A stretch of DNA of 64,000 bases from Octopus sinensis (taxonomy: Eukaryota), in contig NC_043025.1 in assembly GCF_006345805.1 (NCBI RefSeq), positions 2,418,001-2,482,000 on the forward strand, written 5' to 3'. Shown piece after piece: positions 1 through 64,000 of this stretch. The position numbers and the translations under genes were made by a program. The notes under the pieces are model-generated. The model ran no database searches. It was not told the DNA's origin and worked only from the letters and a program-made list of their open reading frames with translations. Numbering within the stretch: position 1 is the first letter of the stretch; the number at the start of each line of letters is the position of its first letter.

Positions 1-1250
1 TCATTCCTTCTTCTACAGAGGTCTCCGTCAACCGCTCCAGGATTTTGCTTTGCCGTTGAGGACAGTTCTTTTTTATATGGCCAGGCTCCAAGCACCGATG
101 ACACTTGGGGGAGGGAGGCTCCCTCAAGTATCACCGGATACTTCGACCCGCCTATTCTTAAAAAGTCTGAAAATACCAGACTTTCGGCTGACAGGATCTA
201 GAGGGTCAAAACAGATTTTGACCCCTTCAAGTCAGCCGCAGGCAGAATATTTACATTGAAGAGCTTGGTGCTACTGCCACCCAGACCCCGGCGGATAATA
301 TCTCCTATCCACTCGAGCTAAACTCCGATTGGCAAGCCGCAAAACCAAGCCCTCATCAACTTCTTCCAACAATATGTGGGAAGAAACACAATATCATTGC
401 CTTCCAGGAGCTGGCTCGCAAATTCACAATCCATTTCTGGGGAGTCAAACATCAACCACACGGTTGCATATTTGACCCTCCGAGTGATTAACTTAATAGC
501 TGGTTGAAATTCTGCCATCTCTCTTTCGATTATATTTTTTGAAAACGGCAATGGCGTCGGGGGTCCTAGAGTAGGTCCTCAAACCCACCGTCTTACTTTC
601 AAGTTCTTTTAATCATCTTTTGGGTGGTATAAATTCCCACTCCACCAAATTTCCATTGTTCTTTGCCAGGTTTCTTTTTAAAAAAGTCCAAAAAACACCT
701 CATAAAATACAAAATAATTAAGGAAAAAGAAGGAAGAGTAAAAAGTCCAAACAAAAAAGAAGAAAAAATTAACAGTTCAATAAAGAGTCTTTTTTAAATA
801 AAAGAGGGGTGAAGAGAGAGCAACAGTTCAAAACACAGCAGAGGCCACTCGGTACTCCAGGCCAAAATTTCAACGCAAATCATTCCAATTTTCTTCTCAT
901 AGGTAATCCTTAACAGGAACAATATTGTTGAAATCTTTTCTAAAAATTCCCAGAGTTATTCCTGGACAAATATTATTCTCAGACAAAATTTTGCGGCAGG
1001 ATACGCCCACAAATACAATAATTTTCACAGTTAAGTGAAAAAATATTCACTCAGCTACAGGAAGACTAGAATCCAGTGAGGACTTCTTGTTTGCAAAAAA
1101 TAATTGCGGCAGACAACATGCCCCCACTAGACACCCAAAAAAGTCTTACCTTACAACTGAGTTTCAAAACTCTTCAATTTAAGACGGCTTCAAAAACACG
1201 TCTTTAGTCTTTACTGTTTCAGTATCAAACAAAACTCCGATTCGCTCAGC
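1..1250 (-). mobile_element. Non-LTR retroelement ORF1 (gag-like) remnant with 5' region; paralog of 48263-49745
   Basis: ORF 318-551(-) plus sequence matching the zinc-knuckle-encoding copy at 48820-49098; disrupted reading frame. Confidence 0.65.
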
Positions 1251-1296
1251 ACAATGAGGTAAGCAAGCTACTTACCACACAGCCACTACTGCACTG

Positions 1297-2326
1297 ATTC
1301 TGGTGATGATTTTCAATTTCTTTTTCACCCCAACGTTTGAAATGATGGCAGGAATCTCTTTAAAAGTTGTGTGAATGTTTTGATTTTTTTCAAATCCCCA
1401 ATCCCAGTCGGTAACGATTTTGGCCAATGCTTTTGAATAACGCATTAACAAAAGTTCTAAATGAAAAATTTTGGAAATCGGTGATCACCATTATAATACA
1501 CGCTTTTTTTTCAAACAAAATGTGAAACGTTGTTTGAAAACAATGGCGACATTTTAAAATTTTGTTCCTTAACCTCGCATATTCCCAAAACGATGTTATT
1601 TTCCCAGCAGCTTTTGCATTTTTTGTCCAACTTTAATGAAAATCGACGAGTGAGCAAGGCTCATGGCAGTGAGTTGATTTCAGTATATGACGTTGAGAAA
1701 AAAATTGGTAATTGCGCCGGAGCGGTGGTTTTATAAAATCAATAGACGTTTTATTTGTGGCCGTAAATTTCATATATTTTATCTGATTTTAATGAAATAT
1801 GAAGTGTAGGTAAATGTTTGGTGGGGGATACGGTAAATGTATTTATTTAATTCAAAAGAGCTTGAAAAGGGCATAAATGTACATAAGCATTTCCATACAG
1901 ACATTCTTAACGATTTTGTAGAAATTTTACATGTGATTACAGCTCATGTCCATTAGTTGACACCTACATTAAGAGTTGACAAAAATCGATAACTGCGAGT
2001 GAGAGTGAGATTTAAAAAAAACAATGGGCTTTTTGTGTGCAATTACCCATAGGATTAGTATTTTATGCTGTAACTTTTACACAATTCATCCGATTTTGAT
2101 GAACTTTGACTTTTAGGTAAGGTTTATGGCCGGAGTCATGTAGTAGAATTAATATTAAAATGATGAAAGGCAGAAATCGTCAAAATAATTCAGAATAAAA
2201 TAATGAACTGATTCTGAAGAAAATTGACCAGTGTGTAAAATTAAGCACTTCGACATATAAAACGTCGATTATTTATACAATGTATTGAGATTTAAATGTC
2301 AATGGAATATTTTCATGTAAATGGTC
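1297..2326. mobile_element. Unclassified non-coding interspersed repeat (probable non-autonomous DNA transposon), copy A, right end deleted
   Basis: Clear similarity to ~31850-32885 and 49795-50826; no coding capacity. Confidence 0.6.
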
Positions 2327-2645
2327 AGACGTATTCGTCTTATGTGTTTAAACACATTTAAACATATCTAAACACATAAGAGGTATCACATAAGAGGCAA
2401 TGTTGGATTGCCTCATGCTTATATGTTTTAATCTAGGCGTACCTGCTGATGAGGACTTCGCCTAGCAAATAATTTTATTTGCTAAGAAAATGTCTGAATC
2501 CGTTGTCTAGGAGATAGAGTTAAGTATTTCGTAATTTTCATTCCCTTCGATGATTATCCCTAATTGCGGTTTGGATTTTAGCTGTTCCTTCTGGCGTGCA
2601 GCAAATCCTATGACGGGTACATCTTATGTGTTTAAATGTGCACTG
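2327..2645. mobile_element. MITE with truncated left TIR (intact paralog at 53693-54032)
   Basis: Right TIR gacgggtacatcttatgtgtttaaatgtgcactg followed by TA. Confidence 0.65.
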
Positions 2646-2654
2646 TATTTATAT

Positions 2655-2722
2655 CTAACTATCTATCTATTTATCTATCTATCTATTTATCTATCTATCT
2701 ATTTATCCATCTATCTATCTAC

Positions 2723-2790
<68 letters not shown>
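2655..2790. repeat. (TCTA)n microsatellite
   Basis: Direct reading; paralog at 54045-54178. Confidence 0.95.
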
Positions 2791-3159
2791 ACACATGTAT
2801 ATACATAGTTGAAGTTTACAGAAAAATAAAAGACGAACACAGATATATGAAAAAGGTGTGTATTAGTTTGACACTCCGGAAAGTGTGAAAGGGCTTTACG
2901 TTTCGAGCCTACGATCTTCAAAAGTAAAGAAAATGAGAAAATCACAGAAGTTCAAAAAGGATTAAATGTTCTAGAGTATTGGAGGCATATTTCATTAACA
3001 GATGAGTCCCGTGAGATCCATAAGAATACCCAGTGGCAGTCGGATAGAGTGCAGATATGTAGAATCGGAGAGGTGCAGAAAGATCAGGCAGTAGTAAGTC
3101 CAATATGTAGGTATATAAAGCAGGATAAAATAGGTGCGACCACTTGAGCGTACAATAGA

Positions 3160-3197
<38 letters not shown>

Positions 3198-3710
3198 CAT
3201 AAATATATATGTATATCTATATAAGTGTATGTGTGTATAAAGTCAATGGCGTGTCTGCGTAATAAGAAGCTTGATTTCAAACCACATGGAGTAGTGGTCA
3301 GTGTTAATACGTGCTGCCTTCACCAAGTGTCCAATTCTATATACTCGTGTCGTGAGACGATTTTGTTGTCAGAAACTGAAAGAGGTCTGTCTTATATATA
3401 TACATGGGTGTATGTGTGTGTGTGAGCTTTAATTATTGTGGTTGTAATAGTCTCTGGAGATATTTCGTCCCCGTAACTTAACAGTTCCTCAAAAGAAACC
3501 GATACAATAAGTAACAGACTTTCAAAATTTAAATACAGTGGAGAATATATTTGAATAAAATACCTTCTAGGAGGGTTGCCAGGATAGCTGCTGATTAATG
3601 ACTTGAATAATTGGAAGATAATATTATCTCTATATATATATGTATGAGTGAGTGTATGCGTGTGAGTGTGTATATATGACATATACTGGCATGCATGGGT
3701 ATACGTATGC

Positions 3711-3751
<41 letters not shown>

Positions 3752-4068
3752 TGTGCTTACACACACATACATATATATATATTTTTATATAATTAAGAGA
3801 CAGACCCTCCGTAAATTAATCCAATTAATAATGAAAGATATTATCTATAATAAGATATAAATATAATTATATTATTAATAATATACTAAAACATACTATA
3901 CTAAATTATGCACATTAAATTGACGAGACGCGTTTCGTATCCATATATTTAAATCGACTTTATCAAAATTGATAATCTGAAAAATGAATACATAGCTACT
4001 CTTCAGGTCTAAATAGCATAAAATAAATTTACAACATAAGTGAAGACATCAAAATTAACCCCTTAATT

Positions 4069-4110
<42 letters not shown>

Positions 4111-4229
4111 AATTTAGGCATATAATTCTTATGCACATAGGTACACACTCAATAACGCACACAAATACGCACTCATTCTTACATCCACGCACGCAGACAT
4201 AATGGCACACACACAGACACACCTATATA

Positions 4230-4277
<48 letters not shown>

Positions 4278-4654
4278 TATATATGTATATATATATATAT
4301 AGTAACACGACACACATTCGGAACACAACACACACTTAGTGTGAGCGATATACTTTCATAAAGTGTAGGAAGGTTTACTATGAGAAAAGGAAAGAAGTAA
4401 GCAATTAGAGAGCGAACTATTCGCCTTCTGTCACACAATTTGAAATTTGAAAATTGTGTGGTAATTTTGAAATTTATTGATATATTCGAGAACAAGTTTA
4501 CAAAACACATCAGAGGTTCGAAGTGTTATCATTTTTACCCAATCAGAAAACAAGATTTGGAAGCTAATCTGCTTGTGTGTGAACACTTGTATCATAAAGT
4601 AGAAGTAGGAGATTTTAAACAAAATGAAAGCAATGATTGATTTTTAATTCACAT

Positions 4655-4878
<224 letters not shown>

Positions 4879-5273
4879 GTGTGTATGGCAAATATAAGAT
4901 ACATGGGTAGTGAAAGATATAGAGTGGGAGGTTGAGATCTCAAAGTTGGGTTATTTCACGTGGAGGATTATGATATTTATTATATTTTATGGACGATGTT
5001 TACCTTGGGAATCGGACTTCGGAAAGCAAATTCGTTTTACTCGAGAACGCAATGTTTCAGAGGCTCGCAGGTCTGAAAACATATAAAAAACCACATACAC
5101 CCGTATTTTTATAGTGTATATATAGCGTATGCATTTCTGTATATGTGTATGTATGTATATATATATATGTATGTATATATGTATCTATTATGTATGCATG
5201 TATGTATATATGTATGTGTGTATATTTGTGTGTTTAAATGTATGTATGTATGCATGTTTGTATATACATATAT

Positions 5274-5305
<32 letters not shown>

Positions 5306-5449
5306 AATATATACATATATATATATATATGTATATATAGTAGAAATATGTTATATATATATATATATATACATATATATTAGAAATATGTTACAAGAAG
5401 GAAAAAGAAGATATACGTCGAAATGTAAGGGGAAAATATGAAAAATCAA

Positions 5450-7720
5450 CGAAAATGCACATTGTAAATATAACAAAAAACCTTTCTATGAAAGGTAATG
5501 ACAGATATATACCTTTAGATGGACTGAGGTAGAAATAAGAGTCACAAGATTCATTATTATGAGATGATTAAAGAGTCAGAAAGCATACCATGCTTTCATC
5601 GTAAGCCATTCATTGCTTTGAATGAACACCGGCTAATGAACAGTGTTAGGTCTAATAGTGCCTGAATAAAAAGATTATTTGTAAGGGAGGTCAGTTGTTC
5701 TGGATTTTGTGCAGTAAGGTTAGATATAGAATTTGAATCTGAATTTTGTAAGGAATGTATAGTGGTTTATGGTGTTAATTGAAGGGATAGTAGTGTTCTG
5801 TATTAAGTTGTCTTTATATTCAGTTGGGGAAGATATTTATTGATGAAAATTGCCTATTTAATCAACCTTTGTTGCATTGATGTGTTCTGTGAACATTGAT
5901 AGGTGTGGAAAATTTGGAAATTAGGATTAAGATTCCTAGCACACCTTTCAATGTATTCACTAACCTGTAACAGTCTGTACTTTGGTTGGCGAATTTGTTC
6001 CTTGTGGATGGTGCTTCTTCAACGGAGTGATATTCTTGTTTGTCTAATATAGTGGTTACCACATCCTAAGCATGTCATGGTATAGATTAGACTTTACGAG
6101 TATCGGGTGAACTTTGAATTGATCTTAAATATTTCCTCTTGTTTAAAGTGGATTTCTGAATCCTCCAAAAGGTTGGGACATGTTCCACAGGTGAGACGAC
6201 CACACTTTTTCTCTTTTGGCTCTGTTGTTAGTAGATATTGTCTTGCGCTGGTTAATTGTTTTTCAATGATTTGGGTTGTAGTTTGCTTTTTTAAATTTTG
6301 TATGAGCTTAAAATTTCGTTCGTTGTTTTGTCTCCTGTGAGGATGGGAATATTTTGGGTGATAAAATTGAAGGCTTCGTTGTTTCTAGGGTTATGTGTGG
6401 AAATGTACGGGAGTATTTTTTAAGTCTGGTTTAGTATTTCGTCTGGCATGCATTAATATTTGTATATCTATTTCCTTAGCTCTTTTAATGTCTTTTAGTT
6501 GGTGTTGATCTAATTTCAAGGAGTCTTGTTCACGACTATATGTATCCGAAACTATGGTACGGATTCTTTTCGCTAGATTAAACGGTGTATTAATTTTTAT
6601 GTGTTTGGGGTGTCAAACAATATGTATTGTTTAGAATCTGTGGGTTTATAAAACATGTCTGTTTCTATGTGGTTATTAACTATTTTAATTAAGATGACCA
6701 GAAAAGGGAGTTGTTTACTGTTGTGTTCCATAGTGAATTGTATATTGCTATGTATGTTGTTAAGCATTACTTTCAAATCAAGGAATCTGTCCATGCTGTA
6801 TTTCCAAAGTATGAAGCAATCATCCAAATACCTCATCCAGTTCTCCTTTAAATATCAATTAAAAGAGGCGCCAATAATTTTCTAGTGATGATTGGTATAA
6901 CTTCAGTTCTAGGTAACCCATTTCAAGGTTTGAAATCACTGGAGTAGCTCTGGTTTCCATTGCAATTCCACATTTTTTCGATAGTAAGTTGTATCGAACA
7001 TGAAATAGTTGTTCAGCAGGATGAATTTGAGTGCTTCGATTATGATTCTGTGGTTAATGCGTCCTGAGATCTCTTCTGGGTATTTTTCTAGCCAGAATGT
7101 GATTGTTTCTATACCAGAGTCGTGTGGGATATTGGTGTACAGATTCACCACATCGAAAGATACCAGCAGCGTTCCTTCCTTTACTGTATTCGGGCGGTGG
7201 TTCAGCATGTCTAGGTCATCCCTGATAAAGCTTTTCACATATTTTTAAAAAACGTTTTGAGTATGATGTCGAGGAAGTTGCTCAAATGGTGGGTTTCACA
7301 AGAAGGGCTAGCTATGAGAGGTCTCAGTTTGAGGTCAGTAGGGGGAGGGACATTAATGCATAGGCTTGTAGAGATTTTGCAGGCTTCACAAATGTGTGGA
7401 TTTTTATGTATTTTGGGTAATCCGTAGAATAGACTAGGACTGTATTTAAAATTGGGTAAAAAGTCTATTTCAATGTTAGTGAGACCCTTTCCATGAATTT
7501 TGAGTAAGGAGGGCAAGTTTTTCAGTGTTTACTCTGTGTGGTTATGTATTAATTTCTCATAGTAAATATTATTTTCCAACATGGAAAGTGTTAAATATTT
7601 GTAGTATTCTGTATTCACCACTACTACCGCACTTCCGTTGTCGGCTTCTTTGGAATATCTTGAATTTCGAATTTACGAGGCAAAATTATTGGTGTAGAGT
7701 TTAGCCAGCGTTCGTAGATT
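5450..7720 (-). mobile_element. Penelope-like element, degenerate RT plus GIY-YIG region
   Basis: FYGLPKIHK...LRPLIA (7235-7516), LVSFDVVNLYTNIP (6936-7238), RYLDDCFILW...FYKPTD (6597-6836), and a CGRLTCGTC linker near 6180-6205; frameshifted. Confidence 0.9.
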
Positions 7721-7902
7721 TCTGCCTTGTGGTTGTTTTTAATCGTGTATCATCTTGTGTATCATCTATAGGAAGATTTACCAGTAGCACTCAAGAGCAT
7801 CCTCACACAAAACACACACGCACACAACACACACACACACACGCACACATACACACGCACAAATAGATATATATATTTATATATATATATAGATATATTA
7901 TG

Positions 7903-9013
7903 TACAGGTTACAGTAAATATAGTGTCGTCTTAATTACGCAAAAATGATAAAAACACTGAGATCCCATTTTAACAGGTATATTTACCAAAATAACAGAAA
8001 AAATATCTTGAAAGTAAATGTCTTCAATAAAATCGCTATTGGCGTCAACCACGTCTTCCGGTCAGATTCGGAATTACCTGCAACTCTTTTGGACGGTCAC
8101 CTTGTTTAATTTCGTGAATACTGCCATAATCCTTGTATTCAGTTTATCTTTGATATTACAAGGGGTTTTGCTGACCTCTCAGTCAACTGCGCACTATGCA
8201 TGATAATCAAGATGGTTCCAGTTTGGGGAGTTAGATGGCGTGACTTTAGGGGTGATGTGGTCGAAAAATTTGTCTGACAGCCATGGCTGGGTTCTGCTGG
8301 TTGTATGTCATGGTACAGAGTCTCCCTGATAGAGATAGGATCTTCCAGCAGCCACCCCATTGCTCCAGGGAAGCACGACCATCTCCAGGCACTTGATGTA
8401 GACCACCGTCTGAAAACTATTTCTTTACTACCAACAAGGGGCTAAACACAGAGAGGACAAACAAGGACAGGCAAACGGATTAAGTCGATTACATCGACCC
8501 CAGTGCGTAACTGATACTTATTTACTCGACCCCGAAAGAATGAAAGGCAAAGTCGACCTCGGTGGAATTTGATATCAGAACGTAGCGGTAGACGAAATAC
8601 CGCTAAGCATTTCGCCCGACGTGCTAACGTTTCTGCCAACTCGCCGCCTTAATTCTGAAACCGTGAATGAAAGCATAATTTCACCATCACAACTGATCGT
8701 TCCAAACACCATGATGTTGACTGGATGCTTGATTTTTATCAGTCGGAGTACATGTCCTCGGATTGAACATTCCTCAGACTGACACCCAAACACTCTGGAA
8801 TGTTCATATTAGATCTTTCGGCGCGAATGCCAAGCAGTACAGCATGTCGTTTCCAAAGTTTCTGGCAGAGTGAATTACGCCATGGTGCTGTTTTTCTCAC
8901 AGACGGTAGCCAACTGATCATACTATACTGAGTGGTCGACAAAGTCAAAAACAAAGAATGCGCATGCGCGAAATTAAAAAGGTAATGGTGGCAATTTCGT
9001 GTTGCAACCTGTA
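7903..9013 (-). mobile_element. Tc1/mariner-superfamily element, internally deleted, interrupted by a SINE
   Basis: Terminal TACAGGTT.CA-like inverted ends; transposase remnants KRHAVLLGIRA...ECLGVSLRNVQ (HTH) and IKHPVNIMVFGTISCDG. Confidence 0.75.
8420..8651 (-). mobile_element. tRNA-derived SINE (octopus-type)
   Basis: Minus-strand head aaggcggcgagttggcagaaacgttagc with a decayed B box (atcaaattcc), followed by the gtcgactttgcctttcatt...gggtcga body. Confidence 0.75.
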
Positions 9014-9162
9014 TATATATATATGTATACACGATTAGGTGTTGACATGAATGTGATATAGTATTTTCTACTGTATTCAGTCCCACTGCGTGTACTCTGG
9101 CTTACAGCACAACAAACTCGTGTATATTTGTTCAAGGTAACTAAAAGAAACCCATCGTATAC

Positions 9163-10016
9163 ATACAAAGTGGAATCGTAATGTTCCTGGATGAGTTATG
9201 TTTAATAAAACTAACTTATATTAACTTCATCTCCTTCGGTAATGTCACCTTGTGCAGGTATACACCGCCAAGCTTTTCGAATACACCCGATCCAGCTTTC
9301 TTGACACTTTTGGTATCCGGCCTCTTGAGGACATCTTGATCTCAACAACGGTGTTAAATTTCCTATTGATCACGATCTTTGTACCGTATTTTCTTTTTGT
9401 GGAAGAGATGGAGGTCACCAGGTGCTGAATCTGGCAAAAAGGACATGCACGGAAGCGATATCATGTTGCTTTTGGCAAGAAACCCGCGAGTGTGGTGACA
9501 GAGTCCATTGTCGTCGTGAAAAATCCAATAATTCGCGCACCACAAATCCAGTCAGTTTTCTCGAATGTCATCCTTGAAAAGCTTTAAAATGTCGCAGTTG
9601 ATCCCTCATTTGGACTTGGGGGTCGAATTCTCAATGCACAACCCGATGATGTAGAAACAATATTGAAAATTCGCTTGATTAAGTTGTCATTCTGTCGTGC
9701 ACCTGCGCACTCGAAACATTATGTACGACCCATTGTCTCGTCGCTATAAGTTTACCGATGCATGCTCCATCTCTCTATAGCAGACTTTCCAATTTTTACG
9801 CAAAATTTCATGTTGGTTCTTTCGTCCATACCCGTCCTGTTCATACACGTCTTCACAAAAATACAAATTCCACATCGTGCGATGTATACACATCGATGTT
9901 ACTCAGCATGCTACTTCCTGAAGGATACTGCTCGCTATCACCGTGCTTACAATTGTGTGCATCCAAGCGTTGGCGCGCAGTAGAGTTTGTCCGTGAAATT
10001 TTGATACAACCGCGTA
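9163..10016 (-). mobile_element. Mariner-type transposon remnant
   Basis: WIFHDDN...FLAKSNMISLP..FLPDSAPGDLHLF (decayed HDNA and YSPDLAPxD motifs); TIR-like ends next to TA. Confidence 0.8.
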
Positions 10017-10323
10017 TATATATATATATATATATACATATATATACAAGCAGTAATAATTGTCGTCGATCGTGTAATTCTACTGTTTCTCGGGACAAAA
10101 AACTAGAAAATGGGTATTTCATATAGAAAAATAGCTTTACGGTATCCAGGTCCACTATTTATGGACAACCTATAATTCGGGATTGAGAAATTTGAAAATG
10201 AAATTCGTAAGCAATCATAGATAACCACATACACTTGCATTTATACATACATATATGTATTTTTATGTGTATATATATCTGTATGTGTGTGTGTGTGTGT
10301 GTGTGTACGCGTGAGTGTGTGTT

Positions 10324-10363
<40 letters not shown>

Positions 10364-10843
10364 TTGAGTTGTGGGTATCGCACGAGTGGAATTATATACG
10401 AAAAAGGTTTGAAAATTTAAAAGATGTTTATTTACTTAACCGGTTTCACTCTTTGGTAAAGATTGTCAAAAGTAACATTGAATAATATGGGTTCAAAAAA
10501 GTTTTTTACATAATTGTCACATTGAATATTATGAACTCAAAATGTTTTTTTATACATAATTGTCACATTACATGTATAAATATAGTGTTTGGTAACAGAG
10601 AAGTTCAATAGTGTGATGAGAATATTTGGAAAAATTGGCAGAAAAGAATAAAATAAATATATTATTGCAAATTTGGTTGCGTTAATTATTGGTTGTCGCA
10701 AATTGTCACATTACATGTATATATATATACAGTCTTTGGTAGAAAGGACATGTTAAAGACACAAGGAAGTGCAATAGTTTGGTGAGAAAATTTGTAATAT
10801 TGACAGAAAAAATGGATATTTTATACATCTCAGAATATTTTGA

Positions 10844-10956
10844 GTTGAAGGCGAGAATTTGTTTTTACTGACCTGTTGGCTTTAGCAGAAAAGTTGAATT
10901 GAGAGAAAAAAATGTTGTTCCCAACAGGTCAGTAAAAACAAATTCTCACCTTCAAC
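10844..10956. repeat. Near-perfect 36-bp inverted repeat (foldback)
   Basis: gttgaaggcgagaatttgtttttactgacctgttgg (10844-10879) versus ccaacaggtcagtaaaaacaaattctcaccttcaac (10921-10956); one mismatch. Confidence 0.9.
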
Positions 10957-11416
10957 ACACACACACATATATAAATGAACGCAATGAATATCTGATTCAT
11001 AATATTTGTTCTCATGATTGTGTGGTGTTTGTAGCGATGATAATTCTCCCTATGACTGCCGACAGATACATCAAAGAAAGCCGTCTGACGACCTTATAAA
11101 GGGAAAGTGAAAGGGAGTTGAGGGGAATACATTAAATAACGGGAGTGGACATTGTCAACGTTATGAATGAAGGGGAGTAAGAGAGGGAAAGGAGGAAATA
11201 ACGTGAGTGAGGATGATGGCACCTAGCAACCACACCTTTTAAGATAGGGATCTCTAAGGTAGTCCACGAGCATCGTACCCTCATTCTACATGTCCCTGTA
11301 AATTTTGGAGCGAATAGGACGGGTCGTAGTGGCATTGAAAGCAACCCAAGGGGTAAAAACGCATTTCAGTTTTATATATAGAGAAGATATATATAAATGA
11401 ATCAAATAAACGTCCA

Positions 11417-11648
11417 AGGCTGTGAAAGATTTCAGAACATTTATAGAGAGGTCTTCCAGCTGTTCCAGGGATATTTTATATATCCTTTCATCGAAGACGG
11501 TGTGCGAAAATGGTTAAGCAATAGTTTTTCTAGAATACCTATTGCTTAACCATCTTCTCGCAACGTCTCCGATAAAGAGATACATAAATATCCCGGAAAC
11601 AGCTGTAACGTCTTCTCTTTAGAAATGTTCTTAAATCTTTCACAGCCT
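11417..11648. repeat. ~110-bp-arm imperfect palindrome, probably inverted Penelope pseudo-LTRs
   Basis: Arms 11417-11524 and 11539-11648 centred on TCTAGA; each arm carries a decayed hammerhead-like core. Paralog at ~59212-59443. Confidence 0.75.
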
Positions 11649-11879
11649 ACATTTTATTTCCTTCTGTTAATTTTATACATATAGATATTAAAATATGACC
11701 AACGTTGGACTCCTCATTTGCATGTCCATAGCACTTACTCAGCTTTCACTCACACATTTGGTTCTCCTTGACAACATTACATCTCATATCCTATATATAT
11801 ATATATATATGTATGTATATAGTAGTAGTTGTAGTAACAGAAAAGAGGAATTTCGATTACCCCCACGTGGTGAGGTGTC

Positions 11880-12735
11880 ATGTATATAAGAAATTAAAAA
11901 AGGAAAATACGCACACTTACATACTTTTAATATAATTTTTCATATATTGACCGGTTTCGATATCGCTATTCATGATATTATATTTTACTTATTTGAATAT
12001 ATATTTTTTCTTAGAAAGAAATTTTGTCCATGTTATGTGTGATGAAATTCAGGAATGAATGACTTCACAAGTGGATAAGTAAAGGGCGGTTATTGGTTGT
12101 CGTTATTCATGTTATTGTTGTGGGTAAGGGAGATAACGGTTCAACTTTCGGTAATGGGTGCGGATTATATAGGAGTACAGACAGACAAGTTTCAAAAATC
12201 TTGTTTAGTAGGGGATTTATGTACAGTGATGTAATCGTGAATTGAAATATATAAAAAGATAACAGTTGGCGTTTACGTTGGCGTTAATATTAAGGCGTTT
12301 TCTTGTATTTTTCAATGAAAAAAGTTTCTTTATTTAAACGCTCTAGTTGAGAGATTGCGTCTTTGCACTGGTAAAAAGGGAAGAGTTTGGAATTTGGTTT
12401 GATGTTACCTGCACATGTTTCTATATGTTCACTGAAAGAAATTTGTCTGTATTCCGGGAAACGGATTTGCCCTTTATTTAGAGTGGTTCTCTTTCTCAAG
12501 GTCATACTCGTTTGTCCAATATAGTGGTGTCCTCAACCCGAGCAGGTTATTACATGAATTAGGTTTTCAGATGCACAAGTGAAACTAGTTTTAATTGTGA
12601 ACCTCTGTCCTTGTTTGAAAAGTAAGTCCGAGCCTTCAAGCAGGTTGGGGCAGGTTTCACAGTTTGGGCGTCCATATTTTTCAACCGTTGGTTTTTTGGT
12701 TGCTTTGTAAAGCTTCGCGTTTGTTAGTAGTCTGG
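11880..12735 (-). mobile_element. Penelope-like element 3' fragment (GIY-YIG endonuclease plus terminal repeat)
   Basis: YGRPNCETC...ENLIHVITCSG*GHHYIGQT..TLRKR...ERLNKETFFIEKYK; GAAACCGGTC motif on the minus strand near 11949-11960. Confidence 0.8.
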
Positions 12736-13639
12736 ATCCCATCAGACACATCGATAAAGTTGTGTGTGAGTAAAGATTTCGAGGGTCATCTGGCATGTTG
12801 TTATATTGCCATCTAGTTGGGGAACGAATAAAATACAAATAAGACTGGAGACATGCAACATATTCAAATATGATCGTGGAAGTCTTGCGTTCCTCTTTAG
12901 ATAAAGTGACCTAATGAGCTTTCGCTTTCATAACTGCTTAGAGGGAAAAGAAAGTAGTAGAAGAGAAAGAAGAAAGAAAAGAGGGAGAAGAGGAAAACGA
13001 ATACTCAGTCAAAAATAAATGTAATTATTGGAGATCTTATTTCTTGTCTCTCTGCAGTGGAGATCTTATTCCTTGTCAGCCGTGTATACCTCTGTTCCGC
13101 ACTCTGAGATGCTCTGGCCTTTTCGTAGTGCACAGTCTGTTCGTTTCTTGGTATGATTCCCTTTCTGCAGCTGTCTCTCTTTCCCTGGACATTCTTTTGG
13201 CTTTACCTTGACATTGTAGAAAAATTTGACATGGTTATACAGAAATACACGGGTGCAGAAGATAGTAAACAATGAAAATAACTGGGTAACGAAAATTATA
13301 TTTCTTAATACGACAAGCAGAACATTAACAAGATAGTTTTCCGGACAATAAAGAATTGTACGTGTTGAAGCGAAATTTGTTACTAAGTGAACCAAAGTGC
13401 CAGTATCGAAGGAACCAGAAATAAGCCATTAACAACACATAAGCAAAAAACCGGCGCAAAAGTAAATAAGAAATTTTTAGGGAAATTAACTATGTGCGCG
13501 GGTTTAAGTGAAATGTTTGAAGTTACTCCTGTCAGTAAATTATGAACTTACTTTTATCAGTAATTCCTTCAACAACAACAAAAAGAAAACACAAAACGTT
13601 GCAAAAGTAAATAAGAAATTTACCGAAGTGTACGGATTG

Positions 13640-14480
13640 AATTGGAATTTATGAAGTTACAGCCTCCGGGAAAATCAGCAGAGAAATAGAAAGATTCCAG
13701 CATCTCACCTCAACCTTTTCTTTCCAATGTCTTTAATGACTGCATCAGCGATCCCTTTCTGCTCGTTGGTAAGGGTTGCAATGAGTGGGTGGTTCATGTC
13801 ATCTTTCTGCTCAACCCGTTACATTCCAATTGGTACAATCAAGCTAATATTAAACCAGCTGGTGCCATTTTCAATAAACACAGAATTTATGGAATGTAGA
13901 GTTTGCATTCAGCCCTCGGTGATCATAATCTTCCATCATAGAATTCTTGTCAGTATTCCACAGGCGAAGAACATTGGAAGAATTTGAATAGGTGCAGAGG
14001 ACAGCAAACGTAATACGCAACTGAAATGTCATCCGATTCGCAGTAGCTTCAAGTATAGTATGCTCCAAAACCTCATCATTTTGGAGGAGACCAACTCATA
14101 TGTACGCATCTTTAAATGTTGCATAGGTTTCACCTCCTACAGTGCTCACTTCTCAAAGCGCTCAGCACCTGGAACATACAAAATACCAATTTTGAATAAT
14201 TTTTTTTACGTCCTTAAGGTTTTCAGGGTGCAGTTATTTCATTGCAAGGGGAAAAATTGTAGCGCCTTATATAAACCGTTCTTTTGAAACGTATTTCACA
14301 CTTTCGTAATTGTACATTTTCACACCTGGCACTTCCAATCTCTTGTTGTTCAATTATGTGCATGTTCCCATATAACTCAGCCTAAGGATTTACTTGTTGC
14401 ACATGACACCCATTCTTTGAGAAGAGCTTTGGGAGTTCTGACTTGCTTCCACTCTGCGATGCATAAATAATATACAACTG
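13640..14480 (-). mobile_element. Helitron Rep/helicase remnant, internally deleted
   Basis: QLRITFAVLCTYSNxSNxLRLW..DKNSMMED (Rep-helicase linker), decayed F.D.PGG Walker-A approach near 13660, and an N-terminal NPYAELY-like segment. Confidence 0.75.
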
Positions 14481-14539
14481 ACTGTACTGCAGGTGACCAT
14501 TGACAGTTCGTAGTGTTGTGCGAAGTTTGGCACTGAATA

Positions 14540-17500
14540 CGTTCTATATACTGGTATTGGATATATAATTTAACGAAGCTGTTTACACGACGCAATACGA
14601 TTACTATTACATGAGACTCGACGCTCTCTGCCAACGGATCATAGGGAAATGCTTACCAATCAATTGTTCACAATCAATTGCTTACGACTAGACAGTTCTC
14701 CATGTAATGGAAATGTGTCAGACCACTTTTAGTCAGTTGTAATGTTGTCAGAATCTTTCCACAGCATATCCCCTTTATAGAATTAGTCTCCCCTAAATTC
14801 TCCACTTGAGAATTAAAGTCACTCAGAGTTTTAATATCTCTTATGCTTAGGGCTCAATTCTTGTTTCCGTTCTTTTCGTTTTCTGGTGCTAGAACGTGTA
14901 ATTGCAAATTGTTTCTGTGCTGGTACCTCAAACGTGTCGTGCAATACTTTCATGAGAAATTCACTTCTTTTGTCTGATTTTTCCTTGAATCAGGTTTTAA
15001 GTTGGTTAATAAGTCTTTTATGTTCGATATTTGTTTTACCTTTTACCAGGAATATCATTCTTGCAATTTATTTAACAATTGTACCATCCTCCCAGCCTTG
15101 TTTAATATATGTATAGTTCTTTAATAAAGTTTGTCAGCTAACTTGAAGAATTTTGAAATATTATTCCTTTTTTTTTAATTTTCACTCGGTATCGGCTGAT
15201 CAAAGATGGATCTGATTATTCTAACAAACATCAAATATCTTTGTAACCAGAGATGTTTGCTTTCTACATTTATGCACTTCAGACCGTGTTGAAAAACATT
15301 CCCCAACAACGAAGTGACATGAAACCTTAAGTGGTTTTGGCCACGGGTGCCATTTCGTGACGGGTGTATTATGAGCTAGAGAACAGCGTATTGCATACTA
15401 TCACTATATCTTCAATGTTACAGTCCGTTGTTGGCCAGTATACCTAACTTCTCATTAACGATTTCATTATTGAAATCCCTTTGACTCAATATGAAATTCC
15501 TTTAGTAATTGCTTTTGTAGTGTGGCTGGCACTACGACTCTTTGTGCATACATCAGCACATTGTCACACCTTGTGATAGGCTCGAATATATTTTATCTCT
15601 TTTACCCTTTTGCATTTCTTTCATTTTTTAATGAATATATCGTTTCCCAATTGTAATTTCATATCTTGTAAGGTAAATAGCAGTTCACGCATGGAGTTAT
15701 ACCGTTTGCTTTTAATTTCATTTTCCATTCGCAAAGTAGCAATCACGGTATCTTCAAATGGTTCAGCATTATCTGAAATCTGTCTTGATAAACAATTACC
15801 GTGTCCTAATTATTTAGATGGTATATACTCTATCTTAAATTCATAGTTTAATGATACAGGACCACAGCGTTGCAGCCTATTAGCAGTACGGCTAGATATT
15901 TATTTCTGTTACTCATATACTGATAATAACGGACGATGATCTGTCTGTATTCAAAAACTTCTGCCGTGTAAAAATCTATGCAATTTTTACGGCAAAAATA
16001 ATTACAAGAGCCTCTTTTTTGATTTGGCTGTAATATTTTCTGCTGATATCAAGAACCACCGCCTTCATGTTACCATCTTTTTATTTATGTAGCATTAGTG
16101 CGCCGATACAGTATTCAGAGGCATCTGAAGTTACAACATTCTCCTCTACAGAATCGAAGCGTGCTAACAAATCAAATGTTAATACTTTAAAATTTCGTCG
16201 AATTCCCTTTGACAATTTTCAGAGCAATTTCAATTGACATTTTTTAAATACATAATCTACTGTAACACTTACCCTATGCATATTGAGAATAGGATTTTGG
16301 TCATAATTTGCCTTTCTCCAAAGCAATCATGTAAGGTCGTCATATTTGTCGGAGGGGCATGTATTTAATTGCGTCTGCCTTCAACGGATCTGGTCCTCGT
16401 CCATTTCTTTCAATTTTATTTTCGGTATTAAAAAAATTGACGCTTTCTTTTTCAATGTAATCCCTAATTTCTTCGAACATATATATTACTTGCTCTACAT
16501 GGTGATCCCGTGATTCGCATTTAATGAGTATATCATCCAGATATGGAAATGCAAATTTACTATCGCTAACAGTGCATCCATAAGCTGTTGAAAAATCGGT
16601 GTGACATTAAAGACATATAATAACCTGTTGTATATATATATATATGCGTTACGTTTTAGGTATTTATAGCATTCATCGTCTACGCTAATATGTAGGCACG
16701 CGTCGGAGACATCCAATTAAGAAAATACCTTGTGGAAAGTTTTAAGACACTCATTTAAACCAGTGGAAAAAATCAGCATACATTCTGATTTTGTTTATTT
16801 GTTTCTAACGCTGCAAAAGTTTATCTGTTCCCACGATGCAAAAGTTACAGTTCGTTTATATTTAAATACCGGTTTGGCATTTACTTTTACTTGGAACTTC
16901 GTTTTTGTTGTGATACTGAGATCTAATTTATCAGAAAGAACTTCAGGAAAAATCTTTTAAAATTATTTCTACAAATCGTCCGACGATTCATTTGTATTGG
17001 CAAGAAAACCATTCACATTTTTACTGAAAAGATTTATGGGGAGTTCCAATAAGTTAAGCAATTCTATTCAGTGTTCCGAATAATTTTGTGATATCTTTGG
17101 TTTTTAAGGTTTTCCTACGAAATGGGACGTGATTTATCATTACACCATTAAAATGTAATTATTTTCCTGAAACACCACCTACAATTTTCGAAATGTCTTT
17201 TAATCTAGGAATTCTGTTTTGTTCTATGTATCTGTGTTAATTATCGAGATATCACTGCTCTTATCTAGTTGCAACTTTACGTACACAAATTTCCTTTGAG
17301 GCTGTTCGTTTTTTGGTCACCGATAACCTGTTTTCGTGTTTTCTTTCTGTTGAAATGTTTTCCAGGTTTGTTCTACAGTGTGATTTTTTATGATCTCTCT
17401 TGCCACATTTGACTCCTTTTATATTTTTAAACGGGCAATTACTTTTAAAATGTTGACCACCGCACCATAAGATTGATTCGATCTTGACATTTTTTCTCTT

Positions 17501-18820
17501 ATTTCTTATCCGTTACAGTGGAGACACTGGAATATGAGAGCAATCTTTTTCTTCAATTTCGTTTTGGGCGTCGCTTTCTTCATTTTTTCTGCGTCGTCTT
17601 TCCTGACATTCTTCTGCTTCTGTTTGTAGAGTTACTTTTTGTCGAGTTCTAATTTTGTTGACATCCGTGAACATATATCTTCATCTTTGCTTGCAGTTTG
17701 GCCTTAAACCAAAAATATGCATTTGAACATCATCTTAATTCATATGATTTGAATTTTTTACACTTTCCGTTAACATCCTCGGCACAGGTGACGAAATCTT
17801 CATGTTTTTGGACAAAATGTAAAAACTGTCCTCAAGTATTTAGCAGAGAACTTCTTTCCCTGAAACGTTTTGATAAAATTTCGTTTTTGGATTTTAAACG
17901 GGCAGTAACTTTTAAAATGTAGACCACAACATGGACTCCTTCTTGACATTTTTTGTCTTATTTCTTGTCCGTCACGCCTTTTATATTTTGAAACGGGCAG
18001 TGACTTTTAAAATGTTGACCACCGCACCCACAACATGGATTCGATCTTGACATTAATTTCTCTTATTTCTTGTCCGTTACGGTGGAGACACTGGAATATG
18101 AGAGCAATCTTTTTCTTCATTTTTTTCTGCGTCGTCTTTCCTGGCATTCTTCTGCTTCTGTCTGAAGAGTTAATTTTCGTCCAGTTCTAAATCATTTGAT
18201 AAAATGTTAATAGTTTTTATTGAAACAAATCTCACCTGACTTCATGGGCAGAATATAATTACTATATTTTTTTGTATTCGGCAAGTGATACCTGTCTTAC
18301 AAATAGTCGTACTATTTTTCCCCTCAGATCAATTTATAAATTCTTCTTTGAAAATTTATTCGTATCTTCGAAAATATGCAGAGAAGGTAATCCCATCTTC
18401 TGGATTATAACTGAATTCTTCAATAGAGATTGCTACGCTGTCTGGCAAGTTCACACCTGAAGTATTTTTAGACTTCTTTAACATTGATTCCAGCAACTCT
18501 TGGTTTTGTTGTTGTTGCTGTTGTAGTTGCTCTTGTTGTTACTATTGTTGCTGTTGCAACTGCACCACAGACGCCAATATGCCTTCTATCTTAAACGATT
18601 TTTCTTTGGTAACATACCCATCCCAAACAAATTTAAACGTCCAACGCAAACTTCGAAGAACTCTTCGCCACTATTATACCCTGGTTTGGAACGTATGATT
18701 TAAGGAATCAGGGGGAAAGAAAGTGTTTACACGACGCGAATCGATTACCCAACGCTCTTTGTCAATGGCTCACAGTGAACTATTTACCAATTAATTGCTG
18801 AAGACTCGACAGTTGTCTAC
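14540..18820 (-). mobile_element. Degenerate Ty3/Gypsy LTR retrotransposon
   Basis: PBS-like TGGCGAAGAG (18661-18670, minus), poly-Q gag start, CCHC-like knuckles near 17380-17470, protease LQLDKSSDISII, RT remnants, RNase H SDASEY...YSQIKKEAL, integrase zinc region VYWP, purine tract followed by TG at 14763. LTR-like similarity between ~14540-14700 and ~18672-18820. Confidence 0.85.
17420..18190 (-). repeat. Internal duplication of the Gypsy gag zinc-knuckle segment
   Basis: 17420-17650 resembles 17980-18190, with a third partial copy at ~17890-17975. Confidence 0.8.
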
Positions 18821-19350
18821 TTAATAGGAATATGTCAGTACCATTCTAGTCAATTGGAAGGTGGTCGGAATCCTTCCACAAAAATACAGAAACAACGTAG
18901 ACCTCTTCCTTGCGGCAGAGAGAGTTTCACACGAAATAACGTAAAGGAAGATATGCAGTTGTAATTGCTGATGATTTTTTTCGAAATGAAGCAGACTCTT
19001 GGTAATTTTCTCAGACAAACGCTTCAATGTCTGAGGGTTTAGTTGCAGTGGAGGAAAATTCCCTTTCTTATTGTGACAGTAAAATGAAGTTTTCATATTT
19101 AAAGTTCAGTGCACCACAATACTCGCAATATAAGTACATATCACCAATACGATAGGTTCGTTTAGGATTATTGTGTCTGTTCAGTGGTAGTCCATGTCTT
19201 CCTTCACGCTTTCGTTGCACCTGTTCAACTCGCAAACGTAACGCCTGTTCAGCATTCATACTTGCAACTCCATCTTGATGTCTCTCTGCTTGACCTTGGA
19301 GACAAGCAGCCCTTTCCAAATCATCCATATTCTCCCTTCTCTGTTACATT
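18821..19350 (-). mobile_element. Helitron N-terminal remnant
   Basis: IGDMYLYCEYCGALNFKYE..YCHNKKGNFPPL resembles the Helitron CxxCxA...CC..G zinc-finger region. Confidence 0.65.
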
Positions 19351-19351
19351 G

Positions 19352-19406
<55 letters not shown>

Positions 19407-19438
19407 TATAGATATAGATATATATATAATATATATTG

Positions 19439-19506
<68 letters not shown>

Positions 19507-20254
19507 AAGCTTTACATATGACACTGTAAATAAGTGTAAATATTTAACAGAATTGCAGTTATGAGCATGCGTTAAGTGAAAGGTGGTATAAAATACTTAG
19601 TTCAATTGAAAATTACTTTGCATTATGCACTCACAATTACCACTACCACCGTCACTCACTCCCCTTTCTCTCATTTTCTCAGTTTATCTATCTATCTTTT
19701 TATCTGCGTATCTGCCTTCCTTTAATCTCACCATCAGAACATCACCGCTCTGCTAAAATTATATTCGTAACCCTCCTCAATATCACTACCTTCAACTAAC
19801 TTTTTCATCACGTAATAAATATTACGTTCCCCCTACCACATGTCCTCTCCCTCTTTTTCTCCCTCGCTCTTTTTTCTCTCCCCTTTTCTCCTTCTCCCTC
19901 TCTTTCTGCCCCACTCTTCGACTTACTTTCGTTTTCTCATTCCTTTTTCTTTCTCTTGGTATCTCATTCCATTTAACTAATCACGTGAAGCATTACAGAC
20001 ACGCTCCTTCTACCTCAGGTCATGGACATTTCTCTTTCGCTCTTTTTCGTTCTCCCTCTTTTTCTCTAATCACGAGAAAGCTTTACCGATGGACTAATTA
20101 ACATAATGACAAGCAGAATTATTATAAGATCAGAAATATTATATTTAAGTTTTCTTCATGACAGACTCCTTCGTTCCCTCCTTATTTTTTATATCATTCT
20201 TTTCTTCAGCTCCTACATTTTCTGCCACTTCTCTTATTGTTGTTTTAAAGTAGT

Positions 20255-20510
20255 TGCTGTTGTTGTTGCATATCATCATTATCATCACCATCATCATTAT
20301 CATCATCATCATCATTATCATCATCATATTCTCCTTGTTGTTGTTGTTCTTCTGCTTCTTTTTCTTCTTATTCTTCTCTTCTTCTTCTCCTGCTCCACCA
20401 ATTCCTCCACCTCCTCCTCCTTCTTCTTCTTCTTCTTCTTCTTTTTCTTCTTCTACTACTACTACTACTGCTACCACTACCACTACTACTGCTGCTGCTG
20501 CTTCATCGTT
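20255..20510. repeat. Compound trinucleotide microsatellite (CAT/GTT/TTC/CTA/CTG)
   Basis: Direct reading. Confidence 0.9.
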
Positions 20511-20861
20511 GTTTCCTTTTTCGGCCTATTCTTCATTATCAACTTTCTCTTATGTTTGTCATCTTCTTCATAAGATCACGATATGTCATCCAATGTCATT
20601 TCCACAAACTAAATGTCTCTCTTATCTTCTTTATTTACCCTCATTCTTATACAATTCATATTGTCTTGCAATTTGTGTTTGCCTGTGTGTAAGAAAGTGG
20701 GAATATATGTGAGGGCTGGAAGTGAGTGTGTGCGTTCATACATCAGGGTTTGATAAGGTATATATAGGTGGATGTGTGTATGTACACACACAAAAATATA
20801 TATATACACACAATATATATATATTTATATATATATATATAGGAATATAAATATATATATT

Positions 20862-21308
20862 TAGGAATGATCATTTTGCCAGTTTAGCCAATAAAAACAC
20901 ACGCACTATATATTTCGTGTTACTTTCATTCAGCTTTATTGATTTTTGACATTAATCTTAATCTTATTTCGGCCAGATTTCTTTCGAACGTATATAAACA
21001 GGAGATTCAAATATTACAGGCATCCCCCCCACACACACACACTCTAACTAAACATAGACACATATAGATGTATATCCATATGCGCAAATACAAAATGCAA
21101 AATGGCTGATCGTTAGTAAGGAGAGACACACAAATATGAATGAAGAAAGCAATGAACCACTGATGAGGTCACAGGAGTGTGACGAAAGAACTCTGGCCGA
21201 AATAAGGGTAAGATTAATGTAAAAAATAATAACGCTGAAGCAAAGTAACACACAATATACCGTGCGTGTGTTTTTTTATTGGCTAAACTGGCAATATGAC
21301 CATTCCTA
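20862..21308. repeat. ~125-bp inverted repeat pair, probably Penelope pseudo-LTR remnants
   Basis: 20862-20986 is the reverse complement of 21183-21308, with scattered mismatches. Confidence 0.8.
21157..21196 (+). ncRNA. Minimal type-I hammerhead ribozyme-like motif (Penelope-associated)
   Basis: cca-CTGATGA-g-gtcac(aggagt)gtgac-GAAA-gaac-TC-tgg: intact core, 5-bp stem II, 3-bp stem I (cca/tgg) and a minimal stem III. Confidence 0.55.
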
Positions 21309-21377
21309 AATACAACAAGTATCTGTTTCAACACACGATTTCACATAAAAATTCTTGAAAACAAATACATAAACGTG

Positions 21378-21496
<119 letters not shown>

Positions 21497-21725
21497 TGCG
21501 TTTGTTTGATGTGTGACTATAGTTTTTGTATTTATATTCCTTTATTCCCACTTGTTTCCCAATTCTGATATTCCACGTTATGTTTCTTGTCTTAATATAT
21601 CTTCTTTTCCTGCATTTATCGTCTTCTTCACAACTTTTTCTCTACATTCATCTTGTTCATCATTTTCTGGTTCTTCTGCTTTTAAATTTATCATCTGCTT
21701 TCTCCTCTCTTCACGAATCATATTT

Positions 21726-22150
21726 GCTTCTTCTTCATCTTCTTCTTCTTCTTCTTCTTCTTCTTCTTCTTCTTCTTCTTCTTCTGCTTCTTCTTCTTCT
21801 TCTTCTTCTTTTCTGCTTCTTCTTCTTCTTCTTCTTCTTCTTCTTCCTCTGCTTCTTCTTCTTCTTCTTCTTCTGCTTCTTCTTCTTCTTCTTCTTCTTC
21901 TTCTTCTTCTTCTTTTTCTTCGTCTTCTTCTTCTTCTTCTTCTTCTTCTATTTTACTATATCTATAATTCTATGATTTATTTTCCTTCACCTTCGTTATT
22001 CTTATCAAATTCTAATTTTCCATCACATCTTTCATCATCATCATCGTCATCATCGTCATCATCATCATCATCATCATCATCGTCATCGTCATCATCATTA
22101 TCATCATCATCATCATCATCATCATCGTCATCATCATCATCATCAGTATC
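21726..22150. repeat. (TTC)n followed by (CAT)n microsatellites
   Basis: Direct reading; source of the poly-S/L/F ORFs. Confidence 0.95.
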
Positions 22151-22578
22151 ATCTTCAGCGCTATCATATATATACTCCTTCTGCTAATAATATTTTCGTA
22201 TTCACTAATCGTTATAATTTATCATGTCATCATAACTATTTCCTTCCCTCATTTACTCTGCTATTTCTAACATGCAGAATCATCATCTCCTTCGTTATGA
22301 ACATCATAATAATCAACGTCGTCATCATCAATTAATCGGTAGCGTTTGTCATCGTTTTCGATAATAATCATCATCATTTTTCCTTCTCACCGTCATTATT
22401 ACATTTACAATCAACATCGCAATCCTCCTCCCCCTCATCATCATCATCAACATCATCTCAGCCATTTTCTCCTTCACCGTCCTCTTTTTTTTAATATGAT
22501 TCTAAAAATACATGATTTAATGTTTTATAAGAAATCTTTTTAATACTTTTTTCTTTTGAATTGTGTTTTATGTTTCAG

Positions 22579-22650
22579 ATATCTCTATCATAATAGGATC
22601 ACAACCATCCAACAAGGATCCTTTCAAAATTTTCCAAGTTTGCACACATT
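22579..22650 (+). CDS. Single internal 72-nt coding exon encoding one typical-class leucine-rich repeat of a large multi-exon host gene
   Basis: Pyrimidine tract plus tttcag acceptor ends at 22578; gtaagt donor starts at 22651; length is exactly 72 nt. Frame a|TAT CTC TAT CAT AAT AGG ATC ... CAC ACA TT| reads YLYHNRITTIQQGSFQNFPSLHT(L), fitting (L)xLxxNxIxxIxxxxFxxLxxLxxL. Both introns are phase 2 and there is no stop codon. Confidence 0.88.
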
Positions 22651-23349
22651 GTAAGTTGGTTAAGTTTTTGATATTATTTTATTCATGAATATTTTTCTAG
22701 GAAATTAATGTATTGTCATCTTCCTTTTTCTCTCTCTATCTCTAACTAATGTCCTGCTACTATTTTCATGTTAGAGTGTGTATGAAGATGTCAATGAGTG
22801 TTTGTGTCTCTATGTGACTGCATTAATGTCTAACATTTTGTGTATGAGTGTATGATTGTACGTGAATATGTATGTTTGCATTTGTGTCTATAGGTGGGTA
22901 TATTATGAAATATATATTTATGCAGAGTTATACTCACTACAAGAAAAGAAAGTATAGAAATATATTCATCCTCACTTTTTTGAGATACTGGTTCAATAAT
23001 ATGAGTTATTTTAAACTCTACAATTACATGACGTGCTGAAGTTGGTAGTCGTCATTTTCTATTTGTACAGTGAGCTACAACTGGGGCAATTTGGTCAAAC
23101 TGTCCAGTGTGATGGCTGCATATGCCGTTTCAATTTCTTTAGGAAGGATGTTAATTTAGCTAGTCGTCCACAACATAAAACAACGTTTGGTGTGTCCCTC
23201 GTACGTTCGTGTCTGTGTGTATGTCTAATAATTTTACTTATGTTGATATATTTTTTAAATCATTTCTATTTTCTTGTTATTGTTTTGCTTCTCCATCTTG
23301 TCAGTTTTCTTCCTACTTATATTACTTTTTCTTCATCACAGACTTCTTC

Positions 23350-23501
23350 GTTGTTATTATTGTTGTTGTTGTTGTTTTTGTTCTTCTTCTTTCTCTTCTT
23401 CTTCTTCTTCTTCTTCTTCTTCTTCTTCTTCTTCTTCTTCTTCGTCTTCTTCTTTCTTCTTCTTCTTCACCTTCTTCGTACTAAAATTATTATTATTATT
23501 A

Positions 23502-23534
<33 letters not shown>

Positions 23535-23540
23535 GTATTA
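23350..23540. repeat. (GTT)n-(TTC)n-(ATT)n compound microsatellite
   Basis: Direct reading. Confidence 0.95.
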
Positions 23541-23767
23541 ACTAACGAAATACATTATAATCGAACCAAGTGACACTGAGTTTTTTGAGCAGAGTACTTT
23601 TTGAAATGTCAACTGATGAGAGACATTTGCAAAGAAAGATGCACCGCGGCCAATCGACCATTATCTCATCCATGAGGGGCCGATTGAAGACGGGTTGAAA
23701 CGGCAGTAGTGATTAATGTATCACGTAAAATCCATTTTCCATTTCCGTCATACGTGTGTGTGTGTAT

Positions 23768-23801
<34 letters not shown>

Positions 23802-23944
23802 TGCATTCGCTTTGGCGTTGGCATGGCTGTGTGATAAGAATGTTCCTTCTATATTCAGTCCTTATGCGTGTACTCTGGTCTCCAACCGAACAAACCTGTT
23901 TATGTTGGTTGATTGGGTACACGGTAACTGAAAGAAACCTTATG

Positions 23945-24681
23945 TTACCTGAGCAATAATACAGCGCTCTCAGCTTTTCTGACACTTTTGGAATCCAGCC
24001 TGGACGTAGTTTTCCGTAGGTGAGTCGAGGACCTCTTGATCTTGACGACGGTGTTAAATTCACTCTTGATCTCGACCTCTGAGCTGATTTTCATCATGAG
24101 GAACAGATGCAAGTCAGCAGGTGGTAAATCTGGCGAATAGGGCAGGTGCGGAAGCGATAGCATGTTGTATTTGGCAAGAAACTCACGAGTGAGGTGATAG
24201 GTGCATTGTTGTCGAGAAAAATTCAATACTTCGCGAATCACAGAACCGGTCATTTTCCCCGAACGTCTTCCCTGAAAAATCTCCCAATGCACAATACCGA
24301 GGATGTCGGGAAAAAATGATGAACATGCTCTGGATGAAGCTGTAGATTTTCGTGCGCCCATACACTCGAAACATTAAGTACAACCCACTATCTCGCCGCC
24401 ATATGTTTGCCAAAGCCTGCTCTGTCTCTCTGTAGCAGACTTCCCAATTTTAACACAAAATTACACTTTCTTCATTTCTTCCAATTTCCTCTTCATGAAA
24501 AAATTGCAGATTACAGTATCACCAAATTGCAAATTCCACATCTTCGGAAGTATATAAAGCGATGTCGCTCAACAGGGTGCCTCATGAACGTCACTGATAG
24601 CTACCACCACGCATACAATCGTATGCAGCCATCTGTTTGCGCACTATAGAACTCATTCGTGAAATTTGAAACGACCTGGTA
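23945..24681 (-). mobile_element. Mariner-type transposon remnant (paralog of 9163-10016)
   Basis: REFLAKYNMLSLPHLPYSPDLPPADLHLF motif; TIR-like end at ~24655-24681. Confidence 0.85.
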
Positions 24682-24688
24682 CATGCAT

Positions 24689-24760
<72 letters not shown>

Positions 24761-24979
24761 TTATAGATATGTATGTATGCCATACATACATATATGCATA
24801 CATACATACATACATACATACTTATATATATAATATATATATATATATATACTAAATAAATATTCATACATGCAAACATCTATCTCATATACATATATCT
24901 GCTTGTGTTTGTGTATTTATATACATACACTTATAGATATGTATGCATTTCATGCATACATACATACATACATGAATAA

Positions 24980-25041
<62 letters not shown>

Positions 25042-25959
25042 ATATATATGTATAAATATATATGTATAAATATATATATATATGTATGTATAGATTTATA
25101 TACTAAATATATATTCATACATGCATACATGTATCTCATATACATATATCTGCTTGTATTTGTGTATTTATATATATATATATATGTAAATATATATCTA
25201 TATCTATATTATGTCTCTCTCTCTCTCTCTTTCTATTTACCTATCTATCTATTCGTCGTCTACGGGACGACTATACTGCCATTTAACCACAGGAACACAT
25301 CAGTTGATTTATTCAGTTCGCTTCTCACACTCGATATTTAGTGCAATCGGGAGATAACACCTGCTTCCGTAGCTTAAAGACTCTAGCCCACAGGTCTCGA
25401 TCTGTATTTGATCTCCTTGGAGGTGGGTAGTCGTCGCCAGGCATGTCAGGAGTTTACTTCGCTTGCAATATATAGAAAATAGTGTCACTGATTGTGTGAC
25501 TAGGACACTAAAATTTTAGAAGATCTCTGTTCGTGAAAGAAGCAGTATAAGAAGCAAAAAATATTGCCCATGATCACTTTACAGTGGCTATATATATGTG
25601 ATATATATATATATATATATATTCATGTATGTATTAATACATTATACACATCAAATTACACATAAACACATACCTATAGTTACGTACATATATGTGTGTG
25701 TGCATGTGCGTGTGAGCGTTCGTAGTGCTTTCTTCTGTGTGTATGAGAGTGTGTGTGTATGTGTGTGTGTGTGTAAGAAAAATCATATTTAGTGACGGAA
25801 ATGTATGCTATTAAAATCTATTATATTGCATACAGTTTTTACATTACCATGTCGCCTTAATGAAATGCCTCACACACATGCATACACACACACGCACTCA
25901 AACTAAGCGATAAATTCATAGAGTGGAAAATTTTGCGTTGAGGAAATGAAAGACATTGG

Positions 25960-26004
<45 letters not shown>

Positions 26005-26144
26005 AGATAGAGAGAGAGAGAAAAATCTACTTTGTTTCTCTCACAGATTTTTAAATTTGGTATATTGATGAATTCTTTCATAATGAATCCGATTTTTTTA
26101 CCCTTGTATCTACCTAATTATATATATATATATACACGTATACG

Positions 26145-26197
<53 letters not shown>

Positions 26198-26510
26198 GTG
26201 TTTGTGTATATAGTTAATAAAAGGAAATAGAGAAGAAATATAGAGGATACCTGGCTATTTTTTTTATCTCGATGAAAAAAGTAATACGTACAATATTTAA
26301 GATGTAAAGGAACCGAATCAACAAATGACATAAACATAAAGCAATCCTACAATTGTTTCCATCGTGATGTTAGGTTTCGATCATCACCGTTTCAGCGATG
26401 ATAGATGTAAAATAACCCCGCATTATATGTCCAGATACCATCAGTGCGAATGTTTACTTTCTGGTGGTGATCAGTGAAATAACTAAGATGAAGATTGTAT
26501 CAGATATATG

Positions 26511-26552
<42 letters not shown>

Positions 26553-26580
26553 TGTGTGCGTGTGTGTGTGCGTGTGTGTG

Positions 26581-26695
26581 TAGGCGCAGGAGTAGATGTG
26601 CGCTAAGAAGTATGCCACCGAACCACATGATTCCAGGTTAAGTCCCACTGCATGACACCTTGGGCAAGTTTCTTTTTCTATGTTTTGTAGTATTT
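26581..26695 (+). mobile_element. tRNA-derived SINE head fragment
   Basis: taggcgcaggagt...aaccacatgattccaggttaagtcccactg...accttgggcaag is the reverse complement of the heads at ~33270-33340 and ~46865-46920. Confidence 0.7.
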
Positions 26696-26791
26696 AATAC
26701 ATTTTACATTTTTGGAATAACTGAACGTCGCGCATCCCGACTTTTGGTAACAGTAAGTTTGCATATACCTACATATGTAAATATAGGTATA

Positions 26792-27174
26792 CTAGCAGTT
26801 AAGGCCGATTTCACCCGGTCTGTTTGGATGATGTGGGTGTGATCGTTTTCGGCTTGGCATAATCTATAACAGCGTTTCTCAACCTTATCATTTCGGGTCT
26901 CCTGTTTCGATTGGAGCCTCCAGCTATATGAAAATTTATTTCCATCACAACCCCACCCGCTGTCAGAAAACAGCTTCAGGAGATGTGAAGAAAGAATTTG
27001 TACGTTGTCTGTTTCTGAGAGCTATTGCATTGGACCACTGTCTAATCATTAAAACATTTATTTAATTATGAAGATAGAAAGAAATTATACATTAATCCCT
27101 ATTTTTGTAAGCAGTTGTATCCATAAAAATTTTCTTTTCAGAGAGCAGAAATTGAAAGATTTGTGAAATGGACA

Positions 27175-27212
<38 letters not shown>

Positions 27213-30200
27213 TGTGTGTGTGAGAGAGAAAGAGAGTGAGAAAGAGAGATAGGGTGAATGAGTTAAGGTGTGTGTCATTGAGTTACTTTGGCTGGCACAG
27301 TGACTACGAAGCTTTTGAGGCGGCAGATGACTGGGGTGATTTGAAAGATGTGAAGAAGTGCCATCTTTTCAGAGGAGCGCTTCTTTGTAGGCAACATTTC
27401 TCGTTTTCCCTTCTGATGCACAAATGCCTAGACTTTGTTTGCTGCCAACATGGGAGCATCAAACAGAGAGTTCACCGTGGGAGAACACTTGTTCTGTGAG
27501 ATTTAAACCAACCATTTGCAATGATTGACCCTCTGCCTTATTTATTGTCATTGCAAAAGAGAGGTTGATAGGAAATTGAAACCGCTTAAATTTGTAGATC
27601 GTATCGGAGGGAGTGAGGGACATTGGGGTAATAAGAACATCTTGAACAGTGGCTGGTACATTCAAGATGGTTGCCTGCAGAACTCGGGAGTAAATATTTT
27701 TTATTATCATCCGCGTGCCGTTACACATTATTTGAGCATCCAGATTCCGCAGCAGCATGATGGGACGCCAACCTTGAGATGGAGTTCCAGAGGCGGAATT
27801 CCTGTGGGCGTTTGGGAATTAAGAAATTCTGTTATGAAAACGGTCATATCCTCCGGGTTTTCATGCGTGTCAATGGACTTGAAGGAGAGTTTTTCTCCAG
27901 GAAGCAGATCAAAAACTTTATTATTGATAGCGTCGACTGTTTTGTTGTGAGGCGCCAAAATTGCTATTCCTTGTAGGCAAGTTGTGTGAAGGCTTTGGCT
28001 TGCAATGTCAGGAAAAACTGCAGAAATCAAATCATCTTTAGTAGGCACGAAGTTACCAAATGGTAAATGGATGAAACCATCAGTATCACCAGCTACAGTT
28101 CCATTACTAACATCGAGAAGCTGCGCCGAGAATGTGGCCGCATTTTCGTCGCCAAACATTTGAACTCTCATGTTCGTAGTCAGGTGAAGTTTCTCGCTGT
28201 GGTGCCATAACTAGGATGATTTTATGGAAGCATTTACTTCGTTAGCTCTTGTCCGCCAGGGAATGACAGGTAGAGTTTGTCGGAAGTTGCCAGCAAGCAG
28301 AACAATCACTCCACCCATCACTCTCATATTGCGTCTCAGATCTTGAAGAGACCGCTCGAGCGCCTCAAATGCTGCCTTATAACACATGGCTTCCTCATCC
28401 CAAATGATAAGGCTGCACTCAGTGAGAAGATTCCCCATGGCTGAGCCGCGACTAACATTGCAAGTTGGATTTCCCTGTTTGGTCAAGTCTAGTGGTAATT
28501 TGAATGCTGAGTGTGCCGTACGACAGCCATGCAGTAGAGTTGCTGCGATGCCGCTGGATGCAACCGCTATAAGAATTCGGATTTTCTGACGAATTTTGGC
28601 GAGTAGGAGGTTCATGTGAAAAGTTTTTCCGGTTCTGCCGGGAGCATCCAAGAAAAAAATTCGTCCTTCGTTGGAATTGCCACTGGTGAGGAACCTATTG
28701 TATTCAATTCTCTGTACTTCCAAAAGTGTAGGCTCGTCCTGAGCAACCTGCACCACCATTTCCTGCGTGTTGTAGCTCATCTCTCGCATGTACTCAGCAG
28801 CTAAAGCAGTTGAAATATCCCGCGGAGACGGCCGACTGAAATCTGAGGACGCCAACTCCTCCCATAGCTTGCAGTCGCGATTGCAAATAAAGGAGGGCTG
28901 TGTTGTAGATGACGTTATTGAGGTCGAATCCAGCCGTTGGATCTTCGGCTTGAAGTCGTCGGAGATAATCTTCGGAAAAACTATCTTTAAATGTGTCCCA
29001 GAAATGAAGAGGGTTAGACACATTACTGAATAGCAAGATGAGACAAAATATTCGGCGCATTGCTTCTGGTGTCCTGCATTCAGAGGCCTCTTGCAATGCC
29101 GTGTTCCAGAGACCCTCATCCTCGAGTAGTCACCGTCGCAAGCAAGCTTCCCTGTAAGTGCAACACATTTGTCCTTCGAATGATCTGACGTGGGCAAATG
29201 ATGTTGGGTCTTTCATATGAAACAGAATCATCCGCAAAAAAGCACTCCTGATCCTTTGGGTGTACAGTGTGGACACGACCGATCATGTTTCCTTTGTAGA
29301 TTACCTAACCGACCTCATTGTCGATTCGCACACCCTGCCGCCGCCTTTCACATTTTTTGTTAGTCCAAGTGAAGTAAACACGTTGCCTATTTTCTAAGTG
29401 TACATCTAGGCCAAAAACAGATGCAGAGGACTGGTGAATATCCAAACCTAAAATGCGCCATGCCGCCATATTAGACGAAATATTGAAGGATTTCATCGTT
29501 GGCTGTCTCTTCATCCTGCACACCCAAAGCAGCCATGTCGCTGCCCTTGTTTACATGTTTGCATATGTACTTCATGCCTTTAATTGAGGTGCAAGATTCA
29601 ACGTTGATGTGGGCGTTGAAGTTTTTAAGGGAGACAGGGCTGTAGGGAACAACCATAATGTTGTTGAAGGCAATGTCTTTGCTCTTTATCCTCTTTGCGC
29701 CGAAATTCCTCCAATGTCAGGGGCACGTCGTCAGTAAATTGGGTAGCCATCAATACCAGTACATATAGCCCTGTTGAAAGCCCTGGGATGGTTATTTGAA
29801 CATCTATTTTTTTCATTACACGGAGAATTAGTATTCAAGACACCACAGGGCCCGTGTGTCATATGCGCCGACACTATTTGGAATACCTGCAAGTTGACAT
29901 TAGGGTCAGGCAGCTCTACACATAAAATCTTATCTATATCCGCAGGTCTGATTCTTTCTTGGCACCAAGTCAGTATATGGGCGTGTGGAAGACCCCGCTT
30001 TTGCCATTCTACTGTGTACATGCACGCGTTAAGTTTTCTGTAGACAGCATCATGTTTCAATAGCCACATAAATTTCTGCAATTTTCCATGGCCACTAAGT
30101 CGTGTCTGTCGCATGCAGCCTGGCCCTCGAATAAGTTTTCCGTTATCTCCCTCCAAGTTGAGTTGCACGTAAAGGTGATGAAGATGTCAGGTTCGCTAAA

Positions 30201-31740
30201 CTTACGGACATATGCCATGGCATCCTGTGTCCGCTGATGCATATACCGTCGAGACCCGGTATGGCTGGAAGTAAGTATCACCGGAAGGCCTATGTTTCTT
30301 GCATTAACATACAGCTGGACATGAACGGTAAGATATCGATCCACACGCAATCTGTTTTGATTTTAACGAATACAAAGAAGCCTTTCACCTTCAACCTTGG
30401 CAAACATGTCAACCAAGAATTGATTTGTGACTTCTTTGTACCGTAGTAGTTGTTCGAACATTTCTTCTCTGACCATAAGACGGAAGGCATAGAATTCCTT
30501 GCAGGAAACAGCCTTGGTTAATTCAGCACCCGTGATTGGATCAACATGGCGTTGGTGAAAGCTGTTGCCATCCTCTCCAAAGGGGAAACAGTAGGGGGTA
30601 CCGCAGGCAGTCGTATGACCGATAGGTTTCCGAAACAAAGGACAGTCGGCTTCCACCCATGACAAAAACTTAAGGAGAACCTCAAATACGCCAACTTTTC
30701 GACCAACCACAACGCCAGGTCTCCTAAACTCTGTCGTAGTTATCGTATCCAAACGGGTTTCATCACTGTCCGCATTAAGGAAATATTTGAAATGAACGGG
30801 ATAGCATAATATTTACTTCTCGACACAAATTATGCAATTCATATTCTAAGTACAAATAACAACAATCCCCCACCCACCTCTGTGTCATCCCCTAACTAAC
30901 TCCCTTGCACCCCAACTGATATCCTGCTACATATATCTATGCAGTAAACAACTTTTCATCTACCTTTACATTTCCTAAACTTTTTATGGTTTCATTTTTT
31001 AATTCCTAACCTGTTTTCCTTACAGACGCACACCATATACGCGCGTGTGAACTAATACGCACTCACATAATAATCTCAGATGAAAGCTACTACTACAACT
31101 ACTATCTCCCACTTCACTCGCCGTCCTTAGATTTTAAAGCCAAATTAGTTCTACCAACTCGACGAGCAAACCGTGGTCTATTATTTTACAACGTAAATAC
31201 ACTATCTTCCGCCTTCCTCTCCTTCAAACACCACTCTATCCACTTCAAATACTACACCTATATCTTCATCCTATAATTCTGTTTTAAATGGCTATATATA
31301 ATGCTACAATATGTTTACTTATCTATCCTACAACGGACCCGTGAATGACCCCGGAATACGTGCGTAAAGCCACTCGCCAGCCAATTTCCATATAAAACCT
31401 TGTCTTCGTACACTCCTTAATCAGTAACAAACGTTCTCATTCTTATACATAGGATTTCTGGTATTTTATTTGCATTTTCCTTCAGCACAACTGTTTTCCT
31501 CCCGAACTATTCTTTCATTGCATTTTGATCAAATTCCCAACAGGTTTACACGGGGATTCTAACGAGAATGTAAACTTCACATAATCACGATATCATTTGA
31601 CTGAATAGTAGCTTGTGGTATACCCCATGTTAGGATAATATGCTACTTTTGTGGTTCTCTTAGCTATGAAGTTTATGTAGCCTGTATTGTGTCTACGCTA
31701 TTCCCTACACACACATACGCATATATGTATATACTCTAGA
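26792..31740 (-). mobile_element. Helitron with degenerate Rep-Pif1 helicase ORF (coding remnant ~27459-30780)
   Basis: Rep motifs DIFITFTCN, EWQKRGLPHAHIL (HUH) and KYICKHVNKG; Pif1 motifs FLDAPGRTGKT, LIIWDE, QFPINLSFAMTINK and FSHGEL. 3' imperfect hairpin plus CTAG|T at 26792-26820. The candidate 5' A|TC at 31740 is tentative. Confidence 0.9.
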
Positions 31741-31744
31741 TTAA

Positions 31745-32982
31745 TATCCCTTCGTTGCGAGCGTATCCCACAACAGAATATTTTGGTACTTTTGGTACAG
31801 CATTCCCACATAAGTTACCTTTTCTACGTTCTGGTGAGGATTTTCCATTTTTTTCACCTCAAATTTGCAGATGATGGCAGGAAGCTCTTTAGAAATTGTT
31901 TTAATATGTGTTGATTTTTTTTCACATCCCCTATCCCAATCGGTACCGATTTTGGCCAATGCTTTTGAACGACGCATTTAAAAAAGTTTTTAATGAAAAA
32001 TTTGGGAATTCAGCGACCACCATTATAATCCACACTTTCTTTCTTTTCAAACGAAGTGAAACGTAATTTGAGAACAATGGCGACATCTTAAATAGTTTGT
32101 TCAATGTCCTCGCTTTTTCCTATACTGATGTTATTTTTCTGCAGCTTTTGCATTTTTTGTCCGATTCTGATGAAAATCGATGTGTGATCGAGGTTGACGG
32201 CAGTAAGTTGATCTCAGTATATGACGTTGAAAAATCACTAATTGCGCCAGGGCAGTAGCTTTCTAAAATCAATAGATGTTTAGAGTGCAAATACCAGTAG
32301 GGGCTTTGTTTTTGGCCGTAAATTTCATGTTTTTTATCCGATTTTAATGAAATTTGAGATATAGGTAAATGATTGGTGGGGGAGACGGAAAAGGTATTTA
32401 TTTAATTCAAAATGGCTTGAAATAGGCATAAATGCAAATAAGCATATTCTTAGACACATTCTTATCGATTTTATAGAAATTTTATACGTGATTATAGTTC
32501 ATGTGTATTAGTTGATGCCAGCATGAAGAGTTGACAAATAATCGATATCTGCGCGTGAGCAGAGGATTTTAAGAAATCAATAGGGTTTTTGCATGCAATC
32601 ACCCATAGGATTAATATTTTATACAGTAACTTTTACAGAATTCATCCGATTTTGATGAGCTTTCACTTTTAGGGAAAGTTTAATGTCGGAGACATGTAGA
32701 AGAATTAAAATTAAACAAGCGAGAAGCAAAAATCCTCAAATCATTCACAATAAAATAATGAACTGATTTTGAAGAAAATTTAAACCGTGAGCAAAATTAA
32801 GCACTTCGACGTATGAAACATCCGTTATTCATATAATGTACTAAGATTTAAATGTCAATGGGATATTTTCGTGTAAATGGTCACATGGAATCTGTTTTAT
32901 GATATAACCTTACCATTTTTCTTCGGATTTTGATGAGATTGGACACACTGATCAATTTTGTACCGCGAGTGGTATTAAGGGG
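31745..32982. mobile_element. Unclassified interspersed repeat, copy B (longest and more diverged)
   Basis: Homologous to 1297-2326 and 49795-50925; shares the right end ...attaaggg with copy C. Confidence 0.6.
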
Positions 32983-32999
32983 AGAGAGATAAAGAAACA

Positions 33000-33337
33000 T
33001 CGATCAAATCGACCTCAGAACATATTCTTTGTAAGCCTAGTACTTATTCTATCGGTTTCTTTTTCTGAACCGCTAAGACGTAAACACACCAGTATCGGTT
33101 GTCAGGCGATATTGGGAAGACAAACACAGACACACAAACATATACATACACACATACATATATATATATTTACATACGACAGGCTTCTTTCAGTTTCTGT
33201 CAATGAAATCTACTCACAAATCTTTGGTCGGCCTGAGGTTATAGCAGAAGACACTTGCCTAAGGTGCCACAAAGTGGGACTGAACCCGGAACCATGTGGT
33301 TCGTAAGCAAGATACTTACCACACAGCCACTCCTACG

Positions 33338-33341
<4 letters not shown>
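33000..33341 (-). mobile_element. tRNA-derived SINE
   Basis: Minus-strand head taggcgtaggagtggctgtgtggtaag...ccgggttcagtcccac (A/B boxes), a CA-rich middle, and the same body as 46480-46925. Confidence 0.8.
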
Positions 33342-33374
<33 letters not shown>

Positions 33375-33439
33375 AGAGAGACAAAGAGAGAGAGAAGAAA
33401 TAATTATTCATGCAATTAAAAGTTATACTGATGGTTTAA

Positions 33440-33990
33440 AGTGCAGATAATAAAGAGATGCGCTCAAACTGTCAAATTCTTAAAATACGTAAATGAAGAA
33501 TGCGAAAAAGTGTTGTATGAGCAACTTAAGAAAATTTTATTTGTAATAGAATGTCAAAAGTGAAATTTACGTTATCACAAACAGTAAACACATATCAATT
33601 ATTAGTCCTGAAGAATTATGCAAGTTCAGGTGAAGTTTCTGCTGATGAATATGTCTCGATTCACCTGAAAACTTATGTAATATTTAAGTGTTTTTAAAAG
33701 ATTTCACGTCTGGAGAGATGGAGCAGCATTAGCAGAGTAATTCTTTAATACATTAGCAGCACCCGTAGAAATTCCGCGGAAAATGCGAAATTTTTAGATG
33801 GTTGTAAGTTTATGTGGAGACATAAAAATTAGCGCTCCTTTAAAAATTGTATATTCTACATAATTGTCGTATTAAAACACCTTCAGTCCTTCTGGATAAG
33901 ACCCTCTGCTTCTCTTGGTGCCATTGCCCATTTGGTTTCATTCTTTCTGTTGTTCGCTTACATCGTCTCTCATCTTTGGTTTATAAACAA
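33440..33990 (-). mobile_element. Probable highly decayed Helitron N-terminal remnant
   Basis: Weak YNxxFAF-like signal near 33480-33525; lies in the same position relative to the duplicated flank as 18821-19350. Confidence 0.35.
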
Positions 33991-34449
33991 ATAACTTTTT
34001 TCAAGCGAGCAGACGATTGCGCTTATGCGCATGCTTTAAGTAATAGGTGGTATTAAAAAAATATATCAATTACAAACATTACACTCTTCACATACACTCA
34101 CCAACGCAACCTCCACCACCACCACTAACACCACCAACACATTCATCATCATCATCATCTCTCTCTCTTTCTCTCTCTTTCTCTGCCTTCCTTTAATCTC
34201 ACCATCAGAACATCGATCCTTTGCTACAATTCTGTTTCTCACTCTCCTCTATATCACTACCTTCAACTAACATTTTTAACCACGTAATAACTATTACGTT
34301 CCCCCTACCACACGTCATAGACGCTTCTCTTACCCTCTTTTTCTCTCCCTTCTTTTCTCTCTACCTGTTTTTCTCTGGCTCTTCACCTTACCCGCTTTTT
34401 CCCTCTACTCCATCTTTTCTCTCGCTCTTCGCATCACAGCATTAATCAC

Positions 34450-36860
34450 TTCAAGTTTTAATCAAATATTCAAATATTAAAGTGGAACGATTCATTCGAT
34501 CAGTCCCATTTGTCAACAAATTTGGAACGTTTTGACCATTTGAGAAATCCTAATGTAAAGCAAATAGCAATGTTTTGTTAATGTTATTCCTCAAACCTCG
34601 TAAATCTGAAGATGTGGAATAGCAAAGTCAATGTTCTGTTTAATAAGTTAGATATTTTCATCTTTCATAATTTAAGCGCGAATTGAATGAAATCTGAGAT
34701 AGATACCATGGACGTTCTGTTTAAGCTGCTACAGGCCAACATTTACAGGAATGATGAAGGGGTTGAAGTGTTTAGCACAGAGGTTAATACTGAAAACGAA
34801 CTGATGTTTAAGATCGAGGAGCAAAGGAATAGACGAGTGAGTCGGTAGTACCTGCTTGGTGGGGTCAAGAGCTCAGCCAACTCCTACAAGAATCTGTAGC
34901 ATGACAGTGACAGTGGCAAAACAAAGAGAAGAGATATCCTGCCTGCGAGATAGCTGTTAGAGTATGTCTGTTAGGGATAGAGTAAAATTTAGCCACGTCA
35001 CCCTTCTTTCGATGCAATCCCGGATGTGTATCACCCTTCCAGATGTAGAAAGATTTCTTCATTGTGTGTTTCACTTGAGCATTGTAAATGGTCTGAAGTT
35101 TTGGCTGCAAAGAGAAGGATTGGACTTTAAAATACCGTACTAGCTATGCAAAGGATCTACTTTCGCCAAGAAAGACCTTCACTGCTAATAATGCTCAATG
35201 AAGTGTAAGGTTTCAAGTAAGGTTGTGAGGGACACTTGTCTAATCTTCAGCCCATTACAAATGGCCGTGTTTCAACACCATGTCCACGGCTATGCTGTAT
35301 CCTTTCTCCGTCTCTAATGGCCTATTTCAATGGTAGTCTTAAACCACATATCTGTTCAAAACCGCCACCTAGTAATTTTAAGTGCCTTTAGTGAAGTCCA
35401 TATTGTCTTAAACATTCTTCAGTTGAAGAATACCATATTTTCTCCTTCCCTCTTGACTTGGTCATCCTGTGAATCGGTTTCAAGCCTGCTTTACTCCTAC
35501 TCGAAAGAAAATATGAAATCTGTCCTTATTCAACGGTATGAAAATATATATCCCCGTTCTTGGTGTATAAACAATTTAAACTTTATTCAAGACAATACTT
35601 TGGAAATATCGTAAGGCTAACGAAAGAACTGGAGACGAACTGGGAGTCCTTTGACACACAGAATCCGAAAATGATATCAATTTAATACGATCACATCAGA
35701 ATTTTAAGATACTGGATCCACAGAATGTCTTTGTTTTGTTTTTGAATAAACCAGCTTATGAAGAACGTACTAATATACATAGAAATTGCATTGTCTTCAA
35801 AACTAGGATTTTTTAAACTTCTACTGAAAAGCTAGCAAATATCTCTAAATTTCTACAGACAGTTTACTTTATTGTTCATGCCTATTTTTTCATGAATTTG
35901 TGTTTGAATGGTTTTCTTTAGTGCTGAACCTCAATAGCCCAGCATCGTAATTAATTTCAATCTGCCTTGATAAGAAGTGGATGTTGGATGATTTTCTCCA
36001 GCTGAACTAAAGTCTGTTCATTCACATTAAAATACCCTGGGACTAATGCTCGCTGCGGCCATTATTTCATTACCTGATGTTTACACCAGACCTTTAATAA
36101 AATAATCGATAAACCATAATAGACATTCGTACTACATTTCCCAATATATTTCCCCTTAAATATGAGGAAAATAGTGAAAATTGAGGGTTTGGGTATCTTG
36201 AAATCTAGACGTAATCCTAAAAAGTGGATTCCACATTTGAATTCAGCAAAATTATTTAACAGAGTGGTACTCTTCTATAACTTGTTGTTGTATATGAGTA
36301 TACCGTACGCGATAGAATAGGTAACAGCCTCTAAATATAGTGTTAGGTTTAGTGTTTGGGTATGCTCCATATGGATGAAACATTGCACTGGACCAAACAC
36401 GGATTGCACTTTGGCAAGGCATAGCACCCATACTTCATTCAATTTACGCATAGAGTTGAAGCCATAGGAAACAATATGACAGGCGTAGTCTTAGTTTGAA
36501 CTTCATTCATTCACCAACGGTAACATAGACATGATGCTCCATAGAGGAACCTCTGTCATGTCAGTGGACAGAACCGCCATGTTTCCAAACTGTATTACTA
36601 CTGACGTCTTCGGACCTATGAAACGTAGGTGTTATTAAGCTACCGAATTGCGTAAATAACTTATACTAAAATCAGTTCTTCATCTCGCATGGATAACCAA
36701 GGGGCACATTAAACTGTGGAACCTCTCACGGTGCAGCTTTCGGAAAACAATCTACAGACCTAAGCTGAAATCTCATCTGAAAGGGAGTGTCTCCAGGACC
36801 CCTGTTACAGTCCCCTTCAACTCCTTCATCTTGAGGAACAAATAAAAATCACAGGGCGGG
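34450..36860 (-). mobile_element. Probable very old L1-like LINE remnant
   Basis: Minus strand near 35070-35135 reads SNPSLCSQNFRPFTMLK, resembling the L1 RT motif ...CxxYRPISLLN; the remainder is too decayed to be sure. Confidence 0.4.
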
Positions 36861-36879
36861 ACATTTACATAATTTATTC

Positions 36880-39010
36880 ATAGAGGTTTTTTTCTAGGTT
36901 TCCTGTGTCTTTACTGTCCATTAGTAGGATCATCAAGGATCTGTGAATTGGACCTGTGGATCAGAGAGAGAGAATTTATTTGAATATATATATGTCTTAC
37001 AAACAACATGCACATGCAAGTGCTACCAGTTAAAAGCTCCGTATACCGGAAGCTAGCAAGTGTATGGGTCATCAGGAGAGAATGCGCGCCGTTTCGGGGC
37101 CTACCTCTCGACGGCATCCAATGCGCACCGGCCCCCATCACTGATATGAGGCCCCGCTTGCTAGATCAGCTGGTTATGAAGTTAAACTCAATATACTTCT
37201 AGCCATCGCTCATCGTCTCTTGTTAACCTAATCCAGTGGCTAGCCTTCTCCACTGTAGATTGGATATCAGTCATGGTGGTATTGACTTTACGATGAGTTA
37301 GGCCTAGCGATAACAGCAGTCGTCTCACGCTGTATCCAACAAACCCTCTACATCCGACTTCGCTAGGAAAATGTTCCACTTTCCAGCCTGCGTCTTCACA
37401 TTCCTCGAGGAGGTTTTCATAACGGCTCAATTTTCGAGCCCGAGCGGCGTCCACTCCGCATCATGCTTGCAAACAGTCTGAATTGATCTGCGCCAAAACC
37501 AAGTCCTTTCCGATGATTCTGCGTTGCTCCCACCATATCTCTGTGTATAAGAGAAGACAAAATGTCGTCAGTTTCTGCTTCTGCTTTCCACTTCCTGGCT
37601 GTGTTCATCTCTGGTGGGTTACGCCTGATTTCCATATCCTTCAATTCTCTCAGCATCATGACCGTCCGTATCTTCCCCAGCTTATATATTTCGACTATTG
37701 ATGCTATTGGCAGCTGCAACGAACCTCTTTTACGATAAAGAGCTGAGCTGTTCAACATACGAGGTAGGCCAAGCCGCTTTCTAATGAACACATTACATTT
37801 TTGCTCAATGCTTTCAACTCGTGACAATGCTACTTCGTATATTAAAAGTGGCCACGCAAGTCGCGAACTGCAAGCACCAAATTTTATATTTACCTGGTAA
37901 CTTCGAATTATCAATCGCTGATAACCCAGCCTCGATCTGTTTCATAATTTCAATCCCATGACTTCTGTCTGACAATGTTCCAGCGTATACTCGTCCCAAG
38001 CTCTTGACGGGCTCTTCCTTGACTGTTGGAATGCTTTCTTCAGATATCCGGAACTTAAATTCTTTCTGCACTCCCTTAACAAATGTCAGACTACGCGAGT
38101 TTTTTGCTCTAAATCGCATCCTTGACGCCCTTACAAGTTCGTCTAATCTCAAGAGGGCATTCTGCATGATTTGTTTATCTGTAGCTAGAAGTGACACGTC
38201 ATCCATGAAGGCTTTCTTAGGCGATTGAACATGGGCGATTTGTTCCGGAAAATCTACACCTTTCAAAACCAACTCCATGACCAAGATAAACAATGTGACA
38301 GATATTGTACAGCCAGCAGCAATGCCAACCTCTAAACTGTCATAGTACATCCTCATTATTTTGATCACTTTGTCAGGAATATGAATGTGGTTCATGGCTG
38401 TTATTAGTAATTCGTGTGGCACTGAACAATACGCGTTAGCTAGGTTGTGCCTTACCACGTTCAGACTTTACTTGTTCTGTTTGGCGTCCTGGATCGCTTT
38501 CCAAATCGAAAAACTGGATACCGGGGATTCCGGGGTTTCCGGCCTTTTGAACAGATTCATCAACATATCCGTTACACTGTAAATATGTCACTGTTCTCCT
38601 CGACGGAATTCCCATAAAAATCTTGCCTTCCACATTCAATAAGGATATCGGCCTAAACTGTTTTATGGTCTTTGCATTGGCCTCTTTCGGCAGGTATATT
38701 ACACCAATCCTCTGCCTTACACCAATCCTCTACTATAGTCTCCTTGCGCCACAGTTTTCGGAGTAGAACGAAGAGTTTCTTTCGCAGACGATTGCAGTAC
38801 TTGTAGGCTTTATATGAGACGCCATCACCTCCTGCGGCACACTTTGCTCTAGCTTTTCTTACGAAGTCATTCACCTCTCTCTCCCTGATGTCCCCAATCT
38901 GGAATTTGATGTCAGGTCCTGAGAGATGATTTAGCCCATGTAGAGGTGGCAGCGGCTGGTTACGGTGCGGATCGTTGTAGGTTTCCTTGATATGAGCATC
39001 CAATTCTTCT
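36880..39010 (-). mobile_element. RLE-type non-LTR retrotransposon (Hero-like), 5'-truncated, frameshifted and internally deleted
   Basis: RT motifs NVEGKIF, LANAYCSVPH, GIAAGCTIS and AFMDD; C-terminal RKLSRYENL...GWKVEHFPSEVGCRGF typical of Hero-clade RLE. Confidence 0.85.
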
Positions 39011-39527
39011 TTATATATACATGTACTTACACACACACACCCTAACATATACATATATAAATGTTTATAACAAATAACATTTTAATGAGAATATCTTCAA
39101 TTTATAAGTATATATGTATAGAGAGAGAGAGTGAGAGAGAAAGTGAAAGAGAGAAAGAAAGAAAGATAGAATGAAAGAAAGAAAGAGTGAGAGAGAGACA
39201 GAGAGAATTAAGAATTTGAATATACAAACTCAATCCCATTATTATCATTATTAGACTGTATATCTAGGTTGCCAAAAAATAAACTGTTACATCGGTTGGG
39301 ACCTAAAGGACATTCAGCGTAAAACCTACCATCTGAAGGATCCAGCCTATCCATTCGCTATCTGCTTTGATATTATATCCCTTCTCTTACATATATGTAT
39401 TAATAGTAGCGGTATACCAACAAAAGAATGAATGGGACCTCAGTATTATGTAAATAGAGGAATTTATCTGTAACATGTGAAACCCCATACGTCAAAATCT
39501 GTAATTCGGTTTTGGAATACATACAGA

Positions 39528-39568
<41 letters not shown>

Positions 39569-40479
39569 ACAGGCTTCTTTCAAACTGAAAATATTATCTC
39601 GCATTACAATACAGACGTAATACTGAAATAGTGTAAGAGATAAAAGATTGCTCTGGGCTCGCATTAGGCAAGAAGTTGGAAATTGTTTTGGCCCATGACA
39701 CTGCATGGACCTTGGCTTTTCTATTTGACATCTGTTGCTTTAAATATTTTATTTCGATTTTATGTATATATGTATGTATATATTTATGTTTGAGCCAATG
39801 AAGCAGACCTCTACAATTTAGCTAGGGGAAATAGCAGCCAAATCTCCCTCAAAACCCTACCCATTATGTAGTTTGAATGAGAAACTGTAACTAAAGGTTA
39901 ATGTTATTAACCCCAAAATGTTACCTGTTTTAATAGCAATCGATCTTTTCTCTTTCTTGCGTAGTTTTTCATGTCAGCTGCAAGAGTGAAGAGGGTTAAC
40001 TTGGACGGTGTAAAGTAGTGGAGATGTTTGTTTATTGTATGTGGTGGTTACTTTTGACTGTTTCTTCTCCATAAAGATGAATGATTGAAAACGAATCTTA
40101 ACACAATATATATACAACTTCAAGTGGAATCGGACATCATAAGAGAGACAGAGAGAGGAAAGAAGAGAGACGGCATATCGATGGTTTTGGCTGACTGTCA
40201 TCATGTACGCCACTTGTTGCTAGCTAAATGGTATGTGCTGGCTCTCTGAACAAGCTCGTTGCTTTTAATGGCGGAAAAACAGGACGAAAAGATTACAAAC
40301 ATAGCGATTCTTATTTTGAAACCAGCAATTTTGAAAATCTTTTTAGATTACGGAACGCCCTGCTCTCTCATGTGTCCATGTTTAAAATTACAGTGCGATC
40401 GGATAAAAAATACTCGAGTTATAAGCGCACAAACAGACAGAACGGATTTGATGTATTAGATATATATACATATATATTG

Positions 40480-40690
40480 TCAAGGGATGGTAGGGGACAA
40501 ACACAAGCTCAAAGGTGGTGGTCTCTTTGCGTCTCTGCAAATTAACGCTTCAGCAAAAGGGACTGATAGAATAAGTAGCAAACTTTATAAAAATAAGTAA
40601 TGAGTTCGATTTGTTCGAGTAATACTCTTTAATGTGATACTCCAGTATGGCCGCTGTCTACTGGCTAGAACAGGGAAGAGATAAAAGGTA
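40480..40690 (+). mobile_element. SINE 3' fragment
   Basis: ctgatagaataagta...tcgatttgttcga...ccagtatggccgc resembles the reverse complement of the SINE tail at 46490-46590. Confidence 0.55.
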
Positions 40691-40719
40691 GGTTCATCCG
40701 TACATACATATATACATGG

Positions 40720-41245
40720 TCCAACAACCGGATTACTATCTCCTAATTTGAAGGGTATCCGTTTGCAATCCAGGAACAGGAAATATCAACCAAATACCTG
40801 ATGCACAAAAGGGACAAAGATGCAGGCAAAACAGTAAAGCGTGACAGCCGATGCAGATTACGTGGCGGTAACACCGAAGATATCACCCATATTACAAGCA
40901 GTTGTCCGAAAATGTCATCTTGATTTTATCTACCGATGTGACATGATGTAGCTAGGACACTGTATAATGAAATCCGTCGGAAGGGTAATTCCAAAGATAA
41001 AGAAATAAAATTCCACAATATGGTGCAAGCTAAAACCGCTACCAATAAAATGGAGTGCTGCCGGAATGTCCCAGTGGAAATCCCAATGAAATATAAAAAC
41101 AATAGACCTGACATGGTGATTTGGGATTGAAGAGAGAAACTGTGTACACTTGTGGAAATCAGCTGCCCAGTGGATGTTAACATGAAGCTAAAGATCAACG
41201 AAAAAGAAAATACCTTCGTTGAACTATTGAGTAATCTGCAGGAAT
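40720..41245 (+). mobile_element. RLE non-LTR retrotransposon C-terminal fragment (R4/Dong-like)
   Basis: AIQEQEISTK, CRL...EDITHITSSCP (CCHC), NNRPDMVIWD and LVEISCP (PD-D/E nuclease), with stop codons. Confidence 0.75.
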
Positions 41246-41449
41246 TCTTCATTTCATCTTCATCCTATTGTTCTCCTCCTCTTCTTTTTCATCTGAATTG
41301 TTAGAATATTCAGTGATAATATCAATATCAACATTCTCATCCGCTTTCTCGTCATATTCATCCTCATCTCAACATTCAACATCGTATTTATGATCAACAT
41401 TATCGCTGTCATCATCATCATCATCATCTTCGTCAGCTTCAGCAGGTCA

Positions 41450-42690
41450 TCTGTGAAGACCTTATCCATGCTGTATTAAAAGCACTGGTCACCTGGGAGT
41501 TTATACATAACCCCTTCGTTCATCTTTAAGCAGTCTGAACCTTTTGGTGAGAGGATCACTCTACATGTTCTTTCTTCTTGAATCACGTACCGCGTTTACA
41601 TCATCACTGACTCACATGGATCTTGCATAAGAGCTGTGGTGCCATTATCAAGGTGTAGTGGCCATGTTGCGAATTGTCTTCGATCTGTTATTGCTCTATT
41701 TTGGCTCAAAAGTGTAACCAGAGAGGAGAGTTCTTAATGGAGATCTGAATTACTGCCTCACGAGTTCCTCTTGGCAATATTGGCAGAACTTGCTCGGAGT
41801 TTCTACCAAAGAGCACAACTTTTCAACCGAAACCTTCATTGTTGCCAGTGATTTCTTTCAGAGCTTTGTCATGAGCAGGAAAAGCATACAGAGTGATCAT
41901 GGAAGCCTGATCTATAATAATCAAATACAAATTTCTCAAATTATTTCTGGTCAGAGCGAGGTGATACATTGCAAATTTTAGTTTCCAACAGAGAAACGGG
42001 CAATTTGAGCAAACTGTGCACCGTCCTTCCACCAGAGATCAATGTTGAAGATATGCCTCTGCACGCACCACTTGATAGTTTCTCCTTCGTAGATGTGAGA
42101 TCAGCGTATTAAATATGTAATTTTTGTCCCAACCTCCAGGAACCTCTGCATAGAAGCAGGAACATTCCAGCACCTCACCTCACCTTTTCTTATCAACTGT
42201 CTTCAATGACTGCATCAGCGATCACTCTCTGTTCATCGGTAACCGTTGCAATGCCGGGGTGGTTCATGACATGTTTATGCCCGACCCGTTACACTAGAAC
42301 TGGTTCAGACAAGCCAATATTAAGGCAGCTAATGCAATTTTCAATTTGCATAGAATTTATAGAGTGTAGAGTATGCATTAAAACTTCGCTGAGCATAATC
42401 TACCATCATGGTATTCTTGTGAGTGTTCCTCAGGCGAAGGACATTAGAAGGATTTGAATAGGTGCAAAGGACAACGAACGTGATACGCGGCTGAAATGCC
42501 ATCCGATATGCAGCACCTTTAGTATGGCATGTTCCAACATCACAAAATTTTGGAGAAGACCAAGCCATATGTACACATCTTTAAATATTGCACAGATTTC
42601 ACCTCCTACAGTGCTCACTTCTCAAAGCTCTTAGTACCTGGAACATCCAAAATAGCAATCGTAAATGAAATGTTTCTACGTCCTTAGGAC
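41450..42690 (-). mobile_element. Helitron Pif1-helicase remnant (same family as 13640-14480)
   Basis: LCTYSNPSNVLRL...MMVD linker, FYAEVPGG..K Walker-A remnant and LIIIDQASM...DKALKEITGNNEGFG. Confidence 0.8.
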
Positions 42691-43138
42691 TCACTGTGTT
42701 CATTCTGCTGCCGATGTTATTGTTTCTTCTCCCGAGTGTTCACGATCGATCTGTTTTTGAGTAGGTTACTGAGTGTTACCTATGTGAAAGCACAGTCTCT
42801 CACCGTCCTTATTACAACATTTACCATCAACATCGCCATCCTCCTCCCCCTCATCATCATCATCAACATCATCTCGGCCATTTTCTCCTTGTTGGTGTTG
42901 TTGTTGTTGTTATTGTTGTTGTTCTTAACATAACGAAATACATTATAATCGAACCGAGTGAAAACGAGTTTATTGAGCGAGGTGCTTTTTGAAACGTCAA
43001 CTGACGAGAAACATCTGCAAAGAAAGATGCACCGCGGCCAATCGACCATTATCTCATCCGTGAGTGGCCGATTGAAGACGGGTTGAAACGGCAGTAATGA
43101 TTAATGTATCACGTAGAATCCATTTTCCATTTCCGTCA

Positions 43139-43180
<42 letters not shown>

Positions 43181-43341
43181 TGTATGAGTGTGTGAGTATA
43201 CGCTTCGACGTTGGTATGGTTGTGTGAAAACAATTTTGCTTCCGTATTCTGTCCCTCTGCGTGTACTCTGGTCTTCAGCCGAACAATCCCGTGTATGTTA
43301 GTTAATTGGATACAGGGTAACTTAGAAACATGTCGTATATA

Positions 43342-43462
43342 TACGAAGTGGTATCATAAAGTTCCCGGCCGAGTTATGTTTAATAAAAGTAACTTATACT
43401 ACCTGAGTTTTAACTTCATTTCCTTCGGAAAAGTCGACTTGCGAAATAAGACACAAATATGA
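43342..43462 (-). mobile_element. Mariner terminal fragment (paralog of 9163-9260)
   Basis: tacgaagtggtatcataaagttccc...gagttatgtttaataaaa matches 9163-9250. Confidence 0.7.
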
Positions 43463-43467
43463 AACGT

Positions 43468-45110
43468 TTTCCTTTCTTTTTTTCCTTTTTTCACCTTTAA
43501 CGTCACATATACGGCTCCAGTTCTAACAGATCAATTACTCGGGGCAGCACGTTGAACGCCACCAACGCTCTGGCCGGGTCAATTCAATCCCCGCACATAT
43601 CTCTAAGTTTCTTATAGGTTTCCCTATCGACCACAATGACCTTCACACTCTCTTGGTGCACGTCATTGGACAACTTTTCCCTTATGATGTGCCTGAACTT
43701 TACGATTTCTTTCTCCACTTACTTGTTCTTAGAATACGTCACAAAATTCCATTTTTTCTTACCCCCTTTCGGTCTTCTCCTTTCTTCTTTTACTACTTTT
43801 CTTATTATAGGTTCCTCTATACACTTCTCTGAGTCTGAGACCTTCTCTTTCTCCGTCTTCACCTTTTCCATCTCACCCTCTTGTAGTTGAGTTCTTGAAT
43901 CTTCCTTCAATTCACCTGTCATCTTCATACTTGCTTCCTCCTTCTCTGACTCATTGTCACACACCTTCTTAATTATTTTTTCACTTTCCTTTCCCGCCTC
44001 ACTTTTATCATCTTTCTTTCTCGTTATCCCTTTCTTTCCCACCTCTTCTTTCCTCTTTTTCTGGTTAGTCTGTGGCGGACGTACTCTACCGCTCCTCCTT
44101 TTTCTTTCCACTAGCTTGGAATATTCTTCCGCTGTTTTCTCATTATTCTCTACTGTCAATGCCTGCTCGACACCCTCTTCAGTCTCTCTCTGCTCCCTCG
44201 GTGGACATCTCGCCTTCATGTGTCCCTCCTTGCCACACTCGAAACACACAAGCGGCCTGCCTTCCACCTTCCCTCTCATTGTAACACTATCTCCTCTGCC
44301 ATTCCGTTCATGTCCTCCACTTTAGCCTGGATTGTTAGCTCCAACCCACAGCCCCAGCAGCTTGTTTGCTCTGGTGGCCCTCAATATTCCAGCCTCGTCC
44401 TCCATGTTGTACACAATGGCCGTCACCAGACATGCCTCCTCCAGCTCAGGGGGAACCTGGCTCACCCAAACCCTCACCACACGTCCGCCGCAACAGGATG
44501 GCAGAAGAATCCATTCTTCTGAGCGGACCGCCTCCGTAGCATGCCTCATCGCTTCCTCCTCTGATGTGAAACGCACATCCACAGTTGCATACTCCCTGCA
44601 TCCTGTTCCGAAGGTTATCATCCTTTCATGCCTTCCAACATCCTCTCGATCCCCTCCACAGTTGCTATCTCGATCCTTCCTGTAGCGACCCTCACAGTCC
44701 TGTATGTCACTGTCTTCCTCATAACGCTGTTCACCAGCTCCTCGGGTGGTGTCAATTTCATCTCGCCTTCCCCACTCAGCAGCCTCTCGCCAGCCTTCAT
44801 CCTCCTGGCCTCGACCTCTACTTTAAAAGTCTCCAATGCTTCTCTCCCCGCTTCTCCTCCAGTAGCCCCCGCTGGCGCCTTTTCCATTTTCCTCAATGGG
44901 AAAAATCAACTCAACAAAACTTTAACGATATTAACAACGGTATCAACAACAGCAACAATCAACAATAACTTCACGTTCCACTCACAAATACAACTCAACT
45001 ACAACAACTCGACCTCAAAAACAACACCTATCAACTACAAACTTCTCTACTCAACTCGACTCTACTTCGACGTCTAGACTTCTCCCTCTATATCTACGTA
45101 TTGAGCTAGC
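43468..45110 (-). mobile_element. ORF1-only (gag-like CCHC) non-LTR retroelement with A-rich tail
   Basis: Consecutive ORFs 44618-44896, 44322-44621 and 43719-44279 form one disrupted ORF1 with CFECGKEGHMKARC and an E/K-rich tail. T-rich tract at 43468-43492 on +; no ORF2. Confidence 0.75.
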
Positions 45111-46479
45111 CTACTTCATCGTCTGGGGGCGTCCACACAACACAAGTAAAAGAGAGAGGATTGGTACATACATACATACATACTTGCATATATACATATA
45201 TACCTAATGAAGAATAAGAGAATGGTTTCAGCGACTTTCCTTATTCTATATCAATGCAATTGTGTCTACAAATCACATCCGTAGTTCTTGATGAGATCAT
45301 ATAATTTACATCGTGTGTCATCACTACAGTTCCTTAAAGGCGGAACGTAGGACTTATTGAAATACTCACCTGAAAAGCCTGTTTTACACCTCTGATTGAT
45401 GGTAAGGATTACGCAATTTATTAATTATATCATCTGAACCATGTACAATGGTTGTGAAATCATGTATCAATTGTAGTATTATGGAATAAAGAATATCGTT
45501 TAATTCATTCCCTCTTATTCACCTCTGTTCAAAGACGAAAGCGAAAAATGAGAGAAACATAATTTCTCCACAAAGAAAAAACAAACGAGATACAACAACA
45601 GATATTCAAAACGCTTTAGTAGCAGTTTTCCACGCGGGTTTCGAAATCGCAAATCCGAATCGCCACACAATATCACCATACACATACCAGTTGCTGACGT
45701 CACCTAACTCCAGAACAATGAAATTTGACTTACAATCAAAATCGAACTTCAGCGAATACAACAAAATTACCCTTTATGAGAATCAAGCAACTGGAATGGC
45801 TGATGACCGTTCCCCACAGGTAAGCCAACCAGGCAGAATGAAAATCTTGACCACCAGAAAAATAAGACATCAACAAATATCAGATCCTTCACGGAAAAAA
45901 TCGTAAATACACCGGATTCCGAAAAACGCCTTCACAAGCAAAAGACCTGTACACGTCGGTAAGAGAATCACAGAAACTGTAAACAAAAACCCTTTTTTCA
46001 CTATCTTCATTTCTCCCTTGTTTTTCTCCCTCTTGACTCAGTATGGCCGAAACTTTGATACCCCACGTTTCTTATCGATCACTACTAACACTATTGAATG
46101 TTGTGCATTTGAGCAAAATGATCCACATTTTTTATATATTATTGAAATTTATGAACATTTAAAATCATACTTCATTTCACCGAAACTTATAAACACAAAA
46201 ACATTCATAATTTTAAATTTTTACCATTCATAGACAAAAAATATTGTTGAAACTAGTTTGGTATGTATATTTATTTATTTATTTTATTTTATTTTATCTA
46301 GTTTCAGCTCACGAGCTGTGGCCATGCTGGGGCACCACCGTTTAATATAAATATATTTATTTAAAAACAATTACATGTTTTTTTTCAAATTTAGGGGCGT
46401 TTTCAACAACAAATTTTCCTATATACTTTTCTGCATGGAAATACAACGCCTCTTTTGTTATACTCTTTTCTCTTTTACC

Positions 46480-46688
46480 CTTTTACTTGTTTCAGTCATT
46501 TGACAGCGGCCATGCTGGTGCACCGCTTTTAATCGAGCAACTCGACCCCGGGATTTATTTTTTTGTAAGCCCAGTACTTATTCTAACGGTTCTTTTGCCG
46601 AACCGCTAAGTGAGGGGACGTAAAAACAGCAGTATCGGTTGTCAAGCAATGCTATGGTGACAAACACAGACAAACAAACACACACACG

Positions 46689-46774
<86 letters not shown>

Positions 46775-46925
46775 AATATACATATATATGACGGGCATCT
46801 TTCAGTTTCCGCCTACCAAATCCACTCACAAGGCTTTGGTCGGCCTGAGGCTATAGTAGAAGACACTCGCCCAAGGTGGCACGCAGTGGGACTGAACCCG
46901 GAACCATGTGGTTGGTAAACAAGGC
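46480..46925 (-). mobile_element. tRNA-derived SINE with internal (TA)n
   Basis: B box ccgggttcagtcccac on the minus strand; same body as 33000-33341. Confidence 0.8.
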
Positions 46926-46929
46926 ACCT

Positions 46930-48260
46930 CCTAAGCGTGACCTAGACAATTTCGAGCAACATCTTGAACATCAAATTTAAAGCTAGAAAAATAACAATCA
47001 AACCTCACCTAACTAAAATCAATAATATCCTCAAGAGTCTTCAAAAATACTCTGAAATTCTCTTCCAAGCCGTCAAGCCCGGCAACCTTTATAATGCTCC
47101 TCTAGATAAATACCGAGAGCTAATACACAAATAACTACATAAATGATACCGTATGGTACCAGTCTCCGTTCTAAGAGACATTTACATCAAGAATCGTGAT
47201 CTCGTTTTTAAACGCGCATTAGAAGATAGGACCGGACGTTCCTTAACTCGCTCACTCCATATTAACGTAGAAGACCATAAAATAAAATATGCCGAGAACC
47301 CTTTCGTTCGCCTCATTTGCCCCTTCAGTTCAGATATAGGTAAGATTAGCAAGATTTCATCAGACAGGATTATACCCCCAACTACACCCATGGACTGAAT
47401 TTACTCAAGCCGTCCAGTCGTTTAATTCCTAAAGCCCTAAACATACTTTTCAATTCATCCAGATCGACATAGACCAAATTACTCTAGTGTATCCTTCTCA
47501 ACAAAGTCCTCATTTTTGCAATGATACAATCTATCTTCTCTTGTGACGATATTGATATCATCTTGGCCGCCCGTCGACATTTGATAAAACTGGGTAATTC
47601 TAGGCCAATAGAGACATTCGGGATTCTCGCAACTGCGGAATCGAACAGATTAGAAAAAGACTAAGATATCTTTTTAAAACGGTGGGCCTCTGCATCACTT
47701 TTTGTAGCAGCCTTAAAACTTCGAATTTCCTAGATGTCACCCTAGATCTACAAAGTCAAATTTTCAACCCATGCCATAAACTTAAGGGGAACCTCCACTA
47801 TGTCAGCTTTTCCTCCATCCACAACGCCAGTTGTCCTAAACTCTATCGTAGATATCGTATCAAAACGGATTTCATCACTGTCCGCCAGTAAGGAAATATT
47901 CGAACAATACGCTGAATATTATAATAGCGTGACGGTCATAAGAATTCGATCGAATATAACCTTGTGTAGAACAAGCCTCCCTCAACTAACCTTGGAACCA
48001 AGAATACACCCGTCCTCCAGATGAAACAAAAAATATCATGCATAACCCATCGTCCTACTAATCTCCCAAATTTTAAAGTAGTATATGATCTAACAAGCAA
48101 TCTCCCCACTCGGTGACTCTGGACACTAACCCTGTCTCTGCCCGCCGATATCAACACCCGTATGCCCTTTCAAAACTCTTTAGTTACTCGGATAAACCTA
48201 TCAATCGGAATAAGATAACAAGAACACGTGAAGTTATCTGGTTTCGGTTCTCTAAAACAT
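46930..48260 (+). mobile_element. Penelope-like RT remnant (second family)
   Basis: RLICPFSSDIGKISK, NFLDVTLDL..FNP.HK...LHYV...S.H, ISSLSASKEIFE..A.YY and REVIWF; heavily frameshifted. Confidence 0.7.
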
Positions 48261-48262
48261 AC

Positions 48263-49745
48263 TTTTTTTTCCCAACAGAAAAAAAACGAGGTATTGAACC
48301 TCTCACTACAATTTTTACAATTCTTGGACTTAATAGTCCATAACAAATAATAACATACAATAATATACAATAAAATATTCAATATACAATCAACACTAGT
48401 CCATTTACAAATGAGGCACTGAGCTTCTTACACATTATAAAACTGGGGCTTTTCAACCTCTTGTCAATCCTCATTATCGCTTGTGTACGTCCACTTCACC
48501 ATATCCCCTGCGATATTCCTCCTTTAGTCCCCCCCAGCCTATGTAACATGCGCAACGTTATGAACTCCACAGCTATCTGCGGAGGCCATTCGGGTTACCG
48601 TGCGAAGGCCAAAGGTACTCCCTTGTAGTGTTCTACCACCATCTTTTCCACCACTCCCCTCTATAACAGAAGGCCAGCAGGTCTTCTTCCTCCGGGTCCG
48701 AGATAGTAAATTCTATCGTTGGCGGCACAATTCTTACCGATTGTGTCTAACCCAACCCTCACCGATGGGGCATCATGTCTCCGACTGTCGGCAATATCCT
48801 GTTTCTCCTCTTCTTTTTTCTACCTGACTGTGGGAGGGTGCGTCCCCTCCGTGACCGGGACATATGCTTCCCTTCCCTCATTCCCAGAATCCTTCGGTGA
48901 GCACCCATTATTACTCACCTTCTTCCTTTTGCAGCTCTTCTTTGAGGCATCCTCTGTCTCCTCGGCCGCCTTCATTCCTTCTTCTACAGAGGTCTCCGTC
49001 AACCGCTCCAGGATTTTGCTTTGCCGTTGAGGACAGTTCTTTTTTATATGGACAGGCTCCAAGCACCGATGACACTTGGGGGAGGGGGACTCCCTCAAGC
49101 ATCACCGGATACTTCGACCCGCCTATTCTTAAGAAGTCTGGAAATACCAGACTTTCGGCTGACAGGATCTAGAGGGTCAAAACAGCTTTTGACCCCTTCA
49201 AGTCAGCCGTAGGCAGAATTTTTAGGAAGAGAAAAAAGTCTAAACAAAAAGGAAGAAGAAAAAATTAACAGTTCAATAAAGAGTCTTTTTTTTAAATAAA
49301 AAAGGGGTGAAGAGAGAGCAGCAGTTCAAAATACAGCAAAGGCCACTCGGTACTCCAGGCCAAAGTTTTAACGCAAATCATTCCAATTTTCTTCTCATAG
49401 GTAATCCTTAACAGGAACAATATTGTTGAAATCTTTTCTAAAAATTCGCAGAGTTATTCCTGGACAAATATTATTCTCAAACAAAATTTTGCGGCAGGAT
49501 ACGCCCACCAAAACAATAATTTTCACAGTTAAGTGAAAAAATATTCACTCAGCTACAGGTAGACTAGAATCGAGTGAGGACTTCTTGTTTGCAAAAAATA
49601 ATTGCGGCAGACAACATGCCCCCACTAGACCCCCAAAAAGTCTTACCTTACAACTGAATTTCAAATCTCTTCAATTTAAGACGGCTTCAAAAACACGTCT
49701 TGAGTCTTTACTGCTTCAGTATCAAACACAACTCCGATTAGCACA
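48263..49745 (-). mobile_element. ORF1-only zinc-knuckle retroelement, internally deleted
   Basis: CHRCLEPVHIKKNC in ORF 48820-49098; ~550 bp of 3' sequence ending in a T8 run on +; lacks the equivalent of ~250-730 of copy 1. Confidence 0.65.
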
Positions 49746-49794
49746 TGCATAATGAGGTAAGCAAGCTACTTACCACACAGCCACTCCTGCACAC

Positions 49795-50925
49795 GTTCTG
49801 GTGATGATTTTCAATATTTTTTTTTCACCTCAACGTTTGAAATGATGGCAGGAATCTCTTTAAAAATTGTGTGAATATTTTGATTTTTTTCATATCCCCA
49901 ATCCCAATCGGTAACGATTTGGGCTAATGCATTTGAATAACGCTTTAACAAAAGTTTTAAATGAAAAATTTTAGAAATCGGTGATCACCATTATAATCCA
50001 CACTTTCTTTTCAAACAAAATGTGAAAAGTAATTTGAAAACAATGGCGACATTTTAAAATTTTGTTCATTAACCTCGCATATTCCCATAACGATGTTATT
50101 TTCCCAGCAGCTTTTGCATTTTTTGTCCAATTTTAATGAAAATCGATGAGTGAGCAAGCCTCATGGCAGTGAGTTGATTTCAGTATATGACGTTGAGAAA
50201 AAAATTGGTAATTGCGCCGGAGCAGTGGTTTTATAAAATCAATAGACGTTGTAATTTTGGCCGTAAATTTCATATATTTTATCTGATTTTAATGAAATAT
50301 GAAGTGTAGGTAAATGTTTGGTGGGGGATACGGAAAATGTATTTATTTACTTCAAAAGAGCTTGAAAAGGGCATAAATGTACGTAAGCATTTCCATACAG
50401 ACATTCTTAACGATTTTGTAGAAATTTTACATGTGATTACAGTTCATGTCCATTAGTTTAAACCAGCATTAAGAGTTGACAAAAATCGATAACTGCGAGT
50501 GAGAGGGAGATTTCAAAAAAACAATGGGCTTTTTGTATGCAATTACCCATAGGATTAGTATTTTATGCTGTAACTTTTACACAATTCAACCGATTTTGAT
50601 GGACTTTGACTTTTAGGTAAGGTTTATGGCCGGAGTCATGTAGTAGAATTAAAATTAAAATGATGAAAGGCAGAAATCGTCATAATCATTCACAATAAAA
50701 TAATGAACTGATTCTGAAGAAAATTGACCAGTGTGTAAAATTAAGCACTTCGACATATAAAACGTCGATTATTTATACAATGTATTGAGATTTAAATGTC
50801 AATGGAATATTTTCATGTAAATGGTCAAATGGGCTCAATTTTATGACATAACCTTACCATATTTGTTCGTATTTCGCTGAGAGTGGACACACTGATCAAT
50901 TTTGTACCGAGAGTGACATTAAGGG
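49795..50925. mobile_element. Unclassified interspersed repeat, copy C
   Basis: Near-identical to 1297-2326 and extends further to the shared right end. Confidence 0.6.
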
Positions 50926-51159
50926 AAAAGAATTAAACAGACATCACTCAATGTGTCCACGAACACCCAAACGTTTCACTGCGATTTCAGACGGTCCAGT
51001 ATGGAGGAGTATGTCCAAAGCGTTAAGCGGGTAAAATTCCTGCCGAATCAGATATAACATCATAATTGGTAACAGTTGGTAGAGGGAATGTAGAAGATTT
51101 CAATACAAAGCCAGATGTGGGTTTAACTTCAACACGGAAAACACGAGCAATATATATAT

Positions 51160-51420
51160 GGAGGCACAAGTTCTAGTGGTTAGAGCAGCAGTCTCACGCT
51201 CGAGGAATAGCGGGTTCGAATCTCAGATTATGCGATGTTTGTTTATGAGCTGAACACCTCAGCTCCACGCGGCTCCGGCGTAAGGTAATGGTGAACCTCT
51301 GCTGACTCTTTCTCCATCACATACTCTCACTCTTTCCTCCTGCTTCTCGCAGCTCACCGGCAAAGGTGCGGCGTTCCGTCCCTTATGAGACAGGCATAGC
51401 TCGAGAATGAACAAACAACA
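51160..51420 (+). mobile_element. tRNA-derived SINE
   Basis: A box ctagtggttagagc and B box gggttcgaatc; ends in an (AAC)-rich tail flanked by TA repeats. Confidence 0.7.
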
Positions 51421-51904
51421 ATATATATATACTATTTATTAATTTAATGGACACAGTACATGACTTTAAGTTCAGTTTCATAAGTGGAGGGATATCTCAA
51501 ACATATACACCAGGCACAAACAACATATCATTACGAACTAAAGAAAAATGAATAAGAGAAGAAACTTGAGAAAACTGAGAATACAGCATATAGAAAATGT
51601 AGTAAGTTAAAACAAAAGAAAATGAAAACACACAAATCTAAAAATTAAAAAGTAGAAAAGGTGAAAGTGTAATCCTCCTTAGGCCTTAAATTAAAGGGCT
51701 AGAAAGATTACAAAATGTTAATAAAGAATAGGTAGCGAACTTAGTAGCTTTGCTTGTGTCCTTATGTCGGAAGGAGGCTACGTGTTTAGCATACCGATTT
51801 TTAAAATTATACTTTTTATTTACGTATGTATGTGTATATAAGTATGTATGTATGTATGTATGTATGTCTGTCGCTGTCTCTCTTGCTCTATCTATCTATC
51901 TCTC

Positions 51905-53580
51905 CGACGTTTTGGCGGCGAGGTTGGCCCTCGACCAACACTTCGACGACAAACACGAAGGGTGTGTTGTCAGAGCTAGGATACGTGCTCTACTGAACGA
52001 AGGTGTTAGAGCCGCGAGGGAAGCCCGTCTGGCAGAGGCGCAACTGGGCAACAAAGCCACAATTCTTTCTCTGGTAGATGAACAGTGGGGCGAATTGCTC
52101 GAGCCAAATAAAATGTGTGTGGACTTCCAACAGCATTTTGCCCGACTGTTCGGGAGGAGTGGCGGGTATGATTGTATGGTGGACTTCAGTGCCTACCTAC
52201 ACAGCTTACCACGACTCTCGACAAAAGTGGCAGGGTGCAGAACCCGATGGCAGAATGCTCGAGGGACATGACTAGTTTGGAGACGTCTTGGCAGCGGAGT
52301 ACTGCAACTGGCAGAAAAACGGGAGCATTCCTGGTTTTGTGATTCGAGGAGACGTAACACTGCAGAAGAAAGATCTAAACAAGGGGAATGTAATAGATAA
52401 CTTTAGGCCCATCACTCTGCTTAATGCAGACTTGAAAATGTTGGCCAAGGTGTTAGCGAAGAGGTTGGCGCTTGTCATCGAGAAACTGGTCGACAAGGCG
52501 CAAACGGGCGCCGTGCCGGGCCGGAGCATCCATGACGACCGCCACCTGATCCGCTACATCATAGACAGGGAAGTTAACGAACCTGGCACGGGTGGGGCGC
52601 AGATCAATTTGGATCAATCGAAAGCTTTCGATAGGGTAGACCATCGATACTTGGAGGCTGTCCTCAGAGCGGCTGGTTTCGCTCCCGTCTTCCGCAGCTG
52701 GATAGCCGCTATGTACACAGGCATCCGTACGGTAATTCGCGTAAATGGACTTCTATAGAGACCTTTCGACATTGCACGTTATGTCCGTCAGGGATGCCCC
52801 CTCTCGTCGCTTCCGTAGGCATTGACTCTCGAGCCATTATTACGGAAGCTGCCAACTATGAGGGTCATCCCACGAGAATTGGGATTCGTGACGAGCGTGT
52901 CTGCATACGTCATAGTGTCTAGCCACGAGCACATAGAGCATGTCGGCGAGACACTGAAAGACGACGAAGCGGTGACAGGAGCGAAAATCAACCGGGAAAA
53001 ATCAGTGGGCTTGCAACTCGGCACCTGGAGAAGCAAGCCCATGCAGTCCACCAGCGCCTCCGTCGTGGGACGCTGGACCGACGGTCCGTTCGAGTTTCTC
53101 AGGGTCTGGTTTGGTGCGGACCTCCAGTGGAGAAGAAATGGAACGAGATATTGAGTAGGGTGGTCACTGTCGCCCGGCAATGGGCCGAGAGGAAACTGTC
53201 CCTAAAAGGTCGGGCGGAGGTGGCGAACTCGTACATCACGTACGTCATCTACTACCGCCTGACCGTCGTACCTTGTCCCGCATTCTCTTTCGTTTCTTGT
53301 GGAAAGGATGCGTCCCGATGGTCAGGCGATACATTTGCTGTCAACACCCGTTAAAATAAGGACTGGGCATGCCGTGGTTGATGATGCGCAGATACGCTCT
53401 GAGATTACGATATCTCAGGCTCTACGTAGACGACGGTGAACAGGTGTGGTCGCCGTTTGTGAGGCACGCTTTCCCGCAACTCGTCTCCATGACCGAACTG
53501 CAGTCGTGGATCAAAAAGAGGCCGAGAAAGCACGAATGGCACCGCGAGTTTCGCGTTGCTGTCAAGCAACTATGCCGTCC
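51905..53580 (+). mobile_element. Tx1/L1-clade LINE reverse transcriptase fragment (pseudogenised)
   Basis: NFRPITLLNADLKMLAKVLAKRL, LDQSKAFDRVDH, VRQGCPLS, GAKINREKS and LSLKGRA; the YADD motif is reduced to SAYV; frameshifts present. Confidence 0.9.
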
Positions 53581-53692
53581 CTATCTATCAATAATTAACA
53601 ATAACAGGGTAATAAAAAGCTTAGAATTTTTACTACCAGTCGCCTAACGTGTAAAAAAATTGTCAATAGCCTATATATTAATTATATAAATG

Positions 53693-54032
53693 CAGCGTAC
53701 ATTTAAACACATAAGACGTATTCGTCTTATGTGTTTAAACACATTTAAACATATCTAAACACATAAGAGGTATCACATAAGAGGCGTTGTTGGATTGCCT
53801 CATACTTATATGTTTTAATCTAGGCGTACCTGCTGATGAGGACTTCGCCTAGCAAATAATTTTATTTGCTAAAAAAATGTCTGAATCCGTTGTCTAGGAG
53901 ATAGAGTTAAGTGTTTTATAATTTTCATTCCCTTCGATGATTATCCCTAATTGCGGTTTGGATTTTAGCTGTTCCTTCTGGCGTGCAGGAAATCCTATGA
54001 CGGGTACATCTTATGTGTTCAAATGTACACTG
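53693..54032. mobile_element. MITE with ~34-bp TIRs (Tc1/mariner-like ends)
   Basis: Left cagcgtacatttaaacacataagacgtattcgtc versus right gacgggtacatcttatgtgttcaaatgtacactg followed by TA. Confidence 0.75.
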
Positions 54033-54046
54033 TATTTATATCTAAC

Positions 54047-54104
<58 letters not shown>

Positions 54105-54105
54105 C

Positions 54106-54178
<73 letters not shown>

Positions 54179-54542
54179 CACATGTATATACATAGTTGAA
54201 GTTTACAGAAAAATAAAAGAACACAGATATATGAAAAAGGTGTGTATTAGTTTGACACTCCGAAAAGTGTGAAAGGGCTTTACGTTTCGAGCCTACGATC
54301 TTCAAAAGTAAAGGAAATGAGGAAATCACAGAAGTTCAAAAAGGATTAAATGTATTCAGTTTATCTTTGATGTTACAAAGGGTTTTGCTGACCTCTCAGT
54401 CAACTGCGCACCACGCATAATAATATATATATAGGTGTGTCTGTGTGTGTGCCATTATGTCTGCGTGCGTGGATGTAAGAATGAGTGCGTATTTTTGTGC
54501 GTTATTGTGTGTATACCTATGTGCATAAGAATTATATGCATA

Positions 54543-54587
<45 letters not shown>

Positions 54588-54634
54588 TAGCTGAAGGTGA
54601 CCCGCTCTACGCGCGGGTAAGAGTGTGGTTGTTA

Positions 54635-54968
54635 CATTCTGTTGCTTCCTTTCAGCACGTAAAAAGCACCATCCGAACGTGGCCGATTGTAGCGCCGCCT
54701 TGACTTGCTTTTGTGCCGGTGGCACGTAAAAAGCACCAACCGATCGTTGCCGCTGCGAGCCCCCCTGGCACCTGTGCCGGCGGCACGAAAAAAGTACCCA
54801 CTACACTCACAGAGTGGTTGGCGTTAGGAAGGTCATCCACCTGTAGAAACACTGCCAGATCAGACTGGAGCCTGGTGCAGCCCCCTGGCGTCCCAGACCC
54901 CGGTCACACCGTCCAACCCGTGCTAGCACGGGAAACGGACGTTAAACGATGATGATGATGATGATGAT
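54635..54968 (+). mobile_element. LINE/SINE 3'-end fragment with ~60-67-bp units and (GAT)n tail (RTE-like)
   Basis: Repeated tgtgccggtggcacgtaaaaagcacc; ends gacgttaaac(gat)n. Same family as 55940-56593. Confidence 0.6.
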
Positions 54969-55269
54969 TCTCCCTCTTTGTTTCTCTCTCCTTTTCTCTC
55001 TTACTTTCCCACTCTCTTACTTTTCTTTTCTCTCGGACTCTCCCTCGCTTTCTCTTACTCTGTATCTTTATCTATCTCTCTCCCATTTATAAACAACAAA
55101 AGATCTTTCAAAATTTGTAATTCTGACAAAAAATGGATACGAATTTCATCATATCAAGCAGCGAGTCAGAATTCGAAGGATTTTCCACTGAAGACCTTGA
55201 TTAATCTAACTCTATGACTGAAAAAAAAAAGCAGGTGGTATTTGATAATGAATCTGATGTTTCATTTTC

Positions 55270-55610
55270 CGAAAGTGAAAACAGTGAATCCGAGAGCTCC
55301 GACAGCGATAAAGAAAATGAATTGGCACCTGAATGGAGTGAAAATTGAAAAACTGTTCCTTTCGGTGATTTTTCTGAAGAAACTGGACCAAGCCACAGAC
55401 TTTCCCAGGAGAGTAAAGCCTTAGACTATTTCTTACTCTTTCGAATGAGCCTATTTGAAATCATTACGGCGGAAACGAACCGTTACGCTAAATGTAAACA
55501 AAGCGAAAGAAAGGATGGTTAGTGGTTTCCCACAACCTTAAATGAAATTAAGACTATTTTGCCATAAATATTATTATGGGTATCAGAAAGTTACCCAGAA
55601 TAAGAAAATC
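55270..55610 (+). pseudogene. piggyBac-type (PGBD4-like) transposase N-terminal fragment
   Basis: Acidic N-terminus followed by FSEETGP...ALDYFLLF / LFEIITAETNRYA / WFPTTLNEIK / IIMGIRKLP across frameshifts. Confidence 0.7.
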
Positions 55611-55939
55611 TATCGTAAAATTTTGTTGTATACCCAATTGAATATTAGCTAATAACCCATTTTCTATAGCGATGTTTGAACAAAATTTTAATAATTTTAT
55701 ATTTTGTTGAATTTACCTGTATCTACCTGCAATTAGTGTCACTTTGTGACAAAAATTATAGTATAGAATTGGTTGAGAACATTTCATTAAATTATCTTCC
55801 AAAAATCAGATTAATATATTGATAAATAAAAAAGTTATAGTTGTTTAATGAAACCAGACTAAATTTATGATTATGTTAGAAATTAATTGAAACACATAAG
55901 GGGTGTATTTTGGTCAGTAATATAGTAACGAAAGAGTTC

Positions 55940-56593
55940 ATAGGTGTGCATATTTTCAGCTGAACCGACCGACCACATAATGCACAGGGGCCTCACTGAG
56001 GCAATGGCGAAGGACCGAGATCTCAAGAGATATGCTGTGACTGCAAAAACCCGGGCTGCTTCCTGCACCAGTTCCGCATAGCCCCTGCCCATTCAAAGTA
56101 CCTTGGATTCCAGAACACCCCGCTGTGCTTGAGGAGACCTGTTGAGTCAAGTACATGAACATGAACATCGAAATAAATATCAATGGAAATAGTAGTTGTG
56201 ATACCTGTGCCGGTGGCACATAAAAAGCACCATCCGAACGTGGCCGATGCCAGCGCCGCCTCGACTGGCTTCTGTGCCGGTGGCACATAAAAAGCACCAT
56301 CCGAACGTGACCGATGCCAGCATCGCGCTGGCTGGCTTCCGTGCCGGTGGCACGTTAAAACCACCAACCGATCGTGGCCGATGCCAGCCCCCCCCCACCC
56401 TGGTACCTGTGCAGGTGGCACGTAAAAAGCACCCACTACACTCGCGGAGTGGTTGGCGTTAGGAAGGGCATCCAGCCGTAGAAACACTGCCAGATCAGAC
56501 TGGAGCCTGGTGCAGCCCATGGCTTCCCACACCCCGGTCAAACCGTCCAACCCGTGCTAACGCGGAAAAGGGACGTTAAACGATGATGATGAT
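55940..56593 (+). mobile_element. LINE 3'-end fragment with four ~67-bp tandem units and (GAT)n tail
   Basis: Units start at 56206, 56273, 56340 and 56408; same tail as 54810-54968. Confidence 0.65.
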
Positions 56594-57099
56594 ATATCTC
56601 TTATTATAAAAGGCAGATTTTATCTGCCTACCTTTGTCTCTTATAGAAATCTACAATATAGGATTTCTTCAATTACAATTTACCTAGCATTTTTAAGAGT
56701 AGAATAAATCGGGTCGTGCCAGGTCCAGTTTTTCAAATTTCAACCCCAATTATGCAAAACTTAGAGAAAACTCACATTGTGGTGTGTAAGTCAAGTGCTT
56801 TTCTTAGTGTGAGCTACAACACACGCACACACACACACACAAAAACGGAGCGATCTGATTCACTGACGCTATCACCCTAATTTCTCCTCCATTCTCTTTG
56901 CAAGTGTGCAACGATTAAAGTGAAAGCTCTTTCACTCTGCATTCCCACTTCCTCTTTACACACATAGACACGCAAATATATAAATAAAATTGTAAGCTAA
57001 CATGTGTGTGTGTGCGTGTGTGTGAGTGTGTGTGTGTGAGTGTGTGTGTGTGTGAGGGTGCGTCTGTGTGTGTGTGTGCGTGTGTGTGAGTGTGTGACA

Positions 57100-57570
57100 G
57101 GAAAGTTTTTTAGGACGAATATAAGAGCTAAAGTATATCCAAGTAGCAGAAAGATCGCCCAAAAGTGTATATAGATATTTAAATGTATTTATATATTCAT
57201 CTATACACACATGTATGTATAATGTATGTGTATATATTTCCATAGAGGTAACCATTCACTCCGCACAAAGTTTTTTTAGGACGAAAATAACATCTAAAGT
57301 TATCTCTAAGTAGCAGTCGCCCAAAAGTGTATATAGACACACACATGTATGTATAATGTGTGTGTATATATTTCCATAGAGGTAACCATTCACTCCATAC
57401 AAAGTTATTTAGGACGAATTGGACGAATATAAGATCTAAAGTCAATCCAAAAGTGTATATAGATATTTAAATGTATTTATATATTCATCTATACACACAT
57501 GTATGTATAATGTGTTTGTATATATTTCCATAGAGGTAACCATTCACTCCGCACAAAGTTTTTTAGGACG
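57100..57570 (+). repeat. Minisatellite-like tandem array (three ~135-155-bp units), probably inside a Helitron starting at 56597
   Basis: ccatagaggtaaccattcactcc recurs at ~57240, ~57374 and ~57528; upstream A|TCTCTTATTATAAAA at 56597 looks like a Helitron 5' end. Confidence 0.7.
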
Positions 57571-57578
57571 GACGAAAA

Positions 57579-58425
57579 TCTTTATATATAAAAGAAAGGT
57601 TGTGTGTCTGTCTACTCCGATTTAGATTCCTAACTACTCCCACATTTTGCGATGCAGTTTAACCAAAACCGAGTATCTTATAGTCGTGATTCATATCGAG
57701 CCCTTCTGGGTATTAGCGCACGTCTACGATGAGTCTACGATTTTACAAATAATTTACCATCATTTTCTCCCATTTTAATGCATATTTTTTTAAATAAAGG
57801 GAAGTAACTATCAAACTTCACACCAATATGCGTGCTCATATGCGACGTAATATCACATCAGCAGCATTTCCTCACACCCTCCTTGCACTTGGCGAAGGCA
57901 AAATACCAGGGGATGAAAATGGTAATATTGCCATCGATTCCATTTGTACCATTGTTAAGACGCCTTCTGATCTCAGAGATGCAGTGTTCCAAGATCTACA
58001 AGCTAATTATCAGAATATGGATTGGATTGGCCAAAAGGCTATACTGGCCCCGAGGAATAAAACTGTTCACCATATTAATGATGAAACGCTAAAACTCATT
58101 CCTGGGGAAGTCTATGTATATCAGTCTATCAATACAACTCCTGACCCAGAGGACGTCATCAACTATCCAATAGAGGTACTCAATTCCTTTGAGCACCCCG
58201 GACTAACACAACACATTCTCAAACTTAAAGTCGGTGCCCCTATAATGCTCATCAGAAATTTGGCTCCCCCAAAACAATGCAATGGCACACGTTTGATCGT
58301 TAAGTCTTTATCTCCCAGCCTAAACTTATATCAATATTTGCCTGAATAATCATCATAATTCAGTGCAATCATTAACAGTACTTTCAAGCAATTCAGCCCC
58401 GAGCAACGCCGGGTAATTCTGCTAG
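57579..58425 (+). mobile_element. Non-autonomous Helitron carrying a Pif1-helicase fragment
   Basis: 5' A|TCTTTATATATAAAA; ORF 57828-58349 (AILAPRN...LKLKVGAPIMLIRNL...CNGTRLIV); hairpin cccg-agcaacgc-cggg followed by CTAG|T at 58422-58425. Confidence 0.88.
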
Positions 58426-59589
58426 TATATATATGTGTGTGTGTGGGTGTGCACGCATTATATATACAAATTATATATATATATATATGTATAAATTAAA
58501 TTAGAGATAAAACCACTAATAGGCAAAACAAAAAAAAACATAAAAAGAAAAATATAATATAGAAAATATATAAAATTAAAAATTTAAATTATTTAAATTT
58601 AAAATAAAAATTATTAAATTATATTTATAATTTGTTTAAAAATATATATAACTATCAAAAAGTATTAAAAAGTGTAATATACATAAATACAGATATATAC
58701 ACTTTGTATATATACATTATATATACATATTTACATATCGAACACACACACACACGCACACATATATAAATGAACGCAATGAATATCTGATTCATAATAT
58801 TTGTTCTCATGATTGTGTGGCGTTTGTAGCGATGATAATTCTCCCTATGAATGCCGACAGATACATCAAAGAAACCCGTCTGACGATCTTATAAAGGGAA
58901 AATGAAAGGGAGTTGAGGGCAATACGTTAAATAACGGGAGTGGACATTGTCAACGTTATGAATGAAGGGGAGTAAGAGAGGGAAAGGAGGAAATAGCGTG
59001 AGTGACGAAGATGGCCCCTAGCAACCACACCTTTTAAGATAGGGATTTCTAAGGTAGCCCACGAGCATCGTCACCTCATTCTACATGTCCCTGTACATTT
59101 TGGAGCGAATCGGACGGGTCGTAGTGGCATTGAAAGCGATCCAAGCGGTAAAAACGCATTTCAGTTTTATATATAGAGAAGATATATATAAATGAATCAG
59201 ATAAAAGTCCAAGGCTTTGAAAGATTTCACAACATTTATAGAGAGGTCTTTCAGCTGCTCCAGGGATATTTTGTATATTCTTTCATCGAAGACGGTATGC
59301 GAAAATGGTTAAGCAATAGTTATTCTAGAATACCTATAGCTTAACCATCTTCTCGCAACGTCTCCGATAAAGAGATACATAAATATCCCGGAAACAGCTG
59401 TAACTTCTTCTCTTTAGAAATGTTCTTAAATGTTTCACAGCCTTGCATTTTTATTTCCTTCTGTAATTTTATACATATAGATGTAAAAATATGACCTACG
59501 TTGGACTCCTCATTTGCATGTCCATAACACTTACTCAGCTTTAACTGACACATTTGGGTCTCTTTGACAACATTACCTCACAATTATCC

Positions 59590-59620
<31 letters not shown>

Positions 59621-59787
59621 GTAGCAGTAGTTGTAGTAACTGAAAAGAGGAAATTTGAAAATATTTGAAAATATATTTTTTCTTAGAAAGAAATTTTGTC
59701 CATGTTGTGTTTGATGAAATTCACGAGTGAATGACTTTACAAGTGGTTAAATAAAGGGCGGTTATTGGTTGTCGTTATTCATGTTAA

Positions 59788-60030
59788 TCAAGGTCATACT
59801 CGTTTGTCCAATATAGTGGTGACTCCAACCCGAGCAGGTTATTACATGAATTAGGTTCTCAGATGCACAAGTGAAACTAGTTTTAATTGTGAACCTCTGT
59901 CCTTGTTTGAAAAGGAAGTCCGAGCCTTCAAGCAGGTTGGGGCAGGTTCCACAGTTTGGGCGTCCACATTTTTCCACCGTTGGTTTTTTGGTTGCTTTGT
60001 AAAGCTTCGCGTTTGTTAGTAGTCTGGATC
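59788..60030 (-). mobile_element. Penelope GIY-YIG fragment (duplicate of ~12497-12735)
   Basis: CGRPNCGTC...LIHVITCSGWSHHYIGQT. Confidence 0.8.
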
Positions 60031-60959
60031 CCATCAGACACATCGATAAAGTTGTGTGTGACTAAAGATTTCGAGTGTCATCTGGCATGTTGTTATATCG
60101 CCATCTAGTTGGGGAACGAATAAAATACAAATAAGACTGCAGACATGCAAAAGATTCAAATATGAACGAGGAAGTCTTGTGTTCCTCTTTAGATAAAGTG
60201 ACCTAATGAGCTTTCGCTTTCATAACTGCTTAGAGGGAAAATAAAGTAGTAGAAGAGAAAGATGAAAGAAAATCGGGAGGAGAGGAAAACGAATACTCAG
60301 TCAAAAATAAATGTAATTAGTGGAGATCTTATTCCTTGTCTCTCTGCAGTGGAGATATTATTCCTTGTCAGTCATGCATACCTCAGTTCATCACTTTGAG
60401 ATGCTCTGGTTTTTTCGTAGTGCACAGTCTGTTCCTTTCTTGGTATGCTTCCCTTTCTGCAGCTGCCTCTCTTTCCCTGGACAGAGACATTCTTTTGGCT
60501 TTACCTTGACATTGTAGAAAAATTTGACACCTTCCTTCTAGGCATGGTTATACAGAAATACACGGGCGTAGAAGATAGTAAACAATGAAAATAACTGGGT
60601 AACGAAAATTATATTTCTTAATACGACGAGCAGAACATTAACAAGGTAGTTTTCCGGAGAATAAAGAATTGTACGGGTTGAAGCGAAATTTGTCACTTAG
60701 TGAACCAAAGTGCCAGTATCGAAGGAACCAGAAAAAAGCCATTAACAACAGACAAACAAAAAACCGGCGCAAAAGTAAATAAGAAATTTTTAGGGAAATT
60801 AACTATGTGCGTGGGTTTAAGTGAAATGTTTGAAGTTACTCCTGTCAGTAAATTATGAACTTACATTTATCAGTAATTCCTTCAACAACAACAAAAAGAA
60901 AACACAAAACGTTGCAAAATTAAATAAGAAATTTACCGAAGTGTACGGATTGAAGTGGA

Positions 60960-61790
60960 ATTTATGAAGTTAAAGCCTCCGGGAAAATCAGCAGAGAAAA
61001 GAAAGATTCCAGCATCTCACCTCAACCTTTTCTTTCCAATGTCTTTAATGACTGCATCAGCGATCCCTTTCTGCTCGTTGGTAAGGGTTGCAATGCGTGG
61101 GTGCTTCATGTCATCTTTCTGCTCAACCCGTTACATTCCAATTGGTTCAAGCAAGCTAATATTAAACCAGCTGGTGCCATTTTCAATTAACACAGAATTT
61201 ATGGAGTGTAGAGTCTGCATTCAGCCCTCGGTGAGCATAATCTTCCATCATAGAATTCTTGTCAGTATTCCACAGGCGAAGAAAATTGGAAGGATTTGAA
61301 TAGGTGCAGAGGACAGCAAACGTAATACGCAACTGAAATGGCATCCGATACGCAGTAGCTTCAAGTATAGTATGCTCCAAACCCTCATCTTTTTGGAGGA
61401 GACCAACTCATATGTACGCATCTTTAAATGTTGCATAGATTTCACCTCCTACAGTGCTCACTTCTCAAAGCGCTTAGCACCTGGAACATCCGAAATAGCA
61501 ATTGTAAATAAATTTTTTTTACGTCCTTAGGGTTTTCAGGGTGCAGTTATTTCATTGCAAGGGGAAAAATTGTAGCGCCTTATATAAACCGTTCTTTTGA
61601 AACGTATTTCACACTTTCGTAATTGTACATTTTCACTCCTGGCACTTCCAATCTCTTGTTGTTCAATTAAGTGCATGTTCCCATATAACTCAGCGTAAGG
61701 ATTTACTTGTTGCACATGACACCCAATCTTTGAGAAGAGCTTTGGGAGTTCTGACTTGCTTCCACTCTGTGATGCATTAATAATATACAA
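60960..61790 (-). mobile_element. Helitron remnant (duplicate of 13640-14480)
   Basis: MPFQLRITFAVLCTYSNPSNFLRLW and QQVNPYAELY. Confidence 0.75.
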
Positions 61791-61849
61791 CTGACTGTAC
61801 TGCAGGTGACCATTGACAGTTCGTAGTGTTGTGCAATGTTTGGCCCTGA

Positions 61850-63518
61850 ATACGTTCTATATCCTGGTATTGGATATATAATTTAACGAAGCTATTTACA
61901 CGACGCAATACGATTACTATTACATGAGACTCGACGCTCTCTGCGAACGGATCATAGGGAAATGCTTACCAATCAATTGTTCAAAATCAATTGCTTACGA
62001 CTAGACAGTTCTCCATGTAATGGAAATGTGTCAGACCACTTTTAGTCACTTGTAATATTGTCAGAATCTTTCCACAGCATATCCCCTTTATAGAATTAGT
62101 CTCCCCTAAATTCCACTTGAGAATTAATGTCATAAATTCCAATTCAATCCGTACATTTCGGTAACTTTCTTATTTAATTTTGCAACGTTTTGTGTTTTCT
62201 TTTTGTTGTTGTTGAAGGAATTACTGTTATCTATTATTCGTTTCGTTTTCTGGTGCTAGAACGTGTAATTACAAATTGTTTCTGTGTTGGTACCTCAAAT
62301 GTGTCGTACAATACATTCATGAGAAATTCACTTCTTTTGTCTGATTTTTCCTTGAATCAGGTTATAAGTTGGTTAATAAGTCTTTTATGTTCGATATTTG
62401 TTTTTACCTTTTACCAGGAATATCATTCTTGCAATTTATAAAACAATTGTACCATCCTCCCAGCCTTGTTTAATATATGTATAGGTCTTTAATAAAGTTT
62501 GTCAGCTAACTTGAAGAATTTTGAAGTATTATTCCTTTTTTTTATATTTTCACTCGGTATCGGCTGATCAAAGATGGATCTGATTATTCTAACAAACATC
62601 AAATATCTTTGTAACCAGAGATGTCTGCTTTCTACATTTATGCACTTCAGACCGTGTTGAAAAACATTCCCCAACAACGAAGTGACATGAAACCTTAAGT
62701 GATTTTGGCCACGGGTGCCATTTCGTGACGGGTGTATTTGGAGCTAGAGAACAGCGTATTGCATACTATCACTATATCTTCAATGTTACAGTCCGTTGTC
62801 TAGCAGTTTCGCTAGATATTTATTTCTTTTACTCATATACTGATAATAACGGACGATGATCTGTCTGTATTCAAAAACTTCTGCCGTGTAAAAATCTATG
62901 CAATTTTTTATGGCAAAAATAATTACAAGAGCCTCTTTTTTGATTTGGCTGTAATATTTTCTGCTGATATCATGAACCACCGCCTTCATGCTACCATCTT
63001 TTTATTTATGTAGCATTTCTGCGCCGATTGAGTATTCAGAGGCATCTGAAGTTACAACATTCTCCGCTACAGAATCGAAGCGTGCTAACAACAAATCAGA
63101 TGTTAATATTTTAAAATTTCGTCGAATTCCCTTTGACAATTTTCAGAGCAATTTCAATTGACATTTTTTAAATACATAATCTACTGTAACACTTACCCTA
63201 TGCATATTTAGAATATAATTTTGGTAATAATTTGCTTGTCTCCAAAGCAATTATGTAACGTCGTTATATTGCCTCTGCCTTCAACGGATCTGGTCCTCGT
63301 CCATTTCTTTCAAGTGTTTGTCCAATTCACGCTTTCTTTTTCAACGTAATCCCTAATTTTTTCGAACATATATATTACTTGCTCTACATGTTGATCCCGT
63401 GATTCGCTTTTAATAAGTATATCATCCATATATGGAAATGCAAATTCACTATCCGCTAACACTGCATCCATAAGCTGTTGAAAAATCGGTGTGACATTAA
63501 AGACATATACTAACCTGT

Positions 63519-63556
<38 letters not shown>

Positions 63557-64000
63557 CGTTAATTTTTAGGTATTTATAGCATTCATCGTCTACGTTAATA
63601 TGTAGGTATGCCACCGTCTAATTTTGCAAATATATCCCCCAGGGTAGGTAGCTGATAGTGGAACGTTTTATGATACTCATTTAAACCAGTGGAAAAATCA
63701 GCATACACTCTGATTTTGTTTATTTGTTTCTAACGCTGCAAAAGCTTATCTGTTCCAACGATGCAAAAGTTACAGATCGCTTATATTTAAATACCGGTTT
63801 GGCATTTACTTTTACTTGGAACTTCGTTTTCGTTTTGATGCTGAGATCTAATTTATCAGAGAGAACTTCAGGAAAAATCTTTTAAAATTATTTTTACAAA
63901 TCGTCCGCCGATTCATTTGTATTGGCAAGAAAATCATTCACATTTTTACTGAAAAGATTTATGGGGAGTTCCCATAAGTTAAACAATTCTATTCCGTGTT
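61850..64000 (-). mobile_element. Gypsy remnant (duplicate of 14540-17075)
   Basis: Colinear with copy 1; RNase H YSQIKKEALVIIFAIK; lacks the equivalent of ~15432-15879. Confidence 0.85.

Follow-up and report, generated by a model that had tools for sequence, protein, structure and literature searches.

The closest published analogue of the exon described here is the LRR exon arrays of brown-algal ROCO genes. In the available text of that report, each LRR is encoded by one 72-bp phase-2 exon, the exons are duplicated in tandem, the concave face of the repeats is under positive selection and an immune role is proposed (PMC11378527). The products are intracellular ROC-COR GTPases for which alternative splicing is reported, and the same text mentions that 72-nt phase-2 exons occur in gonadotrophin receptors too (PMC11378527). 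The octopus exon resembles the ROCO exons in encoding one repeat per 72-bp phase-2 exon and, in the comparison with three sister exons, in an excess of change on the concave face. It differs from them in belonging to an animal, in encoding a typical extracellular-type LRR and in being part of a module of about 47 kb; no ROC-COR domain was seen with it.

The VLRs of lampreys and hagfish provide another point of comparison. According to the accessible parts of two sources, they are built from typical LRR modules and vary on the concave beta-sheet, as the octopus exon does (PMC3900441, PMC13428168). In their case the mature gene is put together somatically, with donor cassettes copied in by a gene-conversion-like process (PMC3900441, PMC13428168). 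The octopus modules carry splice sites and their sisters appear to be spliced in tandem, features which, judged from sequence, point to ordinary splicing rather than VLR-type assembly.

In octopus itself, LRRs have been described in 5 of the 22 group-3 adhesion GPCRs, which form tandem clusters and show branch-level positive selection (PMC6408891). Expression of these receptors is seen in the axial nerve cord, the suckers, the skin and the gills, with enrichment in the first three; a sites test returned no selected residue, and a role complementary to protocadherins was proposed (PMC6408891). The available text of that study describes neither exon modules nor selected sites (PMC6408891). In the portion available of a 2026 review, FREPs are named for molluscs, and no diversified family of receptors is attributed to cephalopods (PMC13428168). 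LRR proteins are listed in octopus mucus in the accessible text of another study, where they are not tied to the family of this exon (PMC10138644). We found no description of hypervariable LRR exon arrays in octopus in the literature searched, which was mainly open-access.

In other words, exons that each encode one repeat and have a concave face under selection are already known from brown algae, as are LRR receptors of variable sequence from jawless fish. The window analyzed here, a stretch of 64,000 nucleotides from Octopus sinensis (NC_043025.1, positions 2,418,001 to 2,482,000), supplies the size of the duplicated unit, an exon-less relic of that unit, a link to a gene model in O. vulgaris and a measurement of face against intron divergence.

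One LRR exon in the window

The exon occupies positions 22579..22650 on the + strand. It comprises 72 nt that encode one 24-residue typical LRR, is in phase 2 at both ends, and has an open frame reading YLYHNRITTIQQGSFQNFPSLHTL. It is preceded by a T-rich acceptor tract (22545..22578, +) that ends in CAG at 22576-22578 (AG at 22577-22578), and followed by the consensus donor GTAAGT (22651..22656, +), where reading on into the intron immediately gives TAA. The initial annotation had reported canonical splice sites, 24 codons, an LRR match and no stop, all of which were borne out by the sequence and the LRR profiles. The Pfam LRR_8 profile matched the exon with an E value of 2.4e-4 and 21.2 bits, which is under the curated cut-off of 27 bits and is the score of a single repeat against a 61-position model. 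Typical LRRs of the extracellular type have the segments LxxLxLxxNxL and FxxLxxL, and the exon has both within its 24 residues. The end of the exon and the donor together spell TTG TAA (22649-22655), and the O. vulgaris gene model discussed below ends at the same place, so that intron retention would halt the protein at once and yield a short soluble form.

The two strands of the window together offer 315 open 72-nt candidates bounded by AG..GT, and of these only this exon has the strict LRR pattern in register. In 300 simulated windows, no such exon arose, and the strict motif appeared only 13 times anywhere in the six frames. With an HMM built from 1,500 repeats the exon scored 28.7 bits, compared to 6.6 bits for the runner-up in the window and 6.2 bits for the best match in the reversed window. 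The exon is thus the only LRR exon of the window and not a product of chance. The runner-up, an LRR-like match at 42150, was dismissed: its score is at the null level, and it lies within a repeat shared with 13660-14216.

A tblastn search of the window with 10 octopus LRR and adhesion-GPCR proteins revealed no further exon of the family and no GAIN or 7TM exon. Two minus-strand matches near 60.7 kb from this search were weak (E 0.15-0.30) and contain a stop, and were taken as chance. Nor was there any sign of a signal peptide, a cap, a membrane anchor or a signalling domain, and the product is described as a putative extracellular receptor on account of the type of repeat.

Protein relatives

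The exon frame was searched against 1.84 billion representative proteins, giving 503 matches, of which 150 were listed. The closest among the 150 listed was CAI9744556.1 from Octopus vulgaris, identical at 21 of 24 positions; the next had 17/24. CAI9744556.1 is a 151-aa model named, wrongly, as a kinase. Its final 24 residues are the 21/24 repeat, another LRR stands before them, and the end of the model coincides with the in-frame stop that the intron supplies after the window exon. Of the three differences between the two repeats, two fall on positions 4 and 6 of the face. The model captures only two LRRs behind a low-complexity N-terminus, which is probably a prediction artefact, and the gene is, in effect, unannotated. 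Upstream of the exon, the window contains an AG..GT segment of 46 nt (19110..19155, +, phase 1 to 2) that corresponds to an upstream exon of the O. vulgaris model, with 16 of 17 residues identical over a match at about 19106-19156. As an exon, 19110-19155 is probably a prediction artefact as well, but the match ties the O. vulgaris model to this type of locus. A word-index search with both LRRs of CAI9744556.1 led to no longer protein (four candidates, none of them scored), and among proteins of near length it retrieved only the model itself; both results are weak evidence.

The remaining named top matches were LRR proteins of amphioxus, mussel and O. sinensis, with identities of 13-16/24. The exon matched the repeats of three octopus records (P0190, P0005 and P0153) at 14/24 and the mussel and amphioxus LRRs at 16/24. 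P0190, from O. vulgaris, bears the name adhesion GPCR G6-like and has LRR, GAIN-type and 7tm_2 matches, and an O. sinensis LRR protein links to octopus LRR records as well as to adhesion-GPCR records. At an identity of 14/24, membership of the window exon in the adhesion-GPCR group is a possibility that does not follow from the repeat. The model of one O. sinensis relative, XP_036369864.1 (P0005), is a typical LRR solenoid with strands on repeat positions 23-24-1 at a spacing of 24 residues. In P0005, P0153, P0154 and P0155 the LRRs precede a segment that also occurs in adhesion-GPCR records, and the proteins end without a 7TM. The database names attached to these four, which seem to form one family, are inconsistent (TLR5, SLITRK4, Slit, LRRC15). 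Among PDB sequences, the exon matched generic LRRs, with a designed protein on top and decorin, VLRs, LGR4 and Slit2 also present.

These results bear on the gene to which the exon belongs. According to the initial annotation, it is internal to a very large LRR gene on the + strand with one repeat per exon. This reading gains support from CAI9744556.1, which pairs the 21/24 repeat with a second LRR, and from intron-less 72-nt repeats in contigs labelled as RNA. We also agree with the annotation that one repeat does not assign the gene family. Its lead towards LGR/RXFP/GRL101 or Slit proteins fared less well: none of the 10 matches looked up by name (of the 150 listed) was an LGR, and the sister exons are hypervariable, which would be a misfit with a conserved hormone or guidance receptor.

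Sister exons and the predicted ligand face

Eight of the 18 listed sequencing runs from the same species were compared with the exon at 80% likeness; these runs are presumed to be RNA. None of the eight had a contig at least 99% alike over 22579..22650. Five (X1, X10, X9, X8 and X15) had no contig on the exon at all, and relatives were found in the remaining three. The initial annotation had proposed reads spliced at the two ends of the exon as a check, and for this exact exon the eight presumed-RNA runs contained none. Exact matches are not to be expected for a hypervariable family in runs made from other animals. A look-up with 11 words sampled from 22545-22690 listed no RNA data set containing them, a blank that does not count as evidence.

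Four contigs from two runs (X5 records 3, 4 and 6; X7 record 3) repeat the exon core with a 72-nt period and without introns, which is the form that LRR exons spliced in tandem would take. Several different sister repeats follow one another on single contigs. A further contig (X4 record 2) is paralogous and unspliced, and matches the exon together with its flanks (22480..22695, +), with 19 changes in the exon and 7 listed changes (at most 11) in 144 flank bases. It has a depth of 2.4 and is the sole sister exon anchored in intron sequence. The downstream intron is likewise matched by a paralogous contig (23068..23321, +), with 13 differences in 254 bases and one 14-nt insertion. Phe18, an unusual residue at this position, was considered as a mark of decay and discarded, as spliced sisters have it too (X7 record 3, X5 record 4).

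The face of such a repeat is formed by the six x positions of the consensus LxxLxLxxNxL, which here correspond to codons 22, 23, 1, 3, 4 and 6, or 18 bases. Counted by hand, the differences between the window exon and the three complete sisters amount to 14/18, 12/18 and 9/18 face bases, compared to 5/54, 2/54 and 3/54 of the other exon bases (Fisher P 8e-8, 9e-8 and 8e-5). All six face residues are changed in each complete sister, whereas the other residues are changed at 3/18, 1/18 and 2/18 positions. These comparisons of raw counts have the window exon as their common reference, and two of the sisters, the spliced ones, were found through the conserved core, a bias that favors a face-concentrated pattern. 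The change falls into two segments of the exon. The 5' variable segment (22580..22597, +) holds face codons 1, 3, 4 and 6 between a near-constant L2 and a constant N5, and the 3' variable segment (22643..22648, +) holds face codons 22 and 23. The repeat core between them (22598..22641, +) is near-invariant, with 0-3 changes across the three complete sister exons.

In the intron-anchored sister from X4, the face substitutions are Y1I, Y3R, H4E, R6Q, H22S and T23F. Its face differs from the flank with P <=2e-10, while the non-face part of the exon does not differ from the flank (P 0.31-0.77). Divergence of the paralogous introns is 5-8%, and that of the face is about tenfold higher. Variable x positions are usual in LRR proteins and also occur within each of four octopus proteins; the unusual feature here is that these positions differ about ten times more than the adjacent intron. 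For this reason relaxed constraint is ruled out as an explanation, as the face codons exceed the divergence of the intron rather than equal it. The concentration of change on the face points instead to diversifying selection on the predicted binding face.

Two other sources of the variation were also considered. RNA editing was set aside, because only 2 of the 19 exon changes in X4 are A>G and the X4 contig is unspliced. A patchwork derived from old donors is unlikely, because the silent sites that separate the variable codons do not vary: in all seven readable sister starts, codon 2 has the same third base as in the window exon, and Asn codon 5 is the same throughout.

Duplication and loss of the module

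The initial annotation described the exon as lone. Within the window this stands, as there is no second LRR exon; what had been overlooked is a colinear duplication of about 48 kb and an exon-less remnant of the module. By self-alignment, positions 1..17075 (+), which are the intron upstream of the exon, are repeated in direct, colinear order at 48972..64000 (+). The two copies align in 9 chained pieces totalling 7,762 bases, with 340 mismatches (4.4%) and offsets of 46-51 kb, and each copy bears private insertions. From the register of the duplication, a twin exon is predicted at ~69,500 (69,504), beyond the window end. As no second family exon lies inside the unit, what was duplicated would be one exon with about 47 kb of intron, and not a whole gene.

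The remnant (42798..43322, +) is ~10% diverged and joins segments corresponding to 22385-22474, 23361-23389 and 23538-23929, so that the left flank of the exon is joined straight to its right flank and the exon is absent. It is older than the ~48-kb duplication, and its existence means that modules get lost too. Simple repeats are found at the ends of its deletion or close by, a hint that exon loss may be guided by microsatellites.

With a duplication of its surroundings, a relative in O. vulgaris and related repeats in RNA-labelled contigs, the exon is not an orphan by descent.

The private insertions of the two copies include one of 5,164 bases in copy 1 (2970-8133) and one of 2,886 bases in copy 2 (50828-53713) with reverse-transcriptase fragments. 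Such kilobase insertions, differing between copies, could serve to order recent transposon activity.

Proposed mechanism and alternatives

We consider it probable that the exon is live and forms an internal module of an extracellular recognition protein built of LRRs, in an array that grows by duplication of units of one exon plus intron (about 47 kb) and with a face under strong diversifying selection. The symmetric phase-2 ends would allow units to be gained or lost without a frameshift. Duplication would provide a new repeat, and selection would then rewrite its face, leaving the core, the splice sites and the intron nearly unchanged. The splice junction is predicted to fall inside a beta-strand, so that each face would be contributed by two exons (positions 22-23 of one; 1, 3, 4 and 6 of the next). 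Neighbors would then share each face, and any reordering of exons would make a new surface. By analogy with the brown-algal ROCO arrays and the VLRs, a ligand of foreign origin, from microbes or parasites, seems most likely, and the face would then be engaged in a host-pathogen arms race.

The same anatomy and the same selection could also serve self-recognition or a wiring code, that is, cell-surface adhesion in nerve or skin rather than the sensing of microbes. This we regard as unlikely, even though LRR-bearing group-3 adhesion GPCRs (5/22) belong to a group that shows enrichment in axial nerve cord, suckers and skin and, in the available text, is proposed to complement protocadherins (PMC6408891). 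The fold neighbors of the related octopus protein XP_036369864.1 do include the neuronal adhesion LRRs LRRTM2, FLRT and NGL, but such a likeness of fold is common to all typical LRRs. Moreover, a face that diverges about ten times faster than the intron is more typical of conflict with a foreign ligand that keeps changing than of a wiring partner that is stable. More distant still is an ordinary conserved receptor exon of the LGR/RXFP/GRL101 or Slit type, which we judge very improbable: 72-nt phase-2 exons are indeed present in gonadotrophin receptors, according to the text available (PMC11378527), and LGR4 and Slit2 are among the PDB matches, but those matches are generic for LRRs, with a designed protein first and decorin and VLRs included. 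Many young sisters with hypervariable faces, together with a recent duplication of the unit, do not fit a single-copy receptor.

A further alternative is a copy that is silent or newly dead, either no longer spliced or kept only as a donor for gene conversion, and we think such a fate doubtful. The exact exon was seen in none of the eight presumed-RNA runs, the introns are about 47 kb, and the neighboring module copy at 42798-43322 has lost its exon, so modules die. Against this, the splice sites are consensus, the frame is open, an intact and near-identical exon exists in O. vulgaris, and Phe18 also occurs in spliced sisters; the absence from the runs is that of a hypervariable family sampled in other animals. 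An assembly artefact, in which two haplotypes were placed end to end and the sister exons would be alleles, might be suspected in so repeat-rich a region, but hardly accounts for a divergence of 4.4% with several private kilobase insertions in each copy, or for several different sister repeats in tandem on single contigs. Even between alleles, divergence restricted to the face would need selection. We hold the chance of such an artefact to be slight.

Beyond the live module that we favor, it is conceivable, if rather speculative, that the locus belongs to a cephalopod repertoire generator, in which dozens of interchangeable LRR exons over hundreds of kilobases would be combined per cell by mutually exclusive splicing or somatic conversion. 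If this were true, each exon pairing would be a new binding site, and octopus would have independently evolved a VLR- or Dscam-like system. On the preferred reading of a live, selected module, an LRR array with a ligand face that changes about tenfold faster than the introns of the same array is a concrete, testable candidate for pathogen or self recognition in octopus. The locus also indicates that exon duplication works with units near 50 kb. Units of this size would keep such genes hidden from annotation, as exemplified by the public model, in which two repeats appear under the wrong name of a kinase.

Transposon-derived sequence in the window

The surroundings of the exon had been described as transposable-element debris, a description that holds as far as tested: 7 of the 18 long ORFs scanned match Pfam, all of them to Helitron/PIF1, reverse transcriptase or zinc-knuckle families. 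Two broken Helitron-type elements, at 27459-30812 (-) and 57798-58349 (+), were recognized by PIF1, Helitron_like_N and Pif1_2B matches. In addition, a 67-nt unit is present in 3.4 tandem copies at 56205-56593, with a related copy 1.6 kb upstream (54655-54959); this unit presumably resembles an octopus SINE-type repeat.

What the first reader, a model, noticed from the sequence alone, without database searches (positions are those of the whole stretch)
48972..64000. Recent ~47-49 kb-period tandem segmental duplication predicts another LRR exon just outside the window
Seen: 1-17075 and 48972-64000 share the order and junctions of many unrelated TE remnants (offset 48,971 at the start, 46,925 at the end). 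There are frequent substitutions (by eye roughly 90-95% identity) and reciprocal indels. Inference: this is a true duplication whose unit probably spans the LRR exon. If colinearity continues, a paralogous exon should lie near coordinate ~69,500, and possibly another one period upstream.
Basis: partly seen in the sequence, partly recalled or inferred. Interest (0 to 1): 0.75.

Follow-up and report, generated by a model that had tools for sequence, protein, structure and literature searches.

The report
Octopus tandem duplication carrying LRR exon
A roughly 48,000-base stretch of transposon-filled octopus DNA, in which only one tiny protein-repeat exon was found, has been copied repeatedly; this probably adds or removes single repeats in a receptor-like protein, a known process seen here at an unusually large scale.

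Summary
The duplication is real. Copies A (1-17075) and B (48972-64000) are colinear at 95.6% identity over 7,217 unmasked aligned bases. Only 45% of A and 52% of B align; kilobase deletions and a small inversion account for the rest. The one full period visible holds a single detectable host exon, a 72-nt phase-2/2 LRR exon (22579-22650), so the unit looks like a piece of a gene, not a whole gene.

Two findings are new. (1) The exon's two flanks recur, joined without the exon, at 42798-43329 (about 92% identical): an older copy that lost it. (2) Eight of ten Octopus vulgaris gene models listed on a 21.16-Mb scaffold match four places in the 17-49 kb spacer. One of them also carries a 21/24-identical version of the exon. 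So the spacer and the exon belong to a multi-copy array.

The exon predicted at about 69,500 could not be checked (about 55% likely). Whether successive exons are spliced into one protein is untested; orphan, decaying exons are the main rival. The mechanism is a known one (symmetric LRR exon duplication). Its scale is unusual: 48 kb per 72-nt exon.

The parts
1..2969 (+). Copy A, left block (runs off the window start); lacks 2,887 bp present in B and has 478 bp absent from B
2970..10954 (.). A-only interval. B lacks 2970-8133 (junction on a 3-base TGT microhomology) and 8208-10954, but keeps 8134-8207 and an inverted 4072-4236, so B's ancestor had this DNA
10955..17075 (+). Copy A, right block; visible homology stops only because copy B reaches the window end
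48972..54353 (+). Copy B, left block, including B-only 50827-53713 (end of a repeat shared with 31826-33007, plus a LINE remnant with an RVT_1 match)
54351..54584 (.). Deletion-inversion scar in B: 74 bp equal to A 8134-8207, then 165 bp equal to the reverse of A 4072-4236
54585..58749 (.). B-only interval with Helitron material (Pif1 2B domain at 57798-58349; hairpin plus CTAG ends near 54590 on the minus strand and 58424 on the plus strand)
   Evidence: Helitron end pattern from own knowledge
58750..64000 (+). Copy B, right block (runs off the window end)
22579..22650 (+). Single 72-nt LRR exon, phase 2 at both ends, one 24-residue repeat; the only LRR-like stretch in the window
   Evidence: Pfam LRR_8 E=0.00077, below the curated cut-off; profile score 51.2 against next best -6.3 and null best -11.7
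22385..22474 (+). Left flank of the exon, paralogous to 42798-42890
   Evidence: 92.5% over 93 columns
23511..23938 (+). Right flank of the exon (unique sequence, TG repeat, SINE remnant), paralogous to 42898-43329
   Evidence: 191/208 identical in the unique part, 106/129 in the SINE part
42798..43454 (+). Older, exon-less copy of the exon module: both flanks joined, with about 0.9-1.0 kb including the exon missing
9028..10046 (+). Still older copy of the SINE-remnant/mariner-like junction also seen at 23808-24713 and 43197-43454; the three SINE remnants share two alignment gaps (about 15 and 21 nt) absent from four other SINE copies
   Evidence: SINE and mariner labels from own knowledge
19109..19156 (+). 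Spacer segment matched 16/16 by O. vulgaris model P0070; AG/GT-bounded and probably a false exon call inside a retrotransposon remnant
35921..36007 (+). Spacer segment matched by three different O. vulgaris models (22, 24 and 26 of 29 residues)
41954..42109 (+). Spacer segment matched 46/52 by P0158; another Helitron copy in the window matches only 46%
47462..47565 (+). Spacer segment matched 29/36 by P0152, P0157 and P0159

Best explanation
The window lies in the introns of an octopus gene for an extracellular-type LRR protein, in a region that forms a multi-copy tandem array with a period of about 48 kb. Step 1 (shown): A and B are direct copies that differ by 4.4%. Step 2 (shown indirectly): the DNA between them, exon included, also exists in further diverged copies. 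Step 3 (inferred): copies arise by unequal crossing-over between misaligned units or shared transposon remnants. Because the exon is 72 nt and phase 2 at both ends, each gain or loss of a unit adds or removes one 24-residue repeat without shifting the frame. Step 4 (shown): copies then erode through kilobase deletions, some on short microhomologies, and one older copy lost its exon. Step 5 (inferred, untested): surviving exons are spliced into one transcript, so repeat number and ligand-facing residues vary by exon birth and death.
For: Colinear blocks at 95.6%. One LRR exon in a full period. All 37 tblastn hits of 19 named mollusc LRR proteins fall on it. None of 235 plus-strand frames of 45-119 aa reaches a Pfam cut-off (two weak hits below cut-off). 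Exon-less paralog of both flanks at 42.8 kb, local scores 156 and 348 against next best 70 and 33 in the window. Eight of ten O. vulgaris models listed with a 21,161,123-base contig match four spacer sites, all on the exon's strand; 0 of 2 models from other contigs match, and there are 0 hits on the reversed window. Pooled identity is 184/215, which simulation equates to about 6.5% nucleotide divergence, against 60-67% identity expected at the 16-20% divergence of unrelated repeat copies here. P0070 has two consecutive 24-residue LRRs, 13/24 alike, the second 21/24 identical to the window exon through three one-base changes. Precedent for 72-bp phase-2 LRR exons that duplicate and shuffle: PMC11378527; for 90-bp ones: PMC6564038.
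Against: No transcript evidence. No longer protein with near-identical repeats was found (4 candidates, none significant, which the tool calls weak evidence), and P0070 ends at the exon. Three residue changes are what neutral drift gives at 4.5% (mode 2; 47% chance of 3 or more), so this pair shows no purifying selection; one change hits a core hydrophobic position (position role from own knowledge). The extra LRR of P0070 and the ORF shared by the ten models are both absent from the window, so units differ and P0070 may come from another species or array branch. The matched spacer sites look like transposon remnants, and the other-contig control is only two proteins. Short exons (frames under 45 aa) and exons without a Pfam family would have been missed. 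The unit breakpoint was not found.
Confidence: 0.52

Rival explanations
1. The array is real but its LRR exons are orphans: a gene fragment was swept into an expanding, transposon-rich segmental duplication and is decaying without adding repeats to any protein.
For: Neutral-looking 3/24 residue difference; an exon lost in the 42.8-kb copy; only 1 of 10 same-contig models includes LRRs; no full-length protein found.
Against: Frame and both splice sites are intact, though at 4.5% divergence a stop is expected only 14% of the time, so this is weak. P0070 has two in-frame repeats that are 13/24 alike yet both fit the repeat pattern. Gene finders often miss 72-nt exons in very long introns (own knowledge).
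Confidence: 0.28
2. A and B are two haplotypes of one locus that the assembly placed in tandem.
For: No reads could be examined. Kilobase indels occur between alleles in repeat-rich molluscs (own knowledge). Transversions outnumber transitions (174 vs 145), unlike the four older repeat comparisons in the same call.
Against: 4.4% is 3.6 times the 1.22% heterozygosity reported for O. vulgaris, whose assembly went through purge_dups (PMC10700109; I do not know that the window comes from it). The window has no N gap. Three distinct versions of the 35.9-kb segment, all unlike the window's, exceed two haplotypes. An 8%-diverged internal paralog shows the locus does duplicate.
Confidence: 0.08
3. The recent A/B duplication covers only an intronic block that ends between 17075 and 22579, with an unduplicated spacer; the exon is not part of it.
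For: In the window, A/B homology is seen only to 17075 and no breakpoint was located.
Against: Copies of 19.1, 22.6, 35.9, 42.0 and 47.5 kb exist elsewhere at a similar divergence, and P0070 links 19.1 kb to the exon.
Confidence: 0.08
4. Each unit is a whole small gene, so this is ordinary tandem gene duplication.
For: Tandem gene clusters are reported in octopus (PMC6408891). Short exons could have been missed.
Against: One full period shows one phase-2/2 internal exon and no other detectable exon; an internal exon cannot be a gene alone.
Confidence: 0.04

Closest known systems
Brown-algal ROCO genes with shuffling LRR exons (PMC11378527; passages read)
   Same: 72-bp phase-2 exons, one LRR each, gained by intragenic tandem duplication. 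The paper also cites phase-2 LRR exons in vertebrate gonadotrophin receptors.
   Different: There, many exons per gene, alternative splicing and diversifying selection are shown and the LRRs join a ROC-COR domain. Here one exon per period of about 48 kb; no partner domain, splicing or selection is shown.
[quoted passage not shown]
   Same: Phase-2 single-repeat exons amplified by unequal crossing-over in transposon-rich regions, with exon gains and losses.
   Different: 90-bp exons and introns of a few hundred bases, thousands of genes, and a specific REP retrotransposon link. Here a 72-nt exon, a unit more than 100 times longer and a mixture of old transposon remnants.
Mytilus LRR proteins named slit-like, LRRC15-like or peroxidasin-like (P0003, P0006, P0053, P0064 and relatives)
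   Same: Closest named repeats outside octopus: 24-residue spacing, best 16-17 of 24 identical.
   Different: Only one repeat can be compared; orthology, domain architecture and exon structure were not established. The names are the sources' own labels.
Octopus LRR-bearing adhesion GPCR expansion (PMC6408891; passages read)
   Same: Octopus-specific and tandemly clustered; 5 of 22 members carry LRRs.
   Different: No GPS or 7TM exon in the window. The paper describes whole-gene duplicates, not intragenic units. A lead only.

Membership tests
Segmental duplication | At least 1 kb at 90% identity or more (usual definition, from own knowledge) | tested here: met
   7,217 unmasked columns at 95.6%
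Segmental duplication | Not a single transposon family: homology crosses junctions of unrelated repeats | tested here: met
   Continuous 1.6- and 2.3-kb blocks and nine colinear blocks; repeat labels partly Pfam, partly recalled
Segmental duplication | Both copies present on one chromosome (read depth, spanning reads) | not testable with these tools
   No reads available; indirect support from multi-version O. vulgaris models
Head-to-tail tandem array | Spacer between copies is itself part of the repeat unit | tested here: inconclusive
   Five spacer sites have close copies elsewhere, but their order and the breakpoint are not known
Symmetric LRR exon-duplication systems (ROCO, Tetrahymena, gonadotrophin receptors) | One LRR per exon, length a multiple of 3, phase 2 at both ends | tested here: met
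   72 nt, AG/GTAAGT, reading frame offset 1
Symmetric LRR exon-duplication systems (ROCO, Tetrahymena, gonadotrophin receptors) | Several such exons in series in one gene | tested here: inconclusive
   One in the window; two consecutive repeats in predicted model P0070, not transcript-verified
Symmetric LRR exon-duplication systems (ROCO, Tetrahymena, gonadotrophin receptors) | Exon copy-number gain and loss among paralogous modules | tested here: met
   Exon-less module at 42798-43329 and a second exon version in P0070; the direction of change at 42.8 kb is inferred
Symmetric LRR exon-duplication systems (ROCO, Tetrahymena, gonadotrophin receptors) | Diversifying selection on concave-face residues | tested here: inconclusive
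   Three residue changes, within neutral expectation; no DNA for the paralog, so no synonymous rate
Symmetric LRR exon-duplication systems (ROCO, Tetrahymena, gonadotrophin receptors) | Expression and (alternative) splicing of the exons | not testable with these tools
   No transcript data
LRR-bearing GPCRs (LGR type or adhesion type) | 7TM domain, plus GPS motif for the adhesion type, in the same gene | tested here: inconclusive
   None in the plus-strand frames scanned, but the gene extends beyond the window

The most novel reading that the evidence does not exclude
Octopus has a very large (possibly hundreds of kilobases or more) unannotated LRR receptor gene whose ectodomain grows and shrinks one repeat at a time through roughly 48-kb segmental duplications, nine or more units on one small chromosome, with exon birth, death and perhaps alternative splicing giving a variable recognition repertoire (immune or neuronal) that current gene models miss.
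Probability: 0.2. Interest if true: 0.75.

Novelty: new member of a known kind. Interest (0 to 1): 0.4.

Why it matters
If the exons are spliced, this is LRR exon shuffling in a cephalopod with about 48 kb copied per 72 coding bases (0.15%), caught with both gains and a loss. It also flags a mis-annotated array: the public models there join a repeat-derived ORF to what look like false exons, and one carries a kinase name although its listed Pfam domains are LRR only. If the exons are orphans, it is an ordinary transposon-rich segmental duplication.

Tried and rejected
Older whole-unit duplication at about 30 kb. The matches 1298-2327/31829-32884 (84%) and 13660-14216/42130-42686 (81%) first looked colinear. 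I set them aside as independent repeat copies, because their flanks do not align and SINE order differs around the first.

Second or decayed LRR exon in the window: none, by motif scan, local alignment or a 45-repeat profile allowing stops. One non-LRR 72-nt and one 69-nt AG/GT candidate were dropped because they did not score.

Full-length protein: a search among longer proteins gave nothing significant. The ESM Atlas gave only generic LRR clusters.

One search counted 10 distinct versions of the shared ORF. That window reached one residue into the next exon, so I use 9, from the alignment.

Not used: genome contigs (bacteria and archaea only), structure and complex prediction (one repeat is uninformative). 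The viral and metagenome collections stayed unchecked.

Literature: searches listed no paper on this locus or on intragenic LRR duplication in octopus, judged from listings only. The library lacks most subscription papers. I read no supplements; the GPCR tables of PMC6408891 may bear on gene identity.
Full report
1. Observation. Self-comparison confirms two direct copies, A (1-17075) and B (48972-64000), with offsets 48,971 at the start and 46,925 at the end. Global alignment gives 319 differences in 7,217 unmasked columns (95.6%, K2P 0.046; 145 transitions, 174 transversions). Including microsatellites and the inverted piece, 7,752 bases align: 45% of A and 52% of B. Indels go both ways. B lacks A 2970-8133 at a junction with a three-base microhomology. 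It then carries A 8134-8207 and an inverted A 4072-4236, which comes from inside the missing stretch, so B's ancestor had it. A lacks B 50827-53713. Divergence varies from 12 to 41 per 500 columns (chi2 36.7, df 13); the highest bin is near the poorly aligned 16.7-kb region and I did not resolve the cause.

2. Organism and setting. The DNA is 38% GC, rich in microsatellites and has no N. Pfam supports Helitron remnants (PIF1, Helitron_like_N, Pif1_2B), reverse transcriptases at 37.8 and 52.3 kb and a zinc knuckle at 43.7 kb (21 frames scanned). The SINE, mariner, Penelope and Gypsy labels used below are recalled, not from a call. Close matches to O. vulgaris gene models (below) place the window in Octopus; whether it is O. 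vulgaris itself is not known. PMC13282606 (passages) equates a distance of 0.09 from consensus with 25 million years; on that scale A and B split roughly 6 million years ago. This is a rough inference.

3. The exon. There is one LRR exon, 22579-22650, 72 nt, with AG acceptor, GTAAGT donor and phase 2 at both ends. It matches Pfam LRR_8 below the curated cut-off (E=0.00077). A profile of 45 mollusc repeats, built without it, scores it 51.2; the next best site scores -6.3 and the best on the reversed window -11.7. All 37 tblastn hits of 19 named mollusc LRR proteins fall on it. I scanned 235 of the 296 plus-strand frames of 40-119 aa starting in 1-48971 (those of 45 aa or more). Two weak hits fell below cut-off and I treat them as chance. 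Shorter frames, and exons with no Pfam family, were not covered. Since a full period is visible and shows one internal exon, the unit is most likely sub-genic (inference).

4. The exon's left flank (22385-22474) and right flank (23511-23938) recur, adjacent, at 42798-43329: 92.5% for the left piece, 191/208 for the unique right piece, 106/129 for the SINE part. About 0.9-1.0 kb including the exon is missing there. Loss is more economical than gain, but no outgroup was available. The SINE remnants at 9.0, 23.8 and 43.2 kb share two alignment gaps absent from four other copies (3 of 7 aligned), and each is followed by related mariner-like sequence. A SINE subfamily cannot be excluded without genome-wide counts.

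5. Evidence from outside the window. Searching with the exon's 36-residue frame gave 358 proteins at E<=0.001, of which 150 were listed. The closest single repeat is in P0070 (21/24; next best 17/24), a named O. vulgaris model. P0070 also matches 19109-19156 at 16/16 and has a second LRR just before the matching one; that second LRR is absent from the window. The three differences each need one base change: at least 3 of 72 (4.2%), close to the A/B value. Twelve of 22 candidates passed, all O. vulgaris. Ten list one contig of 21,161,123 bases (I infer the same scaffold) and share an asparagine-rich ORF, absent from the window, in nine versions. Eight of these ten end in stretches that match the window at 19.1, 35.9, 42.0 or 47.5 kb, all on the exon's strand. 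None of the two from other contigs does, and the reversed window gives no hits. Pooled identity is 184/215 (three identical 47.5-kb matches counted once), which simulation puts near 6.5% nucleotide divergence. The 35.9-kb stretch occurs in three versions, all unlike the window's. So the spacer and the exon are multi-copy. Limits: these are predicted models, the matched stretches look like transposon remnants, their order on the scaffold was not seen, and a longer protein with these repeats was not found. The nearest named non-octopus repeats are in Mytilus LRR proteins.

6. Mechanism. Shown: recent direct duplication, later deletions and an inversion, an exon-less older module, further copies of the spacer and exon. 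Inferred: unequal crossing-over as the copying step, frame-preserving gain or loss of one repeat per unit, and splicing of successive exons. The P0070 comparison gives no sign of purifying selection, which keeps the orphan-exon rival alive at about 0.28. The haplotype artefact is unlikely (about 0.08): divergence is 3.6 times the 1.22% heterozygosity reported in PMC10700109 (passages), and more than two versions exist. It cannot be closed without reads.

7. The prediction. 22579 + 46,925 is about 69,500, but the offset moves by 5 kb across the window, B lacks 55% of A's visible bases, and one copy has lost the exon. My estimate for an exon within about 64-75 kb is 55%. If there were only two copies, the paralog would lie downstream or upstream depending on the unseen breakpoint.

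8. Comparison and novelty. It works like the phase-2 LRR exon arrays of brown-algal ROCO genes (72 bp; PMC11378527, passages) and Tetrahymena (90 bp; PMC6564038, passages). Exon geometry and gain/loss are met; multi-exon transcripts and selection are not shown, and no gene family can be assigned. Octopus LRR-bearing adhesion GPCRs (PMC6408891, passages) are a lead only. Seven literature searches (listings only) showed no paper on this locus. Verdict: real, a new member of a known kind, interest 0.4; 0.75 if a spliced, variable giant LRR gene is shown (probability about 0.2).

Noticed in passing
27728-30186 (-): Large fragmented Helitron Rep-helicase remnant (PIF1 E=5e-45, Helitron_like_N), ending near a 160-bp piece (30651-30811) also found at 47763-47926.
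   Followed up: partly
46488-46923 and 49757-49790: A SINE-like element appears split by about 2.8 kb of later insertions; its last 32 bases resume at 49757, and the same tail precedes the repeat at about 1260-1293 in copy A.
   Followed up: partly
1298-2327, 31826-33007, 49793-50951: A 1.1-1.2 kb non-coding repeat with internal ~305-bp periodicity; the 31.8-kb copy is 84% identical and starts at the same position. Family not identified.
   Followed up: partly
54655-54959 and 56205-56593: A second SINE-like family with a 67-bp internal tandem unit (3.4 copies at 56205-56433), two copies 86% alike inside the B-only interval.
   Followed up: no
11358-11693 and 20858-21312: Long inverted-repeat elements (MITE-like); the first is shared by A and B.
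   Followed up: no
60868-60973 / 62124-62229: A 106-bp inverted duplicate (94%) in B; the copy near 62.2 kb replaces a short stretch of A near 14.85 kb.
   Followed up: no
17383-18199: Nested short direct duplications (562- and 94-bp spacing, about 80% identity) inside the retrotransposon-like remnant.
   Followed up: no
P0070, P0151-P0161 (O. vulgaris models): Twelve public gene models share an asparagine-rich ORF that looks retrotransposon-derived (own judgement) and join it to different false-looking exons; P0070 carries a kinase name but only LRR Pfam domains.
   Followed up: partly
A/B alignment: Transversions exceed transitions (174 vs 145), unlike the four older repeat comparisons, where transitions lead slightly; unexplained.
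   Followed up: partly
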